A stretch of DNA of 64,000 bases, taken from Giardia intestinalis. Lineage: Eukaryota. Below are positions 1 through 64,000 of this stretch, piece after piece. The position numbers and the translations under genes were made by a program. Numbering within the stretch: the first letter of the stretch is position 1; each line of letters starts with the position of its first letter. Location of the stretch: NCBI GenBank assembly GCA_000002435.2, contig CM018793.1. The stretch is one strand, 5' to 3'. A model generated the notes under the pieces. The model did no database searches. It had not been told where the DNA came from and was given only the letters and a program-made list of their open reading frames with translations.

Positions 1-2
1 AC

Positions 3-449
3 GATCAGTACTCGCCTGAGGGTGATGAAGTATGTCATGATTGTCGCCACGGAACCATTCGCAATGTAGACGGCTCTGGATGTGTATCTCTAGATCCTCA
101 GGACGAAAGCAAAGTGGAAGAGGGCCCTGGATTCGCCTTTTACGGCTTTTACCCCACGTATTCGCCGCCTTCCCAAGAATATATAAAGACAGAGAAGGAA
201 CGAGTCCAGAGTCGCATTTATCTCCACAGTGGTGATAAGATTATAGATGTAGTTGAGGGGGTGGAAACAGTCGCAGAGGCTCGGCGCCAGATGAAGACGA
301 GAACTCGCGCTGCAGTTGGTTGGATGTTTCTCGGTCTTCTTCTCTGGGTGCTGTTGCTAGTTGGAGCGTGTGCTATCTATAATCACCTGAAAAAGCGGAA
401 GATGCAACATCTGCGTGCTAGCTACCAGCCTACCTACCGAAATGACTAG
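3..449 (+). CDS. 3' fragment (5' end outside window) of a high-cysteine membrane protein (HCMP-like); Cys-rich ectodomain tail, one TM helix, short basic cytoplasmic tail
   Basis: Frame open from the window edge. It contains CHDCRHG...GSGC, then the hydrophobic stretch WMFLGLLLWVLLLVGACAIY, then KKRKMQHL and TAG at 447-449. This is the typical HCMP C-terminal architecture. Confidence 0.6.
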   Translation, partial: DQYSPEGDEVCHDCRHGTIRNVDGSGCVSLDPQDESKVEEGPGFAFYGFYPTYSPPSQEYIKTEKERVQSRIYLHSGDKIIDVVEGVETVAEARRQMKTRTRAAVGWMFLGLLLWVLLLVGACAIYNHLKKRKMQHLRASYQPTYRND

Positions 450-997
450 ATGCACAAGCCAGGCATTGAGCCTACACCGAATTGCTAATGCTTATTATCA
501 TTCCTAATTATAAGTAGCCAATCCAGAACAGACCGAGTCTAAACTGAAACCAGTTACTATTCTAGCTAAAGGACTCTATGTAAAAAGAGACCACAAGGGG
601 CTTTCTGTGGACACTGCATGTGTCTCTCAAGTATTGCCATATTTTAGAGTAAATTTAAGGGACTATATGCAAGTATCTTCGGATCGCACGCAGGATATAC
701 GAAGTGACCACTTGAGTAAGCGGCGTTGCTACCGTTGGGGCTCCCTCACTCGGTTATACAAGGATCCACAGGAGCTGCGAACTTTGCCCAATGGACACGC
801 AGACACCGTTAGCGTAAGCTCAAAATGCTACAATTCCTTGAAAAAAGAAAGTCGTGTACACGTATACAAAGTGGGCTTGACGATCAGCATGGAAGCACAG
901 CAAGGCATCTGTGTTTATTGGCTTCCTCTGAGGCTGCCTTACAATGTGGTGCGGGATTTCGCTAACATACCCTCCTAACCCTGTATTGCAAAAACAA

Positions 998-2722
998 ATG
1001 CTTCCTGTACTTCTTGGGCTCCTAGCGGGGTTCCTCTCCGCGTGCCCCGAGGGCGAAATCGAGGTCGACGGGGAGTGCTACCCGGAGGCGTGCGTCTTCG
1101 ACGGAACAGTCTGCGCGGGCCACGGGGTCTGCATGGTGAACTATTGCTATTGTGACGACGGCTACAGACTGTCGAACGCCGGGTGCACGCCTGCGGAGTG
1201 TACGGATAGCATGGGGCTTGTCTGCGGCGATCACGGTGTCTGCAAGAGGGGCCCGGATGGCTTTTCCTGCGCTTGCGACGAGGGCTACACAAGCGTCTCC
1301 CCGACGTGTGCTCCCGACGAGTGCGTGCACGACGGAAAGATATGCGGTGGAGCTGGAGTGTGTGTTGCTGAGGATGGCACGCCTGCTTGCGTCTGTGATC
1401 CCTTCTACGCTGGGACCTTCTGCGAGGAGTGCGCACCCGATGCGGTCCTTTTCGAAGACCACTGCGTCGACCAGCGTTGCCTCAGCGAGAACCACGAGGG
1501 CGACACTGTAGAGTGCGGGGGCTTCGGAGTCTGCTTCCTCTACCCCATCGGGATCATTTCCTGCATCTGCTACCCGAGCACTGTCCTCGACAACTACAAG
1601 TGTGTTCCGTTCACGTGTGCGTCCCAGCCGGAGGACAGGATCGTGGCCTGCAGCGATCGCGGGATCTGCGAGCCAGACAGAACATGCCGCTGCGACGAGG
1701 GCTTTGAGGGCGACGTCTGCCAGTACAAGATTATCGACTGCCCTGCGGGTACGCGCTACTTTGAGGGTCAGTGTGTGACCGATGGGTGCATCTCCCCCGA
1801 CGGACACGTCTGCGGTGACCACGGGGTTTGCGCAAACAACGCGTGCACCTGCAACGAGGGGTACGAGCTCATCGATAAGAACGTCTGCATGCCATCCAAC
1901 TGCATCGTCGACGGAGAGGTGTGCCCGTACGGGACATGTGAGCGCGAAGGCATGTCCTGGACGTGTGTATGCCGCGCAGAGTATGTGCCCTACAATGGCA
2001 AGTGCTACCCCAATTCCTGTGTCACTGACATCCTTCCAAATGGAGATCCCAAGCTCTGCTCTGGAGTGGGCCAATGCGACATGGAGGCTCGCCGCTGCAT
2101 CTGCCTTTCAAGTCACACTGGGACATACTGCCAGAAGTGCAGCGATGAGGCGCTCCTACTTAATGGAAGATGTGTTGCGCTTGCGTGTGTAAGCCACGAC
2201 CTTGATGGTAATCCTCTTGAGTGTGATGGGCGTGGACGGTGTATAGCATCTATGCTAGTCGACTATCCTCAGGAATATACCTTTGTCTGCAGTTGCGACC
2301 CTGGCTATCTTGCTCTCGATACAGGTACATGTTCCCATGTCAAGTGCCTAAATCGCGATCTTTCCTTCAAGCCCATCTGTAGTGGCGTTGGCTTCTGTCT
2401 CGGACCCGAGGGTTGTGCATGTCCCGAGGGCTACAGTGGTACGCGCTGTGAAAACCGGGAATGCCCTGAAGGCGAGACGGCAGTTCTGGCCTGGGGCTGC
2501 GTCCCGGATGCGTGCGTTACTGAATATGCAGACGGTGTCCGGCGCGTTTGTGCCGGGTTCGGGCACTGCATAACAGAGGACGGGGTCGCTCGGTGCCGCT
2601 GCAACAGAGAGGCAGAACTCATTGACGGTGTTTGCACAACCCCAGCGTGCATTGGGACCGATGGAATTGTATGCAAGGGAAGAGGGATCTGTCGCGACGG
2701 AGCCTGTTTCTATAGCGATTGA
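998..2722 (+). CDS. Secreted cysteine-rich protein with EGF-like/tenascin-like repeats (high-cysteine protein family), N-terminal signal peptide, no C-terminal TM
   Basis: 575-aa ORF. The ATG at 998 (A-rich leader gcaaaaacaaATG) yields MLPVLLGLLAGFLSA, a signal-peptide-like start; an upstream ATG at 944 is also in frame. Repeated CxCxxGYxGxxC EGF-like units run throughout. It ends CFYSD-stop with no hydrophobic tail. Confidence 0.7.
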   Translation: MLPVLLGLLAGFLSACPEGEIEVDGECYPEACVFDGTVCAGHGVCMVNYCYCDDGYRLSNAGCTPAECTDSMGLVCGDHGVCKRGPDGFSCACDEGYTSVSPTCAPDECVHDGKICGGAGVCVAEDGTPACVCDPFYAGTFCEECAPDAVLFEDHCVDQRCLSENHEGDTVECGGFGVCFLYPIGIISCICYPSTVLDNYKCVPFTCASQPEDRIVACSDRGICEPDRTCRCDEGFEGDVCQYKIIDCPAGTRYFEGQCVTDGCISPDGHVCGDHGVCANNACTCNEGYELIDKNVCMPSNCIVDGEVCPYGTCEREGMSWTCVCRAEYVPYNGKCYPNSCVTDILPNGDPKLCSGVGQCDMEARRCICLSSHTGTYCQKCSDEALLLNGRCVALACVSHDLDGNPLECDGRGRCIASMLVDYPQEYTFVCSCDPGYLALDTGTCSHVKCLNRDLSFKPICSGVGFCLGPEGCACPEGYSGTRCENRECPEGETAVLAWGCVPDACVTEYADGVRRVCAGFGHCITEDGVARCRCNREAELIDGVCTTPACIGTDGIVCKGRGICRDGACFYSD

Positions 2723-3001
2723 GATTTGTTTGGCTGGCGATTCGTACATAATCTGACTGACCGCACAGTGAATTCTCTTCCCGTTGTCAATTACTAAACC
2801 TCTACATCAGCGCCAAGTGGACGTCTGTTTCGTGGGAAAACCAGTGGGAAATCAGATAGTTATGCTAGTAAGTGTGTATACATGCTGAAAGCCGTAATCA
2901 CCCAAACCAAACTTTACTTAGAACTTGTCTTTTACCAGCCACGCTCTGCAATCTTGTATTGAGACGCAATCTCCTAGCAGGTCGACACTTATTACCTCTT
3001 A

Positions 3002-5527
3002 TTAACTACTTAAAGGACGGAACAGCGAGGGCTCACGGTTTAAGGAGCCACTGTTTTTCCTTCTGAGAAGGAACCAGACCAGACAGCCGATGATAACCGC
3101 AACAATGGCCACTGATGCGACAGAAATCCCAGCTATCATTCCTGTCGACATTTTGCTAACACTCTTCTTTGGTGGGTCGACGCAGGTATTCCCGCTGGGA
3201 ACCTGCCCTCCCATGCAGTGACACTTTCCTCGTCTGACGGCTGCTCCCGATGGGCAGCTCCTTTGGCACGTTGTGCTATCTAGTTGTATATTATCCAAAG
3301 GATCCACACAGCGGACACATCTGTCCAGAGAATCACACATTGCGCATCCTTGGTACTGAGGACAAGGTTTGGTTGGCTCGCAAAGGGTTCCGTCATTGCT
3401 AGGCGCATAGCTATCTTCACACATGCACGCCATGGCCCTATTCTCTTCTTTCGGGCTAGAGTTCTGAGGACATTGTGTGATGCATGTCCGCCTGAAGAGA
3501 TCAAGGAAGCTGCCGCTCTTGCACTTGAGGCAAGAAAGGAGACCACCGTCGAGCGTGCACTCTATACAATTAGAAATTCCAACAAGATTGTCCCCACATG
3601 GGACACATTTGTTTCCTGTGTCGGGGTTTTCCTGTGGAAAGCTCCCTGTATAACAATGATGACTGCTCACACACTCTATCGAAGAGGATGTGAGCTTCAG
3701 ATACATATCATCCTGGCAGCGAGTACAAACGCCTGGTCCTGCACATCGTTTGCAGTGAGCATCTGAGCATCTTGTGCAGACCTTCAGGGTAGTGTCCTCG
3801 AAGTGCCCATCTCCACAAGCAACGACGCAGCTTCCAGAACTAGAAGATTCGGACCTAAGAAGGAAACGGTCCTGTTCGCACGAGGTACACTGTGCACCTG
3901 CACCTGAGCAAACTGTGCACCCGGCGGCGCACTTCCTACAGGTCGTCCCATCTTTGTAGAATCCGTCGTGACAGACTAAGCACAGTTGCCTATTACCAGA
4001 CACGCAGGTCTTGCAACCAGCAACAGAGCACGGGTCAGGATCAGCTACGCAAGCACTTGAAGAAATGATATATCCCGCTGCGCAGCGCGAACATACCGTG
4101 TCAGATGAACACTCTTCGCAGTTTGCAATGTTACAATCATAGCACGTTGACCCAGCAGCATTCGGTCTCTTTGTACCGCTACAGGCTGTGCATTTCAACC
4201 CAGTTGAGGTATATGTGCAAGCCGTGCAATCCTGAATTCCATTGTTGTTAGTATCGCTGCAAAGTAAACACTGTTTGTCCCATAGATCGCCAGGATCTTC
4301 ACTGTCTTTCGGATAGTACGGAGCGGTGCATTCGTCAAGTGGTACGCAACTGAGCACTCCATTGTCTACCTTCTTATAATAATATAAAAAACAACTCTCG
4401 CAGGTAATTGCTCCTGTGTTTGCAGTGTAGGTGCACCTAGAACACCCATCTAGGCCCCCGCGAGATGCGTCACCGCAGAATATACACAGATTGACTTCAT
4501 CAACTGTCTTTCGGAAATGTGATGACGTACACTCTTGGCTGGAGAGGCACATGGCTGAGTCTCCTCTCGACAATAGATAGTAGTCTGGGTGACACGCCTC
4601 ACACACTGGCTTGTTGAGTAAGATCGTTACCTCTTCTTTAAAGGAACACTTTGCACAACCCTCTACCCCAGCAAACGTTCTCACCTCATAGTAGGAATCA
4701 AGATCATCGTATTCATATTCAGAAGTGTCGTTGCAAAGCATGCAGGACTGCCTATTGGCTGCGGGCTCAGGGAGACGAAAGAAGCCATCTTGACAAAGCT
4801 TACAAACACCGGGGATAGTGTCTACTTCTTTGCATATAAGATTTCCTGGCGCGCCGTGAGTGATTGAATAGCATCCACCCTTGTAAAGGAAGTACCCATT
4901 TCCACATAACTTACAAGTACCATCTGGATAGTCCTGGGATGTGCATGCGTTATTATCCGTTGACGACAGACACTTTCCGTCAACAAGATACTCAGACTTT
5001 ACCGAGCAACGTGAGCAGTACTTGTTGCCTCCCAAGTCAACGTTGCAGTGTTTCTGCTTGCACTTGCCAGGAGCAGTATGAAACATATTAAAAGAGATAA
5101 CCTCCTCACACGTAAGTGTACTATCTCTTGAAGGCTCCACAAGCTCAAGAACTCCTGAAGCAGCACTAAAGCAGCCTCCACTGTAAACGTGGTACCCTGA
5201 AGAACTGCAGGAGAGACACGCGTAAGAGTCTGGGTCAACCTCACAGCCAGCAGAGCCAACCTCATGACTATCTTGCTCCACACACGCCCCATCAATAAGA
5301 AGGAGCCCCGGAGTGCATTTGAGGCACAGTTCTGCAGGACCCAGGTTCAGACACATTCCAAATGCGCATCTCCGCCGATTAGCATCAGATTTGCATGTTA
5401 TCAACATGGGGGCCTCAACACGGGGGTTTTTAGAATCGATACCGTCTTCAAAGAGGGGGGTCCCATTGTCAGTATCCACACACAAAAGACCGATAGATGA
5501 CAAAACTAGACCTAGAAAAATGTACAT
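3002..5527 (-). CDS. High-cysteine membrane protein (HCMP), type-I membrane topology
   Basis: The ORF track start at 5569 is TTG. The first ATG, at 5527, gives MYIFLGLVLSSIGLLCV (signal peptide). The body is about 800 aa rich in CxxC/CxC motifs. The C-terminus is GMIAGISVASVAIVAVIIGCLVWFLL (TM helix) followed by the RRKNSGSLNREPSLFRPLSS tail, which is not a CRGKA tail, so this is an HCMP rather than a VSP. Confidence 0.75.
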   Translation of the reverse strand: MYIFLGLVLSSIGLLCVDTDNGTPLFEDGIDSKNPRVEAPMLITCKSDANRRRCAFGMCLNLGPAELCLKCTPGLLLIDGACVEQDSHEVGSAGCEVDPDSYACLSCSSSGYHVYSGGCFSAASGVLELVEPSRDSTLTCEEVISFNMFHTAPGKCKQKHCNVDLGGNKYCSRCSVKSEYLVDGKCLSSTDNNACTSQDYPDGTCKLCGNGYFLYKGGCYSITHGAPGNLICKEVDTIPGVCKLCQDGFFRLPEPAANRQSCMLCNDTSEYEYDDLDSYYEVRTFAGVEGCAKCSFKEEVTILLNKPVCEACHPDYYLLSRGDSAMCLSSQECTSSHFRKTVDEVNLCIFCGDASRGGLDGCSRCTYTANTGAITCESCFLYYYKKVDNGVLSCVPLDECTAPYYPKDSEDPGDLWDKQCLLCSDTNNNGIQDCTACTYTSTGLKCTACSGTKRPNAAGSTCYDCNIANCEECSSDTVCSRCAAGYIISSSACVADPDPCSVAGCKTCVSGNRQLCLVCHDGFYKDGTTCRKCAAGCTVCSGAGAQCTSCEQDRFLLRSESSSSGSCVVACGDGHFEDTTLKVCTRCSDAHCKRCAGPGVCTRCQDDMYLKLTSSSIECVSSHHCYTGSFPQENPDTGNKCVPCGDNLVGISNCIECTLDGGLLSCLKCKSGSFLDLFRRTCITQCPQNSSPKEENRAMACMCEDSYAPSNDGTLCEPTKPCPQYQGCAMCDSLDRCVRCVDPLDNIQLDSTTCQRSCPSGAAVRRGKCHCMGGQVPSGNTCVDPPKKSVSKMSTGMIAGISVASVAIVAVIIGCLVWFLLRRKNSGSLNREPSLFRPLSS

Positions 5528-6181
5528 GCTATCCGATGGTTGGCGGAGATTTATTATTAATTTTCCCAACGTAGAGTATAGAAACGCCGAGAGTCAGATA
5601 GTCATATGCTATTGTGCCATAGCCGTGCTGCCTTTAAACTCGAGCAGGTAGTGAGATATCTCCACGCCATTCTAGCCTCACTAGTGTTTCTGCGCATCTT
5701 ACCAACAAATTTCTGATGCCTGCACATTGAAATAGAGTGCAATCGAATTTTTGTACCAGAGGCCTAACTGGTCAAATTGCCGCATGCCCGCTTAAACGGC
5801 TAATCCCACCTTCTGACGCATTTCTTGACACCTTCCCAAGAAGTCGAAATAGTTTGTTTACAGACAATCTGTTGCACACTTCAGAACGTTACTTTTTGCT
5901 TCTTGCTCTTTTTGTCGGTACAGTTCCATTGAAGATGGAGTACTCATTGCTGTCCATTGTGCTCTTTGACTGCGACATATGGGCTTGTGTAGTGCCGTCA
6001 TAGAGCGCCCTAAGCTCTGCTAAAAGTTAGAGCAGGTCTTTTGAGATATGAGCCATGGTCACGGCTGGTCCGTGTTCTAATCCGTCAAGTGCAGCTTTAT
6101 CTTCATCAGTAGGCATAGCTAAGCCCCGAAAGTGCAGCCCGCGGGCAGCCCCGGGCCGGGATAAAAATAAAGACCCGGGCC

Positions 6182-6577
6182 ATGGACGAGATCAAGAGCA
6201 TCATCCTCCAGAACATGAAGCAGCGGGGCGAGCTCGCGGTCCTGCAGGCGAAGGTCCGCGAGTCCGTCCTCCGCGCGCTCGAGGGCCACAAGGCCAGCCC
6301 GCCCCCGCAGCCCGAGGGCGAGACGTACGTGATCCTGGAGCTCATCACGGAGTTCTTCCGCTTCATGGGCCTCCACTCCACCGCCGGCACCCTCGAGGTC
6401 GAGGCGGGGATCCCGACGCTCCCCGTCAGCCGGGAGTACCTGATCCGGACCCTCGGCCTGTCGCCCGACGCGATCAACAACGAGATCCCCCTCCTCTACC
6501 ACATGCTCGCGTTCTGCCAGCAGTTCGGGGGCGTCTCCGCCGTCGTCCTGGAGGAGGACCAGGGGGACCGCCTGTAA
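6182..6577 (+). CDS. FOP (FGFR1OP/CEP43) N-terminal dimerisation-domain protein, LisH-like, likely basal-body/centrosomal
   Basis: ATG at 6182 (gataaaaataaagacccgggccATGg). The sequence ELAVLQAKVRESVLRALEG...YVILELITEFFRFMGL...REYLIRTLGL...PLLYHMLAFC aligns motif-for-motif with the human FOP N-terminal domain (ELRAAVFLALEE...LVAEFLQFFNL...RENLARDLGI...PLLLEVIRRC). GC3 is very high, so antisense ORFs here are artefacts. Confidence 0.55.
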   Translation: MDEIKSIILQNMKQRGELAVLQAKVRESVLRALEGHKASPPPQPEGETYVILELITEFFRFMGLHSTAGTLEVEAGIPTLPVSREYLIRTLGLSPDAINNEIPLLYHMLAFCQQFGGVSAVVLEEDQGDRL

Positions 6578-6730
6578 ACGCCTTCCCCGAATAATTTCGG
6601 GCAGTCCTTGCCCGCGGAGGGCACTTAAGGCTCCGGGGCCCGGGGCAGAGTCGGCCCTCCCAGAGCCCGCCGACGCCCCCGAGCGCCAGCCCGGCGCAGG
6701 GGCCCGGCCACACTCATTTATTAAACAGCG

Positions 6731-7171
6731 ATGGCCAGCGCCGAGCAGGCGTACCTGGAGCTCGCCGACGCCCTCGCCCGGTGCGCGGCCGGCCCGGGGG
6801 GCCTCGGGGAGGTGCGCGGGCTGCTGCACCTGCTCCGCCGCTGCACGGACGCCGGCTACCCGAACGTCCCGCCCCCGGAGCGCCTCGGGCACGAGTTCGC
6901 GCGCGACGCCCTGTCCGTGCTCGCCGGGCTCCGGGAGGCGCCGGCCCCGCCCCCGTCCCCGGACGCCCCGCAGCAGCGCCCGATGCCGCCCTCCCCCGGG
7001 GCCCGCTGGCAGGCGCTCTTCCCGGCCGGGACCGCCCTGGGCCTCTCGCCCTTCGAGGCCGACGCGCTCATCCGCCGCCGCCGGGCCCAGGTCTGCGAGC
7101 TCGACGCCGAGGTCGCCCTGCTCTCGCGCCGCGTCGCCCGCCTCCGGGGCCTCCCCGTCCGCATGCACTGA
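6731..7171 (+). CDS. Hypothetical 146-aa protein in GC-rich island (Pro/Ala-rich middle, C-terminal coiled-coil-like RRRRAQVCELDAEVALLSRRVARLRGL)
   Basis: ATG at 6731 on the same strand, 150 bp after the FOP-like gene, with the same GC3-rich codon usage. I recognise no homology. In DNA this GC-rich, long ORFs occur in several frames, so coding status is uncertain. Confidence 0.3.
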   Translation: MASAEQAYLELADALARCAAGPGGLGEVRGLLHLLRRCTDAGYPNVPPPERLGHEFARDALSVLAGLREAPAPPPSPDAPQQRPMPPSPGARWQALFPAGTALGLSPFEADALIRRRRAQVCELDAEVALLSRRVARLRGLPVRMH

Positions 7172-7736
7172 GGCATGCGTGCAGGGCGGCGGTGGACCCG
7201 CGTAAGCATTTGTTGAAGCACACCGGATGACTCAGTGGAAGGGGATCTCGCTGGGATAATCCGTTTTAGCAGGCCGACAAAGCAACTATTAGCTTGATTT
7301 ACTCCTCTAAGACAGATAGGCCCTTGCATTGCCTGTCCCCATCAGCGATATTAGCCTTGTTCTGTGCACTGCGTAGGATGCATACAGCTCTGTGCCGTAT
7401 ACTAGTAAAGTAGGGTGCGTCTCTCTATTGGCATAGTATGTCAATCTCTTGCATTATTAGATGGTCCATATAGCTCTATCCACTACTTACAACTAGCAGA
7501 ATAGACAGCTTGCTACTCTGCGCAAGCATCTGGGGACGTATGCAGGCACGCCATGTGGCACCACGTCCTTTGTGGAGCGCTGGAGGACTACACAGGTGAG
7601 GGTCTACCATCAAGGTGCGGACACGTTGCTTCCTGACATGGAAGGTCAATGAGGCTATCCAGATGGTCCAGCAATGGTAGAAGGCTAGCAGATGTGATCG
7701 TATTGGCCATCAGCACTGTCACTAACACCAACACGC

Positions 7737-9362
7737 ATGACTAATAGATCTAGCAGGGCCGCAATGTTGCTACTAGTTCTCTGCTTTTTGATGAGCGCCT
7801 TCACCGCGCAACGCACTAAACAACCCACATCCGACTGCGGAGTCGCAAACTGCGCCCAGTGCGTCTCTGGCGACAACACAAAGTGCGAGACGTGTAGCCC
7901 TGGCTTCGACCTCAGCAACGACAAGACGCAGTGCAACCAGAGGCCCGCGTCCAACTGCGGAGTCGCAAACTGCGCCCAGTGCGTCTCTGGCGACAACACA
8001 AAGTGCGAGACGTGTAGCCCTGGCTTCGACCTCAGCAACGACAAGACGCAGTGCAACCAGAGGCCCGCGTCCAACTGCGGAGTCGCAAACTGCGCCCAGT
8101 GCGTCTCTGGCGACAACACAAAGTGCGAGACGTGTAGCCCTGGCTTCGACCTCAGCAACGACAAGACGCAGTGCAACCAGAGGCCCGCGTCCAACTGCGG
8201 AGTCGCAAACTGCGCCCAGTGCGTCTCTGGCGACAACACAAAGTGCGAGACGTGTAGCCCTGGCTTCGACCTCGACGAAAACACAAAGCAGTGCAACCAG
8301 AGCCCTGCGTCCAACTGCGGAGTCGCAAACTGCGCCCAGTGCGTCTCTGGCGACAACACAAAGTGCGAGACGTGTAGCCCTGGCTTCGACCTCGACGAAA
8401 ACACAAAGCAGTGCAACCAGAGCCCTGCGTCCAACTGCGGAGTCGCAAACTGCGCCCAGTGCGTCTCTGGCGACAACACAAAGTGCACAAAGTGCCAAAG
8501 TAACTACTTCCTCACTCCAGAGAAGAACGCTTGCTTGACGTCTTGTCCGGCCGGGTCGTACGCGGTTGGGCAAACGTGCGCGCCCTGCGACTCCTCCTGT
8601 GCGGAGTGCAGCGGGGCCGGCGCTTCCAAGTGCACGGCCTGTCCCGCCGGGAAGATGCTGAGGTACGCCGACGAGAGCAAGCTTAATGAGGGCGGCCAGT
8701 GCGTGGAGCAATGCGTGGAAGGCCCGGAGTGCGAGACGTGCGGCCTAACAATTGGAGGTACCAAGTACTGCTCGAAGTGCAAGGGGAGCAACGTGCCGCT
8801 CAATGGCGTCTGCACAAGCAATGCGGCCAGGACTCTGTTCTGCACCACTGCCGCTAACGGTGCCTGCACGGCCTGCGCCGCCGGATACTTCATCCAGGAG
8901 GGCGGATGCTACAAGACTGACAGGCTCCCCGGGAAAAGCATCTGCACAACTGACAATGGAGGGAAATGCCAAACGTGTGCTAACGGACAAACCCCAGACG
9001 GAGGGACTGGAGTGTGCCCGCTGTGCGACTCCACCTGCAAGACGTGCGCAGCAGGACAGACACAGCAGTGTCAAACTTGCTTCTCTGGGTACTATAAGTC
9101 TGGAACAAAGTGTGTGAAGTGTGATGCTAGTGACGGCCAAATTACTGGCGTAACCGATTGCGTGAGTTGTGCTCCCCCGTCTACTAATCAGGGACCTGTC
9201 ACCTGCTATGTGAAGATGGATGGCAGCAGTGGAGGGAGTAGCACGAACAAGAGCGGCCTCAGCACAGGGGCCATAGCGGGCATCTCCGTTGCTGTGATTG
9301 TCGTAGTCGGGGGCCTCGTTGGCTTCCTTTGTTGGTGGTTCATCTGCCGGGGCAAAGCGTAG
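7737..9362 (+). CDS. vsp: Variant-specific surface protein (VSP) with tandem 40-aa repeats
   Basis: ATG at 7737; an alternative Met at 7764 gives MLLLVLCFLMSAF (signal peptide). CxxC motifs run throughout. The C-terminus is GAIAGISVAVIVVVGGLVGFLCWWFICRGKA-stop, the invariant VSP TM plus CRGKA tail. An AGTGAAT poly(A) signal lies 15 nt after the stop. Confidence 0.9.
   Translation: MTNRSSRAAMLLLVLCFLMSAFTAQRTKQPTSDCGVANCAQCVSGDNTKCETCSPGFDLSNDKTQCNQRPASNCGVANCAQCVSGDNTKCETCSPGFDLSNDKTQCNQRPASNCGVANCAQCVSGDNTKCETCSPGFDLSNDKTQCNQRPASNCGVANCAQCVSGDNTKCETCSPGFDLDENTKQCNQSPASNCGVANCAQCVSGDNTKCETCSPGFDLDENTKQCNQSPASNCGVANCAQCVSGDNTKCTKCQSNYFLTPEKNACLTSCPAGSYAVGQTCAPCDSSCAECSGAGASKCTACPAGKMLRYADESKLNEGGQCVEQCVEGPECETCGLTIGGTKYCSKCKGSNVPLNGVCTSNAARTLFCTTAANGACTACAAGYFIQEGGCYKTDRLPGKSICTTDNGGKCQTCANGQTPDGGTGVCPLCDSTCKTCAAGQTQQCQTCFSGYYKSGTKCVKCDASDGQITGVTDCVSCAPPSTNQGPVTCYVKMDGSSGGSSTNKSGLSTGAIAGISVAVIVVVGGLVGFLCWWFICRGKA
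7836..8486. repeat. Perfect 120-bp tandem repeat, about 5.4 copies, in-frame inside the VSP (40-aa unit ASNCGVANCAQCVSGDNTKCETCSPGFDL(SNDKT/DENTK)QCNQ(R/S)P)
   Basis: ccaactgcggagtcgcaaactgcgcccagtgcgtctctggcgacaacacaaagtgcgagacgtgtagccctggcttcgacctc... recurs at 7831, 7951, 8071, 8191, 8311 and 8431. There are two sub-variants: copies 1-3 versus copies 4-5. Confidence 0.9.
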
Positions 9363-9376
9363 ATGTAGACTTAGGT

Positions 9377-9383
9377 AGTGAAT
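9377..9383 (+). terminator. Putative Giardia polyadenylation signal AGTGAAT (AGTRAAY class) for the VSP
   Basis: The motif sits 15 nt downstream of the TAG at 9360-9362, the canonical spacing for Giardia mRNAs. Confidence 0.4.
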
Positions 9384-9737
9384 GGCTATGCTGATGGATT
9401 CTGCACTTGGTGGCCGTACTGGCTCTGAGTAGGCCCCTTGGCGCGTAACCATAGAAGTGTTTGTGGCCAGTGGTAGAGCTTGCACTATGTGGGCCATCCA
9501 CGCATGGATCTCGCTACCAGAATCTCAGAAAGTTCCCTGTAAATGAATCGTACATCTGTGGAGCAGTCCATCAACCGTTCTCGTGCAGAGAATTGGTAAG
9601 GGCTGACAAAGGCGTAACTCTGCTTACACAGCTGCATAGTAGCAGATAGTATAGAGTACTGGCACAAATATTACGGCGTTAGTAAGCGATGTAAGCGACC
9701 CGATAGTGAAATAATCATTATTATAAATAATTCCTCG

Positions 9738-11543
9738 ATGGGCAAGCACCGCACAGCACGAAAATTCACCGGTGCCCAAAAGCTGGACAAAAATAGCGGA
9801 CTCGGGCATGCACTAGAGAATGCAAGACAACGAGATAAGCGGGAACAGCAGGCACACATGCAATCTGCAAATCCCGCTGCTGAAACGTTCAAGCAAATTC
9901 ATGGGCCCACTATTCGCAGTGTTGTCGAAGAATGCGATCTGGAAGCTATCATAGCCCGAGCTGTTGCCGAAGGCCGAGAGTTCACTATGAAGCAGGAAGC
10001 TACACTCTTGCACGAACAGAACTTCCAGGCTGAACTGCAAGTTTCCCCCACAACCTCTCAGCTTTCGTATATCGCCACACGAAAAAATCTGTTGCGCATA
10101 CCACGTCGCCCGGCCTGGTGCGTCGGTATGTCTAAAGAGGAGCTGCAGTCTCGCGAGCAAGAAGCCTTTTACATTTGGCGTTCAGAGCTTGCGAAACTTG
10201 AGCAGGAGCGAGTTGTTACGGTCACCCCTTTTGAGAAAAATCTTGATATTTGGCGACAGCTTTGGCGTGTTGTGGAGCGGTCCGATATTCTATTTCAGGT
10301 TGTTGATTGTAGGAACCCTTTGTTGTTCCGCTCGTCAGACCTTGTGCAGTACATGAAGGAGATTGGGTTGCGGCAGAAAACATATAAGAGGAGTGTTTTG
10401 CTTTTAAATAAGGCAGACCTTGTTCCTCTAGAAGCAAGAAAGATATGGACGCAGTATTTTGCAGCAAATCGTATTGAGCACGTATACTTTTCCGCTCTTC
10501 GTGAGGAAGCCCTCATCAAGCTTATAGCATACCAGATAAATAAGCATGAACGAGACCTCAAAGAGCAGGAGGCTCTTATTAGAGCGGGAGTTTGTAGCTA
10601 TAAGGACGCAGTGCAGCGGCTTGAAAACGACCTCGAAGAAGACGTGCCATCCGAGAATTCTGTAGCAGATATCTCTGAGAAAGAAGAGGCTGATCTTCCC
10701 GACCACGACGCAGATCAGCCACGAAAGAAAAAAGGGAAGCGAGTAAAGCCCGTCTCTGAGGACGTATTAGAGAGGATCAAACTGGAGTATGACCTCATCA
10801 TTAGTCGCGACGATACCGATGAGCCTCTTCCCTTTAAATATCTTGATACTGGTGCCGGGATATCATCTCCCGCTGATCTCAACTTACTAAAGTCCTCTAG
10901 AATACTCACGCGTGACGAGCTTATTGTGGTAATAAATTTACTCTCAGAGGAGGTTCGAAGGGAGGGGGTTAGGCTAAACTGTGCAAAAAGAGACTCTGAT
11001 ACCATCACAATCGGAATGGCTGGATACCCCAACGTGGGAAAGTCCAGCCTGATTAATGTCATTGCAATTGAGACAGGCGTAAGGACCGCTGTAGCGGCAA
11101 CGCCCGGGAAAACTAAGCATTTCCAAACTATCGTCTTGAGCCCGACCATCACGCTTTGCGATTGCCCTGGATTGATTTTCCCATCATTCACGCACTGTCG
11201 TAGCGATCTGCTCTGCAATGGCATCCTATCAATAGACAACGAAAGGGATTACATGGCACCGATCAGATTGGTCGCAGCGAGAATACCCAAGCGCGTCTTT
11301 GAAAAGGTGTATAATGTACAAATCAAAGATGTGGATAAGTTTAGCGTCGCCCAGCTACCGGTCGGCGTCAATCCTGCAGAGGTGTACGCCACAGCCGAGC
11401 AGATATGTGATGCCCTGGCCTTGCGCCATGGGTACATGCAGTCTTACGGCGGGACTGACCGTGCCCGTATAGCAAGAATCATACTAAAAGACATGCTAAA
11501 AGGGAAGTTAGTCTGGATTTCTCTTCCCAGTGCAGCTCCGTGA
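9738..11543 (+). CDS. LSG1: Large-subunit GTPase 1 (LSG1), circularly permuted GTPase for 60S export/maturation
   Basis: ATG at 9738. IPRRPAWCVGMSKEELQSREQEAFYIWR...TPFEKNLDIWRQLWRVVERSDILFQVVDCRNPLLFRSSDL matches the Lsg1 signature region. G4 (LLLNKADL) precedes G1 (GMAGYPNVGKSSLIN), which is the permuted order typical of the YlqF/Lsg1 family. Confidence 0.85.
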   Translation: MGKHRTARKFTGAQKLDKNSGLGHALENARQRDKREQQAHMQSANPAAETFKQIHGPTIRSVVEECDLEAIIARAVAEGREFTMKQEATLLHEQNFQAELQVSPTTSQLSYIATRKNLLRIPRRPAWCVGMSKEELQSREQEAFYIWRSELAKLEQERVVTVTPFEKNLDIWRQLWRVVERSDILFQVVDCRNPLLFRSSDLVQYMKEIGLRQKTYKRSVLLLNKADLVPLEARKIWTQYFAANRIEHVYFSALREEALIKLIAYQINKHERDLKEQEALIRAGVCSYKDAVQRLENDLEEDVPSENSVADISEKEEADLPDHDADQPRKKKGKRVKPVSEDVLERIKLEYDLIISRDDTDEPLPFKYLDTGAGISSPADLNLLKSSRILTRDELIVVINLLSEEVRREGVRLNCAKRDSDTITIGMAGYPNVGKSSLINVIAIETGVRTAVAATPGKTKHFQTIVLSPTITLCDCPGLIFPSFTHCRSDLLCNGILSIDNERDYMAPIRLVAARIPKRVFEKVYNVQIKDVDKFSVAQLPVGVNPAEVYATAEQICDALALRHGYMQSYGGTDRARIARIILKDMLKGKLVWISLPSAAP

Positions 11544-11566
11544 TAGAGACCATCCACGCTGCTAGG

Positions 11567-13387
11567 TTATGTGGCTGGTTTAATAACCATGCCTGTAGCC
11601 AATGGATCACAAAGAGAACTCTTGTACATCGATAAAGATGATTGCTCGCCAAGCACATTTGTTGATAGAGAATTGCGGGAACTTTTCCTTAGCGGCTTGA
11701 CTGCAAGTGACCTAGACCTTGCCGGCTCGGAGGGTTTCTTCTGGGATGTGGTTCGTGAAATTTCAGTACTTGGGCGACTGGAGAGGGGAAGGCCTGTGAC
11801 GCTGAGAGTATCCTTGTCAATAGTGATTCCGGGCAGCTGATCCTCGAAATGGAGTTTGCGGGCAGCCTGTTTTTCAGAAGAGTTTTTCGGTAGGTGGGCC
11901 GCTTGCAGCTGTTTAGGGGCCAGTTTGGATCCCCTGACCCACTCACTGAGATACGGGGTTTTGCATGCGATACAATAATCTGGAAACATTTTAAGTTTAT
12001 AATCAGATAACTCACAAGATTCCTGTCTATCTAAAGTGGTAAACACAGCTTCTGGTTTGCATAAGAGGGACCCTAGTATCGCGCATAGTTTGTGGACTGC
12101 ATGCGTGCATGGAGTGTCCAGGTACACATTTCTTCCTTCTAGCTCCTGCAAGGAAGCATTGGAAACGAGCTGCTCCCCTTGCTCAAGTAGCAGGGTAGCC
12201 ATAGAGTCGAAGTTGAGACGCACAGCAGGCTTATCGTTAGCATTGTTCTCTACTGTTACACTTGGTAGGTGACAATCTCTTTTTGTCAGAAGATTAGAGA
12301 GTGTAGGATAATAATGCCCACAAAGGAAACAGGCACAGCCTTCTGTGTCATGCGCAATATCCTTGCATGCTTTCTGCTTAAAACAATCCCATACAAGGTA
12401 GGAAGGAAATCGTTGGGGCTTCTTGCTTACATCCATCGTGTATGGATTTTCAAGTTCGAGCAGGAGATGATAATCCTCGGAGGTGATCTCACGGTATTGC
12501 ATGGACGCAAAGCGCCTGTATAGTGCAAGGGAGCGCTCCCTGGCGGCATTAGGGTCTTCATGCTTAGTTCGAATCAGTATTCGCCTATTCTTCTTTTTGT
12601 ACATCCCGGAGGTCAATGTGATAAAGCAAGCGGAGCAGTATTGCTCGGGTCCGAACACACGCTTTATCCCTGCTGACTCTAATTTGATTTCGCACCGTGA
12701 GCACACTTTTGAAGATTTCTCAGTCTTCACAGCCTTTTCAGCGCTAGACCCTGTTGATGGATAGTACTTTCGCCCATCCTCGTATGGAGATCTGCAGTAT
12801 GGACATACTTCCTTTGCTTTTGTTTGCCGAGCGTGTTGATGAAAGAGCTGAATACATCGTGAATGAAGCGAGTTGCCGCAGTTAGAGCAAAATGGCAATA
12901 CTGCATAGTTAATTTCCTCTTCATCACTTTCCATAAACCCGTCTAGACAAATGGGACAGGAGTCTAACTCTGTTATAGGGTTCCGTGACCGTGTGAGCCG
13001 CGGAACAGCCGCGGTTTGCTGTGCCTGCTGGTCTTCTGCTGGTGTTTGGTGCGTTGGACGATGGACCTTCTTAGCAGCAAGATGCCGCAGTTGCAGCAGA
13101 GACTCGATATCTGCATTTGTAAGGGATGTTTGTGCAGTCCACAGGTGATCGGGGGGCAGGTGGTACTTCCGTTGCAACAGGAACGAAATATGTATACAAT
13201 AATTAGCGTGGGAGCCGCTTTCGCATGAACAGACATGGGGAGATCCCAGCGAGACCTTCACTGTGCTATCATCGTCGCGCCCCCTCAACACAAACACAAG
13301 AGGGCCCGGCTGGGCAATGATATAGAAGTGCGCCGTCTGAGCCGCTTCAATGACAGATGCTATCCACGCGGGGGTCTTTACCTTCAT
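11567..13387 (-). CDS. SWIM zinc-finger plus RING-finger protein, putative E3 ubiquitin ligase (ZSWIM2/MEX-like architecture)
   Basis: ATG at 13387. The N-terminal SWIM motif is HVCSCESGSHANYCIHISFLL (CxCx(n)CxH). A RING-H2-like segment follows: CPICLDGFMESDEEE...CSNCGNSLHSRC...CPYCRSPY. A second Cys/His cluster (CTHAVHKLC...YCIACKTPY) sits near the C-terminus. Confidence 0.6.
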   Translation of the reverse strand: MKVKTPAWIASVIEAAQTAHFYIIAQPGPLVFVLRGRDDDSTVKVSLGSPHVCSCESGSHANYCIHISFLLQRKYHLPPDHLWTAQTSLTNADIESLLQLRHLAAKKVHRPTHQTPAEDQQAQQTAAVPRLTRSRNPITELDSCPICLDGFMESDEEEINYAVLPFCSNCGNSLHSRCIQLFHQHARQTKAKEVCPYCRSPYEDGRKYYPSTGSSAEKAVKTEKSSKVCSRCEIKLESAGIKRVFGPEQYCSACFITLTSGMYKKKNRRILIRTKHEDPNAARERSLALYRRFASMQYREITSEDYHLLLELENPYTMDVSKKPQRFPSYLVWDCFKQKACKDIAHDTEGCACFLCGHYYPTLSNLLTKRDCHLPSVTVENNANDKPAVRLNFDSMATLLLEQGEQLVSNASLQELEGRNVYLDTPCTHAVHKLCAILGSLLCKPEAVFTTLDRQESCELSDYKLKMFPDYCIACKTPYLSEWVRGSKLAPKQLQAAHLPKNSSEKQAARKLHFEDQLPGITIDKDTLSVTGLPLSSRPSTEISRTTSQKKPSEPARSRSLAVKPLRKSSRNSLSTNVLGEQSSLSMYKSSLCDPLATGMVIKPAT

Positions 13388-13540
13388 CTGATGTTCTGTC
13401 CCAGCTGGGTTTGGCGAGATGCCTTGGATTCAAGATTATAGTTTATATTGCCACGTTTACAGAAAAAGTTGTCAAGGAGGTGATAGCCGTAAAATAAATT
13501 AAATCGAAATTAAAACTTTAACCCAGGAACCGAGAGTAGC

Positions 13541-14221
13541 ATGTCTGACCCAATCAGCTTCAAGGTAATTTTGGTGGGCGACGGGGCCACTGGGAAGACA
13601 ACGTTTGTAACGAGGCACATAACGGGCGAATTTCGAAAGCAGTACATTTCAACGATTGGGGTTGAGATTCGACAGCTTCCCTTCTACGTGGCCGGTCAGT
13701 CCTGTCCCAACGGGCGCGAGGTCCTGCTGAATGTGCACGACACTGCAGGGCAGGAGAAATTCGGCGGCCTCCGCGACGGCTACTATGTCGACTCTGATGC
13801 ATGCCTTCTCTTCTTCGATGTCACCAACAGAGTTACCTACAAGAACGTGGAGAGCTGGTACAGGGATGTCTTCCGCATCTGCCCCACCCGTCGCGACGCG
13901 AGCACGGGAGAGGAGAAGCCTCTGGCAATCGTCCTCGTCGGAAACAAGTGCGATGTCAAGGACAGAGAGATCCGCACCCAGACAGTTAAGTTCCACCGCT
14001 CAAAGAACATCCCCTATGTGGAAATTTCAGCAAAGGATAACTTTAACTATGAGCTTCCGATTCTGAGCATCCTTCGCACCCTCCTGAATGACCCAACGAT
14101 CCAGTTCTCCCAGGCACCTGCTCTCCTGCCAGCCGACATTGGTATGGACGCCGCCACCCGAGAGCAGATTAACAAGGATCTCGAGGCCGTCAATAATGTG
14201 CCTCTTCCCGACGATGATTGA
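13541..14221 (+). CDS. RAN: GTP-binding nuclear protein Ran
   Basis: ATG at 13541. FKVILVGDGATGKTTFVTRHITGEFRKQYISTIGVEI...DTAGQEKFGGLRDGYY...LVGNKCDVKDR...EISAKDNFNYE matches the Ran G1-G5 motifs and effector loop. The protein has an acidic PDDD C-terminus. Confidence 0.9.
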   Translation: MSDPISFKVILVGDGATGKTTFVTRHITGEFRKQYISTIGVEIRQLPFYVAGQSCPNGREVLLNVHDTAGQEKFGGLRDGYYVDSDACLLFFDVTNRVTYKNVESWYRDVFRICPTRRDASTGEEKPLAIVLVGNKCDVKDREIRTQTVKFHRSKNIPYVEISAKDNFNYELPILSILRTLLNDPTIQFSQAPALLPADIGMDAATREQINKDLEAVNNVPLPDDD

Positions 14222-14329
14222 GCAGGCCTTTGATGACTGCTTTTTCTGCCGCGTTGTTTCGACCGTCCTGGACTTCCACCTGCAGGTAGTAAATGCGCTA
14301 TCTTTCGGGCTAAGAAAATAAATCGGTGG

Positions 14330-16294
14330 ATGGCGGCGGGACCGACTCTTATCTCTCCACTGCGCTACACCGGCATAACTCCACTTGCAACTGACTTTCT
14401 GGGGATAAGCTATAAGGCGCAGCGTGATGAAGACGGCGCTCTTCTAGCGGTTCGTTACATCTCTGCAAAGGATGCAGAGGCTTGTGGTCACAGTCTCTCC
14501 TCTCTCTATGACTTGTACAAGGCACTGTCTTCTTCGCTGCTCCTCACAAAGAGCAATCTTGAGGCGGATGAAACGGGTGAGTGCCTTTTGACTTCCCTCC
14601 CACCCTTATATAGATGTTACCTGGAGAATGACTACCTTATCGTAGAACAGGGGCTAGCAAGCACGCGGTCTCTTTCGCAATACATCCGACGTCATAAAAA
14701 TTCCGGCGTTTCATTTCACGAGTCTGTGCTCTGGAAGGTTGCATCGCAGTTGCTCAAAGCACTGGTAGATTTGTATGCCATTGATCCACGAGTTTCATTA
14801 GGGCTACTGCTGTCATTGGGCGCAGATACCATTTCTGTCTATGCTGGATTCCAGCTGCAATTGGGGTTTGGCCTGCCATACACCGCCACAGCCATTGGGT
14901 CATCAAGGCCATCTACGGGTGCTTCTTATATCTCTTCTGTGGCAACCTTTCTTACAGCTCAGGACGATGTATGGCGCGTCTTGCAAGTACTTAATGCAAT
15001 GAGCCTTCTTGATCTTCGTGCGGGCAGTGAAATGCAGGCTTGCGCCAAGTATTCTCAGCAGTGGAGTAGCTTTCTAGCACGGCTGAGACAGGAGGCTGTT
15101 GATCCTAAGCTGGAAGGTATTTCCATTCTCGCCGACGAGGCTAATGCTGCAGCAGAGTCAACGCTACAGTTATATAAAGAAACAAATGCGCTGTTTCGTG
15201 AAATAAAAGGAAATAACTATGCTGTGATTGATGCTATTCTTCAGCAGAACTCGCATAGAACAGACTTTTTAGAGACCCCCAATGCCCTCGGCGAGACGGC
15301 CCTGGATTTGGCCGCTGCACATAACAATGCAACCATCATGGCGCTACTTTGTCGCTTTGTCCGCACTCACCGGTGCAAGGTCTGGATGACACCCTGTAGG
15401 ATAGACTCAGTTACCCCGCCGTCTCCAGGCCTTGTTACGTTGCATGCAGCTGCTGGGTGCAGTGATCGTACTAATGTTGAGGTGTTCGGTGGCCACAGCC
15501 GGCAAGTTATGAGAGACAATCCTTTTCGCACGTCTCTCGCTGCCATGCTTGCAGGTGAGTGCCACGATAATCTGGAACTGCTCCTTTGTGAAGTTGGCGT
15601 CTTTCTAAATAAGCACATCAGCCACCTATCTCTCTGTGCTATGAGTAGCAGCTCCCGTGGGGCCGGTGCAGACTGGTTTATTCCGGAGGTAGGGATCAAC
15701 GGATTCACTAACCTGATGCTCTACGCGGCCATTGGAGATGCAAGGTCTGTGTCTCATTACTTACACGAGGCCAAGGAGCAGACCACTATGGGTTACACTG
15801 CTCTCATGCTTGCTGCCTCCAATGGACACTTAGCCTGTGTCGATCTGCTTCTCAAGGAAGCCCGCGCAACCGACAATTATGGCTGGACAGCTCTCATGAT
15901 GGCGGCAGATAGCGGGCATGCTGATTGTGTTAGAAGTCTTCTTCCCTATGAAAAAGGTATAGTAAGAAGGGGAAACATGACACCTCTGATGTTTGCCGCT
16001 CAGGAGGGTCATGTAGAATGCGTACGCCTGCTTCTGGAAGACAAGGATAATCTTAACGCATTTACAGACGTGGAGTATGGCGGAGGAGAGGGAATCAATG
16101 CCCTTGTTATGGCTGCATGGAGTGGGCACTTGGAGTGTGTAAAACTCCTGAAGCCGTATCTGGGCAACTCTAGAAATCCTGCCGGCCAGTCACCTCTTGA
16201 GGTGCTCCAGGCATCTCGCGCTTCCCAGGAGGAAAACCTCTCTGAAAAGATGCTTGCTGTGCAGGCATGCATTGAATATCTGTTTACAGAATAG
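14330..16294 (+). CDS. Ankyrin-repeat protein of the Giardia 'protein 21.1'/NEK-associated type; degenerate kinase-like N-terminal region plus C-terminal ANK repeats
   Basis: ATG at 14330. The C-terminal half has repeated GxTALMxAAxxGHxxCVxLLL ankyrin units (GYTALMLAASNGHLACVDLLL, GWTALMMAADSGHADCVRSLL, MTPLMFAAQEGHVECVRLLL, NALVMAAWSGHLECVKLL). The N-terminal 350 aa lacks the GxGxxG/HRD catalytic motifs. Confidence 0.7.
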   Translation: MAAGPTLISPLRYTGITPLATDFLGISYKAQRDEDGALLAVRYISAKDAEACGHSLSSLYDLYKALSSSLLLTKSNLEADETGECLLTSLPPLYRCYLENDYLIVEQGLASTRSLSQYIRRHKNSGVSFHESVLWKVASQLLKALVDLYAIDPRVSLGLLLSLGADTISVYAGFQLQLGFGLPYTATAIGSSRPSTGASYISSVATFLTAQDDVWRVLQVLNAMSLLDLRAGSEMQACAKYSQQWSSFLARLRQEAVDPKLEGISILADEANAAAESTLQLYKETNALFREIKGNNYAVIDAILQQNSHRTDFLETPNALGETALDLAAAHNNATIMALLCRFVRTHRCKVWMTPCRIDSVTPPSPGLVTLHAAAGCSDRTNVEVFGGHSRQVMRDNPFRTSLAAMLAGECHDNLELLLCEVGVFLNKHISHLSLCAMSSSSRGAGADWFIPEVGINGFTNLMLYAAIGDARSVSHYLHEAKEQTTMGYTALMLAASNGHLACVDLLLKEARATDNYGWTALMMAADSGHADCVRSLLPYEKGIVRRGNMTPLMFAAQEGHVECVRLLLEDKDNLNAFTDVEYGGGEGINALVMAAWSGHLECVKLLKPYLGNSRNPAGQSPLEVLQASRASQEENLSEKMLAVQACIEYLFTE

Positions 16295-16327
16295 ATAGAC
16301 GCACTAGGAAAGAAAGCGACCAGCAGA

Positions 16328-17410
16328 TCACTCGTCTTCCTTTAGACTCTTGGAGCGGATCTCCTTCTTTTTCCTGAGAATCTCAGAGTAAAGTAAATCA
16401 CGATACTCGCTAACGCTCCTCTTATCATCGTCGTCTATACTTATCTTAATAGGGCCAGGGGCACTGGGCTCCGTAGCAGGATCATGGAACTTTGACAGGT
16501 AAGGGTGCTCCAGGGCTTGCTCTGCGGTCAGTCGCTTGTTGGGATTGAACTGGAGTAGCTTCTTGAGAAGGTCCAAAGCATCAGCAGGGGCATTGGGGTA
16601 GATCTCCGAGAGAGCCTTTCCAGTCTTTGGTTGAAGGCTGTCCAGCATCATGGACGCAAACGGAGACTCGGTCGCCTCAATGTCTTCCGGTGTCGGCCTT
16701 CCAGTGACCTCCATTATCTTGTCAAGCTGGTTCATGGTAGACGATCCTGGAAACATGGGAGACCCTCCAAGCATCTCCCCAAGGATGCAGCCGATAGCCC
16801 ACATGTCGACGCCCTTCGTATACCTTGTACAACCCAGAAGAATCTCGGGGGACCTGTACCAGCGCGTTGCAACATAGTCAGTAAGAATTGGGTTGGTCGC
16901 AGAGCTTGGCTCAGAAAGCGCAGCAATCGACCTTGCTAAGCCGAAATCCGCCATCTTCATGTGGCACTCAGAGTTGAGTAGGAGGTTAGAAGGCTTAAGA
17001 TCACGATGGAGTATCTCGGCAGAGTGAAGGTACTTGAGCGCCTTAACACACTGATAGATTATGTAGCGCTTGTGAATGTCCTCGAGGATATTGGACTTGA
17101 TCACCTGGTGCAGATCACTGTCCAGAAACTCAAATACCAGGTAGATGTCTTTGTCGTTCTCGGCCTTCAGCACGTTGAAGAGACGAATTATGTTATCGTG
17201 ATCTAGCTCCTGGAGGAACATTATCTCACGGAAGGTGCGCTGGGCATCGGTGTCGTTTTGGAAGGCTTGAAATATCTTCTTTAGGGCTACGGTCTCGTTA
17301 GTTTTCCTGTTCACCGCCTTCCAGACAACCCCATAGGCCCCCTTCCCGACGCGGTGGATTATCTCATATTTGCGGAGGACGTGGCGGTCTATCGATTCGT
17401 CGTCAGACAT
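16328..17410 (-). CDS. Mitogen-activated protein kinase, ERK7/ERK8 (MAPK15)-like, TDY activation-loop motif
   Basis: ATG at 17410. GKGAYGVVWKA...VALKKIFQAFQNDTDAQRTFREIMFLQE...IYLVFEFLDSDLH...HRDLKPSNLLL...MADFGLARS...LTDYVATRWYRSPE is near-collinear with human MAPK15 (GQGAYGIVWKA...IFDAFRDKTDAQRTFREI...DIYLVFEFMDTDL). Confidence 0.85.
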   Translation of the reverse strand: MSDDESIDRHVLRKYEIIHRVGKGAYGVVWKAVNRKTNETVALKKIFQAFQNDTDAQRTFREIMFLQELDHDNIIRLFNVLKAENDKDIYLVFEFLDSDLHQVIKSNILEDIHKRYIIYQCVKALKYLHSAEILHRDLKPSNLLLNSECHMKMADFGLARSIAALSEPSSATNPILTDYVATRWYRSPEILLGCTRYTKGVDMWAIGCILGEMLGGSPMFPGSSTMNQLDKIMEVTGRPTPEDIEATESPFASMMLDSLQPKTGKALSEIYPNAPADALDLLKKLLQFNPNKRLTAEQALEHPYLSKFHDPATEPSAPGPIKISIDDDDKRSVSEYRDLLYSEILRKKKEIRSKSLKEDE

Positions 17411-17529
17411 TTAAATTTGTCCGGCTTGAAATTCTAAAACACAGGATGCATGTTATATTAAACGAGGATTAATTTTATAAAAACTTGTCATTTATTAAAA
17501 CCTGGTGGGCGCAAAATCAGGTTGAAAAA

Positions 17530-17850
17530 ATGGCTACTCAGGCAGCGAGTCTCCAGACGTACAACAATGACCTAGTCAAACTCATAGAGTCTCTGAAGGA
17601 GGCGAAGGCTACGCTTGACCGAGAGATCCACAGCCACCAGGAGGACAAATCAAAGATCGAGCGTGATTTAGCTGCATTGCAGAACCGCTATAAAGAGCTT
17701 GATGCAGCCCTCATCCAAAAGACCCAGGCCCGTGCAGAATACGAGAAGACCATTCGTGAATCTGAATTAGCATACAATAGCATTATCGAGTCTGCAAAGA
17801 AGCTGACAGGCATCTTAAAGGATAGAGCGGGTAACATTATCAGCAACTGA
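17530..17850 (+). CDS. Small coiled-coil protein (106 aa), hypothetical
   Basis: The ORF track start at 17485 is TTG. The first ATG at 17530 has an A-rich leader (gttgaaaaaATGg). Heptad-like charged sequence continues to the stop at 17848-17850. No homology recognised. Confidence 0.35.
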   Translation: MATQAASLQTYNNDLVKLIESLKEAKATLDREIHSHQEDKSKIERDLAALQNRYKELDAALIQKTQARAEYEKTIRESELAYNSIIESAKKLTGILKDRAGNIISN

Positions 17851-17965
17851 GACCGGCTGGGCCCTTCTTTCAGTAAATTGTTGCAGGTTTCTCAGAACAA
17901 CTGACTACGTTGAGGGGCTCTTGGAAGGGTACAGAAGACAGCCAGCTCTCCAAAAAACATTTCCA

Positions 17966-18850
17966 ATGCTACCTACTGGCGAGGTCGTGCAGTTCAACAG
18001 GAGAACACCTTTTCTTCATCAGCGCCCCGAACGGGAATATGTCCCAATCTCGCAGTGGGATGCCCTTGTCGTACCCCCCAATGGAGAGCACCCAAAGGCA
18101 TTCATGAAGCGTATTTCCGCTGCCTCGGAGACTGGAGATAACCTGTCTGAGTCGTTAATTAGAACACATGGATCGGGAGATATTGTGAGACGATTTCATC
18201 CCAATCACGGCACCACCACTATCGCGTTTTGTTTCCGTGGAGGCATTCTCTTGGCTGTAGATTCTCGATCCACGCAGGGCCAGTTTGTATCAAGTGGCGT
18301 TGTCCAGAAGGTCATCGAGATTACCCCGCATATCCTTGGCACCATCGCCGGTGTTGCTGGAGATTGCCAGTTCTGGGAGCGCGATCTCGGGAGAAAGTGT
18401 AGGTTGTACGAGCTTGAAAATGGCGAACGGATCTATGCGTCGTCTGCATCAAAGCTCTTTATCAGCACCCTTCATTCTCAGAGCGGTGCTGACATGTCTG
18501 TCGGCGCAATGATCAGTGGATTTGATTCCACAAACCACCCGTGCATATACTATTGTGATAGTGAAGGAACGCGCATAGGCGGGTACCTCTATGGCGCTGG
18601 CTCCGGGTCGACGTTTGCCTTTGGGATCGTGGACACGGAGTACGACTTTGAAATGACAGAAGAGCAGGCGATAGCTTTGGGGAAGAAGGCAATCTACCAC
18701 GCAGTATCCAGAGATGCGATGTCTGGAGGCATGCTCAACGTTTATGTGATCAGACCCGGCGGCTGGGAGCACGTGCTGGCCATGGATAACTATGAATACT
18801 ACAGAGCAATGCATCCAGACGCGCCGGCACTCCCTCCACCTCCACAGTAG
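17966..18850 (+). CDS. PSMB5: Proteasome subunit beta type-5 (catalytic, Thr1 after propeptide)
   Basis: The ORF track start at 17921 is TTG. The first ATG at 17966 has an A-rich leader. HG|TTTIAFCFRGGILLAVDSRSTQGQFVSSGVVQKVIEI...LGTIAGVAGDCQFWERDLGRKCRLYELENGERI matches PSMB5 ([25 protein letters not shown]...[20 protein letters not shown]). Confidence 0.85.
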   Translation: MLPTGEVVQFNRRTPFLHQRPEREYVPISQWDALVVPPNGEHPKAFMKRISAASETGDNLSESLIRTHGSGDIVRRFHPNHGTTTIAFCFRGGILLAVDSRSTQGQFVSSGVVQKVIEITPHILGTIAGVAGDCQFWERDLGRKCRLYELENGERIYASSASKLFISTLHSQSGADMSVGAMISGFDSTNHPCIYYCDSEGTRIGGYLYGAGSGSTFAFGIVDTEYDFEMTEEQAIALGKKAIYHAVSRDAMSGGMLNVYVIRPGGWEHVLAMDNYEYYRAMHPDAPALPPPPQ

Positions 18851-18885
18851 ATTCACTTAGTAAACTACGCGAGCCAAAATTTCCA

Positions 18886-20802
18886 ATGCTCCCCGATTTA
18901 GAAGGCATAGACTTTTTGCAGGTTGAGCGTGGACCCACGCTGACGCGGCATCTGGATAACCTCATATTTGAATTTATAACCTCAGAGACAGAGTTCCTGG
19001 AGCTCCTAACTTACCCCTCCTCTAGTCAAAGGGATCAGACACCAATACAATCCCCAACACTGCCTTCACCCCGGCATTCTCGGGCCCCGTCCGGAATACC
19101 ACACATAGAAAGACCATCACCCTCAATTCGGGGCGCGTGCCATCAAGATTTACAAACTTTTGGTAACACTTTTTTTCAGTCCACGAGCAGCATATACCAA
19201 GAACAAGAGGTACAGAGAGCATCGTCTGGCGTATCCACGAATGGAGATTCTAACCCCATCACCATTCCACTCAAGCAGTGGAAGATTACACTATATGGGC
19301 AGGTACCCATAAGCCCTATTCCAGAGCCCATCACAGAGTATGAGGAGCGTATAATAAAGAGCATTACAAACCGATACAGAATAGGGGTAGCACTTAAGGA
19401 TACCATCCCTCTGGTTGCATACAGCACACGAATGCAGATGCAGGAGACATATGGCAATCACCTTTCACGACACTCGACTTTTTATGGGGCAAATAGCGTC
19501 TATGATGAAAGCTCTTCCGTCTCTATTGCTGACTTTCTGTGTGAGGAGCTCTTTGGGATGCCGCGAGTCTTGGCCACATCATTGTTTCATGCTATTTATT
19601 CTAAAGACCCACCACCAGACGTAAGTGAGTTGTCGGAGCAGCACATACTTCACCTTCCAGATTCGTTGTCGACTAGTCTCATCGTTAGTGCGTACATGAC
19701 GCACTGCAGGGGCAAAACCTATGAGGAGCGATTCTATGCCTTGTTTTCAGACACAGAAGACCAGGGCAACTGTATTTCCTTGGCTAGGCTAGCACATATA
19801 CTGTTGAATGTTCTGGCATCACACAGTGCATATGCATTTGTAGAACCCTGCACCTACAAGTGCACATTTGCTACCATCGCTGCGACTCGGATCTTTTTTG
19901 ATGCGGATTTAGAAGGCAGATGGCATCTTGTATATGATACGACGTACCTCCGTCGCGGCATTTCTCTTCTGTCGTACCTGTGGTCAGCACAGGGTGCGGA
20001 GAGTATCGTGGGGGACACAGGGCCACTGGGATATGAAGCATTCTATGTAATATACTGCACCTTTGTTAAAAACAGCGACAACGACATAAAGGGAAAGATC
20101 ACAGAAGCACTTATGCTACAGTACAATGGAGAGACATATTCAAAAAGATTCGTCAACAGGCTTCTTAACGGCCAAGGAAGGCCCCTGTACAACCGTTACC
20201 CAAATGAAGCAGCCCTCTCCCTTGTAGACTTTACGGTCTTCATGCTGGCGGAGTGTGCTATAGACTCATATCCTGCTATACGATACTTTTTCAATCTAGC
20301 AGACGGAGATCACGACGGATTGCTATCTGTCGATGATATCAAGGTATGTCTGATCAAGCAAGCAGAGCAGTGGTCCTGCTATGGAATTGATTTGGCTGTG
20401 GACGAGGTTATATCTCAACTGATTGACATGATCTGTTTTGTGCCAGATGACTATGAAGACCCCGACACATATGGAGAGTCCCTCGCACGCCACAAACCCG
20501 TGTCTAACCATTTCTCTCACTTTGATAATGTGCCTAGGAACATATCTAGCACAGAGCGTGTCACAGACCTTGCCTTTTCCTTTGAGCAAATACTCCGTTG
20601 TGCCATGCCATATAATATCTTCAATGCCATGTTTAGCGTCAAGCGCTTCATATACTTCGAGCAGAGGGATCCCTACATAGGCAATCTCTGCGGGGATGTT
20701 AGGGTTAAGCGACCACTCCGAATTGCACATACAATGTCGAGCACCTGGGCCTCCTTCTCCCTCGCTGCATATGATCAGTTTATGATTGACAGCGAAGAGT
20801 AG
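18886..20802 (+). CDS. EF-hand protein, probable protein phosphatase 2A regulatory subunit B'' (PR72/PR130 family)
   Basis: ATG at 18886. FTVFMLAECAIDSYPAIRYFFNLADGDHDGLLSVDDIKVCL aligns with the PR72 EF-hand region FTDFLLAWEDKKHPTSIEYWFRCMDLDGDGALSMFELEYF. The DxDxDG calcium loop is present. Confidence 0.55.
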   Translation: MLPDLEGIDFLQVERGPTLTRHLDNLIFEFITSETEFLELLTYPSSSQRDQTPIQSPTLPSPRHSRAPSGIPHIERPSPSIRGACHQDLQTFGNTFFQSTSSIYQEQEVQRASSGVSTNGDSNPITIPLKQWKITLYGQVPISPIPEPITEYEERIIKSITNRYRIGVALKDTIPLVAYSTRMQMQETYGNHLSRHSTFYGANSVYDESSSVSIADFLCEELFGMPRVLATSLFHAIYSKDPPPDVSELSEQHILHLPDSLSTSLIVSAYMTHCRGKTYEERFYALFSDTEDQGNCISLARLAHILLNVLASHSAYAFVEPCTYKCTFATIAATRIFFDADLEGRWHLVYDTTYLRRGISLLSYLWSAQGAESIVGDTGPLGYEAFYVIYCTFVKNSDNDIKGKITEALMLQYNGETYSKRFVNRLLNGQGRPLYNRYPNEAALSLVDFTVFMLAECAIDSYPAIRYFFNLADGDHDGLLSVDDIKVCLIKQAEQWSCYGIDLAVDEVISQLIDMICFVPDDYEDPDTYGESLARHKPVSNHFSHFDNVPRNISSTERVTDLAFSFEQILRCAMPYNIFNAMFSVKRFIYFEQRDPYIGNLCGDVRVKRPLRIAHTMSSTWASFSLAAYDQFMIDSEE

Positions 20803-20807
20803 ACCAT

Positions 20808-21398
20808 TCACTTCACTGATCGCTGGAATTCATGCAGCTCCCCTTCCTCTTCTTCCTCCTGTCCCTGCTCGTCATCCTCTCCTTCATCAATGATCGTCCG
20901 CAAGAGTTCAGTATATGGTTCTTCCTTGACATCTTCCCAGCTGTTACGCGTGCACATCGAAACGCGCAAATTGTACGTGTGTCTATCATTAACAAAGAGT
21001 GCTGCGGCCTCGTTGTTGGCCGGAGACATCGGATTGGGATCCGTAAGAAGAGACTGAATGGAGAGAAGGATAGCCGAAACACCTAGCGCAGGGGTCCACT
21101 TGGTGGAGAGTAGATCAAGACAGATGTTTCCGTTATTGAAAATATTAGGGTGGAACATCTTTGTCAGGACCTTGACAGCAGGCGGCTTGGTGGGATACTC
21201 ACTCGTGAACTTAAGCTCCAGGCGGATGACGGCTCCCTCCCAAGGAGTTTGAGAGGGGCCTATTATGATTGCTGCCCACCGGAAAAGGTCGTCTTTATAA
21301 GGGCTTGCAATTATGTTCTCAGGTGGTGAAGACGCTATCGCCTTGTAGTCCAAGATGAGCCGCTTCTGTGCCGTTGCATTGGAGTCGGCGGGTGGCAT
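20808..21398 (-). CDS. Ubiquitin-conjugating enzyme E2, RAD6/UBE2A-like, with acidic C-terminal tail
   Basis: The ORF track start at 21614 is TTG. The ATG at 21398 gives MPPADSNATAQKRLILDYK (E2 N-terminus). The UBC core HPNIFNNGNICLDLLSTKWTPALGVSAILLSIQSLLTDPNPMSPAN matches UBE2A ([46 protein letters not shown]). A DEGEDDEQGQEEEEEGE tail follows. Confidence 0.85.
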   Translation of the reverse strand: MPPADSNATAQKRLILDYKAIASSPPENIIASPYKDDLFRWAAIIIGPSQTPWEGAVIRLELKFTSEYPTKPPAVKVLTKMFHPNIFNNGNICLDLLSTKWTPALGVSAILLSIQSLLTDPNPMSPANNEAAALFVNDRHTYNLRVSMCTRNSWEDVKEEPYTELLRTIIDEGEDDEQGQEEEEEGELHEFQRSVK

Positions 21399-21507
21399 TT
21401 TATGAGCGAAAGAATTCAGGTAATAATGTAATATTTCAGCTCTTTTTTCTTGTACTCTTGTTAACAGTTTTGAATCAAAATTGGGCCTCCTGCATTTTTT
21501 TGAATCG

Positions 21508-21717
21508 ATGGCTCGTGCCCACGGTGGTCTTACCAGCGCCGGAAAGGTCCGCAAGTGCACTCCGAAGAAGGAGAAGAAGGAGAAGCCCCGCCCGCCTCGT
21601 GGGCGTGCATACAAGCGTCTGCTCTATAACAAGAACTTCGTGGATGATACCCTCATACACAACGGGCGCCGCCTCGGCCCCAACAACCTCTTGATCCGCC
21701 AGAAGCTCGGATTTTAG
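21508..21717 (+). CDS. RPS30: 40S ribosomal protein S30 (eS30)
   Basis: The ORF track start at 21481 is TTG. The ATG at 21508 gives MARAHGGLTSAGKVRKCTPKKEKKEKPRPPRGRAYKRLLYNKNFV, matching the eS30 consensus KVHGSLARAGKVRGQTPKV...KKK...GRAKRRMQYNRRFV. Confidence 0.8.
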   Translation: MARAHGGLTSAGKVRKCTPKKEKKEKPRPPRGRAYKRLLYNKNFVDDTLIHNGRRLGPNNLLIRQKLGF

Positions 21718-21769
21718 GTGGTTCGGAGTAAACCGTGTCTGGCAGTGGTCGTGGCATTTGTTAGCTTAT

Positions 21770-24700
21770 TTACTGGGTTAGTCCCTCTTCGAGGGAGCGC
21801 ATGATCTCCAGGCATCCCAGGGCGGTCCGCGCCTCTTCCTCCTGTTTTCTGAGAGTTTCATGGATGAGTTTCTGCGCCTTCCTGATCAGCACGGCAAGCC
21901 CCTGGGTGTTAGCGGCCTTAGCAAAGTAACGGGTGATTAGGAATGTGGCGCATCGAACTATAAAGTCTGCTGGTTGATACTTCTGATCGAGCATTTGCGA
22001 AAGGAGATCTAAAAGGGTTCGTGCAGACTCCACTGTTATGCTCGACAGAGCATCCAAAAGAACCTCGTGCCTAATCTCAGTCCGTATAACGGATAGAAGA
22101 TATTCTAGAGGAGGCTTTCCGTACGTTGCCAGGTGACTAGTGGGATCGTTACAAGATTTGGACTCGGGCCTAGAAGCCAGCTCGTTGCTTACAAGCATTA
22201 CCGCTTCCATGAGGATGTCTCCTGCATTCTTCCCGTCACGCGATGCTTGTAATTTGCTGGGATCTTCCCAACCTAGGGTCTTCTCCTCCTCCTTTGTCAT
22301 GGCTTCATGCAACCGCTTCTGCTCTTCTAGCCGGACGTTAATAAGATCATCTGTTTGTATCCACTGTCGAATTGCTTTATCGTGTCCTACAGAAATGACA
22401 AAGCGTCCTGCACTGCTGACACATAGGGATGTGCACTCGCCAAAGTGTCCTCTGGAAAAATAGGAGCCAGATCTACCCTCTCCCAAGATTGAAATCAAAA
22501 GGAAGCTATCGAGGTCCCAATAGGAGAGTCTTCCGTCTCGAGAAGCGGCTAGTCCAAGCCGGGTATCTCGGATGAACTGGATGTCGGTGAACGGGGAATC
22601 GAAGCGGATGAGCTTCTGACACTCTCCGAAGTTGAGGCCCCATATTCTTATGGTCTTGTCCAGACTGCACGTGACTAGCTTTTCTGCAGTTGACGAAAGG
22701 GCCATTGATGTAATGGGCATACTATGGCCATACAGTACCAGTTTGAATCTAAGTGTGTCTAGAAAATAGATACGTACAGTGTTGTCATAAAGAGCACAAA
22801 GAATATGCTTTTGCGGACTGTCGATACGTATCACACCAACAGAATGCCCAGCATCGAATTCGCGCTCTAAGTTGAGAGAAACGCCACCGTCCTCTGTTAC
22901 TCCAAAGGACCAAAACTTAACAAATCCGTCTTCAGAGCTACTGATTAGTTGTCCCCCTGAGAGCTGAAGGTCTGTGATGCGCTTGGCGTGAGCATCCACA
23001 AGATCAACGACCTCGGCAGCAATATTATTAATCAGTCCCAGTATTCCGCCACTATCTGCCACGACAGAGTACTTATTCCCTGCAAGAATTACTACCCGTG
23101 TGGGTGTCTTCATAGTTTTGGGAAGAGAGATAGTTGTAATGCAGATAAACTTTCGGATGTTCCACAACTTCACCTCTCCCTGACTACACGTTGCAACGAT
23201 TGTGTCATCGAAACTTAGAGATGCATGGTGAATGACATGTCTGTGGCCTTGGAGAGCTATTTCCAACGTTTCTTCATATGTGTAAAAGGAATCCCGAAGT
23301 GCCTCAGTGCCTCTTCCAGATCCACCTGCAGTAACTCCTTTCACCGCCGCATTGGCGGCATCTCTAACCAAAACACGGAAGATTTTTAAGAAATTAAGAG
23401 AGCTAACTAGGCATACGCTGTTCTGCTTTGGAATCCAAGCTGCATCTATCAGCTTTTCCCCGTAAGGTGATTTTATGAGCAGTGAAGAGGTAAGAAAGTC
23501 ATTTGTCTGAACAGCACGGCTTGTGGACTTCAATAGAACAGCACTTTCTGAGAGCAAGTGTGGCTTCATGGTGTCTTCTACCTCATATTGAGCTGCCTCC
23601 TTGTCAATCTTACACGCAGCAAGCAGTTTCTCAACCTTTTGCCTAGCATACTTTTGAAGTCTACGCTTTGCTGCTTTGAACACGTGCTCCATCGAGCCTA
23701 CCTTGTACAGCTCAACACTTTTGGTGCTCACCACGAGAAGCGCAAGGACAATCTCGCCTAGTTTGGCGCCTAGCTGCGTTTGCACAAGCTTAATGGACAC
23801 AGTGGGCTCCGTGGAAGTCTTGTCCATACGACCCATATACTTGAGAAGCTTTCTGTCGCTATCCAGAAGAGTCTTCGCCTCTTGAATCGTGTCTACATTT
23901 TGAATCATTCTAGCACGGTCATCGTTGAGAGCATTTGAGAGGTCTGATGCAATTACAGGCGCATTCGAGTCTTGACTATCAGGGTGATGCCCAAGCCTAT
24001 GCAGAAGGGCAAGGTATTTAAATGCAAGACTGTTGGGCTCTGTAATCTCAGAGAGAATCTCGAGGATGGTCCTCATAGGAGGAAGGGCGTGCGTGGACCA
24101 GGCGTGAATTGAATTGTCTGCACAGCCAACAAAAACAAACCATGTGTATGGCTCGTCACTTTGTGAGTCCACGACACTGTCAGGCTGCATAGTGTGATTA
24201 GGTATTACCGGCTTATCTGTCCTGAGTTCCTTGTCAATCTTTTCTCTCTTTCTAGGCCGTGACTCGGAAGCTTGAGTACTGTCAGAGCTGCTCATCTTTT
24301 TCTCAATGTACACGCAAAGAGCACGAACTTCAGTGTTGCATTCTACCAGAGTCTGAAGCTTTGCCCGCGTGCTCAAATCCCAGAGAACAACTAGCATATC
24401 ACGAGACGCCGAAAGAAGATATTTAGTTCCCATAGTAGCTATCCGCGTAATTGGGCCAGAGTGTCCTCCAGTCAATTTGGATGTGATGCTCCCTTCGACT
24501 AAATCGTGTACAAAGATTTCTGAACTTGCGGTTCCTGCGAAGAGGAAGAGCCCGTCATCTGAAAAGCTAAGCGCCGTAATCGCACTGTTAGAGGGCAGAA
24601 AGCTATGAGTAAGATTAACCATCGGGAGATCGGTATCAAAGGCCAGGACACGGCCATTGCTCATTCCAACAGCAGCGACGTTCTTTCTAGAGTGGTGAAT

Positions 24701-24895
24701 GATAACATTTATGGATGCATCAAGGCAGCTTTCATAATACGATAGCCTCATACCGTTGGTTGTGCTCCAGACGTTAATGCTGTCATGAGCAGCGACGAAG
24801 AGCTTTTGACCAGATGGATGCACAGCACAGCCGCCAATAGTGGCTATGACCCCACAGGCAAGGTCTGGCTCGTACCTGAGGTAGGTCCTGGACAT
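21770..24895 (-). CDS. WD40-repeat SSU-processome protein, UTP12/WDR3 (DIP2)-like
   Basis: ATG at 24895. The N-terminal [14 protein letters not shown] matches WDR3 [43 protein letters not shown] matches [42 protein letters not shown] matches IKIWGLDFGDCHK. There are multiple WD units plus a helical C-terminal domain. Confidence 0.7.
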   Translation of the reverse strand: [1041 protein letters not shown]

Positions 24896-24998
24896 CTGTA
24901 GGCTCTATGCGGCCGCTGCGAAATAATTCCAATAACCACCGAGGGAGAGACCCAGAAAGAGTCAGCGCCCAGAGGGACCAAGACCGCCTAGGTGTTAT

Positions 24999-25745
24999 TT
25001 ACTGCTGTATGGACTGACCCTCTGCCAGGTTCCTGACCTGATTGCTGTCGTGCATCGTGGACAAGAGCTCCATGGTGTTGCGAGGACGCTTGACAACCTT
25101 GACTCTGCGGATCATCACGTCGCGACACATGGTGATCTTTTGCAAGGCCTCCGTGAGCTTAGCATTGACCTCGAAATTCGAGAGCTTGGTGACAAGCACA
25201 GGGATGCTGACCTTCCCTAGTTCATTGTGGAGAGTCTCGTAGATCCCGGCCCTCATCATCCTGATCACTCGACCCTTAACGTGGCAATTCTTCCTTCTTT
25301 GGAAGCGGAAGCGGTCAGTAAACGCTATAACGAAGACGCGGAGCAGGTAGCCATCTGTCGTGGGGATGTCCATGAACACGTCTATGCAGTCGCACCCCTT
25401 GCGGAACAGAGATCCGTACTTGTGGCGGGTGATATCCATCCCGTGGAAGTTGGTCAAGCACTTGCCATCGGAGACCAGCTGCGTCTGGAGGTAGAACTTC
25501 GTGTTTCCATTCAGATCCTCTGCGCCAGGGTTGAGGTCGCCGAGGTTGACCTCGTATACGCGGTGGTTGATGACGTCCGTGGCCACCCTGAGGCCGGCCG
25601 TCTTAGTGACTGGCGTTTGGCCGATGTGGCGGGACTTGAAGTGGGCGGGGGCAATGACTGGATACCACTCCTTCTTGAGATAGGGGTCCGGATTCTTGCG
25701 CTGCGTGATCTTCTTCTTGCCTGTCTTGTTCCCGCCGATAGCCAT
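24999..25745 (-). CDS. RPS3A: 40S ribosomal protein S3a (eS1)
   Basis: The ORF track start at 25757 is GTG. The ATG at 25745 gives [33 protein letters not shown]...[13 protein letters not shown]...[15 protein letters not shown], matching eS1 (MAVGKNKRLSKGKK...DPFTKKDWYDIKAP...[13 protein letters not shown]...TDGYLLRLFCIGFT). Confidence 0.85.
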
Positions 25746-26072
25746 GCTTCGCCTCACAGAAATAGATCTGACAACATTTGGTTTTAAAATAGATTATGGC
25801 ATTTCTCATTTGAGCCTCTGGACTAGGCGCACCGTCAATCTTGGCCTCTTTGCCATTGGCCCAGAATCACGATTTGCCCGCGCATTTCATATTTTAGCTG
25901 CACCATAGAACACCTCTCTATTCATGTGCCTCAGATATCCTTGAAACACCATACGCATTGTGGACAAAGCTACAACCTTTCTGACTGTGCACTGAAAAAC
26001 ATGGCCAGGAGGTTGCTATCAAGGCTCTGAGGTCTTCTACGAGATCCTTGTTTAACTTTAAAAATAATTGAT

Positions 26073-27284
26073 ATGTCTAGAAAGTCCAAGCATCGCATTC
26101 ACCACATAACAGTCAATAAGAAGAGCAAGACTGGCCGACGGAGGCAGTATAGTGATGAGCGTGAGCTCTTTCGGGAGGATTACGTTGTGAAGAAGCCCTG
26201 CAATCCTTGTCCAAAGCAAGTGAACATGAAGCCTCGAGAGCCGCAGCCAAACAAATACGACGAGGAGCAGATTAAAGAGCTTGTTAAGCTTGCCGGTGAA
26301 AATCAGCAGCTACTGAATGAGATGACCCTGGATGCCAGAATAACAAAGGCCAAGCAGAAGAAGACAGACAGCATAGTTAAGACCTTTGACATCTGGGGAA
26401 CGCCGCTACCAGAGAAGCGGACAATAGACTTCACAGGAAAGCCTATTCCAGTCCCCCACAAGCTTTCGGCACGTGTCCCAGGCGTTGATGAACTCCAGGG
26501 CAAGGGATCTAGCGCAGTTGAGCTGCCTCAAACAGCTGTTTCATACAACCCAACCTACCTGTCGCAGCAGCAGGTCATTGAAAAGCTCGCAAAGAAATAC
26601 GTTTCTGAAGACAAGGTAGCCATGAAACTCAAAGCCATTCGACCGTCTAGCTTCACTCCTGAAGAGGTGCATGAAGAACACGTTAATGCAATTTTACAAT
26701 ATATTATCGAACGTGATAAGGCACAAGCAGCGCAACCAGACCAGCAGGATGGCCATGCCTCTGAGTTCGATGCTTCTGAACAATCTCTCTCGGTCGCCGA
26801 TACAGCAGCTTCTCGCCTTCCTCTCACTGATGAAATAAGGCGCCTTCTTGAGGAGCACAAGCTAGAGGAGGTTCACATGACCCAGACAGATCGCCGTCTC
26901 AAGAGAAGACAGATAAGGGAAATGAGCCAAGAACTTAAGGTGCTCGATGAGCTCATCAAGCAAGTACACATTTCAAAGTTAGCTGCCAGCATAGACGCAG
27001 GTACTTTCGATATCAATAATTTGGCAAATCAATCTATAGAGACTGAGCTAGGCAGGATCGAGAAGAAAATTCGCCAGCCTACAGATAGACCAGTGCCAGA
27101 GGAGGAGCCTCCTGTCCCGCTGACCGAGGACTGCAAGGGGACTATGCGCCTCGTCAAGCCAGTGGGGTCTGTCTTACAAGATAGGTGGGTCTCTGCGCAG
27201 CGTCGTAATCTCGTCGAAATAGGAGTTCCAAACAATCCTAACAAACAGAACGCTACGCGGGAATGGAAGGTTATTGTACATTAG
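26073..27284 (+). CDS. Probable Nop53/GLTSCR2-family ribosome biogenesis protein
   Basis: ATG at 26073. The basic N-terminus is MSRKSKHRIHH...KKSKTGRRRQ. The conserved Nop53 core motif VELPQTAVSYNPTYLSQQQVIEKLAKKYV matches GLTSCR2 VELPHPGASYNPSFEDHQTLL. The rest is charged and coiled-coil. Confidence 0.5.
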   Translation: MSRKSKHRIHHITVNKKSKTGRRRQYSDERELFREDYVVKKPCNPCPKQVNMKPREPQPNKYDEEQIKELVKLAGENQQLLNEMTLDARITKAKQKKTDSIVKTFDIWGTPLPEKRTIDFTGKPIPVPHKLSARVPGVDELQGKGSSAVELPQTAVSYNPTYLSQQQVIEKLAKKYVSEDKVAMKLKAIRPSSFTPEEVHEEHVNAILQYIIERDKAQAAQPDQQDGHASEFDASEQSLSVADTAASRLPLTDEIRRLLEEHKLEEVHMTQTDRRLKRRQIREMSQELKVLDELIKQVHISKLAASIDAGTFDINNLANQSIETELGRIEKKIRQPTDRPVPEEEPPVPLTEDCKGTMRLVKPVGSVLQDRWVSAQRRNLVEIGVPNNPNKQNATREWKVIVH

Positions 27285-27402
27285 AAAGCCGATACTTCAT
27301 AACTTAATCCTGTCCTGTAGCCTTGTGCAGTAAATAACGATCCATCCCGCTTGTTTAGGTAAAGAAGAGAAGTGGTGGGGTACGGTGGTACTGCACTTGC
27401 TG

Positions 27403-30400
27403 CTATTTACTGCTATTCACAGCAGGACTTCTATTGGAGGGCTGATTACTATGGCCTACCCGCTGATGCTTCAAGCGGGCAGCCTTTGGTTTCCGAGCAT
27501 GCTCTCTGCTTCCCCCCTCTGCAGAGGATGGCCTTTGTCGAGGTGGGTGTATCGCGAGGACATGCCCACCTCTCAGCTGGATTGCACTGTCATCAATGGT
27601 ATCTGTGAAGGCTATCTTCCTCGTGATCACTCTTGGTTCTAAAATAAATTTATCTAGCTTTGGCGGCATACAAGATATCAAATCGTGATAAACAGGGACA
27701 TAGTTCAATATAATTTCTAGAAAAATATGATAAATAACGGGATACTCAGAGAATTTCAAGATGTGCTTGGAGTCCTTACTCCGAATAAGCTTGAAGTTCT
27801 CCTCGGAATTATCGGTGGACCGGTAAAATTCTAGATTGGTATGAAATGTGTTAAGTGGAAGACAGCCTACAAAGCTCAGCCGGATGCCGTCCATTATTGA
27901 GCGCGATGATAGGAACTTGGTGGCAACGGCTGACAGGTTAGAGAATTCAGTTAGCTTATAATTTGCAGAGAAATGTGTGAAGCGTGCTAACGCCTTGTCA
28001 GAGCAGATATACCGCCGTATGCCGGGTGAGCATACGAGCCTCCGGGTTGCCGACTCACAGAGAAAGGCGTCAAAGCTTGCTCTGGAGGAGGGCGATGGCA
28101 GGATGTAGCCGGAGCCCCTATCCCACCCTGAAGCTGAACAAGTGCCACCCTGCATGATAAAGGATTGATGACAAAAGTCACAGGAGCAATCAGAAGACGG
28201 ATCTCTGCGATAGAAGGTTAGGTAGGGAGCGTGAGAGCTAGAGGGACAAACTAGATAGTCGTGTGTCTTGTCATTTTGTTTATGTGTGAGTAAATGGTAA
28301 AGAAGCTTTATGAATGTCCTATATTGCTCTAGAATAATCTTTTCGCATCTTTCTTTGTCTCCAGGGACCAGTGACGTCCCAACGGTTATGCTAAGCTCTT
28401 TTCTTTTCGTCTCGCGCAGCCTTGCTTTACTCCTTGATGCTTTAGTGGTTTCTTTGCTAAAGGATACTACTTCTGCATCACCTGAGGAGCACGGCCTTCT
28501 CCCATCATCCAGCAAAAGAGAAAGATAAGAGTTGCTGCTATCAAAAGGAGAAGTTGTCGAGATAAGTGGAGACGGGTTTAAAGAAACGGTTTTACAGGTC
28601 GAGACGCCGCTCTGTAATGGTGCGTCGCTTACGATTGTTATATGATCGCTCGATCCGTCGGTCAAGGACTCCTTTACTTCAGCAGTGGACACAGCAGAGC
28701 TTGGTGGGGATATGCGAGTAGAGTCACTGGAAAGCTTTTCTAAATTGTGATGCTTTGTCGTGGTGATAACAATACTAGATGAGCAATGAGAATTAGAGGT
28801 AACTAGAGAGGAGGATGTCTGGTGATGAAATACGGCCTGCATGGATTGCTTGTACTCAGAAGAGGATCGCTTAAAGATGGGATGAGATAGCATGAGTTGT
28901 AAACTAGCTGTATGGCGCATATCATGGCTAAGTAATGAGTTGAGAGGGTTCATGATAGACTTAAAACCAACGTTGTGTAGATATTTAAATGAGGCAGGAA
29001 TGGATCTAGTCTTACTAAAGACTCGCTCTACGCATGAACCATTAGCTGGATAAAAGTGCTTCATTAGGTCACAGAGAGTGGAGTGCAACTGCTGAAGGGT
29101 CAAACTATCTAATATAGAGGATATTCTTGACGTGGATTCGGGATTAAAGGAGCTTATGTTGTAGGGAGGAAGCAAGTCTATGGAATAATTCAGGCCCGCT
29201 ATGGTCTTTGGCTGAATAATTGAATCTGGGCACCCCTCACGAGGTTCATTGGTACTCTGAATAGTGCTTTTTGCGGTTGCGTCCAAGTTGACCACAAACC
29301 CTTTTTCAGAATTGTTCTGGCCGGTCTCATTCTTACGTAGATAGCCATCATGTCTTGCAGACGCAGCTAATGCAAAATTTTTTGTTGTATGATAACTGGT
29401 TATGGTCTCTGCATCTATAGTGACGGGGTCTGCGACCTTAGAACGACTCATTATCTGCTGCAGCCCTGTATAATAAAGAGCATTAATTATTATCCGATAG
29501 TACAGAGGAAGGTCTTTGTAAACCTCACTGTGCTGTTGCATTACCAATAGGATAGCATATAAGTGAATAATAGTCCGAGGGTATTCTGAAAGAGAGTAAG
29601 AGCTACGATGGAAGATTTTTCTTATATCATCTGCTGACATGCGCCCCGATCTCTTATATCCGAAGTGCGTAGATGTGGCATCCAACATCAAATATCCCTT
29701 CCTCTCACTCCATGAAAGGATGGAGGGCTCATGATACTTCCTGGAGATGTTACCCCTCAACACAATGGTACTGGTCTCTACTTGGAGATCAGTACATACA
29801 TGAAGATGCTCAACAAAATAGTTAAAGACGTCCAGGATGGTTTCTGCAGATGGAGCAGATTCGCGACAGAGGTGGTGTATGCAGAAGGCATCCTTCACCC
29901 GAAGAAACTCTGCTCCTACCCACTTTTCAGCTAGCTGCTTCCGCTGAAGAAACGTATGATCGTCTGTTTTAGAATAAACCTTCTTGGTGTGGGGTTGGGT
30001 GTTAGTATCTTCAAAGGAAGTACAGCTAGAAATATTGGTTAGATTGTTCTTCTCTTTAATTGATCGATGTGTCTTAAGAGAATTGATGATGCCTGGGGAA
30101 GCGAACGACCGCTCTGGCTGGAATCCGTTGCGCGCCCAAGTTAAGTCAGAGGTGCACGTTGGTAGCATGGGCGAATGGACAGTGAGCAGCGAGTAGGTAC
30201 AGTCATGTGTGTCTAGTGCATGCTGGATATCACTTTGTGACAAGTTTAGGAGCTTTAGGGGAGAGGTGATGCTCCCCGAGTCTGAAGGAGAAAAGCGTAG
30301 CTGCTTGTTGGAAGCAGATCTTTTCTCGGTATAGAACCTATTATACTTGATATACATCTCTAAATGGTGGTCATGATCAGAGCTCCGTGCATTTGTAAGC

Positions 30401-30945
30401 CAGGATACTGTTTGAGGAGTATTAAACCTATAAAACGTAAGTAAATGGTCACGTTGGAGGTCAAGGTACTGCGGGTCAACGCTTATCTGTGACCAGACAA
30501 CAGAAAACCAGGACTTAGGGTCGATATCCATTATGGTTCCCTCCTGGATAACGGGGTTAGTGCGTGCGAGACTCTTGATCATTTCTATAAAAGGTTGCCG
30601 CTCGGCTACAGACCGGCGGTCCTCGTATATTAGTGGGCTAAAAAGCAGGTCTGGGTAGGGTCTGGAGGCGGTGTTAGAAATTGTCAAAGAGGGACGCTGA
30701 ACGGGGTAGAGCTCTATTTTTGATAGAACGGGCACCCAGTATGTTCTAAATAGTGTTCCATCGGGCCTGGGAAACAAAACCGAATGTCCGTACGGCGAGT
30801 CGAAAAACCGCCATACACTTGCTAAGTGCACCAGAGGTGTGCTTGAGGAGGACAAGGCCGTGATGGAGACGCGAGGTGTCAGGCATTCGATGATTGTTCC
30901 GAGGTTGTCTTGATCCCTAGCCACCGCCCCCTGCTCTGAGTGCAT
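27403..30945 (-). CDS. Large hypothetical protein (1180 aa); N-terminal region with an SWFSVVW...LLTFYRF motif reminiscent of DUF789-like domains; function unknown
   Basis: ATG at 30945. It is an uninterrupted 3.5-kb ORF with ordinary Giardia composition. I cannot assign a confident homologue. Confidence 0.6.
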   Translation of the reverse strand: MHSEQGAVARDQDNLGTIIECLTPRVSITALSSSSTPLVHLASVWRFFDSPYGHSVLFPRPDGTLFRTYWVPVLSKIELYPVQRPSLTISNTASRPYPDLLFSPLIYEDRRSVAERQPFIEMIKSLARTNPVIQEGTIMDIDPKSWFSVVWSQISVDPQYLDLQRDHLLTFYRFNTPQTVSWLTNARSSDHDHHLEMYIKYNRFYTEKRSASNKQLRFSPSDSGSITSPLKLLNLSQSDIQHALDTHDCTYSLLTVHSPMLPTCTSDLTWARNGFQPERSFASPGIINSLKTHRSIKEKNNLTNISSCTSFEDTNTQPHTKKVYSKTDDHTFLQRKQLAEKWVGAEFLRVKDAFCIHHLCRESAPSAETILDVFNYFVEHLHVCTDLQVETSTIVLRGNISRKYHEPSILSWSERKGYLMLDATSTHFGYKRSGRMSADDIRKIFHRSSYSLSEYPRTIIHLYAILLVMQQHSEVYKDLPLYYRIIINALYYTGLQQIMSRSKVADPVTIDAETITSYHTTKNFALAASARHDGYLRKNETGQNNSEKGFVVNLDATAKSTIQSTNEPREGCPDSIIQPKTIAGLNYSIDLLPPYNISSFNPESTSRISSILDSLTLQQLHSTLCDLMKHFYPANGSCVERVFSKTRSIPASFKYLHNVGFKSIMNPLNSLLSHDMRHTASLQLMLSHPIFKRSSSEYKQSMQAVFHHQTSSSLVTSNSHCSSSIVITTTKHHNLEKLSSDSTRISPPSSAVSTAEVKESLTDGSSDHITIVSDAPLQSGVSTCKTVSLNPSPLISTTSPFDSSNSYLSLLLDDGRRPCSSGDAEVVSFSKETTKASRSKARLRETKRKELSITVGTSLVPGDKERCEKIILEQYRTFIKLLYHLLTHKQNDKTHDYLVCPSSSHAPYLTFYRRDPSSDCSCDFCHQSFIMQGGTCSASGWDRGSGYILPSPSSRASFDAFLCESATRRLVCSPGIRRYICSDKALARFTHFSANYKLTEFSNLSAVATKFLSSRSIMDGIRLSFVGCLPLNTFHTNLEFYRSTDNSEENFKLIRSKDSKHILKFSEYPVIYHIFLEIILNYVPVYHDLISCMPPKLDKFILEPRVITRKIAFTDTIDDSAIQLRGGHVLAIHPPRQRPSSAEGGSREHARKPKAARLKHQRVGHSNQPSNRSPAVNSSK

Positions 30946-31008
30946 TCAGTAGAATCGTCTTTTTTGAAAATCAAATGTTATAGACAGAGTTGTTTACACA
31001 GGAGGCAC

Positions 31009-34000
31009 TCAGCTGTTTGCATAGGCCCGTGCAATCTCTTTGACACGCTCCTGTGTAGTTGCCGTGCCGAACTTCTTCTCGAAGTTATAGAACCTCTTTA
31101 ATACATACGACATCTTCTTCAGCGATAACCGTAATGCACAACACCGCTCATAGAGAGACCGTACGTCCTGGGGATTTATAGGCGCCACGTGCTTCTCTTC
31201 CATGTCTAAGTATTGCCCCCATATATCCATCCGCTGAGGCATAGTACCCACAAGTTTGTCAAAAGCCGCTCTTCCCCGTGTAACGTCATTTATTTTGTAC
31301 TCTGCCCGGGCAGAATCGCAAAGCAACCGCAGAAGAACGTCCTGTGAAAGACAGCTGGACGCCTTTTGTAGTTCCTGCCCTCGCGCCTTTATACGGTTAC
31401 CTTCTACGACATTGGCGGGGATATCATGGCCCTTGACGTTATAAAGGAACAAGAAATAGTCCCTCCAGTTTTCATAGATCCTCTTCCGTTCCTTTTTGGA
31501 GAATAGCACGTCGTAACCTCTTGCGGCTGATTCCCAGTCGCCCTGGTCTAGCTTTCCGGAGCAGTATATTCTTAGAAGCTCATTGGGATCGTTTCTGCGT
31601 ATTCCCTCATAGAGTTCATTCATCCCCGCTTCTGGACCGTGAAACTTCTCCTTCAACGCTATCTTCGCTAACCAAAGATTCCTGTAATCTACCTCCTTGT
31701 CTGGACAAATCTTTGTCATGGCTCGATCGAGGACCGCCTCCGCCTTATCGATGCTCGCCCTATCAACGTGGAAAGCGACATACCGAATCCAGAGATACGA
31801 AGACTGCTCGTTTCCTGCCAAAAGTCTTTCAAAGTCTGCCTCTGACTGCGGGGCAGCATTCGTTAGCAGCTCCTCCTCTCTTTCACGAATGTCTTTTTCC
31901 TCCTTAACTCTTTTCTGCTCGGCAGTCATTTTTGGTGCCTGGCGCACTTCGTACTCTCGCACTCCATTATTCAGAATATCGTCATTTGCTTCCTGATAGT
32001 CATCTGAATAGCTAGAGTCATCGGCTACTGGACGCTTCAATGTACCAAAGTTGAGGAAATTTATAACCGGACCCTCGGTCTCCGACGAGTCGCTTTCGGT
32101 ATTTTCTTCCTGCTTATCATCCTCTTCTTGTTTCTCAGACCCTTGGCTCTGGTTGTGATCATCATCCAGTTCTCCAGCAAAGAGATCATAGCTACGTGTC
32201 CGCTTTCGTACCGGCTCAAATCTACTCTGATCTGCTTCTACCGCTGGTGGCTTGAGTCCTTGGGCCTCACTACTGGTCGTCGCTTGGTTTAGAAGCTCTT
32301 CATGGTGAATTGCGCGTGACTTGTCTTGCTTGTTTCGGCGAGTCCGATCCTGCTTCAGAACGGGTAGGTTCGTGATGTCGATTCCAGCAGCTAAAAAGTG
32401 TGCCGCCTTCAGACCCACCGATGCTCCTTTAGCAGTCGGCTCTAAAACAATGAAGTACAACCGTTGGCCTTTGTAGTAACTGTTAGAGCACCTATTAGCA
32501 TTATTTAAAACGATCTTTTCGCTGTTCATTGGTCCATGGCCGGACACGTCAATGGAGTCGCTGATCCTGGCTCGGACACGGGTCAAAGGGTAGCAATCCT
32601 CAACGGTTATGAACACTCCTCGGTCATCCATTACATTGTCAACTCTGCCAATTAAACATGCACCAGCCTTAATGATAACGCTTGGATGCTTGATATTGGG
32701 GTTGTTGACGACGGTAGGCTTAATTGTGCCATTGTATTGCGGCATGTCGTTGAATGTGCTTGTATCTAGGTAACGGACACGCACCATTGTGTTAGATGGG
32801 TACTTCTCCTGTACTTCCTCTGGACTGATAAATTCCTCAGAGATCTCCTTCATCTTGACATGAATTGTGATGGACTCGGAGACCACAACTTGCAACCCTG
32901 CACCTATCTTGGAGTATGGACGGATGAACCCGACATAGGTATCGTGTATAGACAGATCTTCGGCTGTTTGAGGAAGAAACAGCCGCTCTTGGCCGACGGA
33001 GATGAAGGAATGACGAGACATGGAGGAAACTTGAAAGTCTATAGGCCGCAGAGATATGTTGTCCGGGCCTATGCGAATGCATTTGTGGTACCCCAGGATG
33101 TCATGGACAAAAGCATCTGCATGGTTTGAGAAGTCTTGAGGGTCATTAAATAGCCTGGTTACGGAGAGCACCGGCGCCAAGAATAGGCCTCTTCGACTGC
33201 AGAACTCCACAGGAGATGTAGCTGTTAGGAAACACATAGATGTGTGCCCGTTGAGACGCAATGCACCTGAGGGCAGCACTTGGCAAATAGTATGCTGGAG
33301 CCCTGTGAGCGTGTTCGTTGGCTTAGTCATGGCTATGGAACACAGACCCACAGGTGAGGAAAGCATGTTCTCCTCTAGAGGGTCTAGCGTACCGATTCGG
33401 TTGATTCCGGCGACAATCACTGGATTAGGAACCTCTTTAGACGTGAAGGATGTTATTGTAATTAAACTGCCCTCTTTGTACAACTCTCGGAGCGGACGGA
33501 CAGCAGCAGGGGTCTCAAAAACATCAACTGCATGAACAAACACAAGGCAGTTATCAAATAGGTCTCGGAGAAGCATATAGTGCTCTGTCACGTAACGGAC
33601 CATGCCTATGGACGTGCACCCAGACTTGGAAAGAGCAGAGCGTAGCGCCCTAAGGCCTGCCATGGAGAGTGACGCTGGATATAAGTCTACAATTTCGCAG
33701 GACTGCTCACCTGCTGCGGAGTCAGTATCAGCACAAATAGTAGAAAGCTCCTGGTCACCATGCAACGTAACAAGGCTTCTGACACAAACATCGACAATGC
33801 TATCTGATGCTGAGTGATGCCCATGCTTTTCAAAGTATGCCGTAAGAGTGAGTTCCCCACCTGCAACGAATTTGATTATTTCTTCACTAAAGGCAGTGAT
33901 CAGCGAAGAAAGCTGTGCTGGCTTTGTGGAGGTCTCTACTAGCTTAGCTACAAGCCGGCTGAGTAATACAGCCTCAAGGGTCATGCGTCCAACGATGCCC

Positions 34001-36537
34001 GACCCCAGATCATAGATGGCACAGTATGCATCTGGGCTCGTGTTTGAAAAAAGGTAGCTTCCCTTTAGTATAGATCCATTTTGGCAATCACCTGCTGAGG
34101 AAATCCCATCGTTTAGCTGTTGAGTCTGTGGAAGCACTAGCCTGGTATACCTTGTTGCAATCGAACTATCAACCATAGACTCAATCTTTTGCGCCCCGAG
34201 AGGAGCCTTGAAGACCCCATTGTGGCAGTATCCGCTAATACTTACATCAACTTTCCTGTCCCGATTTGCGCGGCGCTCTCCCACCTTTACAACACGCACC
34301 TGGATAAGAGTCAATGGACAGATGTTGTCAAGTTCATGGTTTCCAAAATCAGGATAGAATATCTCAGTATTCGCGGACAATCGAGCAGTGAGCCCGCTGA
34401 CTGACATATGTGTAACGACAGCTTGATAGGTCTGTCCTCTTGTCATGACATCTGTTTCTGCCGGAAGAACATGCTCCTTGTTAGCAAGAAAGCTAGAGCT
34501 AGCTCCAATATACACAGAAACCCTATCTCGAGTGGACAGTATGGTGAGGAGCCGAATGCATGGCAGGATAGAGAAGACATCCTGCTCTTCCTCAGAGTCG
34601 TTGGCTCCCAAATAAAGCCTAACAAGCTCAGCGGACTTGCCAGGAAAGGCTATGCAGCCATGCGGGAGGAAGACATGGATGGACTCCTCCTGTGCTCCGG
34701 AGAGCTTGACCCCGAGCTTGAATCCTCCGAGTGCAATGCTCCTTATTTCCACCGTGGCATTTTCCCTGCTCAGAATGGTGCCCAGGGGTATCTTATTACT
34801 ACAGTCCCCGTCCACAGTGAAAGAATAGGGTAGCTCAAATTTAATAAAGTGCCGATAGTTAAGTACCCTCATCAGACCATCAGCATAGCTTGACCGCAGC
34901 TTAGCAGCGTCGTCTCCGCGCTGTGATTCTGAAAGACGATCTACGGTCGTGTACTTCTCGTCGTTTCTCACGCAAATGAATTCATAGACTTGGCCTATCT
35001 CCATTCCATTGGCATTGGCACATATTCCATTATACAGATTAGTGAATTGAATGACGGCCGAGCACTTTGCGTTGTCAATGAAGCTTGTCACAACCCCTCG
35101 AGATACCATCCCTGGCTTTACAGTGTCTTTAGAAGAGAAGAGGGGATCCGAGCCTAGATTGGCAAGCGATAGGTAATAGACTTGCCGTGGCTCATCATAT
35201 GCAATTACTCGAAGTGTGCCATGATGCCTATTAATGTTAAGCCCGACTGGAATGTTGTGACCCTTTAGGTGTGAACCGTAATGAGGCTGATTAATCATGC
35301 CATGAAGAGAGCGTGCTGGTGAGACCTCTATGCTAACATGTACCCCAGTATCAAGAACCTTTGTGACCTTGACAGGTATTTTCTTATCAATGATCATACC
35401 CGAGTGGTACTCAGCTTCGGTGGACGAGACTATATCTCCTGGATTTGCAGTTCCTATATAGAGATCGTCAAACTGTCTATACCCTATGATCTTTGTTTTC
35501 AAGTTAATAGGCTCGCCTATCTGCGCTTCGGCTGCTGCACCATGGTGTGTAGATTCGACTGGTATGTAGACAAACGACGAGAGATCGGAGTCTAGAGAAG
35601 CGTACACAGCGCCCTTTACTGTTTGGACCATGGTCAGCTTTCCTTCTTGAAGTACCTGGCCAACACTATAGATCTGTGTTGGTGCGGCGTGATCCAAAAC
35701 AGAGTCCATGTTAGATAAATAGATAAGCGGGCCATCAACGTCGGTCGATTGCGGATTCAGATCTAGATAGATCACTTTGAACTTTCCTTGGAAGCCTGTG
35801 TATGTTGCATATCCACTACTGGGATCAGCGGGCCGCCGGAAATGCTCAGACAGGACATACCCATAAAGCTTGGCAGAGCGCATGCCCTTCTGACTAGACT
35901 TTCCTCCTGTGCTGATAAGGCGCACCACAGAATGCGTTGATGCGTTATGCACCACCTCTGCTTTGATGATCTGCCCTGGGACAACCTGATTATAGCCGTC
36001 AAAGGCTGCAGCTGCAGTTAGATCAAGTTTTTGAAGGGAAACCTGCAGAAGTGTTCCTGAGGCGTTAAGATCGACAACCGCACATTGAACGACAAGTCCT
36101 GGCTTGAGCCTGGAATGGAGCTCCTCGGGCACTCTAGATTTGGAAAGGAAGCAGCTCGTTTCCCGGGCATCCTTAACTTCTGCGATCCAGCCGTGGTCCT
36201 CAACTGTTTCTATCTGACAGACAACTAGAGATTTGCGCGAAAAGTCGCGCTGGTGAAAGAGAGAGGGCTTGAGGCCTAAGATGGGCTTTCCTGTGGCATC
36301 TTGGCCAACTACAACACCGAGTACGTAATCACCAGCCTTATATAGTTCTGTGAGGGGCCTTACGCGTTCGGAGTCTATTGCGTTAACATCGGAAACGTTC
36401 CCAAGTATTCCAAACGGAAGATTAACAAGCATGTATTCTGGGCGCACATTAGCAACTATTGCGAGGACCATGGTGCCCCTGTGGAGCTGCGAAGCCGCCG
36501 GGCGAGCGGTCGTGAGGAGCTGATAGTCGCTGGACAT
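31009..36537 (-). CDS. RRP5: rRNA biogenesis protein RRP5 (PDCD11-like): multiple S1 RNA-binding domains plus C-terminal HAT/TPR repeats
   Basis: The ORF track start at 36558 is TTG. The first ATG, at 36537, has an A/T-rich leader. It encodes 1842 aa. The N-terminal two-thirds has repeated S1-like beta-barrel units (GxxVxGxV...). The C-terminal 400 aa has HAT repeats (YLWIRYVAFHVDRASIDKAEAVLDRA...WLAKIALKEKF...YENWRDYFLFLYN...WGQYLDMEE), as in yeast Rrp5. Confidence 0.8.
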   Translation of the reverse strand: MSSDYQLLTTARPAASQLHRGTMVLAIVANVRPEYMLVNLPFGILGNVSDVNAIDSERVRPLTELYKAGDYVLGVVVGQDATGKPILGLKPSLFHQRDFSRKSLVVCQIETVEDHGWIAEVKDARETSCFLSKSRVPEELHSRLKPGLVVQCAVVDLNASGTLLQVSLQKLDLTAAAAFDGYNQVVPGQIIKAEVVHNASTHSVVRLISTGGKSSQKGMRSAKLYGYVLSEHFRRPADPSSGYATYTGFQGKFKVIYLDLNPQSTDVDGPLIYLSNMDSVLDHAAPTQIYSVGQVLQEGKLTMVQTVKGAVYASLDSDLSSFVYIPVESTHHGAAAEAQIGEPINLKTKIIGYRQFDDLYIGTANPGDIVSSTEAEYHSGMIIDKKIPVKVTKVLDTGVHVSIEVSPARSLHGMINQPHYGSHLKGHNIPVGLNINRHHGTLRVIAYDEPRQVYYLSLANLGSDPLFSSKDTVKPGMVSRGVVTSFIDNAKCSAVIQFTNLYNGICANANGMEIGQVYEFICVRNDEKYTTVDRLSESQRGDDAAKLRSSYADGLMRVLNYRHFIKFELPYSFTVDGDCSNKIPLGTILSRENATVEIRSIALGGFKLGVKLSGAQEESIHVFLPHGCIAFPGKSAELVRLYLGANDSEEEQDVFSILPCIRLLTILSTRDRVSVYIGASSSFLANKEHVLPAETDVMTRGQTYQAVVTHMSVSGLTARLSANTEIFYPDFGNHELDNICPLTLIQVRVVKVGERRANRDRKVDVSISGYCHNGVFKAPLGAQKIESMVDSSIATRYTRLVLPQTQQLNDGISSAGDCQNGSILKGSYLFSNTSPDAYCAIYDLGSGIVGRMTLEAVLLSRLVAKLVETSTKPAQLSSLITAFSEEIIKFVAGGELTLTAYFEKHGHHSASDSIVDVCVRSLVTLHGDQELSTICADTDSAAGEQSCEIVDLYPASLSMAGLRALRSALSKSGCTSIGMVRYVTEHYMLLRDLFDNCLVFVHAVDVFETPAAVRPLRELYKEGSLITITSFTSKEVPNPVIVAGINRIGTLDPLEENMLSSPVGLCSIAMTKPTNTLTGLQHTICQVLPSGALRLNGHTSMCFLTATSPVEFCSRRGLFLAPVLSVTRLFNDPQDFSNHADAFVHDILGYHKCIRIGPDNISLRPIDFQVSSMSRHSFISVGQERLFLPQTAEDLSIHDTYVGFIRPYSKIGAGLQVVVSESITIHVKMKEISEEFISPEEVQEKYPSNTMVRVRYLDTSTFNDMPQYNGTIKPTVVNNPNIKHPSVIIKAGACLIGRVDNVMDDRGVFITVEDCYPLTRVRARISDSIDVSGHGPMNSEKIVLNNANRCSNSYYKGQRLYFIVLEPTAKGASVGLKAAHFLAAGIDITNLPVLKQDRTRRNKQDKSRAIHHEELLNQATTSSEAQGLKPPAVEADQSRFEPVRKRTRSYDLFAGELDDDHNQSQGSEKQEEDDKQEENTESDSSETEGPVINFLNFGTLKRPVADDSSYSDDYQEANDDILNNGVREYEVRQAPKMTAEQKRVKEEKDIREREEELLTNAAPQSEADFERLLAGNEQSSYLWIRYVAFHVDRASIDKAEAVLDRAMTKICPDKEVDYRNLWLAKIALKEKFHGPEAGMNELYEGIRRNDPNELLRIYCSGKLDQGDWESAARGYDVLFSKKERKRIYENWRDYFLFLYNVKGHDIPANVVEGNRIKARGQELQKASSCLSQDVLLRLLCDSARAEYKINDVTRGRAAFDKLVGTMPQRMDIWGQYLDMEEKHVAPINPQDVRSLYERCCALRLSLKKMSYVLKRFYNFEKKFGTATTQERVKEIARAYANS

Positions 36538-36624
36538 AGTATTTAATTTTAAATGCAAAGGAAGAATCGCCGTTGCAATTAAAACAACACTTCACAGCTA
36601 TGCAGTAAATTCCGAGTCGTCAGG

Positions 36625-37434
36625 ATGTCTGTTTCAGGCTTAAAGCCAAAGATGGCCTCGCAAGCATACGAGATGCTTGAACGTCAGATGATGGAGATCA
36701 CAAACCCCAAGCAGCTAAAGGACCAGCTGGTAAGCCTGTGCCGTGAAATCCAAGATCTGGTACGAGAATCCGAATGCATGGATAAGATACTTGGGCGCCA
36801 AGTCCATGCACTTAGTAAGGCAGAAAACGTCGGCGACACCGCGGTTACACAAAAACTTGACCTTTTGCGAGCTGAGTTGGCACAAGTGGTTAGTGAGGAA
36901 AAGGAGCTTACGGAGCAGGTTAGAGCTATGAAGCGGACAGCAGCCAAAAAGGGACAGGAGGCCAAACGAATTCGGACTGAAGCTGGCAACGCGATTAAAG
37001 TGGATGGCATCGATCGCTTCCCCGTGACGCTAGCAGAGGTTGAAGCCTTCCTCCTACAGAGACCAGATGTCACCAGGGCTGAGGTTGATGAGGGAATTGA
37101 GTTTCTTTGCAAAGAACATGAGAGTTTAAAGGCAATAATCGAGCAGTACATTAATGCAAAGGCGGAAGCAGAAAGTGAGGTTCATGGGGAGTTGGCGGAG
37201 CTAGGCAAAAAATTCGCCAAGCTTAATCGCGAAAGAGCAAAGCTATCGATGGACCTCGAAAAGCAACTCCACTGGATCCACATTCTTACAATTAGACTGC
37301 GGAGCGTGCGTCGCGCAGCTCAGGCGGCCGCGAAATCGCCCCAGGCACGGAAATCCGTGACCTCTCCCAATATTCCTATGGATTCTGGTGCAGAAAGAGG
37401 CCCTGCCAAAGCAAAGAAAATCCCGGTTCGGTAG
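36625..37434 (+). CDS. Hypothetical coiled-coil protein (268 aa)
   Basis: ATG at 36625. The sequence is charged and heptad-rich (LRAELAQVVSEEKELTEQVRAMKR...). No homology recognised. Confidence 0.5.
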   Translation: MSVSGLKPKMASQAYEMLERQMMEITNPKQLKDQLVSLCREIQDLVRESECMDKILGRQVHALSKAENVGDTAVTQKLDLLRAELAQVVSEEKELTEQVRAMKRTAAKKGQEAKRIRTEAGNAIKVDGIDRFPVTLAEVEAFLLQRPDVTRAEVDEGIEFLCKEHESLKAIIEQYINAKAEAESEVHGELAELGKKFAKLNRERAKLSMDLEKQLHWIHILTIRLRSVRRAAQAAAKSPQARKSVTSPNIPMDSGAERGPAKAKKIPVR

Positions 37435-37501
37435 CTCAAACATGCAAGAGGCAGTGCAGCGTCTTGGGACCGCGTAAGTAGCAGAATTAGTTTACTGTCC
37501 A

Positions 37502-38815
37502 CTACTTGGACTGGGACTGCGCCTCTCCTACAAATGGAAATGCAAAGTGCGGTGTTTGCTGTCCTGGGGACATCTGCATCGGCGCGAGTACTTGACCCTG
37601 CATGCCGTTCATCATCGGCATGGGCATGTGCACCATCTGGTAGCCAGGGATCTGGAACATATCGGTACCCTTCACCTGCGATGAGGTAGTGGGAGGAAAC
37701 GGATTCATCTCTCCTATGGGTCCTTGACTCGGATAGTAAACGGGGACATAGACTACCTGAACCGGCTGTTGGTTTGGCTGGGCGGAAGCTATGGGAGCAG
37801 ACATAACGGGGATGTTGCTGGCCATCACGTAGGGCTGCTGGCCGGGCTGTTGAACCATGGCCATCTGTTGGGTGTTCTCTGTGGGTCTTCCCATATTCTT
37901 CTCGAGAGCCATTACATCTATCGGCGGCGCCTGCTGCCCTCCGCCTGGCTTCAACATTAGTTGAATGTTGTCTTTCTGGCCATCGTGAGGCTTCTGAACA
38001 ACACTAGACGGAGGAGTACTGTCCTTTGTGGTTTTAGTGCTTGTTATCTTAATAGTAATCTTCTGCGAGGCAGAAGTGGCAGTGAGCTCCGGCTTTGAGA
38101 CAGAGTCAGCCCCTTGAGCGATTGCAGCCTTTTCCGCGGTCTTCTGGGTATTAATAACGACCTTTACAGGGGCCCCCGGCGGCGTGGCGGGCTCTGATTT
38201 ATCAGGTGCTGCATCATGTTTTTCCTTCTTAGATGTGTGCGTTTTAGGCTTAGATGATGTGGCAGATTCTTTAGAGTTGTTAGTCGGACCGGCATCTGAG
38301 GGCCCCGCATTCTCCTTCAAAGCTGGGCTCTTGGAGGTGATCTGCAAGACTCTTTTATTATCAGCATTATCCTCGCCCTTATGTGTAGAGTCGCTGGTTG
38401 TTCTGTGCTTCTCAGGCGTAATTTCGTGACTCACCGCTTTAGTAGAGCCCTCACCATTAGTGGGCCCAGTGTGCTTCGCGGTTTGCTGTCTTTTATGCTC
38501 GTTTCTATTCGGCCGTCTGTCGTTGTACTCGCGTCTCCTAGGATTGGGTCCCCCGTGACCAGAAGGCCTGTGGAGACTCTTATTTATCGGATTGCTGATC
38601 CATGGATGATAATTTGGAGAAATGAGTAGGTCAATTGCCTTGTCGAAATCGAAGTTTGTCTCCCGCAGAGTTGCCTCACAATCCTGCTGTCCTCGTTGAA
38701 TATCAAAGTCCTTCATCGTAAGCATAACCTTCTTCACCATCTTTTCCTGTTCCTGAGTGAGACTGGCCCCGCTGCTCCGCCCAGACTCCTGGTGGCCGTA
38801 CCGCATGGCTTGCAT
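37502..38815 (-). CDS. Hypothetical protein with N-terminal UBA/CUE-like helical domain and Pro/Gln/Met-rich low-complexity C-terminus
   Basis: ATG at 38815. EQEKMVKKVMLTMKDFDIQRGQQDCEATLRETNFDFDKAIDLLIS has the UBA/CUE-like hydrophobic pattern. The C-terminal 200 aa is low complexity (QQPGQQPYVMASNIPVMSAP...MPMPMMNGMQGQ). Confidence 0.5.
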   Translation of the reverse strand: MQAMRYGHQESGRSSGASLTQEQEKMVKKVMLTMKDFDIQRGQQDCEATLRETNFDFDKAIDLLISPNYHPWISNPINKSLHRPSGHGGPNPRRREYNDRRPNRNEHKRQQTAKHTGPTNGEGSTKAVSHEITPEKHRTTSDSTHKGEDNADNKRVLQITSKSPALKENAGPSDAGPTNNSKESATSSKPKTHTSKKEKHDAAPDKSEPATPPGAPVKVVINTQKTAEKAAIAQGADSVSKPELTATSASQKITIKITSTKTTKDSTPPSSVVQKPHDGQKDNIQLMLKPGGGQQAPPIDVMALEKNMGRPTENTQQMAMVQQPGQQPYVMASNIPVMSAPIASAQPNQQPVQVVYVPVYYPSQGPIGEMNPFPPTTSSQVKGTDMFQIPGYQMVHMPMPMMNGMQGQVLAPMQMSPGQQTPHFAFPFVGEAQSQSK

Positions 38816-38918
38816 TTAATTAGCAATTTAGATGATTTTTAAAATGGAATCGATTCACTCCACAATTCTGATGGCAAATCCACAAGATTTGCATTTCACT
38901 TAAAAACATTTCAAGTCC

Positions 38919-40439
38919 ATGCTTGACGCTAACAGGGCTGTGCTCGACACCATCCTGAGGAGCTTCCGCGAGGCTGAGAATGTCTGGGAGACATTCTTTA
39001 AGATCTGTGAAGTACCCCATGGCTCCTACAACCAAGAGCAGATCATTCCGTTCTACACGTCGTTCTTTGATAACCTCAAGACTAGCATTTCTGGACTCAC
39101 ATACTCGGTAGACGGACTTAAGAACATAATCGTACGAGTTCCAGCCACACCGGGCTATGAGCGTGTCCCTGGCATATGTTTGCAAGGCCACAGCGATATG
39201 GTCTGCGTGAAGACGGCGGATTCGTCTCATGACTTCAAGAAGGACCCCTTGATGCTCCGCGTGGTACAGAAGGATGGAAAGGAGTGGTTAATGGCCACCG
39301 GGACAACCTTGGGGGCAGACAACTCCATAGGCGTTGCCATCGGGATTGCCATTTTGCTGGAGTGCGCCAAGGATAAAACCTTCTTGCACGGACCGTTGGA
39401 GCTATTTATCACGTCTGACGAAGAAGTTGGCCTCCTCGGAGCTGCTGGAATGGAAGAAAACTGCCTAACGTCGAAGTATCTCCTGAACTTGGACTCAGAA
39501 GACTTCGGAGAGATATGTGTCAGCTGTGCAGGCGGGTTTCGCGTTACGTTCACGCATACAATCAAGCGCGTAGACGCCGGCACTGATCCTTACTATAAGC
39601 TCCATCTATCCAAACTTAGTGGTGGACACTCTGGCTGTGATATCCACCTATATCGTGCTAACACCATCAAATTGATGGCACGCCTTGTTTCGAAGATTCC
39701 AGGTGCCAGGCTCTGCGCCCTCTCTGGTGGCTCTGCCCATAACGCCATCCCAGGGTCTTGCCAGGCGGTCATCACGTGTCGCTCAGACATTACGCCCGCA
39801 CATATTGCCAAGATTTGGGACGAGATTTATATTGCATACAAACCCACAGATCCCCACGCAGTTCTTTCTGTGGAGAAACATACGCAGCAGATCAAGCCCC
39901 TTTCTCAAGCTGACAGTGACAAGATACTCAACTTTATTACTGTCATCCCGCACGGGCCAATTCGCTTTTCACCAACTGTAGAAAACTTTGTCGAAACTTC
40001 TTTCGCAGCCACGATCGTGAAGCTTACTGAAGGAGAAACTGAATTCTCTCTTCTGGGTAGTGGGCGCTCCTCCATAGAGTCTGAATTGGATGGCGTCTAC
40101 GAGCGTCTTAAGGCGTTGGCCAGTCTTGCCGGATTCTCTATCTCTGAGCAGCAGTCAAGGTACCCGGGGTGGCCAGCCAATATGGAAAGCGTCTTTCTGA
40201 AGCAGGCAATCGAGAGCCACGAAACCTTGATTGGCTTTAAGCCTCATGTCGGCGCTGTGCATGCGGGCCTGGAGGCGGGTCTTATTTGCAAGAAGTGTCC
40301 TGGAATGGACGCGATTTCAATAGGACCCACTATAAAGAATCCTCATTCTCCCCAGGAGGCATTAGAGATATCCACTGTGGCGCCAATTTACAGACTGACG
40401 CGCGCTATAGTCTCTGAGTTGGCGGCGAAGTACAAGTAA
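38919..40439 (+). CDS. pepD: Aminoacyl-histidine (Xaa-His) dipeptidase PepD, peptidase family M20
   Basis: ATG at 38919. The M20 metal-binding motifs are present: CLQGHSDMVC, ATGTTLGADNSIGVA and ITSDEEVGLLGAAGM. The sequence is collinear with bacterial-type PepD (cytosolic non-specific dipeptidase) over about 500 aa. Confidence 0.8.
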   Translation: MLDANRAVLDTILRSFREAENVWETFFKICEVPHGSYNQEQIIPFYTSFFDNLKTSISGLTYSVDGLKNIIVRVPATPGYERVPGICLQGHSDMVCVKTADSSHDFKKDPLMLRVVQKDGKEWLMATGTTLGADNSIGVAIGIAILLECAKDKTFLHGPLELFITSDEEVGLLGAAGMEENCLTSKYLLNLDSEDFGEICVSCAGGFRVTFTHTIKRVDAGTDPYYKLHLSKLSGGHSGCDIHLYRANTIKLMARLVSKIPGARLCALSGGSAHNAIPGSCQAVITCRSDITPAHIAKIWDEIYIAYKPTDPHAVLSVEKHTQQIKPLSQADSDKILNFITVIPHGPIRFSPTVENFVETSFAATIVKLTEGETEFSLLGSGRSSIESELDGVYERLKALASLAGFSISEQQSRYPGWPANMESVFLKQAIESHETLIGFKPHVGAVHAGLEAGLICKKCPGMDAISIGPTIKNPHSPQEALEISTVAPIYRLTRAIVSELAAKYK

Positions 40440-40548
40440 ACTGGAGTAGGCTGACAGGTGACGTAGGCCATCGTACACTGATGGCAGAGACCGTGCGCAA
40501 TGTAAGTTTACAAGGCAGAATCGGGTCCGGACTTCCGCCCTCAGAATA

Positions 40549-41763
40549 TCATGGAGTGGGGTGGTCAGGACTCTCATTCTCCTCATCAAACTCGCAAGTG
40601 TTATAGTCTGGTGCTTGGTCATTGGTCGGATCATTTGGTAGTATACTAGTGTCAGCCCTGGTTGGTGACTCTTCTATAGTTGACTTGGTCAGAGTTCTAG
40701 ATTGTCTAGTCTTTTCAGGCGCCTTCGACTTTTTCGCGCCGCTTGTCGTGGTCGTAGGGCTGTTGCTTGACTTTCCGGTCCTGTATTCTCCGGTGAGATA
40801 TGTTTCATATCGCCGCCTCTCCTCTTCTTCAACCTGCTTGCTTTGCTCTATTCTGCGCATTAGCCTCTGCTCTTGCTTCTTCAATCGCCGGAGCTCATCT
40901 TCGTTGGCCCGACGTTCCATTTCTAAGCGATCCATTTCCTTCTGCTGTCTTTCCTTCGACCTTGTTATCCAGTACATCTTTGGGTCGTCGCAAATAGCAT
41001 TTGCGTTCATCGCTTTTGCTTGTGCAACAAGCTCCTTCTGGCGCTTATCCCACTCTTTCCTCTTCTCGGCGAGCATTTGGGCCACCGATGCACGATAGCT
41101 AGCAGCTTCTTCTCGATTCTTGTTTTGAATATCCTCTCTGTTTCGAGCAGCGTTTTCGTGGAGGGAGGCGGCCATCTGCTTGACCGTTTCTCGCAGCTCT
41201 GCAGAGTTGTCGACACGCGCCTGCATAACAAGCTCCATTTCACGCTTCATCCGATCGGCCTCTTCACGCTTGAGCTTCATTTGCTCTGCTATGTCTGTTG
41301 CATTTTTGGCCTTAGCCTCTGCCATCTTCGCTTCGGCCTCCAATTTGCGGAGCCTTGTCTGCTGCATCCAAACTTCCTTGTAGGATGCAAAGACGTTTGA
41401 TTTCTTGTCAGTCATGTTAGTTGTATCCTTACGCCTCTTGGACGAAGCGGCGTTCGGGCTAGGGCTATCTGAACTCTTGTGCATTTTATTGCTAGGGGCT
41501 TTTCCGCCATTGCCTCCGTGCTTAGCTTTTCTTGGGACTTGGTGCGCATTAGAAGCGCTCCTGTCTAAGCGCTCAGGGTGCTGTGAAGCGGACCCACTGA
41601 GAGCGTCATTTGGTTCCTGTTGATGCTTAGTTTCCTTAGCCTCCGGCTCTTGTCCAACTGCTTCACCTGCTTCTAGGTTCTGCTTTTCATCGAGTAGCAT
41701 TTCCTGTTGGATTGCGGATGCGTCCTTCACTGGCTGCCCACCACCCGACATCTCAGTGGTCAT
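40549..41763 (-). CDS. Hypothetical charged coiled-coil protein (404 aa)
   Basis: ATG at 41763. There is a Ser/Lys-rich N-terminus, then a long E/R/K-rich coiled coil (RLRKLEAEAKMAEAKAKNATDIAEQMKLKREEADRMKREMEL...). No specific homology. Confidence 0.5.
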   Translation of the reverse strand: MTTEMSGGGQPVKDASAIQQEMLLDEKQNLEAGEAVGQEPEAKETKHQQEPNDALSGSASQHPERLDRSASNAHQVPRKAKHGGNGGKAPSNKMHKSSDSPSPNAASSKRRKDTTNMTDKKSNVFASYKEVWMQQTRLRKLEAEAKMAEAKAKNATDIAEQMKLKREEADRMKREMELVMQARVDNSAELRETVKQMAASLHENAARNREDIQNKNREEAASYRASVAQMLAEKRKEWDKRQKELVAQAKAMNANAICDDPKMYWITRSKERQQKEMDRLEMERRANEDELRRLKKQEQRLMRRIEQSKQVEEEERRRYETYLTGEYRTGKSSNSPTTTTSGAKKSKAPEKTRQSRTLTKSTIEESPTRADTSILPNDPTNDQAPDYNTCEFDEENESPDHPTP

Positions 41764-41842
41764 TTAATTTTAATTGCTTTTATTATTCGCCAATATTCTG
41801 AAATAACAACAAGAAACAGGGTAAGAAAAAGCATCAGAGGTC

Positions 41843-43180
41843 ATGTCGATGGACGTTCCTAACGGGCTTTGCTGTCGTTACTGCGGTCGACGATGGTTTA
41901 AGCATGATATTCAAGTTCATGAGAAAAACTGCAGACTCAAGATCCTATCCACCATTAAAGTTCTTGAGGGAAGGTACCATAAAATGCACATCCCGGCTCC
42001 TCCTGAATGGGAACCGTGGATTCTGCCCCCAAAAGTGTCACTGGCTGAATACAACAACTATGCAAGTCGTTTCTATTCGTCCACAATGCCGGAATGCCCC
42101 TCGTGTTTGCGGAAATTTCCTATTACAGCACTGAATGAACACATCAACGAATGTACAGAGAGCCTAGGGAGAAGCATGGGTGGGACAGTTGGCGGTGGTC
42201 TCGGGGCCACTGGTGGCGCTACGAAGAAGCTTAAGGCCTCTTTGGGTCCAGATGAGGGCCGTGCTACCCAGAAGCCTAAGCTCAAACCAAAGCCTCAGCC
42301 TCAGCCCACGTCAGGCCCAGGAATTGACAACAAGTTTGGCGGTCCTCCTGTGTCAAGACAAGGCCCCGATATGGGGGCACGAGCAGGCGGCGCAGACATG
42401 AAGATCGGTGGCAGCGGGAAGGGTACGTATAACTTTGACAACATAGAGGTGGAATCTGGCGGTGTGGACGGCCGCATAGAGTGCCACAGGTGTGGACGCA
42501 AGTTTGCTCCTGACCGCATAACGCAGCATGAGCGCATATGCAACAAGCTTAAGGCTCTTCCGGATGAAGTAGATAAGGCGGCAGATGGGGACACAAACTA
42601 TGCCCGTACCCGTGAGCCCGATCCCTCTAGGTTCAAGAAAAATGGTACGACTGGATTCAACAAGGCAAACATAGTCCCTAAGACCCTTACTAGCAGTGGA
42701 GATCACGATAGCCGAAGCCCGCCAATAAAGTCCAGCTCTAATGCCGCTGCACGTGGAAAGCCATTTGGTGGAAAAGGAATGGGTGGAAGCGCTCCATTTG
42801 GCGGCGGCGGTGGTGGCATGAATGATGGACGTGTCGAGTGTAGGCGCTGTGGCCGTAAATTTGCACCTGACCGCATAGATAAGCATGAGAGTATATGCAA
42901 GAACATTCAGAATATGGATCCTAGGGCTAACAATCCCAATCTTCGAGAGAACATGATTGCTACGTCGCGTGCAAGCACAATTGGGTCTTCTGGAGCAGGT
43001 ACTAGGCAGAGTGGAAATATGGGGAGAAGCATGGGTCCTCAAAGAGGCTCTGGGGCACCCACTCGAGCTCCTCCTGCGCGCTCTGCCACTGGCGGACAGT
43101 CAAAGTTTTGTAGTGAGTGCGGGTCGAAGTTCGCTTCAGACACAGCGAAATTCTGTATGGAGTGTGGCTCAAAGCGCTAG
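41843..43180 (+). CDS. C2HC-type zinc-finger protein (ZC2HC1/FAM164-like), four C2HC units plus C-terminal CxxC pair
   Basis: ATG at 41843. Repeats CRYCGRRWFKHDIQVHEKNC, CPSCLRKFPITALNEHINEC, CHRCGRKFAPDRITQHERIC and CRRCGRKFAPDRIDKHESIC match the zf-C2HC_2 pattern C-x2-C-x(12)-H-x3-C. Confidence 0.65.
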   Translation: MSMDVPNGLCCRYCGRRWFKHDIQVHEKNCRLKILSTIKVLEGRYHKMHIPAPPEWEPWILPPKVSLAEYNNYASRFYSSTMPECPSCLRKFPITALNEHINECTESLGRSMGGTVGGGLGATGGATKKLKASLGPDEGRATQKPKLKPKPQPQPTSGPGIDNKFGGPPVSRQGPDMGARAGGADMKIGGSGKGTYNFDNIEVESGGVDGRIECHRCGRKFAPDRITQHERICNKLKALPDEVDKAADGDTNYARTREPDPSRFKKNGTTGFNKANIVPKTLTSSGDHDSRSPPIKSSSNAAARGKPFGGKGMGGSAPFGGGGGGMNDGRVECRRCGRKFAPDRIDKHESICKNIQNMDPRANNPNLRENMIATSRASTIGSSGAGTRQSGNMGRSMGPQRGSGAPTRAPPARSATGGQSKFCSECGSKFASDTAKFCMECGSKR

Positions 43181-43227
43181 AAGAGTAAACTAAAATGCAC
43201 AGCCAGTGGCAGTTTACACGCCCGTGC

Positions 43228-43659
43228 TTAACGCGCACGCTTCTCACGCTTCCTTAGGAAAAGAGCAAGAAGGCCGATCCCAGCGACCTTGATGACCTTA
43301 AACCTGCAACCTGGAATATCACCAACTGCACGACCTGCACGACCAAACCCTGCGACAAGCACCTCGTCATTGTTATCAATGTAGGTGATAGACCCGTCGC
43401 GAGGAACGAATGCGGTGATCTTCTTGCTGTTCTTCGTCAGCTGCACACGCACGGCCTTACGGACGGCAGAGTTCGGCTGCTTCGCCGAAATCCCAATCTT
43501 CTGAGTGACTATCCCCCTGGCCATGCAGGCGCCCTCTAGAGGGTTGGCCTTGAGCCATGTGCCGAGGTGTGCCTTTCTATATTTCTTGTCGGCCCAGCGG
43601 TTGACGCGGCGGACCGTTCGGAGCTTGCGGGCAGTGTAGAGACCGGATGTCTTGCTCAT
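43228..43659 (-). CDS. RPS23: 40S ribosomal protein S23 (uS12)
   Basis: The ATG at 43659 gives [44 protein letters not shown]...[30 protein letters not shown]...[30 protein letters not shown], near-identical in pattern to eukaryotic uS12. The ORF track start at 43692 lies upstream of the true N-terminus. Confidence 0.9.
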
Positions 43660-43772
43660 CAGCTCCGGACTAAACAAAAAACGGCATTTCAATTTTAAAT
43701 AGAAGTAATTTTTTGAAAGCGAATGCCGTCAAAAGTCAGAAATCGGCTGCTGCAGTTCCGGGTTTTTAAAAG

Positions 43773-45386
43773 ATGACATTCTACAACCACCGCACCGCAG
43801 CGCAGGCCCGCGCACGGGAGCTGGAGATGGAACAGAAGGCCGCGCAGCTGACCCAGTTTGCAAACGAGCACCGGGTAGGCCTTGCCATGGAGAAGATGGA
43901 GGACGCTGCTGAGTTCCGCCGTGCGCGAGCCACACGTCGCGAGGCAGAAAGGGAGTTTGCTATGATCCGGGAGCACGAGGAAGAACAAAAGAGACGCGCA
44001 GCGCTAGAGGCTCGTATACGACGTGAAGAACAAGAAGCACAGGAGAAGCGCGCAGCGCACCAGGCACATCTCGCGTTTTGTGCAAAGAAGGACATTGTGC
44101 TCAGCAAATCAGATGAGATCAAGACTTTGCGGCGAGCAATAGAGGCAGCCATAGCAGCGAAGGCGAACGCCCTTTGGACCGAGGAGCATCGACGCAATGC
44201 CGCTGCTGCTACTAGCGCAGCTCTGGCATGCGAAAAGGCCGAGATTGCTGCTGAGCTGGAGCGGAAGCGCCAGGAGGACGAGGCAATGATGCTTCGGATG
44301 CGCGAGGAAGAGGAGGCCCGGCGATTGGAGATAGAAGAGATGCGCGCACTCCGTGCAGCCCGGATTACCCAGGAAGCAGAGCACATGAAGAAACTCGAGC
44401 AGGATCTCGTGAAGGCAGCCATTGAGGCGGCCATGGCCGAGCGTGCTGCTCAACTCCAAGCCGTGGAGGCCAAACGCACGCAGGCCGCACTTGATCAAAA
44501 AGCCTTCTTAGAACAGAGGAGGCTGGCTGTGGAAGAGGCAAAGAAACGAGAGCAAGAAGAAGAGCTCCTTATTGCAAAGTACGAACGCGAACAGGAGGAA
44601 CGTGTTGCTCGGCGTGAGAGCCTTAGGAAGCGCCAAGCAGACGAGCGTGACTCGCTACTTAAGGCTTTGGCTGAGGAGTTAGCCCAAAAAGAACGGAGAC
44701 GCGAGCGTCTTGAGGAACTTCGTATTGCCCTTGCAGCGGCATACGAGGAGCAAAAGCGGCTACAGGCAGAGGAGGAAGATGAACTTAAGAAGCAAAAGGT
44801 GCGTCAAGAACTGCAGGCTGCCTTCAAAGAGGCTCAAGAGGCCCGCGCTCTGCGTGAAGCAGAGGAGCGCGCCCAGGAAGAAGAGTATAAGAGGAGGCAG
44901 CTTGAAGACTACAGGCATTCAGAGGAAGTGGAGCGTGTTAATGATAGGCGCCGCCGCGAACTTATGGTTGCATTCGGGCAAGAAATGTCTCGCCAGATCG
45001 AAGCCAATAGGGCTGCACGTGAACAGGCAGAGGTGGAGCGTCGTGCTGAGGAGCAGCGGATTATGAAGTTAGGAGAGCTAGATGATGAAGCTCTGGCAAT
45101 CATCCGGGCAGAACGTGAAAGATTGGTGCGGGATTATGTCGCAGAAGTATTGGAGTACATGCCTGTCGGCATTCTTACAGACGATGATTTGCAATATCTT
45201 CCGCTGGAGGTGCAAGAAAACATAAAAGGCTTGCGCCTGAATAAAGAGTTCAATGATCTTGGGGTCCAGGAACATGCCTCTGAGTTGACAACTGGTCTTA
45301 CACCACCTACACGAGACAAGATTGACGCCATTGAACGCCACCAGGCAGAATTAAAGCAGCGATTTACATCCCCCTTTCCTTGGTAA
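43773..45386 (+). CDS. E/R/K-rich coiled-coil protein with TPH (trichohyalin-plectin homology)-like repeats; MNS1/CFAP53/trichoplein-like axonemal protein
   Basis: ATG at 43773. It is 537 aa of almost continuous RREAERE/EEQKRRAALEARIRREEQEAQEKR-type repeats, characteristic of the TPH domain found in ciliary proteins. Confidence 0.55.
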   Translation: MTFYNHRTAAQARARELEMEQKAAQLTQFANEHRVGLAMEKMEDAAEFRRARATRREAEREFAMIREHEEEQKRRAALEARIRREEQEAQEKRAAHQAHLAFCAKKDIVLSKSDEIKTLRRAIEAAIAAKANALWTEEHRRNAAAATSAALACEKAEIAAELERKRQEDEAMMLRMREEEEARRLEIEEMRALRAARITQEAEHMKKLEQDLVKAAIEAAMAERAAQLQAVEAKRTQAALDQKAFLEQRRLAVEEAKKREQEEELLIAKYEREQEERVARRESLRKRQADERDSLLKALAEELAQKERRRERLEELRIALAAAYEEQKRLQAEEEDELKKQKVRQELQAAFKEAQEARALREAEERAQEEEYKRRQLEDYRHSEEVERVNDRRRRELMVAFGQEMSRQIEANRAAREQAEVERRAEEQRIMKLGELDDEALAIIRAERERLVRDYVAEVLEYMPVGILTDDDLQYLPLEVQENIKGLRLNKEFNDLGVQEHASELTTGLTPPTRDKIDAIERHQAELKQRFTSPFPW

Positions 45387-46502
45387 ATGGTTGTTTTCCT
45401 CACTATTTCTTGCATCGTGTACTACTAATCTGTTTTCGAAGACTCGTGATGTCCTCACTTTCACCTCAACAACTGTGAGCCCTTTGAGCACATTACAGAT
45501 GGCCGAATTACAGTCCTTTCAGGCCAGATTCCTAACTACAAAACATCAGTATGGCCCTTGACCCCCACTTCTGCACCGTCCCCATTCGATGCAGGACGCC
45601 TCATCATCCGGTCCTTTCAAGTCTCTATGCATGATCCGTGGCCTTGTGTTCCGCACTGTGCCTTGCATCCTGGTAGTCACCTCCACTGGGTCCTTGCCAG
45701 CGGGGCCGACGGTCTCACAGCGATCGCGTATGACAGAGCAATCACCATCTAATGTGCGAGCCCTGTGATAGGCCGTGATGTTGGAAGGCGACATCGGTCA
45801 AAGAGGAGACATAGCCACACATTACGAGCCACGATGACATGACACATTGCATAGCATCGTGATATATGCGTGCATAACCGGTACACCAATAGGCATAGAA
45901 ACAGCACACCAGTGCCACCAGGTCATGATGACCACTCTACCCACCAGTTATTTTTAAGACTGTGCTACTGGAGCCTACTTACAGGCGTAGTCCAGAGACT
46001 TCACAAGTAAGTCTCATCCAAGTCATGGCCAGTGTGGAGACAAGGGTTGATCGTTGATGGTATATTAAGGGAATTTCCCTCCATTTGTATATTAGAGTCT
46101 CTTGTATTCCTCGGTCGCTTCATGCGATGTGCGTGTCCAGGGGTGCTCGTGTGTCTGTCCAGGGTTCAGACCTTTGCAAGGACACACGTTGTCCATTAGT
46201 ATGCCTCGCTTTTTAATCTGCCGTCTGGTGAACGAGCCTGGGTTGTCACTTCTTTTTCAATAGAAGTCTCCTCTGTCGCGACGGCTGCTGTCGAGGTCTG
46301 GCTTTACTGGCTGGGGTCGTCTTTCGGTGTCTGTCCAGCCGTGGTCCCGGAGGCCGGCGCTCCCTCCTGTTCGTAGTCCCCCAGGTCAGTGGGTCCAGTC
46401 GACAGTTAGAAGCAGGCCGGCAGGAGGAGTTGCCGGGTGGACGCCACAGGGTAGTGAAGGCCAGACAGAGCGCTCCCGGCGTCGCTGGGCCCCTTGAACT
46501 TA

Positions 46503-47766
46503 ATTTACTCTCCGCTTCACCGGGGCGGGGTTGTCCCCTGCCACCTGACCAGGTCCTCCATGCGAGCCACCGCCGCCCCGGACAAGCCACTCCCCCCATG
46601 CACCGGCCGAGATCCAGAATCCGAAATCAGAAGGTCAGATGTCGTCCAGCTCCGACGGGGAGGATTGTGCCTCCTCCTCCAGGGTGGTAACGAATGCAGA
46701 TGAGCGTCCGAGGCTGGTGGTGGGATCAGCCTCTCACACGCTAAGCTGACGCTCACCAGGATCATTGCCCGCTGGTCGAGATGGACCCACACGTGACCCA
46801 TGTAAATCCCTCGACAAGAAATAGGAGTTGGGGTGCTTGGCTGGCAGAGGTGGACTGATCCTGCCCGCACCGGAGAGTATTGGCCTGGGCCACCTGCCGG
46901 GTGTCTGCCACAGCAGTTGGCAGTGCCTGACACCCTCGAGTAGACAGGTGTCGTCTGCCGAGCAAGCCGACTTCGGTGAGCCAGTCCTAATCGCTCTTGG
47001 TGCCTCAGACGACGCCTCTCAGAGAGGTGGCCCTGGACCGACGCCTCGACAGACCGAAGCATCACCCCCAAGTGTGTTGTGCAGTGCAGATGGAGCCCAC
47101 ACGTCACTGAGCCAGATGCACTGCACAGGGTGGGCGTCGACGCGGTCTCGTGCTGGGTGACGGACCACCTGCAAGAGCGCACTGCGATCCATGAGCAGAG
47201 GGCCGGGCCTCTTCTCCGACACAACGCATGGGAGTACTCCATCGACATCCACGAACGCGTACCACACCCCAAGATAGAGGCGCACGGGGAGCGCACCCCC
47301 GACAGCAGGGTCGATGGTCCACGTCATGGGGAGACGAAGAGGCACCCCAAGAAACGGGGTAGACACCCGGGGTCGTGGCGTGCGATCTTCGTCATGGAAC
47401 ACCAGGGTCCCGGGCCACGTGGAGGCCAGATCGCCGCGACAGACGCAAGACCCTGAATAACGGGTGCTCACTAGATGTCAGACGATGGTTGACCCCGACG
47501 GGCCAGAGGGAGGGAAGTCCTAGGGGGCACCGCGAGGAGCGGCAGCTTTTAGGAGAGCTGGGACATAGGGGTTCTTCCGCCGGAATCGAGGGCATCCGAC
47601 CTCGGACTCTGGACTCTGCCTAGAAGCGAAAGACCTGCCTTCACTTGCCTCAACTGCCATTAAACTCCGATCTTTCCCAGTGCATCGAAGCAAAAATAAG
47701 ACTGTCCGGGCTGCCTCCACGTGCTAATAGATCCCATCAGAAGCAGACGAGTCGTGGAGATGGGCT
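46503..47766. repeat. Left arm of a 1264-bp perfect inverted repeat (partner 57425-58688)
   Basis: Every ORF called in this arm has an identical-translation twin on the opposite strand of the right arm, and their coordinates sum to 105191 (for example 47019-47471(-) equals 57720-58172(+), and 46517-47296(-) equals 57895-58674(+)). The ends were mapped by direct base comparison (left ...tggagatgggct|g versus right c|agcccatctcca...). The arms are GC-rich and have no recognisable coding homology. Confidence 0.9.
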
Positions 47767-47963
47767 GCTCTCCTCGCATCGATGCAGCTCATCGGCAGGC
47801 ACAGGATATCGGGTGCACCGTCCCCAGCCATGACGGTGTCAACGGCGATGTGCATAGCACTCTCGAGGGCAGGGGAGCGGTCACCCCTTTTCCCGGTTGC
47901 TGGCTGGCTAGCAACGTACATAAGGCGCACCCGCTTGTCAGGCAGCTGCACCACTAGTGACGC

Positions 47964-47970
47964 GTTTACT
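47964..47970 (-). terminator. Putative polyadenylation signal AGTAAAC (AGTRAAY) for VSP unit A
   Basis: On the minus strand it lies 13 nt downstream of the TAG at 47985-47983. Confidence 0.4.
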
Positions 47971-47982
47971 ATCTAAGTACAT

Positions 47983-49710
47983 CTACGCCTTGCCCCGGCA
48001 GATGAACCACCAGCAGAGGAAGCCCACAAGGCCAGCCACGACGACAACCGCCGCGACGGAGATCCCCGCGATGGCCCCCGTGGAGAGCCCGCTCCTGTTG
48101 GCGCCAGAGGACACACAGGAGGTCCCACTGCTGTCTAGACTGAAGCCACTGTTGCACTCTTCACACACACCGTCCATCACACAGCTCTTGCAACCACCCA
48201 CAGAGCACAGCACACACCCGCTGCCGTCCTTGTTGGGCTTCTTACTACTGTCACAAGAGGTACACACAGCGGGGGTCATACCAGCCCCAGTCAAAGGTGT
48301 CGGGGCTGTACACTGAGAGCAGCCATCCACTCCCACATATGCCTTAGCAGTATCACCAGTGCCTGTTGATGTGCCTAGGGGGTTACCACATGCCAATACA
48401 GACTGATCAGTAGCCTTTGCTTCTGGGACTATGAAGTACCTATTGTTGGCCGCCTCTGTGCATATCCCACTACTATCTGCTTTCTTGCACATATGACTAC
48501 CTGGTACTTGACCAACCTTATAACAGCCATTCATGTACAAGAAGTATCCTGTAGTACACTGTGTACATGTATGACTGGCACAAGTATTAGCTCCTTTACC
48601 AGTATCAGTACATATACCATCAATTGGTACCTTACTGTTATCCCCACAGTATGAGCAATAGTGCTTTGTGTTGCCATTCTCGTCAATTATTATAGCATCG
48701 CAGGCTCCAGATGTCCCCCCGCAGGCAGTCTCATCCTCACAGGTCTTGGTACATGTAACAGGACTGGTACCACTCTGCTTGTAGTTCACCTTACAGGAGT
48801 TGCAGGTCAACGAGTTAGAGAAGGTGCACGTTGCACAACCAGGCACTCCATCTGTTGGGTTATCACAAGAGACACATGTGCCAGGACCACTGCCTTTCAT
48901 GAAGAATCCAGGCTTGCATGTATCACACTTATCATTGCCAGCAGCAGAGCATGTAGCACAATTATCACCACAGGCTGCGCATGTAGCGGTACCAAAGTAC
49001 CCCTCTAAGCATCCACTACAGGTTGGATTGCTATTTCCTGTCTTGGTACAGGTCTTGCAGCCAGGAACACCTGTATTACCGCTAGCCTTGTCGCTATCAT
49101 CGCCACAGGGGATACACTTAGTATTTCCCTCACTTAAAAAGTGCGTATTGCCACTTGCACACTCTCCCTCCGCAACGCACGTCGTCGTCCCGTCTGCCGC
49201 CGTCTTCACCATCTTGCTACTGCTGCAGGTCCTACATTGCGGCTTGCCAATAGTTGCATTGTACTCACAGGTGGCACAGTCAGCTATTCCACATGCCTTA
49301 CATTGGCCTGTTGTCGGGTCTGCATAGTTACCAGCACCGCATCCACTAGCCTCTACACAAGTGTTATCACCCTTCAGGTACTTCCCCTCAACGCATGCCG
49401 AGCATTGATTTTGATTACTCTCTGAGCAGGCAGAGCAGCCCTCTCCGCACTTCTTACACGTATTAGAAACGCTATCCTTAACGTACCCAGCCTTGCACTC
49501 AGTACACGTGGCAGGTCCTGGACTACTAGCTGGCGCCGTGCACTTGAGGCAGTTGGCCACTCCTTTGTTCTCATTCGCTCCCTTGATATCATGACAGAGT
49601 ATGCACTCGCTACCCTTCTCTGATGGTGCAGCCGGGTTCTTGAACAGGCCGTTATCTGCCTTACAAGTAGTGCATACTCCATTACTGGCTGCTGTGCAGA
49701 TATCACTCCA
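47983..49710 (-). pseudogene. vsp: VSP paralogue (unit A of tandem array), intact CRGKA C-terminus but no initiator ATG or signal peptide (5'-truncated VSP or donor copy)
   Basis: The frame is open from directly after an in-frame TAG (49713-49711) as WSDICTAASNGVCTTCKADNGLF...VANCLKCTAPASSPGPATCTEC... through to ...GAIAGISVAAVVVVAGLVGFLCWWFICRGKA-stop. The first in-frame ATG lies more than 110 codons in, and the ORF track 'M' at 49560 is GTG. There is no hydrophobic leader. Confidence 0.6.
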
Positions 49711-49760
49711 CTATCACCCTCTATCACACACTATCACCCATTATCACCCTCTATCACCCA
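49701..49760. repeat. Decamer microsatellite (GGGTGATAGN on the gene strand; CTATCACCCN on +), about 6 copies, at VSP unit junction. Equivalent blocks lie at 51521-51570 and 53321-53380
   Basis: tatcactcca ctatcaccct ctatcacaca ctatcaccca ttatcaccct ctatcaccca lies between the poly(A) signal of the upstream unit and the first codons of the downstream unit. It recurs at each of the three unit junctions. Confidence 0.6.
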
Positions 49761-49786
49761 CTGTACAGCATTCACTACCTAAGTAC

Positions 49787-51532
49787 CTACGCCTTCCCCC
49801 TGCACACGAACCACCAGCAGAGGAAGCCGACGAGGCCCCCCACAACAACGACCACAGCGACGGAGATCCCCGCGATGGCCCCCGTGGAGAGCCCGCCCCT
49901 GTTGGCGCCAGAGGACACACACTTACCATTGTCTAGACTGAAGCCACTGTTGCACTCCCCACACACATCATCCACCACACAGCTCTTACAATCACCCACA
50001 GAGCATGTCACACACCCAGTGCCGTCCTTGTTGGGCTTCTTATCACTGTCACAGGAGGTGCATATAGCAGCAGTCATGCCAGCCTCAGTCAGAGCTGTTG
50101 GGGCTGTACACTGTGAACAGCCATCCACCCCCACGTATGCCTTCTGACCAGCCAGCTCGACCCCAAGGGGGTTCCCACAGGAGAGGACAGACTGCTTGTC
50201 CTTGGTGGGCGAGGGAGGGATGAAGTACCCGGCTGCCGCCTCTGTGCAGACACCCTCGCCTGCCTTTGTGCACATGTGACTACCGGGGGCATTGGTGGTA
50301 CTATAGCAACCACCCATGTATAGGAAGTACCCTTGAGCACAATAGCTGCAAATGTGATCAGTACACCCAGCATTTGTTCCTTTGCTATCAGTGCATATAC
50401 CATCAATAGGGAACTTACCACTATCCCCACAGTAGGAACAATAATGCTTTGTGTTGCCCTTATCATCTATTACTATAGCATCACAGGCGCCAGAAGTACC
50501 CCCACAAGCCGTTGTATCCTCGCAGGTCTTCACACACGTTGTTCCCTGTAACTTGTAGCCGATCTTGCAGCGGTTGCAGCTGGCCGGGCCCGGGGCGGCT
50601 GGGGCTGTGCAAGAGAGGCATCCTGCAAGCCCGCTGTAGCCACTATCATTACCATTCTCGCACGAGATGCACTTTCCTTCGCCGGTGCCGGCCAGGAAGA
50701 ACCCCTCCTTGCACGTTTTACATTTAGTCTCATCTGTTTTAGCTGAACATGTGACACAGTTGGCCCCACAAGCCTCACAAGTGTTTGATGACTGTTCAAA
50801 GAAGTATCCATCGAGGCAAGCTGTGCAAGTTGGAGGGGAGCCATCTGCACTCTTAGTGCATGTCTTACACCCTTCTTTGCCTTTATTGTTATTATCCACG
50901 TCTTTAGTATCTCCGCATAATAAGCACGCCGATTGGTCCTCCTTCATGAACAGCTCGTTATCAGCTCCTTGACACCCAGCATAAGAATTTTCCACACAGG
51001 TCGAGGTTCCGTCGAGGGTTGTCCTGGGAATCTTATTTGAATTACAAGTCAGACACTTGCCCTTTGCCGTTGCACTATCAAATGAGCATGTTGCACAGTT
51101 GGCATCGAGGACAGTACAGGCAACGCAGGTCATGCTAGTGTCATCGGGGTAGTGATCGTTGTTACACGTACCTTTGTCTACACACTGGTTCTCTTTCAGG
51201 TACTTCCCTGTCTCGCACGATGTGCACTGATTTTGATTGGCTCCACTGCATGTAGCACAGTCGCTGTGGCATGCAGCACACTCTGTATCACTCTTCTTAT
51301 ACGTTCCAGCCATGCACTCGGTGCACGTGGCCGCTCCTGTATTGCCACCAGGTGCCGTGCACTTGAGACAGTTGGCCACCCCCTTGTTCTCATTCGCTCC
51401 TGTAGCATCGGAGCACAGGATGCACTCCCCACCAGGAGTCACCCTCTCTGCCTTGTTCTGGAATATGTACTGACTATTTGTATTACACTCAGTGCACACT
51501 CCACTACTGGCTGCTGTGCATATCACACTCCA
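49787..51532 (-). pseudogene. vsp: VSP paralogue (unit B), CRGKA tail present, no initiator ATG or signal peptide
   Basis: Open from after the TAG (51535-51533): WSVICTAASSGVCTECNTNSQYIF...VANCLKCTAPGGNTGAATCTEC... to ...GLVGFLCWWFVCRGKA-stop. The ORF track 'M' at 51526 is GTG. The 3' roughly 500 bp (49787-50290) is nearly identical to unit C (51597-52100). Confidence 0.6.
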
Positions 51533-51596
51533 CTATCACCCTCTATCACCTTCTATCACCCTATCACACATTGTACAGCATTCACTACCTAAGTAC

Positions 51597-53330
51597 CTAC
51601 GCCTTCCCCCTGCACACGAACCACCAGCAGAGGAAGCCGACGAGGCCCCCCACAACAACGACCACAGCGACGGAGATCCCCGCGACGGCCCCCGTGGAGA
51701 GCCCGCTCCTGTTGGTGCCAGAGGACACACACTTACCATTGTCTAGACTGAAGCCACTGTTGCACTCCCCACACACATCATCCACCACACAGCTCTTACA
51801 ATCACCCACAGAGCATGTCACACACCCAGTGCCGTCCTTGTTGGGCTTCTTATCACTGTCACAGGAGGTGCATATAGCAGCAGTCATGCCAGCCTCAGTC
51901 AGAGCTGTTGGGGCTGTACACTGTGAACAGCCATCCACCCCCACGTATGCCTTCTGACCAGCCAGCTCGACCCCAAGGGGGTTCCCACAGGAGAGGACAG
52001 ACTGCTTGTCCTTGGTGGGCGAGGGAGGGATGAAGTACCCGGCTGCCGCCTCTGTGCAGACACCCTCGCCTGCCTTTGTGCACATGGACTTACCCGGCTG
52101 AGCTGATATACTATAGCAACCACCCATGTACATAAAGTACCCCGTAGTACAAGACTCACAGACATGGTTGTCACAAGTATTGCCTTGCTTATCAGTAGCA
52201 CATAGTCCATCTATAGGATACTTATCATTATCTCCACAATAAGAACAGTAGTGAAGCTCCTTCCCTGTACTATCTATTATCATGGCATCACAGGCGCCAG
52301 AGGTACCACCACAAGCAGTGTCATCCTCACAGGTCTTCACACATGTATAGTCATTCCCTGCATCTCCATTGGGCTGCTTCCTATAGTTTGGCTTACAGTC
52401 AGTGCACTTGAATGTGCCACTGTTAGAGCATGCACTGCACCCTTCGCGACCCTTATTGTCCACACTGTCGCATGAGACACACTCACCAGGTGCTTGGCCT
52501 CCTTTCAGGAAGTATCCCGGCTTGCAGGTTTGGCACTGGTTAGCATTAGCGCTGTTGCAGGTGGCACAGTTGGTCCCACAGGGCTTGCAGGTGGTATCAA
52601 AGTAGAATCCAGGGAGGCATGCTGAGCAGATTGGAGGCTGTGCCAGGTCGGTTTTCTTACACCCACTGCACTCAGCAATTCCCTCGTCAGGGGCGGTTCC
52701 TCCGGTAGCGCTGCATAGTATGCAACTGTTCTCATCCTGGCTTAGGAAGTGTGTTCCCACTGTGTTTAGCGCTGCACATCCCGCCTTATCCACGCACTCT
52801 GTTGATCCATCGACATACCCTTTAAGGAGAGGCTTGGCTCCCCCACAGGTGCTGCACACCGGCTTCTGTAACTGATCGTTGTATGCACATGCGGTGCACC
52901 CAGTTATCTCACTGCACGCCTTGCACTCCCCGGACTGTTTGTCTGCGTACTTACCAGCACCACATTGACCAGCCTCTACGCAAGTGTTAGTATCAGTCTT
53001 CAGGAACTTCCCGGCCTTACAAGAGGTGCACGCATTCGGACCGGCTCCACTACACGTCTCGCAGTCGGTATGACATTTGGTACATGCGCCACCATCGTTG
53101 TAGTACCCATCTTGACACTCTGTGCACGTGGCTGCCCCCTTATTATTAGTTGGTGCTGTACATGTAGCGCAGCCCTCGACTCCCATATATCCATCTGCTC
53201 CCGTGGCATCATGACAGAGTATGCACTCGCTACCCTTCTCTGATGGTGCAGCCGGGTTCTTGAACAGGCCGTTATCTGCCTTACAAGTAGTGCATACTCC
53301 ATTACTGGCTGCTGTGCAGATATCACTCCA
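51597..53330 (-). pseudogene. vsp: VSP paralogue (unit C), CRGKA tail present; an internal ATG at 53186 would give a product without signal peptide
   Basis: Open from after the TAG (53333-53331): WSDICTAASNGVCTTCKADNGLFKNPAAPSEKGSECILCHDATGADGYMGVEGCATCTAP... The junction with unit D (53210-53500) is identical to the A/B junction (49590-49880). Confidence 0.6.
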
Positions 53331-53406
53331 CTATCACCCTCTATCACACACTATCACCCATTATCACCCTCTATCACCCACTGTACAGCATTCACTACCT
53401 AAGTAC

Positions 53407-54744
53407 CTACGCCTTCCCCCTGCACACGAACCACCAGCAGAGGAAGCCGACGAGGCCCCCCACGACGACGACCACAGCGACGGAGATCCCCGCTATGGCC
53501 CCCGTGGAGAGCCCGCTCTTGTTGACGCTTCCACCAGTGCCTACTTCTGATTCTAAACATATGACTGAACTGCCAGATGATGACACACATTGCTTGCATC
53601 CAGAGATCTTCTCTGAGCACTTCTTGCATAACCCAGCAGTGGTATCGTCACCGTTTTCCTTGTAATACCCAGTGGCACAGGTCTTGCACTTATTAGGGTC
53701 ACCTGCAGTCGAGCACGTAGCACAAGTAGAATGGCACTCCCCACAGGCCCCACCTTGTGCCTGTAGTCCGTTGGCACACGTCTGACATGTTCCTCCCTGT
53801 GCACTACTACAGACCTGCTTACCAGGCTGTCTATCTGTCTGATAGCAGCCGCCGTCCTTGAGGAAGTAACCCTCATTGCATTTTGTACAGGCCCCACTTG
53901 TGATTGTTGCACAGAAGGCTACTCGTGAACTGGCCGCACAGTTGCCGTTCAAGGGGGCTTGTTGAGTGTTCTTGCACTTTGAGCAATATGCAGTTCCTCC
54001 TATCTGAGCCCCACACTCTGCGCATCCATCGTTTGTAGAACTCACGCTGCACTGGTCCATGCACGTGCCCCCATTGACAGGAGTATTAGTATCTGTATAC
54101 TGAAGCATTTTCCCAACAGGACAGGCCGTGCACTGATTGTTGGCCGGTCCAACGCACTCAGCGCACTCAGGGTTGCATGCCTTACACTTCTTGTCACTAT
54201 CTCCGTAGTATCCGCTGATGGCTGTGCAGTCAGGTACGCACTGGTTTGTAGGGGTGAGGTAGTCGCCATCATTACATTTAGTGCAGACCTCGTTGTCGGT
54301 CTTCGGGTTATCGCAGGCCTTGCAGTTGGGCGTGTTGCACGCCTTCTCGACGCACTGGCCCCCGTTCAGGACGTAGGCGGGGTCGCACGCCGTGCAGACC
54401 TCGTTGTCGGTCTTCGGGTTATCGCAGGCCTTGCAGTTGGGCGTGTTGCACGCCTTCTCGACGCACTGGCCCCCGTTCAGGACGTAGGCGGGGTCGCACG
54501 CCGTGCAGACCTCGTTGTCGGTCTTCGGGTTATCGCAGGCCTTGCAGTTGGGCGTGTTGCACGCCTTCTCGACGCACTGGCCCCCGTTCAGGACGTAGGC
54601 GGGGTCGCAGTCAGTGCAGGCCTCGTTCTCGGCCTTCGGGTTTGTGCAGTCCCTGCAGTTGGGCGTGTTGCAGTTTGCACTAGAGCCCTTCTCGTTGTGC
54701 TTTGCCAGCACGGTTGCACAAACTAGGAGAAATCCTATCAACAT
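53407..54744 (-). CDS. vsp: Complete variant-specific surface protein (unit D, 5'-most of the array) with signal peptide and three 37-aa repeats
   Basis: The ORF track start at 54765 is GTG. The ATG at 54744 gives MLIGFLLVCATVLA (signal peptide). The protein is Cys-rich with CxxC motifs and ends GAIAGISVAVVVVVGGLVGFLCWWFVCRGKA-stop. An AGTGAAT signal follows the stop. Confidence 0.85.
   Translation of the reverse strand: MLIGFLLVCATVLAKHNEKGSSANCNTPNCRDCTNPKAENEACTDCDPAYVLNGGQCVEKACNTPNCKACDNPKTDNEVCTACDPAYVLNGGQCVEKACNTPNCKACDNPKTDNEVCTACDPAYVLNGGQCVEKACNTPNCKACDNPKTDNEVCTKCNDGDYLTPTNQCVPDCTAISGYYGDSDKKCKACNPECAECVGPANNQCTACPVGKMLQYTDTNTPVNGGTCMDQCSVSSTNDGCAECGAQIGGTAYCSKCKNTQQAPLNGNCAASSRVAFCATITSGACTKCNEGYFLKDGGCYQTDRQPGKQVCSSAQGGTCQTCANGLQAQGGACGECHSTCATCSTAGDPNKCKTCATGYYKENGDDTTAGLCKKCSEKISGCKQCVSSSGSSVICLESEVGTGGSVNKSGLSTGAIAGISVAVVVVVGGLVGFLCWWFVCRGKA
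54281..54650. repeat. 111-bp tandem repeat, 3 copies plus a degenerate 4th, in-frame inside VSP unit D (37-aa unit KACNTPNCKACDNPKTDNEVCTACDPAYVLNGGQCVE)
   Basis: gtgcagacctcgttgtcggtcttcgggttatcgcaggccttgcagttgggcgtgttgcacgcc... recurs at 54281, 54392 and 54503 with 111-nt spacing. Confidence 0.85.
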
Positions 54745-55415
54745 TAGCCGGAGTACACGTGCCACTGCTCTTCCGCTAGGCTGATGTGTTGCCGCGAGCA
54801 GTGAGAGACAGTCACTCTTGCTCTCTTGATCAGTTGTACTGGAGAAGGACGAGATAGGAGCACGCCAACCGGAGGCCAGCTGACAGTGCAGTTATTCCTG
54901 ACTTCAGTAGAAACAGGACCAGTGAGGGCCAGACTCAGACCGCACCTCTCTTGTGGAATGATTGCTCGGGGTGCACTCCTGTACATTGCTGTCACTGTAT
55001 CACTGACCCCGCCTGCAGGTGCGCTCAGAGGTCTCATGGGTAAGCCGCGCCCACTTCTCGACCGTCCGGAGACGATGGCTGGTTGTGGATAACATACTAA
55101 GAGCTCCTCTCCATCGATGCATCCAGAGCTCAGTGTGGTCCCTGATCGGCATACTCTGTCTGGGGCACTCCGCGTCGGCCTCCAGGATCCGGCCTGCTCA
55201 GGGCCATATGAGCCGCTAGTATGCCCTCCTTGGCCTGCCATCGACAGCTCGCACTGGCCGCCTTGCTCGGGTAGTAGCCAAGGCCACTCCAAAGGATGGC
55301 TCCGGATTGCAGTTAAGATTAGCGATGGCTGTTGGCTCCACCCCCTGTCCCAGCTGCCGCAGAGGGAGCCCTAGGAGTTGCTAGTAACAGTGCAGTTAGC
55401 GGCTCTGCAGGGTCG

Positions 55416-57294
55416 ATGGGCGTTTGGGGAGCGTGCTCAGCAGGGGCCTTCAGCGTTATCTACTCTCTCAGGGGATGCCCCTACCTTGCTGTGAAAGAGA
55501 TCCGGCTCGATGGTCTGGGTCAGCACGGTGTGGATGCTAAAGCGTGGGCTGACCGCTCTTCTTAACCTCTCCCACCCAGACGTTCTCAAATACCACCAGG
55601 TACTTACAGACGGCAACACGATCCTTGTTGTCACAGACCGCTGCTGTGGAGACCTCCGGCAGTTCATCACCGACTACAGGGACATTCACGAACCTATTCC
55701 CAGCAAGCTGGTGCTCTCTCTTCTGGAGCAATTGGCTGGCGCCCTTGCCCACCTCCACGGGCTCAGCAGAAGTGCCCACAGCGGCCTGCCCTCTAGCGTT
55801 GTCCTCGAGCCCGACAACGTCATGTTCGCTGGGGACGGGCGGCGTGTTGTTCTTGCAGACTTCGGGTTCTGCAAGGGCATATCGAGTGGAGCTGCGAAGG
55901 CCGGCGACCCCGCGTACATGGCCCCCGAGACGCTCCTCCGCGGTATCATAACTCCCGCGTCCAACATCTGGAGCCTCGGGGCCGTCGCATACGAGCTCGC
56001 CACCCTGAGGAAGCCGGACTTCCTGGGGGACAGGGATCCTGCAGAGGTCTTCGTCGACGGATGGAGGCCGGACCTGAGCGGTGTCGCAGACGACCTCGCA
56101 AGGAGCGTCCTTGAGAGGATGCTCGTCCTCGATCTCGCCGAGAGGCCGACTGCCAGGGGGCTCGCCCGTCTACTTCGGAGGCTTGACATCTCTGCTGATG
56201 AACAGGAGGCCCAAGACACAAGGCTAAAGGAGGTGCGTGAAGCCTTTGTAGAAGCCTTGAATAGGGCCAACAACGAAACAGTAGTTCTTAGGAAGGACCC
56301 TCCTGATCGAGCTGCAAGAATGGACATCATCAGGGAGCAGTGTGCTGCTGCCGTCAAGTTATTCAGAGAAATACAGGAGATTAAGGCAGAGATGGGCGAA
56401 ACCAAAGAGTCAGAGGAGTCAGAAGAGCCAGAGAAGCACCTAATAGAGGAGGACGACTCCACCGACCTCATGAGGGCAGTCGATAGAAACGACGTGGAGG
56501 CCGTGAAGGCTCTCATACCGCTCCAGGGGGGCATGAAGATGAAGGGATGCGCACTTGTAGGTGACTGGAAGATATACGAGGGAACTGCTCTGATAAGGGC
56601 GGCGGTATATGGATACACAGAGATCGTGGAGCTGCTCGCGGAGAAAGAGAAAGGACTGAAAGATAGCAACGGATGGACCGCCCTCATGTATACTGCAAGG
56701 ACTGGCCACGCAGACTGTCTTAAGCTCCTGCTAGAGAAGGAAAGCGGCCTGAAGAGCGACAAGGGGCGGACGGCTCTCATGTCTGCAGCAAGTGCTGGCC
56801 ATTTAGAGTGTATCAAATTGCTTTTGAAGAACGAGGTTGGCATGCAGGATAACGATGGGGAAACCGCCCTTATGGCTGCAGCAGGGAACGGCCATAGAGA
56901 TTGCGTCGAGTTGCTCCTGGAACGGGAAGGCGGTATACAGGATAACAGCAAATGGACTGCTCTTATGATTGCTGCAGAACGTGGCGAAGCTGGCTGTGTT
57001 GAGCTACTCGTAGAAAAGGAGAGTTGTGCGCAATCGAGGGATGGATGGACAGCTCTCATGTGGGCTGCAAAGAATGGCCACGCAAGCTGTGTCAGATTAC
57101 TTGTGGAAAAAGAGGGCGGTATGCAAAATAACGATGGATGGCCCGCTCTCACAGTCGCTGCGCAGAGCGGCTACATAGAGTGTGCGAGGCTCCTTGTGAG
57201 GGAGAAGAATATTAGAGATAATATGGACGAAACTGCCCTTGACATGGCTAAGCTATGGAGACGCCATGAGATAGTCGCCCTCCTCTCAGAGTAA
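55416..57294 (+). pseudogene. NEK-family kinase-like gene with C-terminal ankyrin repeats; N-lobe and remainder are in different frames (apparent 1-nt frameshift near 55535-55560); catalytic HRD motif also degenerate (pseudokinase)
   Basis: Frame 0 (ATG 55416 to stop 55565) encodes MGVWGACSAGAFSVIY...LAVKEIRLDGL, the Gly-loop and VAIK-Lys region. Frame +1 (from about 55510) continues ...LNLSHPDVLKYHQV...ADFGFCK...YMAPE... through to ANK repeats (GWTALMYTARTGHADCLKLLL and others) and a stop at 57292-57294. The HRD position reads SVVLEPDN. So this is either a sequencing indel or a genuinely disrupted or pseudokinase gene. Confidence 0.5.
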
Positions 57295-57424
57295 ACGCCT
57301 TAAAGCCAATGGATTGAAGCGCCAGTGCCACATGTTACTGACCACTAGGAGACAGGAGAGGAGCTCCAGGGGCTCGGTGAGGAGCAAGGGCAGCGCATCC
57401 TCAGAGGAGCAGGCACGTGGAACG

Positions 57425-58688
57425 AGCCCATCTCCACGACTCGTCTGCTTCTGATGGGATCTATTAGCACGTGGAGGCAGCCCGGACAGTCTTATTTTTG
57501 CTTCGATGCACTGGGAAAGATCGGAGTTTAATGGCAGTTGAGGCAAGTGAAGGCAGGTCTTTCGCTTCTAGGCAGAGTCCAGAGTCCGAGGTCGGATGCC
57601 CTCGATTCCGGCGGAAGAACCCCTATGTCCCAGCTCTCCTAAAAGCTGCCGCTCCTCGCGGTGCCCCCTAGGACTTCCCTCCCTCTGGCCCGTCGGGGTC
57701 AACCATCGTCTGACATCTAGTGAGCACCCGTTATTCAGGGTCTTGCGTCTGTCGCGGCGATCTGGCCTCCACGTGGCCCGGGACCCTGGTGTTCCATGAC
57801 GAAGATCGCACGCCACGACCCCGGGTGTCTACCCCGTTTCTTGGGGTGCCTCTTCGTCTCCCCATGACGTGGACCATCGACCCTGCTGTCGGGGGTGCGC
57901 TCCCCGTGCGCCTCTATCTTGGGGTGTGGTACGCGTTCGTGGATGTCGATGGAGTACTCCCATGCGTTGTGTCGGAGAAGAGGCCCGGCCCTCTGCTCAT
58001 GGATCGCAGTGCGCTCTTGCAGGTGGTCCGTCACCCAGCACGAGACCGCGTCGACGCCCACCCTGTGCAGTGCATCTGGCTCAGTGACGTGTGGGCTCCA
58101 TCTGCACTGCACAACACACTTGGGGGTGATGCTTCGGTCTGTCGAGGCGTCGGTCCAGGGCCACCTCTCTGAGAGGCGTCGTCTGAGGCACCAAGAGCGA
58201 TTAGGACTGGCTCACCGAAGTCGGCTTGCTCGGCAGACGACACCTGTCTACTCGAGGGTGTCAGGCACTGCCAACTGCTGTGGCAGACACCCGGCAGGTG
58301 GCCCAGGCCAATACTCTCCGGTGCGGGCAGGATCAGTCCACCTCTGCCAGCCAAGCACCCCAACTCCTATTTCTTGTCGAGGGATTTACATGGGTCACGT
58401 GTGGGTCCATCTCGACCAGCGGGCAATGATCCTGGTGAGCGTCAGCTTAGCGTGTGAGAGGCTGATCCCACCACCAGCCTCGGACGCTCATCTGCATTCG
58501 TTACCACCCTGGAGGAGGAGGCACAATCCTCCCCGTCGGAGCTGGACGACATCTGACCTTCTGATTTCGGATTCTGGATCTCGGCCGGTGCATGGGGGGA
58601 GTGGCTTGTCCGGGGCGGCGGTGGCTCGCATGGAGGACCTGGTCAGGTGGCAGGGGACAACCCCGCCCCGGTGAAGCGGAGAGTAAAT
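57425..58688. repeat. Right arm of the 1264-bp perfect inverted repeat (partner 46503-47766)
   Basis: See the left arm. It is the reverse complement of 46503-47766, with identical six-frame translations throughout. Confidence 0.9.
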
Positions 58689-59093
58689 GAGTGATCAGAT
58701 GACGGCTCTGCCGCCGCGAGGCCAGCGTGCCATCCCCCGATGCACGGAGCATCTGCATCCTGGTTCGTGCCATGGACCGGCCTTTCATGCTTCTCACGTT
58801 CTGTTGCTTCCACGATGTGTCGACTAGCCTACGGGCTGGCCATGATCGTCGGGCAGCACCTTCTCAGGGGTGCCACGGCACAGGCGGCCGGGCGCGCTGC
58901 AGCACTCAATTGTTGCTTCCCTTATGTGTGGAGACATAGACCCTCGTCTTCGACTGTCGCAGCATGCATCCGAGCAGGATTGACATACTCGCCCCGTCCA
59001 CGCACCACAGCCCGGTGCGATAAGGGGCGCTCCATCTACTGGCCCGACCTCTGCCGTCCGCATGCGGCGAGAAACAGCTCGGCAAAATTAAAA

Positions 59094-59981
59094 ATGGCTG
59101 CGGCAAAGGCTACCGAGATCAAGGCGCTCATCGACGCCAAGGACATGGACGGGCTTGCGAGGAGCGTCGCCGACTTCGACGATAGGCAGCGCGCCGAGAT
59201 CTACGCCGCATTCAGGGCGGCCAACGGGAAGACGGCCTCCGAGTACCTCGACGCCTTGTTCAAGAACGGGGACTACAAGGACCTCATGATGATCGTCCTC
59301 GACGACGAGATCGACGTCCGCTGCAAGCTGATCAAGAAGGCCTTCAAGGGCGGGAACGACGAGAGGTGCCTCACGGACACGCTCTTGACGACGACCCCCG
59401 AGATCTACGCAAGGGTCAAGGGCAGGTACCACCAGCTCTTCGGGGACGACTTCGAGTCCACGCTCAGGAAGGAGATCGGCTCCAAGACCGTCTGGGCCCG
59501 CATGGTGAACTCCTGGCTTGCCTTCTGCAGGTCTGCCCGCAACAACGTCCAGGGCGACGCAGAGGCCCTGAAGACCGCGCTGATCGGCGTCAAGCACCCG
59601 GACACGGACACGGTCATCCGCCTCCTCGGCACGACCGTCCCCAGCGAGTGGAAGCAGATCTCCGAGGCGTTCGAGAACATCGCCAAGAAGACGATCGAGC
59701 AGGCCCTCATCGAGGCCTACAAGGGCGACGACGAGCTCGCGCTCTGCTGCTGCAACGCGACGCTCCACTGCCCCGCCCGAGGCGCCGCCTACCTCCTGAG
59801 CCTGGCCTGCCAGAAGAAGGGCGACACCGACCGCTGCTGCCGCATCACCGGGATGCTCTACGACCAGGCAGAGCAGTGCAAGGTCCTCTACGCCCACTAC
59901 GGCAACTTAGCCAAGGACATCCGAGCCACGATGTCCAAGAACCTCGCCGAGGCCTGCTGCGTCCTCTGGCACGTCATGTAA
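59094..59981 (+). CDS. Alpha-giardin (Giardia annexin homologue), four annexin-like repeats
   Basis: The ATG at 59094 has a typical A-rich leader (ggcaaaattaaaaATGg). MAAAKATEIKALIDAKDMDGLARSVADFDDRQRAEIYAAFRAANGKTASEYLDALFKNGDYKDLMMIVL matches the alpha-giardin/annexin repeat-1 pattern (Giardia alpha-1: ...DIANELKQAIDAKDEVQIAFIASEYSAESREKIAKAYVASYGKELPDDIKKALKGGSEESLLMDL). GC3 is high, typical of abundantly expressed Giardia genes. The in-frame upstream ATG at 58740 would add a 118-aa non-annexin extension and is probably not used. Confidence 0.75.
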   Translation: MAAAKATEIKALIDAKDMDGLARSVADFDDRQRAEIYAAFRAANGKTASEYLDALFKNGDYKDLMMIVLDDEIDVRCKLIKKAFKGGNDERCLTDTLLTTTPEIYARVKGRYHQLFGDDFESTLRKEIGSKTVWARMVNSWLAFCRSARNNVQGDAEALKTALIGVKHPDTDTVIRLLGTTVPSEWKQISEAFENIAKKTIEQALIEAYKGDDELALCCCNATLHCPARGAAYLLSLACQKKGDTDRCCRITGMLYDQAEQCKVLYAHYGNLAKDIRATMSKNLAEACCVLWHVM

Positions 59982-60832
59982 CCCTAGTGAATCTTCCTCT
60001 CATGCTCTGGACTCTGTCTGTTTGCTGGTGTGACATGTATACCAAGATACTTCTCTCTGCCAAAACTCTAACTAAGCAATGTGCTCTACAAACCAGCAGT
60101 CGCAGTTATTATGAGGACTGACCGCCAAGCATAGCCCGGTATTTTCCATTTGCCAAAAAGTGCCGATAGATACAATATGAACCTTAGAGATCTACTAGAG
60201 TATTTACAACACTGCATGGATAACAGTTATATGGATGTATTACGTTATCCAATCCACAATCTAAAATATTTCATATAAAACGTTCTCTATAATAAAATGT
60301 TGTGGACCGTACCTAGAAATAGACTCCGTATTGTTCAGCAAAGAACTGTGAACAAATGAGGACATGGAAAAGCTGCATCAGGCACAAGGATCGAGACTTT
60401 GCAGTGGCTCATTACACAGACAATTTCCCGACAAGATACTCAAAACTGTGACAGTAGTTATCTACATGCTATACCATCCTAGACTGTTTATTACGCTAAT
60501 ACTACTGACCGTGCCATACTTGGTTGAGTTGCGCACGCTAGAGTGAGCCCCGCAATCTTAGTCTTGCATACTTCTTCTTTGTTCATCCGCTTAGTATTTA
60601 GCCCCAAACTTATTCTCGAATGCTTAGCACCACGCCACTACTTATATTTCAATAAAGTAAGGGGGTAAATAAGAGCAAGACAGGGATGCACACTCACAAG
60701 AAGGAAAAGCACCATAACATCTTTTGCAATGCAAAGCCGTCATCTTTGAGGACTTCGTGGCAATACTTATTACACGGGTTTGACTAAGTATTTTACGAGC
60801 AGCAAAAGCAATTTATAATTAGAAGATAGGTT

Positions 60833-61828
60833 ATGAAATGTAGAAGATTTTATACTCTCCGCTACCGCAACTGTCTCGCAGGACTAGGCGGGGTTCTAGT
60901 CGGTGCCCTGGTTTTTGGAACGTATCGTATTCCCTTCGATGACTTAGAGCGATTTACTCGTTGTACTCGGGGGAGCTACGTTGCCGAAAATCCAGGCGCT
61001 TGTCCATACCCTGGCAGCGGATCTGCTAGCATATTTTTTTATGTACAGATTCTGTGGATTGGAACCTTTGGTCTGCTTGGGATCTTACTGACCCTTTTCA
61101 CGCCCACATTCAGGCACACTCACACCATAGTGTGGTGCGAGCATTTCACTAAATTCTCAATCAACACAGCAATTGGTTGTCTAGTTCACTTATTGTTTGT
61201 CTTTCCTTTTATCTCCATTACTCCCGAAAATGAAGAGGCGTACAATGCTCTTCGCACCTTTGTGGTTTATGGGTACTTCATCTGGTATATTTATATCTTG
61301 GCCTATGGACTATTGCTTTTTATGTCCATATTTGTCCTCGACTACCTCGAGGCAGACCAGGTAGCCGCAAATAATCGAGCAGTCGCTAGAGAGGATGCTA
61401 TCACTTCATACCAGAAGTTTTTCACTGAATCTCTTCCCCCCACAGCACCTCCTAACGGGGACATGTCGGAGAGGGTTCACCAGATACACATAAAGGTGGT
61501 CGGGGAGTCGGATCACCGGCAGGTTCCGCCTGGATATTCAACAAAGAACTTCCTCAATAAAAGCTACAAGATGAGATACATTGGACTTGTATTAACAACA
61601 TCGTTTTTTGTGTACGGTATCTGCGTGGGAGTTGGGTATGGAAAGGCTGCACCAGAGTGCTTCTGGCACCTTTCTGGAAAAACAACGTTCCAGTGCGTGC
61701 CTGTGGCCTCCTGGATATATGGTGCCGTGTACGGGCTAGTATGGTCTGGTACCTTTTATGCTACGGTGTGTAGTAGAGCTATACCCAAAGTTGGTCTTTT
61801 TGGAAAACGGAGTCTATCGGTAGATTAA
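60833..61828 (+). CDS. Hypothetical multi-pass membrane protein (331 aa, at least 6 predicted TM helices)
   Basis: ATG at 60833. Hydrophobic segments include LAGLGGVLVGALVFGTY, ILWIGTFGLLGILLTLF, IGCLVHLLFVFPFISI, VVYGYFIWYIYILAYGLLLFMSIFVL, YIGLVLTTSFFVYGICVGVGY and WIYGAVYGLVWSGTFYA. No homology recognised. Confidence 0.5.
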   Translation: MKCRRFYTLRYRNCLAGLGGVLVGALVFGTYRIPFDDLERFTRCTRGSYVAENPGACPYPGSGSASIFFYVQILWIGTFGLLGILLTLFTPTFRHTHTIVWCEHFTKFSINTAIGCLVHLLFVFPFISITPENEEAYNALRTFVVYGYFIWYIYILAYGLLLFMSIFVLDYLEADQVAANNRAVAREDAITSYQKFFTESLPPTAPPNGDMSERVHQIHIKVVGESDHRQVPPGYSTKNFLNKSYKMRYIGLVLTTSFFVYGICVGVGYGKAAPECFWHLSGKTTFQCVPVASWIYGAVYGLVWSGTFYATVCSRAIPKVGLFGKRSLSVD

Positions 61829-61896
61829 ATTATTATCCATTTCAACGATAAAGCATATTGAGGCAACCGATCCCCAACTAACCAAAGGCAAGTTGC

Positions 61897-62493
61897 TCAC
61901 CTGCGGGGCTTGCCCTTCGGCTTTCCCTTTTCATCCATTAGGTCGCCAACGCGCTTGGCTGTCATGTCCAGTTGACCCCTCTTTGCAGCCTTGGCAATCT
62001 TGTCCGGGTGCTTATTGCACACTTGTCTGTGCTTATCTATGCGGTCTGGGGCAAATCCGCGGCCGCAGTATTCGCAGGAAACACGTCCATCGTCTTCATC
62101 TCGCCGTGGAGTCTCTACTTGCTCTCTTATTGGTGCAGCCATAGGCGGGGGCCTCGATGCCTGGTGCTGAGGCTTGCTGTACGTGGTGTGCACAGAATCG
62201 TGAACATAGTTAGTGGGGGATGCCTGGATGCCATTGGCCCGGTCATCCATCCGAGGGTCACGAGGGGACATCCTTGCTAATGACTTCCCTGCAGAGGCGG
62301 TCAGGGGAGGATCTGAGGCCGGAATGGCCGCCGAACGTTGGGGAATCCAATCGTATTTGTCTATTAGCGCTGTCAGCGCAGGGATGCAGTGGCCAATTCC
62401 GTCGGCATTGAAGCGTCGCTCTCCCCTGATTTGTGTTTTAACGAGAGAAACGACCATGTTGAAATCCTTGTTTTTACTAGCCTGCTCTGCCAT
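61897..62493 (-). CDS. Small C2HC zinc-finger protein (single ZC2HC1-type finger), second member of this family in the window
   Basis: ATG at 62493. CEYCGRGFAPDRIDKHRQVC is the same C2HC motif as in the 41843-43180 protein. A basic C-terminus follows. Confidence 0.55.
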   Translation of the reverse strand: MAEQASKNKDFNMVVSLVKTQIRGERRFNADGIGHCIPALTALIDKYDWIPQRSAAIPASDPPLTASAGKSLARMSPRDPRMDDRANGIQASPTNYVHDSVHTTYSKPQHQASRPPPMAAPIREQVETPRRDEDDGRVSCEYCGRGFAPDRIDKHRQVCNKHPDKIAKAAKRGQLDMTAKRVGDLMDEKGKPKGKPRR

Positions 62494-62603
62494 TGCCTGC
62501 CACCCTTGCTGCGCCTAGGCCCCAAGGTGTCGAAGTAGCGGGTTTTATTTTCCAATCCATTTTAAATTCATTTCAATTCCTGATTTAGAAGGAGCGGTGT
62601 GGT

Positions 62604-62876
62604 ATGCCAGGCAAAGTATTCAACCTGAAGAAGGGCGGCGCAGTAGTTCGCATTGTCCGCAAGAAGGAGGAGCGCAAGACTAAGCCTCATCAGGAGTTCG
62701 TCAAGAGCATCATTCAGGAGTGCACGGGAATGGCGCCCTACGAAATGCACATTATAGAGCTCCTGCGAATGAATAAGGACCGCCACGCGCTCCGCTATGC
62801 AAAGAAGAGGCTTGGGAACATCAAGCGCGCGAAGGCTAAGCGCGATCAGCTCTCGGTCTACGCTAGGAACATCTAG
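62604..62876 (+). CDS. RPL36: 60S ribosomal protein L36 (eL36)
   Basis: ATG at 62604. FVKSIIQECTGMAPYEMHIIELLRMNKDRHALRYAKKRLGNIKRAKAKRDQLS matches eL36 ([52 protein letters not shown]). Confidence 0.85.
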   Translation: MPGKVFNLKKGGAVVRIVRKKEERKTKPHQEFVKSIIQECTGMAPYEMHIIELLRMNKDRHALRYAKKRLGNIKRAKAKRDQLSVYARNI

Positions 62877-63377
62877 ACTTCAGATAGCTAGCTACGACGG
62901 AGTAAACGTGTCCTGACGGCTCCGCTGGTCCGGCCTTAGCCTCGCCGGCGACTCGGGCCGGACTTTGTATTGTAGCTAAAGTTGGCAATGGCTGATGCCA
63001 AGATGAAATCTGTATTCACTAAAAACATGGTGTAAGCGGGGCGTCGTTAGTTGAGCGACCCAAGAATCAAAAGACACGCAGATTGCTCCCTTTTTAGGAC
63101 ATATGTTATTATGTAAGTAATGGTCTGCTCCCATAATATCCTAAAGAACACAGAGTCATCGGACAATTAGATCCTGATTAAACTGATGCGCTTGTTAATA
63201 ATCAGAGTCTACTATTTCTATTCTGTTACAGGACCAAGGGTTTATCAGGTGATGAGCTACACTTATATGTTCCTCAAATGGGTATCAAATGGGTAGATCT
63301 TCACGGTATCCAATTCTCTCAGTGATAGGTCAAACTTATTAAAGACTTTTGGAAAATTAGTATTTTGGTATTTAATT

Positions 63378-64000
63378 ATGATACCTGTTAGCCTGGGAGA
63401 ACCTCAGGAAAACGTGCCAACCACAGAGGGGGCACAGCTTCACAACGATCCCGGGGACATAACTAGCATGCCTATCGATTATGTTATGCATGCCCTCGCC
63501 ACATACAAAAGTAACAGTCACCTCAAAGATTTAACACCGACACTCTCTCCTCCAGCATCTGTAGTGTTTCCCCGAACGTCTCAACCCCAAGTGCGATTGG
63601 AGGTTCCGCCAATATTAACGTCAACCTCATCTTCGGCCTCTGTCCCCTGTTCTTCTTCTACGACTCCATCCCTAGTGTATCTACAAGATCAGCCCATTTC
63701 TGTCTATACCGTCCCCATGTCTAGTAACGGCGACGTCCAGTATTTGGTTCTTTCTACCACTGCTCCGAGGCATCCTAGGCTGCCCTGCCAGGGAATTTCG
63801 CTCATTCAAACCCCAAGATATATTCCTGTCAAGATTGATTCCCGACAGGCGCAGCTACGCCCGTTCCCGGATCCACAGAAGCAAGTGCATTCGTTCGGGA
63901 TATCGATGCCCTATAAGACCACTCGTCTCAAATGGAGCGCAGAGATGAGCAGAGACTTAGAGAATGTGTACGATAATCTCTTGGCTGCACACGTGCGCCC
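63378..64000 (+). CDS. 5' part of an ORF running off the window end (at least 207 codons); Ser/Pro-rich N-terminus, possible Myb/SANT-like start (RLKWSAEMSRDLENVYDNL) at the edge
   Basis: It runs from the ATG at 63378 to the window end with no stop in frame. The ORF track omits it because it is unterminated. Function is speculative. Confidence 0.35.
   Translation, partial: MIPVSLGEPQENVPTTEGAQLHNDPGDITSMPIDYVMHALATYKSNSHLKDLTPTLSPPASVVFPRTSQPQVRLEVPPILTSTSSSASVPCSSSTTPSLVYLQDQPISVYTVPMSSNGDVQYLVLSTTAPRHPRLPCQGISLIQTPRYIPVKIDSRQAQLRPFPDPQKQVHSFGISMPYKTTRLKWSAEMSRDLENVYDNLLAAHVR

Follow-up and report, generated by a model that had tools for sequence, protein, structure and literature searches.

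The question raised by this locus is what maintains two long, identical inverted sequences around a group of surface-antigen genes, and whether the segment between them can be inverted with consequences for antigen expression. The window, i.e., the whole stretch of 64,000 nucleotides analysed here, derives from chromosome 5 of Giardia intestinalis WB. In it, two inverted-repeat arms enclose four VSP-family units and a NEK kinase gene, between a TPH-domain gene and the gene for alpha-7.2 giardin (Table 1).

The comparison of the two arms (46503-47766 and 57425-58688) demonstrated that they are exact reverse complements with 0 mismatches over their 1264 nt. Therefore, the perfect 1264-bp inverted repeats described in the initial annotation were confirmed, and the arms are 100% complementary with their ends exactly where that annotation had placed them. 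The match cannot be lengthened by a single base at either the outer or the inner ends of the arms, and past all four ends no residual similarity was left, so that the divergence is abrupt. The spacer between the arms is 9658 nt (9.66 kb) long, and no further arm copy was found within the window. The arms had also been described as GC-rich and symmetrically laid out, and both descriptions are accurate, with a GC content of 61.4% in the arms versus 51.5% in the window. Concerning the distances between the arms and the outermost genes, the 130 nt given for the NEK side was correct, whereas the left arm lies 216 nt, not 190 nt, from the last VSP stop.

Table 1. Inverted-repeat arms, enclosed genes and flanking genes, in coordinates of the window.
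Feature	Position	Strand	Characteristics
TPH-domain gene, fixed left-hand neighbour	43773..45386	+	Pfam
Left arm	46503..47766		1264 nt, non-coding, 61% GC
Arm segment alignable with P15 arms	47079..47524 (mirror 57667-58112)		Best-conserved core 47293-47405
VSP-family unit 1 (array tail, pseudo-VSP-like)	47983..49560	-	Pfam VSP 2.4e-35; CRGKA tail; polyA signal; without ATG or signal peptide
VSP-family unit 2 (pseudo-VSP-like)	49787..51526	-	Without ATG or signal peptide; Pfam scan, 1810-nt periodicity
VSP-family unit 3 (pseudo-VSP-like)	51597..53186	-	ATG present, signal peptide absent
Intact VSP, array head	53407..54744	-	Pfam VSP 2.4e-76; Met and signal peptide MLIGFLLVCATVLA; CRGKA tail
NEK kinase with ankyrin repeats, divergent from VSP array	55362..57294	+	Pfam Pkinase and Ank
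Right arm	57425..58688		Start 130 nt past NEK stop; end 405 nt before alpha-7.2 giardin ATG
Alpha-7.2 giardin (annexin), right-hand neighbour	59094..59981	+	Pfam annexin; fixed beside repeat in assemblages A and E

An assembly artefact was an objection raised by the initial annotation itself; the repeat or its perfect identity could also have been made by short-read polishing that collapses similar copies. The reference was assembled from PacBio data and then corrected with Illumina reads (PMC7000408), and multi-mapping reads are able to wipe out small inter-copy differences. However, an independent Illumina-derived Logan contig, L001 (run DRR745022), agrees at 100% with 12.8 kb of the window and stops at 46532, exactly 30 nt into the left arm (k-1, k=31). 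A de Bruijn unitig must break at this point if the first k-mer of the arm has two different left neighbours, and this k-mer is thus seen in two contexts in a separate data set. In addition, 454 data of assemblage E (P15) yielded an analogous inverted repeat, and the window is free of Ns and gaps. These data indicate that the repeat is a true structure and make an artefact extremely improbable; the perfect identity of the arms could have been sharpened by the short-read polishing of the PacBio assembly.

The arms themselves are non-coding intergenic DNA. The codon-usage log-odds were negative for all arm ORFs (-0.02 to -0.21, versus +0.09 to +0.31 for genes), and the longest arm ORF is interrupted by 1-2 nt indels relative to a near-identical isolate. 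Pfam and Rfam searches of the arms returned no match, and no telomere repeat was found in them. The segment alignable with P15, which has 66-78% identity to both P15 arms (blastn), showed neither reading-frame conservation nor a fold signal. The arm sequence is not entirely unique, because contigs of assemblage AII carry diverged arm-like DNA (72-90% identity) downstream of NEK paralogues. On the left, the sequence from the TPH gene to the arm (45387-46502) is unique and gene-free.

The cargo consists of four VSP-family units on the minus strand, with a period of ~1810 nt, and a plus-strand NEK-ankyrin ORF. This agrees with the divergent arrangement annotated initially, with the refinement that three of the four units are pseudo-VSP-like and that the NEK gene has lost its 5' end. 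Only in the array-head unit is a Met combined with a signal peptide; the remaining three units have no usable start or signal peptide and, judging from these features, cannot be expressed as VSPs. The intact VSP carries 111-nt tandem repeats at 54281-54672 and shares with the NEK gene a divergent upstream region of 745 nt, located inside the spacer. The annotated form of the NEK protein has 586 aa and starts at 55534, with the N-terminal kinase lobe (55362-55538) in a different frame, and tblastn with an AII homologue indicated that the 5' end was lost via a frameshift. The same NEK is 100% identical to P0004 on a 4.02-Mb contig of G. intestinalis ATCC 50803 (WB). A polyA signal, AGTAAAC (57290-57296), overlaps the NEK stop codon, and a canonical polyA signal lies immediately 3' of the stop of VSP unit 1.

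The inverted repeat in P15 allowed the arms to be compared within and between genomes. In contig ACVC01000331.1, the arms occupy ~1788-4417 and 7549-10154 (about 2.6 kb), directly upstream of alpha-7.2 giardin, and enclose a spacer of 3.1 kb with a NEK inside; the contig terminates in a VSP, before any left outer flank. The alignment of the two P15 arms spans 2671 columns, with 79 mismatches and 106 gap columns, so that arm-to-arm differences amount to about 3% substitutions in P15 and 0% in WB. Between the genomes, the arms show 60-78% identity (22-40% different) in the sole alignable block of a four-way alignment, whereas within that block the two arms are identical inside each genome. In both assemblages A and E, the right arm lies collinear with alpha-7.2 giardin. 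This gene has 97% identity to the P15 'Alpha-7.2 giardin', and its collinearity with P15 begins 20 nt before the ATG and continues from there. The NEK in the P15 spacer has 43% identity to the WB NEK, which has better P15 homologues elsewhere. Because the spacer NEKs are not orthologous and arm-like sequence lies beside other NEK paralogues, the inverted repeats of WB and P15 could have arisen independently out of the same repeat family instead of descending from a shared ancestral repeat.

Assemblage A isolates provided further information on the arm edges. In L008 (SRR5468952), 6 of 2741 positions differ from WB up to 46502, followed by 12 differences in the next roughly 70 nt, beyond which the sequences cannot be aligned. 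The divergence therefore steps from 0.2% to ~17% (identity from 99.8% to about 83%) exactly at 46503, the outer edge of the left arm, where diverged, homologous arm-like sequence joins the same left flank base-for-base. In the AII contigs L018 and L013, NEK paralogues are followed by arm-like sequence, and in L018 the identity holds at 93-96% across 57425, with no divergence step at the inner edge of the right arm. These two contigs place the inner junction of the right arm in its original context.

The pattern within and between genomes in P15 and the step at the arm edge in L008 argue for homogenisation of the arms by gene conversion, as the initial annotation had proposed. We consider that the structure is probably a low-copy inverted segmental duplication within a dynamic VSP/NEK region, with its arms homogenised by gene conversion and the VSP array within its spacer. 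For this duplication, we infer gene conversion as the homogeniser, insertion of the array into an ancestral spacer of ~3 kb, and a capacity to invert. The right arm would be the DNA that natively follows the 3' end of the NEK gene in the direction of alpha-7.2 giardin, and the left arm would be its inverted duplicate at the opposite end of the cassette. The identity of the arms is probably kept, or was recently made, by intrachromosomal and probably GC-biased gene conversion and not by selection on a product. Gene conversion in assemblage A has been reported to be GC-enriched, to involve kb-scale tracts, and to be enriched at VSPs (PMC12669663), and the arms are likewise richer in GC than the window. 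The VSP/pseudo-VSP array (about 6.8 kb) may have been inserted or expanded within the ancestral spacer; the spacer minus the array leaves 216 nt and 2659 nt, or about 2.9 kb, and most identical inverted pairs of Giardia have spacers of 2.2-3.8 kb (PMC2996952; PMC7000408). Finally, the homology of the arms would make the present spacer a substrate for inversion by crossover, and because every gene of the cassette would travel together with its control regions, a flip should leave expression unaffected.

The absence of any difference between the arms over 1264 nt would also be produced by a one-off, very recent inverted duplication, in which the copies have had too little time to diverge and no ongoing homogenisation is needed. 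Abrupt ends are likewise seen in other duplicated pairs of Giardia (PMC2996952), and duplications account for 6.9% of the WB genome (PMC7000408). However, L008 already has diverged arm-like sequence on the same flank, so something arm-like must have pre-existed, and the inverted repeat of P15 occupies the equivalent position next to alpha-7.2 giardin; we therefore regard a single recent event as unlikely. The arms might otherwise be read as the terminal inverted repeats of a transposon with VSP/NEK cargo, or as the halves of a hairpin dsRNA precursor for RNAi. The long terminal inverted copies, the RNAi-linked model of VSP control in Giardia, and an AGTAAAT polyA-type motif that abuts the outer end of each arm would fit such readings. 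Against a transposon, transposase and RT domains were absent in Pfam searches and no target-site duplication was seen (the flanks read ...GAACTTA before the left arm and GAGTGAT... after the right arm), in agreement with the initial annotation, which recognised no homology to GilM/GilT elements. An empty site was also not found, the left flank of L008 running into arm-like DNA. A hairpin would need a single transcript of >11 kb, but the polyA signals of NEK and VSP unit 1 fall 115-200 nt short of the arms, and read-through from these two genes into the adjacent arms would give the same strand rather than complementary ones. The anatomy thus opposes the hairpin dsRNA by read-through that had been suggested, and a mobile element or hairpin precursor is the least credible of all the explanations considered, with next to no chance of being correct.

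Whether the arms make the locus an active invertible antigen cassette, in which the 9.66-kb segment flips appreciably often within a clone and its orientation sways VSP expression or silencing, has to be weighed separately. The perfect homology of 1264 nt is ample for homologous recombination, and the NEK orientation relative to alpha-7.2 giardin is opposite in WB and P15. From Nanopore reads, 162 inversions have been predicted in WB, and a significant enrichment for VSPs was reported for several dozen structural variants per isolate, without a breakdown by type (PMC7048089). Short-read contigs break at the arms. However, the oppositely oriented NEKs are not orthologues. The arms begin 130-216 nt past the 3' ends of the genes and interrupt no promoter or ORF; the 5' region of each cassette gene, including the intact VSP start and the divergent region upstream of it, stays inside the spacer in either orientation. 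Because these 5' regions travel inside the spacer, a flip alone would not turn a VSP on or off, which speaks against antigen switching by inversion, as does the predicted inability of three of the four units to be expressed as VSPs. Short recombination sites are lacking, and no site-specific recombinase was detected nearby by Pfam in the ten largest ORFs of 40.5-60 kb, which contained only VSP, NEK/ankyrin, annexin, TPH, and zinc-finger domains. Inversion of the cassette is plausible from the arrangement of the arms, but we consider an active antigen cassette very unlikely. There is an even slighter prospect that recurrent flipping within clonal populations puts the intact VSP (53407-54744) into a different transcriptional setting, for example one in which antisense or read-through transcripts reach it from the side of TPH or of giardin. 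If true, such flipping would be a DNA-level layer on VSP switching, which is now explained only by epigenetic and RNAi mechanisms. The novelty claimed initially for an invertible VSP cassette is not upheld, since inverted duplications and WB inversions have already been published (PMC2996952, PMC7000408, PMC7641422, PMC7048089).

Compared with known systems, the locus resembles the invertible switches of bacteria (Hin/Fim/shufflon, Mycoplasma vsa/vpma) in that inverted repeats bracket surface-antigen genes. However, those switches employ a dedicated site-specific recombinase with short recombination sites, and their promoter or 5' gene segment is fixed outside the invertible part; none of these features is present here. 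The palindromes of the human Y chromosome and the inverted repeats of plastids are low-copy, undergo arm-to-arm gene conversion, and mediate inversions. The present repeat is similar to them in its within-genome arm identity, far above that between lineages, and in its abrupt ends, GC-rich arms, and potential as an inversion substrate. Unlike them, it is far smaller in scale, arm genes for conversion to protect are not evident, and the locus is known here in one assembled orientation. Among the structural variants reported from long reads in a study that included the same organism and strain, inversions were the most frequent class, although that study did not tie them to flanking inverted repeats (PMC7048089).

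The closest comparison is with the identical inverted duplications of Giardia itself, of which 14 pairs (PMC2996952) and 19 pairs (PMC7000408) have been described, with abrupt ends and often a NEK or pseudogene in the spacer; such duplications are also known in G. muris (PMC7641422). As in the vsp1267-type pairs (PMC2996952, PMC7000408), the inverted copies are ~100% identical and end abruptly, in a gene-poor VSP/NEK neighbourhood where a NEK or pseudogene may occupy the spacer. The published spacers are about 2.2-3.9 kb, sometimes with a NEK, pseudogene, or RT remnant, and the present one would be similar, at ~2.9 kb, only after subtraction of the VSP array. In the published pairs the arms are complete VSP genes, whereas the present arms are non-coding and it is the spacer that carries the VSPs. 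Based on this comparison, the locus adds a further case to the inverted duplications described around the VSP/NEK genes of Giardia.

The two arms of the repeat are exact reverse complements with sharply defined ends, as the initial annotation claimed, since a direct comparison of the left arm with the reverse complement of the right arm gave zero mismatches and the match could be extended by zero bases outward or inward. The sequences past all four arm ends are mutually unrelated. Within the 64-kb window, the arm has no additional copy, and no other long inverted repeat is present. The arms are also GC-rich, as initially described, with 61.4% GC against 51.5% for the window.

Features of the inverted-repeat locus and its neighbours
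Feature	Coordinates	Strand	Details	Source
Arms of the inverted repeat	46503-47766 and 57425-58688		1264 nt each, 100% complementary, 9658 nt apart	repeat search
Four VSP-family ORFs	47983-54765	-		Pfam
NEK kinase with ankyrin repeats	55510-57294	+		Pfam
Annexin right of the repeat	true ATG 59094			Pfam
TPH-domain gene left of the repeat				Pfam

Logan short-read contigs carrying the TPH-domain gene matched the window at 100%, and contig L001 (run DRR745022, 12.8 kb) terminated at 46532, which is 30 nt inside the arm. A de Bruijn unitig at k=31 must end where two different sequences precede the first k-mer of the arm. Therefore, the stop of L001 confirms both the repeat and its exact outer boundary from a separate data set, and the repeat is real and not an assembly artefact. 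It is possible that polishing erased a few true differences between the arms. Further out, seven independent Logan contigs from different runs all ended at 45586, and L001, L008 and L009 continued through, suggesting that just past this position many isolates have a variant allele or a repeated k-mer.

Regarding the nature of the arms, the codon-usage log-odds of all arm ORFs, including one of 259 aa, were negative (-0.02 to -0.21), compared with +0.09 to +0.31 for 18 training genes, the NEK, the giardin and the VSPs. Pfam gave no matches for the arm ORFs of WB, P15 or DH, an Rfam scan of 45300-48000 at E<=1 returned nothing, no telomere repeat was found in the arms, no target-site duplication was found at their flanks, and indels of 1-2 nt relative to a near-identical isolate fall in the region of the longest arm ORF. 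Based on this sequence evidence, we conclude that the arms are non-coding, and a coding reading was rejected on codon usage, domain content and the indels. The 259-aa ORF has no exact-protein match on record among the indexed contigs. The only AGTRAAY polyA-signal motif of the arm, AGTAAAT at 58682-58688 (mirror 46503-46509), lies flush with the outer end and 8 nt past the stop of this ORF; the motif occurs in the window at about 3e-4 per base-strand. The duplication may end where an unannotated transcript has its 3' end, or the position may be due to chance.

At an arm core of about 110 nt (47293-47405; mirror 57786-57898; 4165-4284 and 7682-7801 in the P15 contig L011), assemblages A and E show 78% conservation, and the arm outside this core is barely or not alignable between them. 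The core showed no conserved reading frame, and a structured RNA was rejected on an empty Rfam result and folding z-scores of only -1.3 to +0.7. A 28-nt core pattern common to both assemblages gave 0 matches in a metagenome scan.

The best reading of the locus is an inverted segmental duplication whose arms would have been homogenised by intrachromosomal gene conversion, a process that the initial annotation had also proposed. The support lies in identity within genomes against divergence between genomes, a divergence step at one arm edge, and the high GC of the arms. The P15 contig ACVC01000331.1 (L011) carries alpha-7.2 giardin with the same gene order downstream, and its alignment with the window, at 84%, starts 20 nt upstream of the giardin ATG and continues onward. 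Directly upstream of this giardin, P15 has its own inverted repeat with arms at about 1788-4417 and about 7549-10154 (2671 alignment columns, 79 mismatches, 106 gap columns) and a 3.1-kb spacer containing a NEK. The WB arm block 47079-47524 (best 47293-47405) aligned to both P15 arms at 66-78% identity, and in a four-way alignment the arms were identical within each genome and different between genomes.

Within assemblage A, contig L008 (SRR5468952) showed 6 differences from WB over the 2741 positions that lead up to 46502; past this point, 12 differences were observed within about 70 nt, followed by unalignable sequence, the step starting at the first arm bases. These data indicate that diverged arm-like sequence was already present at the left position and that one lineage was later overwritten up to exactly the arm edge. 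The AII (DH) contig L018 has a full-length NEK, 88% identical; its alignment passes position 57425 without a break, at 93-96% identity, and enters arm-like DNA in which identity falls to 60-70%. L013 carries a more distant NEK and arm fragments. Therefore, the inner part of the arm is the 3' flank native to this NEK family, and sequences resembling the arm form a low-copy family, not unique DNA. The contigs reached from the right-hand neighbour end just after the giardin stop and leave the right arm uncovered. The observed pattern agrees with previous data on assemblage A, where gene conversion was found to be GC-enriched, of kilobase scale and concentrated at VSPs (PMC12669663).

The opposite orientation of the NEK in P15 was dropped as evidence of inversion, since this NEK is only 43% identical to that of WB and has better matches elsewhere in P15, and the two spacer NEKs are thus not orthologous. 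A homologue search with the TPH protein gave one distant match and mostly low-complexity candidates, with no P15 or GS left flank found. P0015 was an unrelated paralogous locus. P15 also contains a 78% identical direct repeat (L011 1645-1772 and 7348-7482), with one copy just beyond the outer end of the left arm and the other just inside the inner end of the right arm, upstream of the spacer NEK, which may point to a duplication that was older, larger or shifted.

Without the VSP array, the spacer measures about 2.9 kb (216 nt + 2659 nt), NEK included. Spacers of 2.2-3.8 kb were reported for most identical inverted pairs (PMC2996952), and of 2.5-3.3 kb for all pairs except one (PMC7000408), so that this putative original spacer would have the standard geometry of most such Giardia pairs and match the 3.1-kb P15 spacer. 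This geometry suggests that the VSP array was inserted or expanded within an older repeat.

Concerning the cargo, Pfam upheld the family membership of the four tandem minus-strand VSP units claimed initially, but only the array-head unit (53407-54744), which also has 111-nt tandem repeats, begins with Met and a signal peptide typical of VSPs. In the three units downstream of it, the CRGKA tail and polyA signal are retained, but there is no usable start or signal peptide, as in the pseudo-VSPs that form arrays in the reference annotation of WB (PMC7000408). For the NEK, a protein of G. intestinalis ATCC 50803 gave a 100% identical match. Relative to the AII homologue P0005, the NEK is frameshifted near 55530 and lacks 15 aa. 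Its glycine-loop/VAIK region is encoded in a different frame, and the protein in the annotation is truncated to 586 aa. The 5' part (55362-55540) is degraded, with the N-terminal kinase lobe GAFSVIYSLRGCPYLAVKEIRLDGL out of frame with the remaining ORF. Either the NEK is a pseudogene or a truncated pseudokinase, or the assembly has a leftover indel error here.

The annexin shares 97% identity with 'Alpha-7.2 giardin' of P15, a protein listed as GL50803_114119 in WB (PMC5739509). Together with the NEK match, this places the window on chromosome 5 of the WB PacBio reference (PMC7000408). No exact-protein match is on record among the indexed contigs for the NEK (594 and 586 aa) or alpha-7.2 giardin (413 and 295 aa). 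The right-hand short-read contigs all end at about 59950-60000, around the giardin stop (59981), consistent with a CDS near-identical to its paralogues (alpha-7.1/7.3) collapsing in short-read assemblies. A second VSP (7737-9362, plus strand) with at least six 120-nt tandem repeats (7704-8603) lies 38 kb upstream, and its 3' end is 83% identical to that of VSP unit 1. From the TPH-domain gene to the VSP array, 45387-47982 comprises 2.6 kb without a credible gene, which is unusual in an 81%-coding genome; VSP surroundings are reportedly gene-poor, in agreement with this stretch.

A crossover between the identical 1264-nt arms would flip the spacer, and such an inversion is plausible from the sequence. 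Since every cassette gene keeps its own 5' region inside the spacer, such a flip should leave expression unaffected. The role in antigenic variation proposed for the cassette is not supported. The anatomy speaks against the proposal that read-through into the arms produces hairpin dsRNA. AGTAAAC (57290-57296) overlaps the stop codon of the NEK, and an extended VSP polyA signal immediately follows the stop of VSP unit 1, so that their transcripts should end 115-200 nt short of the arms. Read-through from these two genes would copy the same arm strand, not complementary ones, and a hairpin would require a single transcript of more than 11 kb.

How Giardia keeps duplicated DNA identical can be studied cleanly at this well-delimited locus, which has non-coding arms, a divergence step located exactly at an arm edge in a sister isolate, and an assemblage E counterpart. 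As Giardia AI is reported to lack sexual recombination, it bears on mitotic gene conversion shaping VSP/NEK neighbourhoods. In practice, short-read assemblies break here, read mapping to the arms is ambiguous, and the orientation of the 9.66-kb segment is trustworthy only with long reads. The current picture of antigenic variation is unchanged by this locus.

Identical inverted duplications with abrupt ends are already published for Giardia genomes: 14 identical vsp pairs (PMC2996952), 19 identical inverted pairs, some with NEK or RT remnants between them (PMC7000408), and, in G. muris, seven pairs separated by NEK/ARP remnants (PMC7641422). Duplications account for 6.9% of the WB genome (PMC7000408), and PMC7048089 gives 162 inversions predicted within WB from nanopore reads, together with significant VSP enrichment of several dozen structural variants, for which no breakdown by type is given. 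Among the structural-variant rows listed in its supplement, GL50803_114119 and nearby IDs do not appear, and a listed 10.2-kb INV overlaps GL50803_101074 and is a different locus. The novelty initially claimed is therefore not supported. We found no description of this particular repeat in the literature; the similarity track in Fig. 2 of PMC7000408 used a 2-kb cut-off, and the present arms are shorter. The locus does not pass as a bacterial-type invertible switch or a TIR transposon, and its anatomy speaks against a hairpin-RNA locus. From the published Giardia inverted pairs, it differs in its non-coding arms and in the VSPs within its spacer.

Follow-up and report, generated by a model that had tools for sequence, protein, structure and literature searches.

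Arrays of psiVSPs make up a large share of the surface-antigen repertoire of Giardia and may serve as a reservoir or be mere junk; in strain WB, psiVSPs number 208 against 133 complete VSPs (PMC7641422). Within the 64,000-nucleotide stretch of Giardia intestinalis DNA analysed here (the window), four VSP units lie head-to-tail on the minus strand, a complete gene (D) and then three 5'-truncated copies (C, B and A), and the question is what those copies are. The original prediction likened them to the silent donor cassettes of other antigenic-variation systems, or alternatively took them to be simply pseudogene fragments. The observation behind it is confirmed and the interpretation is partly supported: judged from its sequence, the locus is very probably the VSP linear array vsp142-145, with one expressible head gene and three 5'-truncated psiVSPs. 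The locus is nothing new in kind, but it is a compact test case, with three intact cassettes, sharp conversion tracts, and one tract that recurs in a complete gene elsewhere.

The four units correspond to vsp142-145 of the Adam et al. 2010 catalogue for Giardia intestinalis WB, on chromosome 5, whose rows list lengths of 409, 508, 529 and 445 aa and a linear-array flag in agreement with units A, B, C and D. VSP stops at 53407, 51597, 49787 and 47983 give unit periods of 1810, 1810 and 1804 nt, which bears out the expected recurrence of VSP 3' ends every ~1.8 kb. All four units end in FLCWWF(V/I)CRGKA (the TM-CRGKA tail) and carry multiple CXXC motifs, and D and C match Pfam PF03302 with E = 1.6e-76 and 1.3e-40, respectively. 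WB linear arrays hold over half of the VSP repertoire, their downstream members never have an Inr, and their junctions average 60 bp and reach 241 bp (Adam et al. 2010, BMC Genomics 11:424; PMC2996952). Here, four VSPs adjoin across stop-to-frame-opening junctions of similar size (Table 1), D has an Inr (flagged 'X', first in array), and A, B and C have none; the catalogue gives 'No'/'no' for vsp144 and vsp142 and 'NA' for vsp143. Exact-sequence look-up returned XP_001704185.1 for C, XP_001704186.1 for D and XP_001704187.1 for the flanking NEK kinase. The protein of C occurs only in the 2007 annotation and is absent from newer annotation sources.

Table 1. Features of the vsp142-145 array and its surroundings (positions in the window).
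Feature	Position	Strand	Basis
Unit D, complete VSP, 445 aa, 59 Cys, 20 CXXC	53407..54744	-	PF03302, exact look-up, catalogue row
Initiator element TAATGTT with ATG of D (54744-54742)	54740..54746	-	same Inr as catalogued for vsp145 (Adam 2010, Additional file 1)
111-nt (37-aa) tandem repeat in D, 3.5 copies, 96% matches	54281..54672	-	repeat analysis
D/C junction, 76 nt; poly(A) signal 53390-53404 and (GGTGATAGAG)n 10-nt repeat	53331..53406	-	sequence, stop scan
Unit C, start-less VSP frame, 577 codons, 70 Cys, 26 CXXC	51597..53330	-	reading frame, PF03302, catalogue
C/B junction, 64 nt; same architecture, other repeat arrangement; three frames closed	51533..51596	-	sequence, stop scan
Unit B, start-less VSP frame, 581 codons, 70 Cys, 26 CXXC	49787..51532	-	reading frame, catalogue length
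Unit B tract (aa 54-412), 355/359 aa identical to P0024 aa 157-515	50297..51373	-	protein comparison
B/A junction, 76 nt, identical to D/C junction	49711..49786	-	block alignment
Unit A, start-less VSP frame, 575 codons, 70 Cys, 26 CXXC; last unit	47983..49710	-	reading frame, catalogue length
Block 1, 256 nt, 100% identity	49588..49843 = 53208-53463	-	exact alignment, permutation
Block 2, 515 nt, 3 mismatches, 370 nt exact	49762..50276 = 51572-52086	-	alignment, permutation
Inverted repeat, perfect, 1264 nt, bracketing array and NEK kinase gene	left arm 46503..47766, right arm 57425-58688	.	

D differs from the units downstream of it at the 5' end. It is vsp145 (S2; GL50803_137605; XP_001704186.1; KAE8304771.1), annotated 'VSP with INR', and agrees with the catalogue row in length, Cys count, CXXC count, TR111 x3, TAATGTT and first-in-array position. 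PyAATGTT occurs once on the minus strand within 47800-55000, at ATG 54744 of D, and the N-terminus of D, MLIGFLLVCATVLA, is the sole Met-led hydrophobic stretch of the four units, scoring 2.84 against at most 1.45 in a simple Kyte-Doolittle hydrophobicity scan (not SignalP); on this measure the normal signal peptide ascribed to D is confirmed. Across complete VSPs the Inr, PyAatgTT, is found on 135/136, and pVSPs that lack the 5' part are located within arrays (10.1101/2022.03.07.483299).

The frames of C, B and A do open directly after the junction stops at 53331, 51533 and 49711, with WSDICTAASNGVC, WSVICTAASSGVC and WSDICTAASNGVC, respectively, and all start at W-S-D/V-I-C. This point lies ~100 codons into the VSP body, just past the N-proximal GGCY motif; full-length relatives have ~100 additional N-terminal residues, namely a signal peptide followed by ...GYFLFMGGCYKT..SE(I/V)CTAAS. 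The claim that none of the three has an in-frame ATG or a leader holds for the leader, with no hydrophobic segment after any in-frame Met of A, B or C, but not for the ATG, which occurs at codon 49 of C, 74 of B and 167 of A. Earlier annotations used these codons: C read from ATG 53186 is vsp144 (GL50803_114121, 529 aa), and B and A read from their first ATGs give 508 and 409 aa, the lengths listed for vsp143 and vsp142. No Inr lies at any of these in-frame ATGs in the scan of 47800-55000. A, B and C have the VSP homology and TM-CRGKA tail of psiVSPs and no signal peptide or proper start, and D alone has the signal peptide and Inr of a complete VSP. It is likely, then, that only D is equipped for expression and that C, B and A, as 5'-truncated psiVSPs with no start context and no leader, would be unable to make a surface VSP on their own. 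A splice or missed upstream exon might still have made them ordinary genes, but the Giardia branch/3' splice motif CTRACNCACAG has zero matches in the array with one mismatch allowed and the ATGs of the junctions soon reach a stop; no such rescue is visible.

Each truncated unit is preceded by the poly(A) signal of the upstream unit and a 10-nt TGATAG-containing repeat with stops in three frames. The extended poly(A) signal ACTTAGRTAGTRAAY sits 3-5 nt past each VSP stop; compared with shuffles, as were the repeat counts, its 5 copies in the 64-kb window (0.03 expected) fall one per VSP stop (5/5), with none elsewhere, and the perfect TM-CRGKA tail and poly(A) signal described for A, B and C are both present. 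TGA/TAG stops shut all three frames in every junction. The D/C junction contains two ATGs, each with a stop after 4-5 further codons, as do the ATGs of the B/A junction; the ATG that follows lies among the unit's first codons and starts an ORF of 115-117 aa that is out of frame and has no leader. The C/B junction is indeed unlike the other two, at 64 nt vs 76 and with 72-88% identity, and the 3' side of unit A has the poly(A) signal (47964-47978) without the GTGATAG repeat. The same junction of poly(A) signal and GTGATAG repeat is found on two independent metagenome Giardia scaffolds; on one (L002) the unit opens at RVICTAASNGVC, and the other (L004) retains GLLFIGGCYKTESQPGSEICTAA. A literature search with the GTGATAG repeat returned primer matches only. 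A candidate parallel in assemblage B, the start-less 'VNDPAGVSIDSLCRP' VSPs of GS (L003), was dropped, as no VSP 3' end lies upstream and the context differs.

Within the array, sequence blocks are shared between units in a manner that points to recombination. The A/B and C/D junctions had been described as identical over ~290 bp; the identity is real, but it extends over 256 nt exactly (block 1), growing to 332 nt at 97.3% with megablast. Block 1 takes in the final 54 coding nt of the preceding unit, then its stop and the junction, and runs on to codon 41 of A and C. Likewise, the 3' ~500 bp of B and C do form a common block (block 2, which takes in the TM-CRGKA tail and runs into the 3' UTR), although three mismatches mean that it is not identical, as had been stated. 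A short block is common to A and B as well. Among 779 polymorphic columns, the runs measure 48 sites for A-C and 91 for B-C; the best of 10,000 column permutations gave 11-14 sites, and because 0/10,000 reached either observed run, neither is due to chance. Statistically, the shared blocks are unequivocal tracts of recombination, and the mosaicism is not an artefact of reading. The proposal of ongoing gene conversion or unequal crossing-over is borne out as far as recombination goes, but 'ongoing' is more than one sequence can show. D stands apart from this exchange: its similarity to A, B and C is confined to its last 118-122 nt (89-96%), the same ~120-nt VSP 3' region occurs at 85% in an unrelated VSP of the window, and the match, by its sequence, is that of a generic conserved VSP 3' end. 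No A-C-derived sequence was found in D beyond it, and the catalogue places D in clade II and the downstream units in clade I.

One further tract leads out of the array. When compared at the protein level, ~1.08 kb of unit B matches P0024 (XP_037901531.1), a complete WB VSP with a signal peptide on another contig (1.485-Mb). P0024 is probably vsp139/VSP1269, going by length, Cys and CXXC only (689 aa, 80 Cys, 28 CXXC); an early guess, GL50803_0050375, was replaced by this better-supported match. P0024 is a mosaic in its own right. Another complete gene, VSP4A1 (P0027), carries part of the B tract too, and B may therefore have received it; the protein mosaics of B, P0024 and VSP4A1 fit transfer in either direction. 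The units are a patchwork of recombination tracts: an A/C 5' block, a B/C 3' block, a short A/B block and the B/P0024 tract. In assemblage AI, VSPs are reported to be enriched in gene-conversion tracts (PMC12669663).

The A-C core has pS of 0.74-0.78 and pN of 0.30-0.37, with synonymous sites saturated, and 69/71 Cys columns are conserved across A-C; nucleotide divergence between units is 33-37%, yet Cys and CXXC counts are equal. Saturated synonymous sites together with a kept cysteine scaffold and frame suggest that the divergence arose under protein-level selection, in which case translated genes must have carried the sequence at some stage, whether copied in, out, or both. Over evolutionary time, such passage would place the array within the pool of VSP sequences that recombine.

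The reading that competes best with a psiVSP array drawn from that pool, and that we consider quite possible, is that A-C are evolutionary junk: dead remnants of unequal crossing-over, recipients only, whose frames are kept passively by conversion from functional VSPs. It would account for the missing Inr and leader and the stops in all frames upstream, such units are pseudogenes in current annotation, and 'discarded vsp genes' was an alternative already in Adam 2010. Other arrays hold plainly broken or miniature units, such as the interrupted unit of L002 and the 70-aa mini-unit of L004, and the first part of the B tract is present in two complete genes. On the other hand, to hold three ~577-codon frames open, with equal Cys and CXXC at such divergence, conversion would need to overwrite the units frequently and completely, and no near-identical long source gene for A or C was found among 246 retrieved relatives (unit A not a query). 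The simpler suggestion that these are just pseudogene fragments fits annotation practice, but three frames that are still intact while the synonymous sites between them are saturated contradict pure in-place decay.

We can also speculate in the opposite direction. The start-less units could be true sequence donors, with the B/P0024 tract recording how conversion of a gene by a pseudogene gave rise to a new antigen that can be expressed, and the TGATAG repeat under selection as an insulator that holds the cassettes silent. On the sequence at hand we think this rather unlikely, but if the units were true donors, Giardia would be able to generate new antigens at the DNA level as well as switching them epigenetically.

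It is improbable, by our estimate, that the units are expressed after all, either as short proteins from internal ATGs (529 aa in C) or as RNAs that feed RNAi-based VSP silencing via the conserved 3' ends. Each unit does have its own extended poly(A) signal, and transcripts have been reported, at a lower level, for all 178 ATG-started WB vsp ORFs, Inr-negative ones included (PMC3610916), so a psiVSP reading does not imply silence of A-C at the RNA level. One study claims that membrane targeting of VSPs does not require the N-terminal part that precedes 'motif 1' (PMC3656445) and, if so, the ATG-started ORF of unit C is harder to dismiss. Against this, no in-frame Met is followed by a signal-peptide-like segment, accepted VSPs all have a signal peptide and with the single exception given above an Inr, and G. 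muris psiVSPs are essentially untranscribed (PMC7641422).

A programmed donor-cassette system, in which A-C segments are copied often into D or other expression-competent VSPs during infection, has known precedents. In Trypanosoma brucei, tandem arrays of incomplete VSGs retain coding potential, segmental gene conversion can assemble mosaic variants, and the switching mechanism that has been demonstrated is conversion into one telomeric expression site. In Borrelia burgdorferi, vlsE adjoins an unbroken series of cassettes of its own family, which have no promoter or start, comprise only the variable central part and closely match vlsE. Neisseria pilS is a further system of this type. A-C likewise lack a promoter and 5' end, as silent copies do, and they are start-less yet intact with a conserved cysteine scaffold, sharp recombination tracts, and, in B, 355/359 aa in common with a complete VSP elsewhere. 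However, Giardia is not known to have an expression site, the cassettes of this array are nearly full-length, each with a TM tail and poly(A) signal of its own, and Giardia is reported to switch antigens epigenetically or post-transcriptionally and not by recombination. The adjacent expressed gene is of the other clade and shows no import, only the generic 3' end, the B tract may have been received rather than given, and the reported, strikingly syntenic VSP loci of the AI isolates WB-C6 and Be-2 speak against high-frequency rearrangement. The likeness to silent donor cassettes therefore holds for start-less, intact copies and not for import into D, and we regard a programmed system here as very improbable. 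Nor is the likeness fresh, as downstream members of these same linear arrays were proposed as silent recombination cassettes or discarded remains in a paper that also gives GENECONV evidence (Adam et al. 2010; PMC2996952), and the hypothesis has been stated for G. muris too (PMC7641422). An assembly artefact, with repeated units or identical blocks arising from mis-joined near-identical VSP reads, is scarcely credible. In its favour, no counterpart of unit B was found among 2007-annotation proteins, its long tract recurs in a gene known only from the newer annotation, and short-read assemblies never pass the flanking inverted repeat. Against it, D, C and the NEK kinase are consecutive 2007 accessions, D and the kinase recur in the 2020 annotation, Adam 2010 lists four members with exactly these ORF lengths (from assembly and directed sequencing), and the junction architecture is repeated in two unrelated metagenome assemblies.

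The linear array of one complete gene and three psiVSPs is thus already known, as is the cassette idea, both published in 2010; it is the same thing as the WB linear arrays (PMC2996952), head-to-tail with short junctions, an Inr and an extended non-coding region upstream of the first member, clade-I downstream members without an Inr, and documented recombination, and it differs in nothing essential. The psiVSP arrays of G. muris also place VSP copies without signal peptides beside few complete VSPs, with phylogenetic intermixing that points to gene conversion or recombination (Xu et al. 2020, Microb Genom; PMC7641422). Those arrays comprise 5-23 genes and are telomere-adjacent, whereas the WB array has three psiVSPs, is chromosome-internal and has a complete gene at its head. 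Three details read from the sequence appear to be absent from the Giardia VSP literature examined: the junction in which (GGTGATAGAG)n repeats put stops in three frames, the truncation point that the units share just past the N-proximal GGCY motif, and the B/P0024 tract.

In other isolates, exact look-ups with D, the NEK ORF, P0121, P0024, P0001 and the GTG-started ORF of unit A returned no orthologous locus. A DH contig (L001) reached through an 88%-identical NEK (P0122) has no VSP and was judged a paralogous locus, and a literature search for the AY1421xx accessions found nothing. Short-read contigs that carry the upstream TPH-domain gene are 99.4-100% identical to the window and all end either at 45586 or shortly after entering the inverted repeat; an independent one (L005) stops 30 nt into the repeat arm. 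They stop before the array, and its copy number rests on the assembly. As to older names, S2 is D, and S6 is an array member elsewhere.

On the minus strand four VSPs terminate, at stops 53407, 51597, 49787 and 47983 as originally predicted, and the units that they close are listed in the table together with neighboring features. The ATG of unit D is enclosed by TAATGTT, the sole PyAATGTT initiator on the minus strand of the array region, and its N-terminus, MLIGFLLVCATVLA, is the sole hydrophobic leader among the array units; within D, a 111-nt unit is repeated 3.5 times. Units C, B and A, too, are built as was claimed, with frames that each open immediately behind a stop codon and TM-CRGKA at the C-terminal end; each unit has exactly 70 Cys and 26 CXXC. 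Across the 64-kb window there are five copies of the extended VSP poly(A) signal ACTTAGRTAGTRAAY, versus 0.03 expected by chance; four of them lie behind the array stops, the other behind a fifth VSP (7737-9362). The original prediction also denied C, B and A both a leader and an ATG; we indeed find no leader, but in-frame ATGs are present, first at codons 49 (C), 74 (B) and 167 (A). C and B are equally long (1810 nt, window 49787-53406) despite junctions of 76 versus 64 nt and ORFs of 577 versus 581 codons; these 12-nt differences cancel, and the equal length is probably a coincidence.

Features of the VSP array and its surroundings, with entries from the catalogue of Adam et al. 2010
Feature	Position	Strand	Description	Catalogue entry
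Unit D	53407-54744	minus	complete VSP gene, Pfam PF03302 match	vsp145: clade II, 'S2', GL50803_137605, LA_TR111, first in array, 111 nt x3, chr 5, TAATGTT, 445 aa, 59 Cys, 20 CXXC
Unit C	51597-53330	minus	open frame, 577 codons; opens WSDICTAAS	vsp144 (from first ATG): clade I, linear array, 529 aa
Unit B	49787-51532	minus	open frame, 581 codons; opens WSVICTAAS	vsp143 (from first ATG): clade I, linear array, 508 aa
Unit A	47983-49710	minus	open frame, 575 codons; opens WSDICTAAS	vsp142 (from first ATG): clade I, linear array, 409 aa
NEK kinase/ankyrin gene (P0121)	55362-57294	plus	586 aa, start 55534, head-to-head with D	
Inverted repeat, left arm	46503-47766		1264 nt	
Inverted repeat, right arm	57425-58688		1264 nt	
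Second complete VSP	7737-9362	plus	signal peptide, CRGKA tail	
Its 120-nt tandem repeat	7704-8603			
Its extended poly(A) signal	9369-9383			
High-cysteine membrane protein-like ORF	3002-5569	minus	without CRGKA	

Full-length clade-I relatives (e.g. P0008, P0024 and P15 proteins) have about 100 additional N-terminal residues, a signal peptide followed by APCQPDG...GYFLFMGGCYKT..SE(I/V)CTAAS, and C, B and A start at ...ICTAAS, right behind an N-proximal GGCY motif. Behind the poly(A) signal, the junctions carry a 10-nt repeat resembling GGTGATAGAG; all eight GGTGATAGWG matches in the window fall within the three junctions (0.24 expected), and because the repeat unit holds TGA and TAG with a period of 10, every junction has stops in all three frames. 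Poly(A) signal and repeat are joined in the same way in two independent metagenome-derived Giardia scaffolds: in L002 a unit opens at RVICTAASNGVC, and in L004 GLLFIGGCYKTESQPGSEICTAA is kept behind the repeat. Several WB array members (2007 annotation) begin MLYSDSDSDS...GGCYKTESQPGSDICTAAS, a start that corresponds to the ATG within AGTGAATGCTGTACAG. Sequence comparison suggests that the window junctions are shortened forms from which about 45 nt, the 'FMGGCYKTESQPG' stretch, are gone. Both scaffolds also hold degenerate array members, in L004 (1935-2147) a 70-aa mini-unit of only the last CXXC region and TM-CRGKA with a poly(A)-signal-plus-GTGATAG junction on both sides, and in L002 (1696-2173) a broken array-unit frame, with ORFs of 510 and 93 aa inside one 2009-nt period. 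Many assemblage B 'partial' VSPs begin VNDPAGVSIDSLCRP, at a point some 45 residues inside the mature protein, and L003 (GS, AHHH01000216) has no VSP 3' end ahead of this start at 3500-3560; start-less VSPs of assemblage B thus differ from the WB arrays in truncation point and context.

Against an overall identity of 63-67% between units, certain blocks are nearly invariant. The A/B and C/D junctions are identical over 256 nt, or 97.3% identical over 332 nt, so their predicted identity stands but its length of about 290 bp does not, and the 3' block common to B and C (515 nt), predicted to be fully identical over about 500 bp, contains 3 mismatches. Among 779 polymorphic columns the longest agreement runs span 48 sites for A=C, with a short A=B patch next after that block, and 91 sites for B=C, versus best runs of 11-14 in 10,000 column permutations. 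The mosaic structure exceeds chance, and its description as a footprint of recombination holds. Sequence unique to a single unit is left in the bodies of A (about 48000-49500) and C (about 52100-53200). In the diverged core of the units, synonymous sites are saturated (pS 0.74-0.78), pN is lower (0.30-0.37) and conservation extends to 69 of the 71 cysteine columns. Since untranslated DNA could not diverge in this way without stops or frameshifts, we infer that the unit bodies must have evolved within translated genes or be swapped with them.

Such exchange may be visible in unit B, whose residues 54-412 (window 50297-51373) match residues 157-515 of P0024 (XP_037901531.1 / KAE8301208.1, GL2.1 assembly) at 355 of 359 positions in protein comparison, with uninterrupted identity over stretches of 60 and 286 aa. 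P0024 is a complete VSP of WB that has a signal peptide, and its contig measures 1.485 Mb. Together with the B/C block, this tract makes B a composite of an array-type 5' end, a P0024-type body and a unit-C-type 3' end. Part of the tract is present in VSP4A1 too, and P0024 is itself mosaic, with pieces that are VSP4A1-like, P0008-like, B-like and array-like (P0009). P0024 is probably vsp139 (VSP1269, Inr TAATGTT, first in a different array; PMC2996952 Additional file 1), as judged from three matching numbers (689 aa, 80 Cys, 28 CXXC). The database queries in this search for tracts common to the array and complete VSPs were units other than A, so long A tracts may be missed. D has only its last ~120 nt in common with A, B and C (89-96%), and an unrelated VSP in the window matches at 85% over the same region; this overlap is the generic conserved VSP 3' end, and D is not a recipient.

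The array is real, shaped by recombination and already known. It was catalogued by Adam et al. 2010 (PMC2996952, Additional file 1), and the ATG-started ORF of unit C is 100% identical to Giardia WB XP_001704185.1. The same study reported that linear arrays hold more than half of the VSP repertoire, that the Inr is absent from every downstream array member, that junctions average 60 bp and that GENECONV picks up VSP-VSP recombination (PMC2996952). It also put forward the downstream members as silent recombination cassettes or, alternatively, as discarded vsp genes. Later work agrees: 135 of 136 complete VSPs have an Inr and 5'-less pVSPs are located 'in arrays of multiple pVSPs' (10.1101/2022.03.07.483299), G. 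muris has 239 essentially untranscribed psiVSPs in arrays, for which gene conversion was suggested (PMC7641422), and VSPs are enriched in gene-conversion tracts of assemblage AI (PMC12669663). For exactly this locus, observation and interpretation alike were thus already in print.

We consider it highly probable that this is a psiVSP linear array of recombination-shaped units. Unequal crossing-over and gene conversion probably created it and may go on reshuffling it, internally and with distant VSP genes. D alone among the units would be able to yield a surface protein, and the downstream units, with neither start context nor leader and insulated by poly(A) signal and three-frame stops, probably form part of a VSP sequence pool recombining over evolutionary time, as donors, recipients or both. 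That A-C are instead recipient-only junk is a serious rival, which we hold to be possible, short of probable. It seems improbable that the units are translated from internal ATGs or transcribed as regulatory RNA; motif scan and hydrophobicity found neither an initiator element nor a leader at the in-frame ATGs of A, B and C. A programmed, high-frequency donor-cassette mechanism is very improbable, because VSP switching is reported as epigenetic (PMC2996952), two AI isolates show synteny at their VSP loci and no imported A-C sequence is seen in D. An assembly artefact is unlikely, given the same junction type in independent scaffold L002, the presence of D (XP_001704186.1 / KAE8304771.1, 'VSP with INR') and the flanking kinase (XP_001704187.1) on one 4.02-Mb Giardia WB contig, and catalogue ORF lengths for vsp142-145 that match the units exactly, where C, B and A are counted from their first ATGs.

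The whole array and the NEK kinase gene are enclosed by a perfect inverted repeat (100%, abrupt ends, GC 61-63%) with arms 9658 nt apart, an arrangement that could permit inversion of the enclosed segment. The arms have no Pfam match, and NEK/ankyrin-like fragments of about 50 aa lie at the outer ends. Short-read assemblies end before or just within this repeat, and independent short-read contig L005 stops 30 nt into the left arm. The kinase gene seems 5'-truncated relative to its closest paralogues (680-685 aa), with protein similarity running upstream of the ATG to ~55362. Logan short-read contigs L006-L011, six independent ones that match the window at 100%, all stop at 45586, 200 nt past a TPH-domain gene, which suggests a further repeat or a heterozygous boundary.
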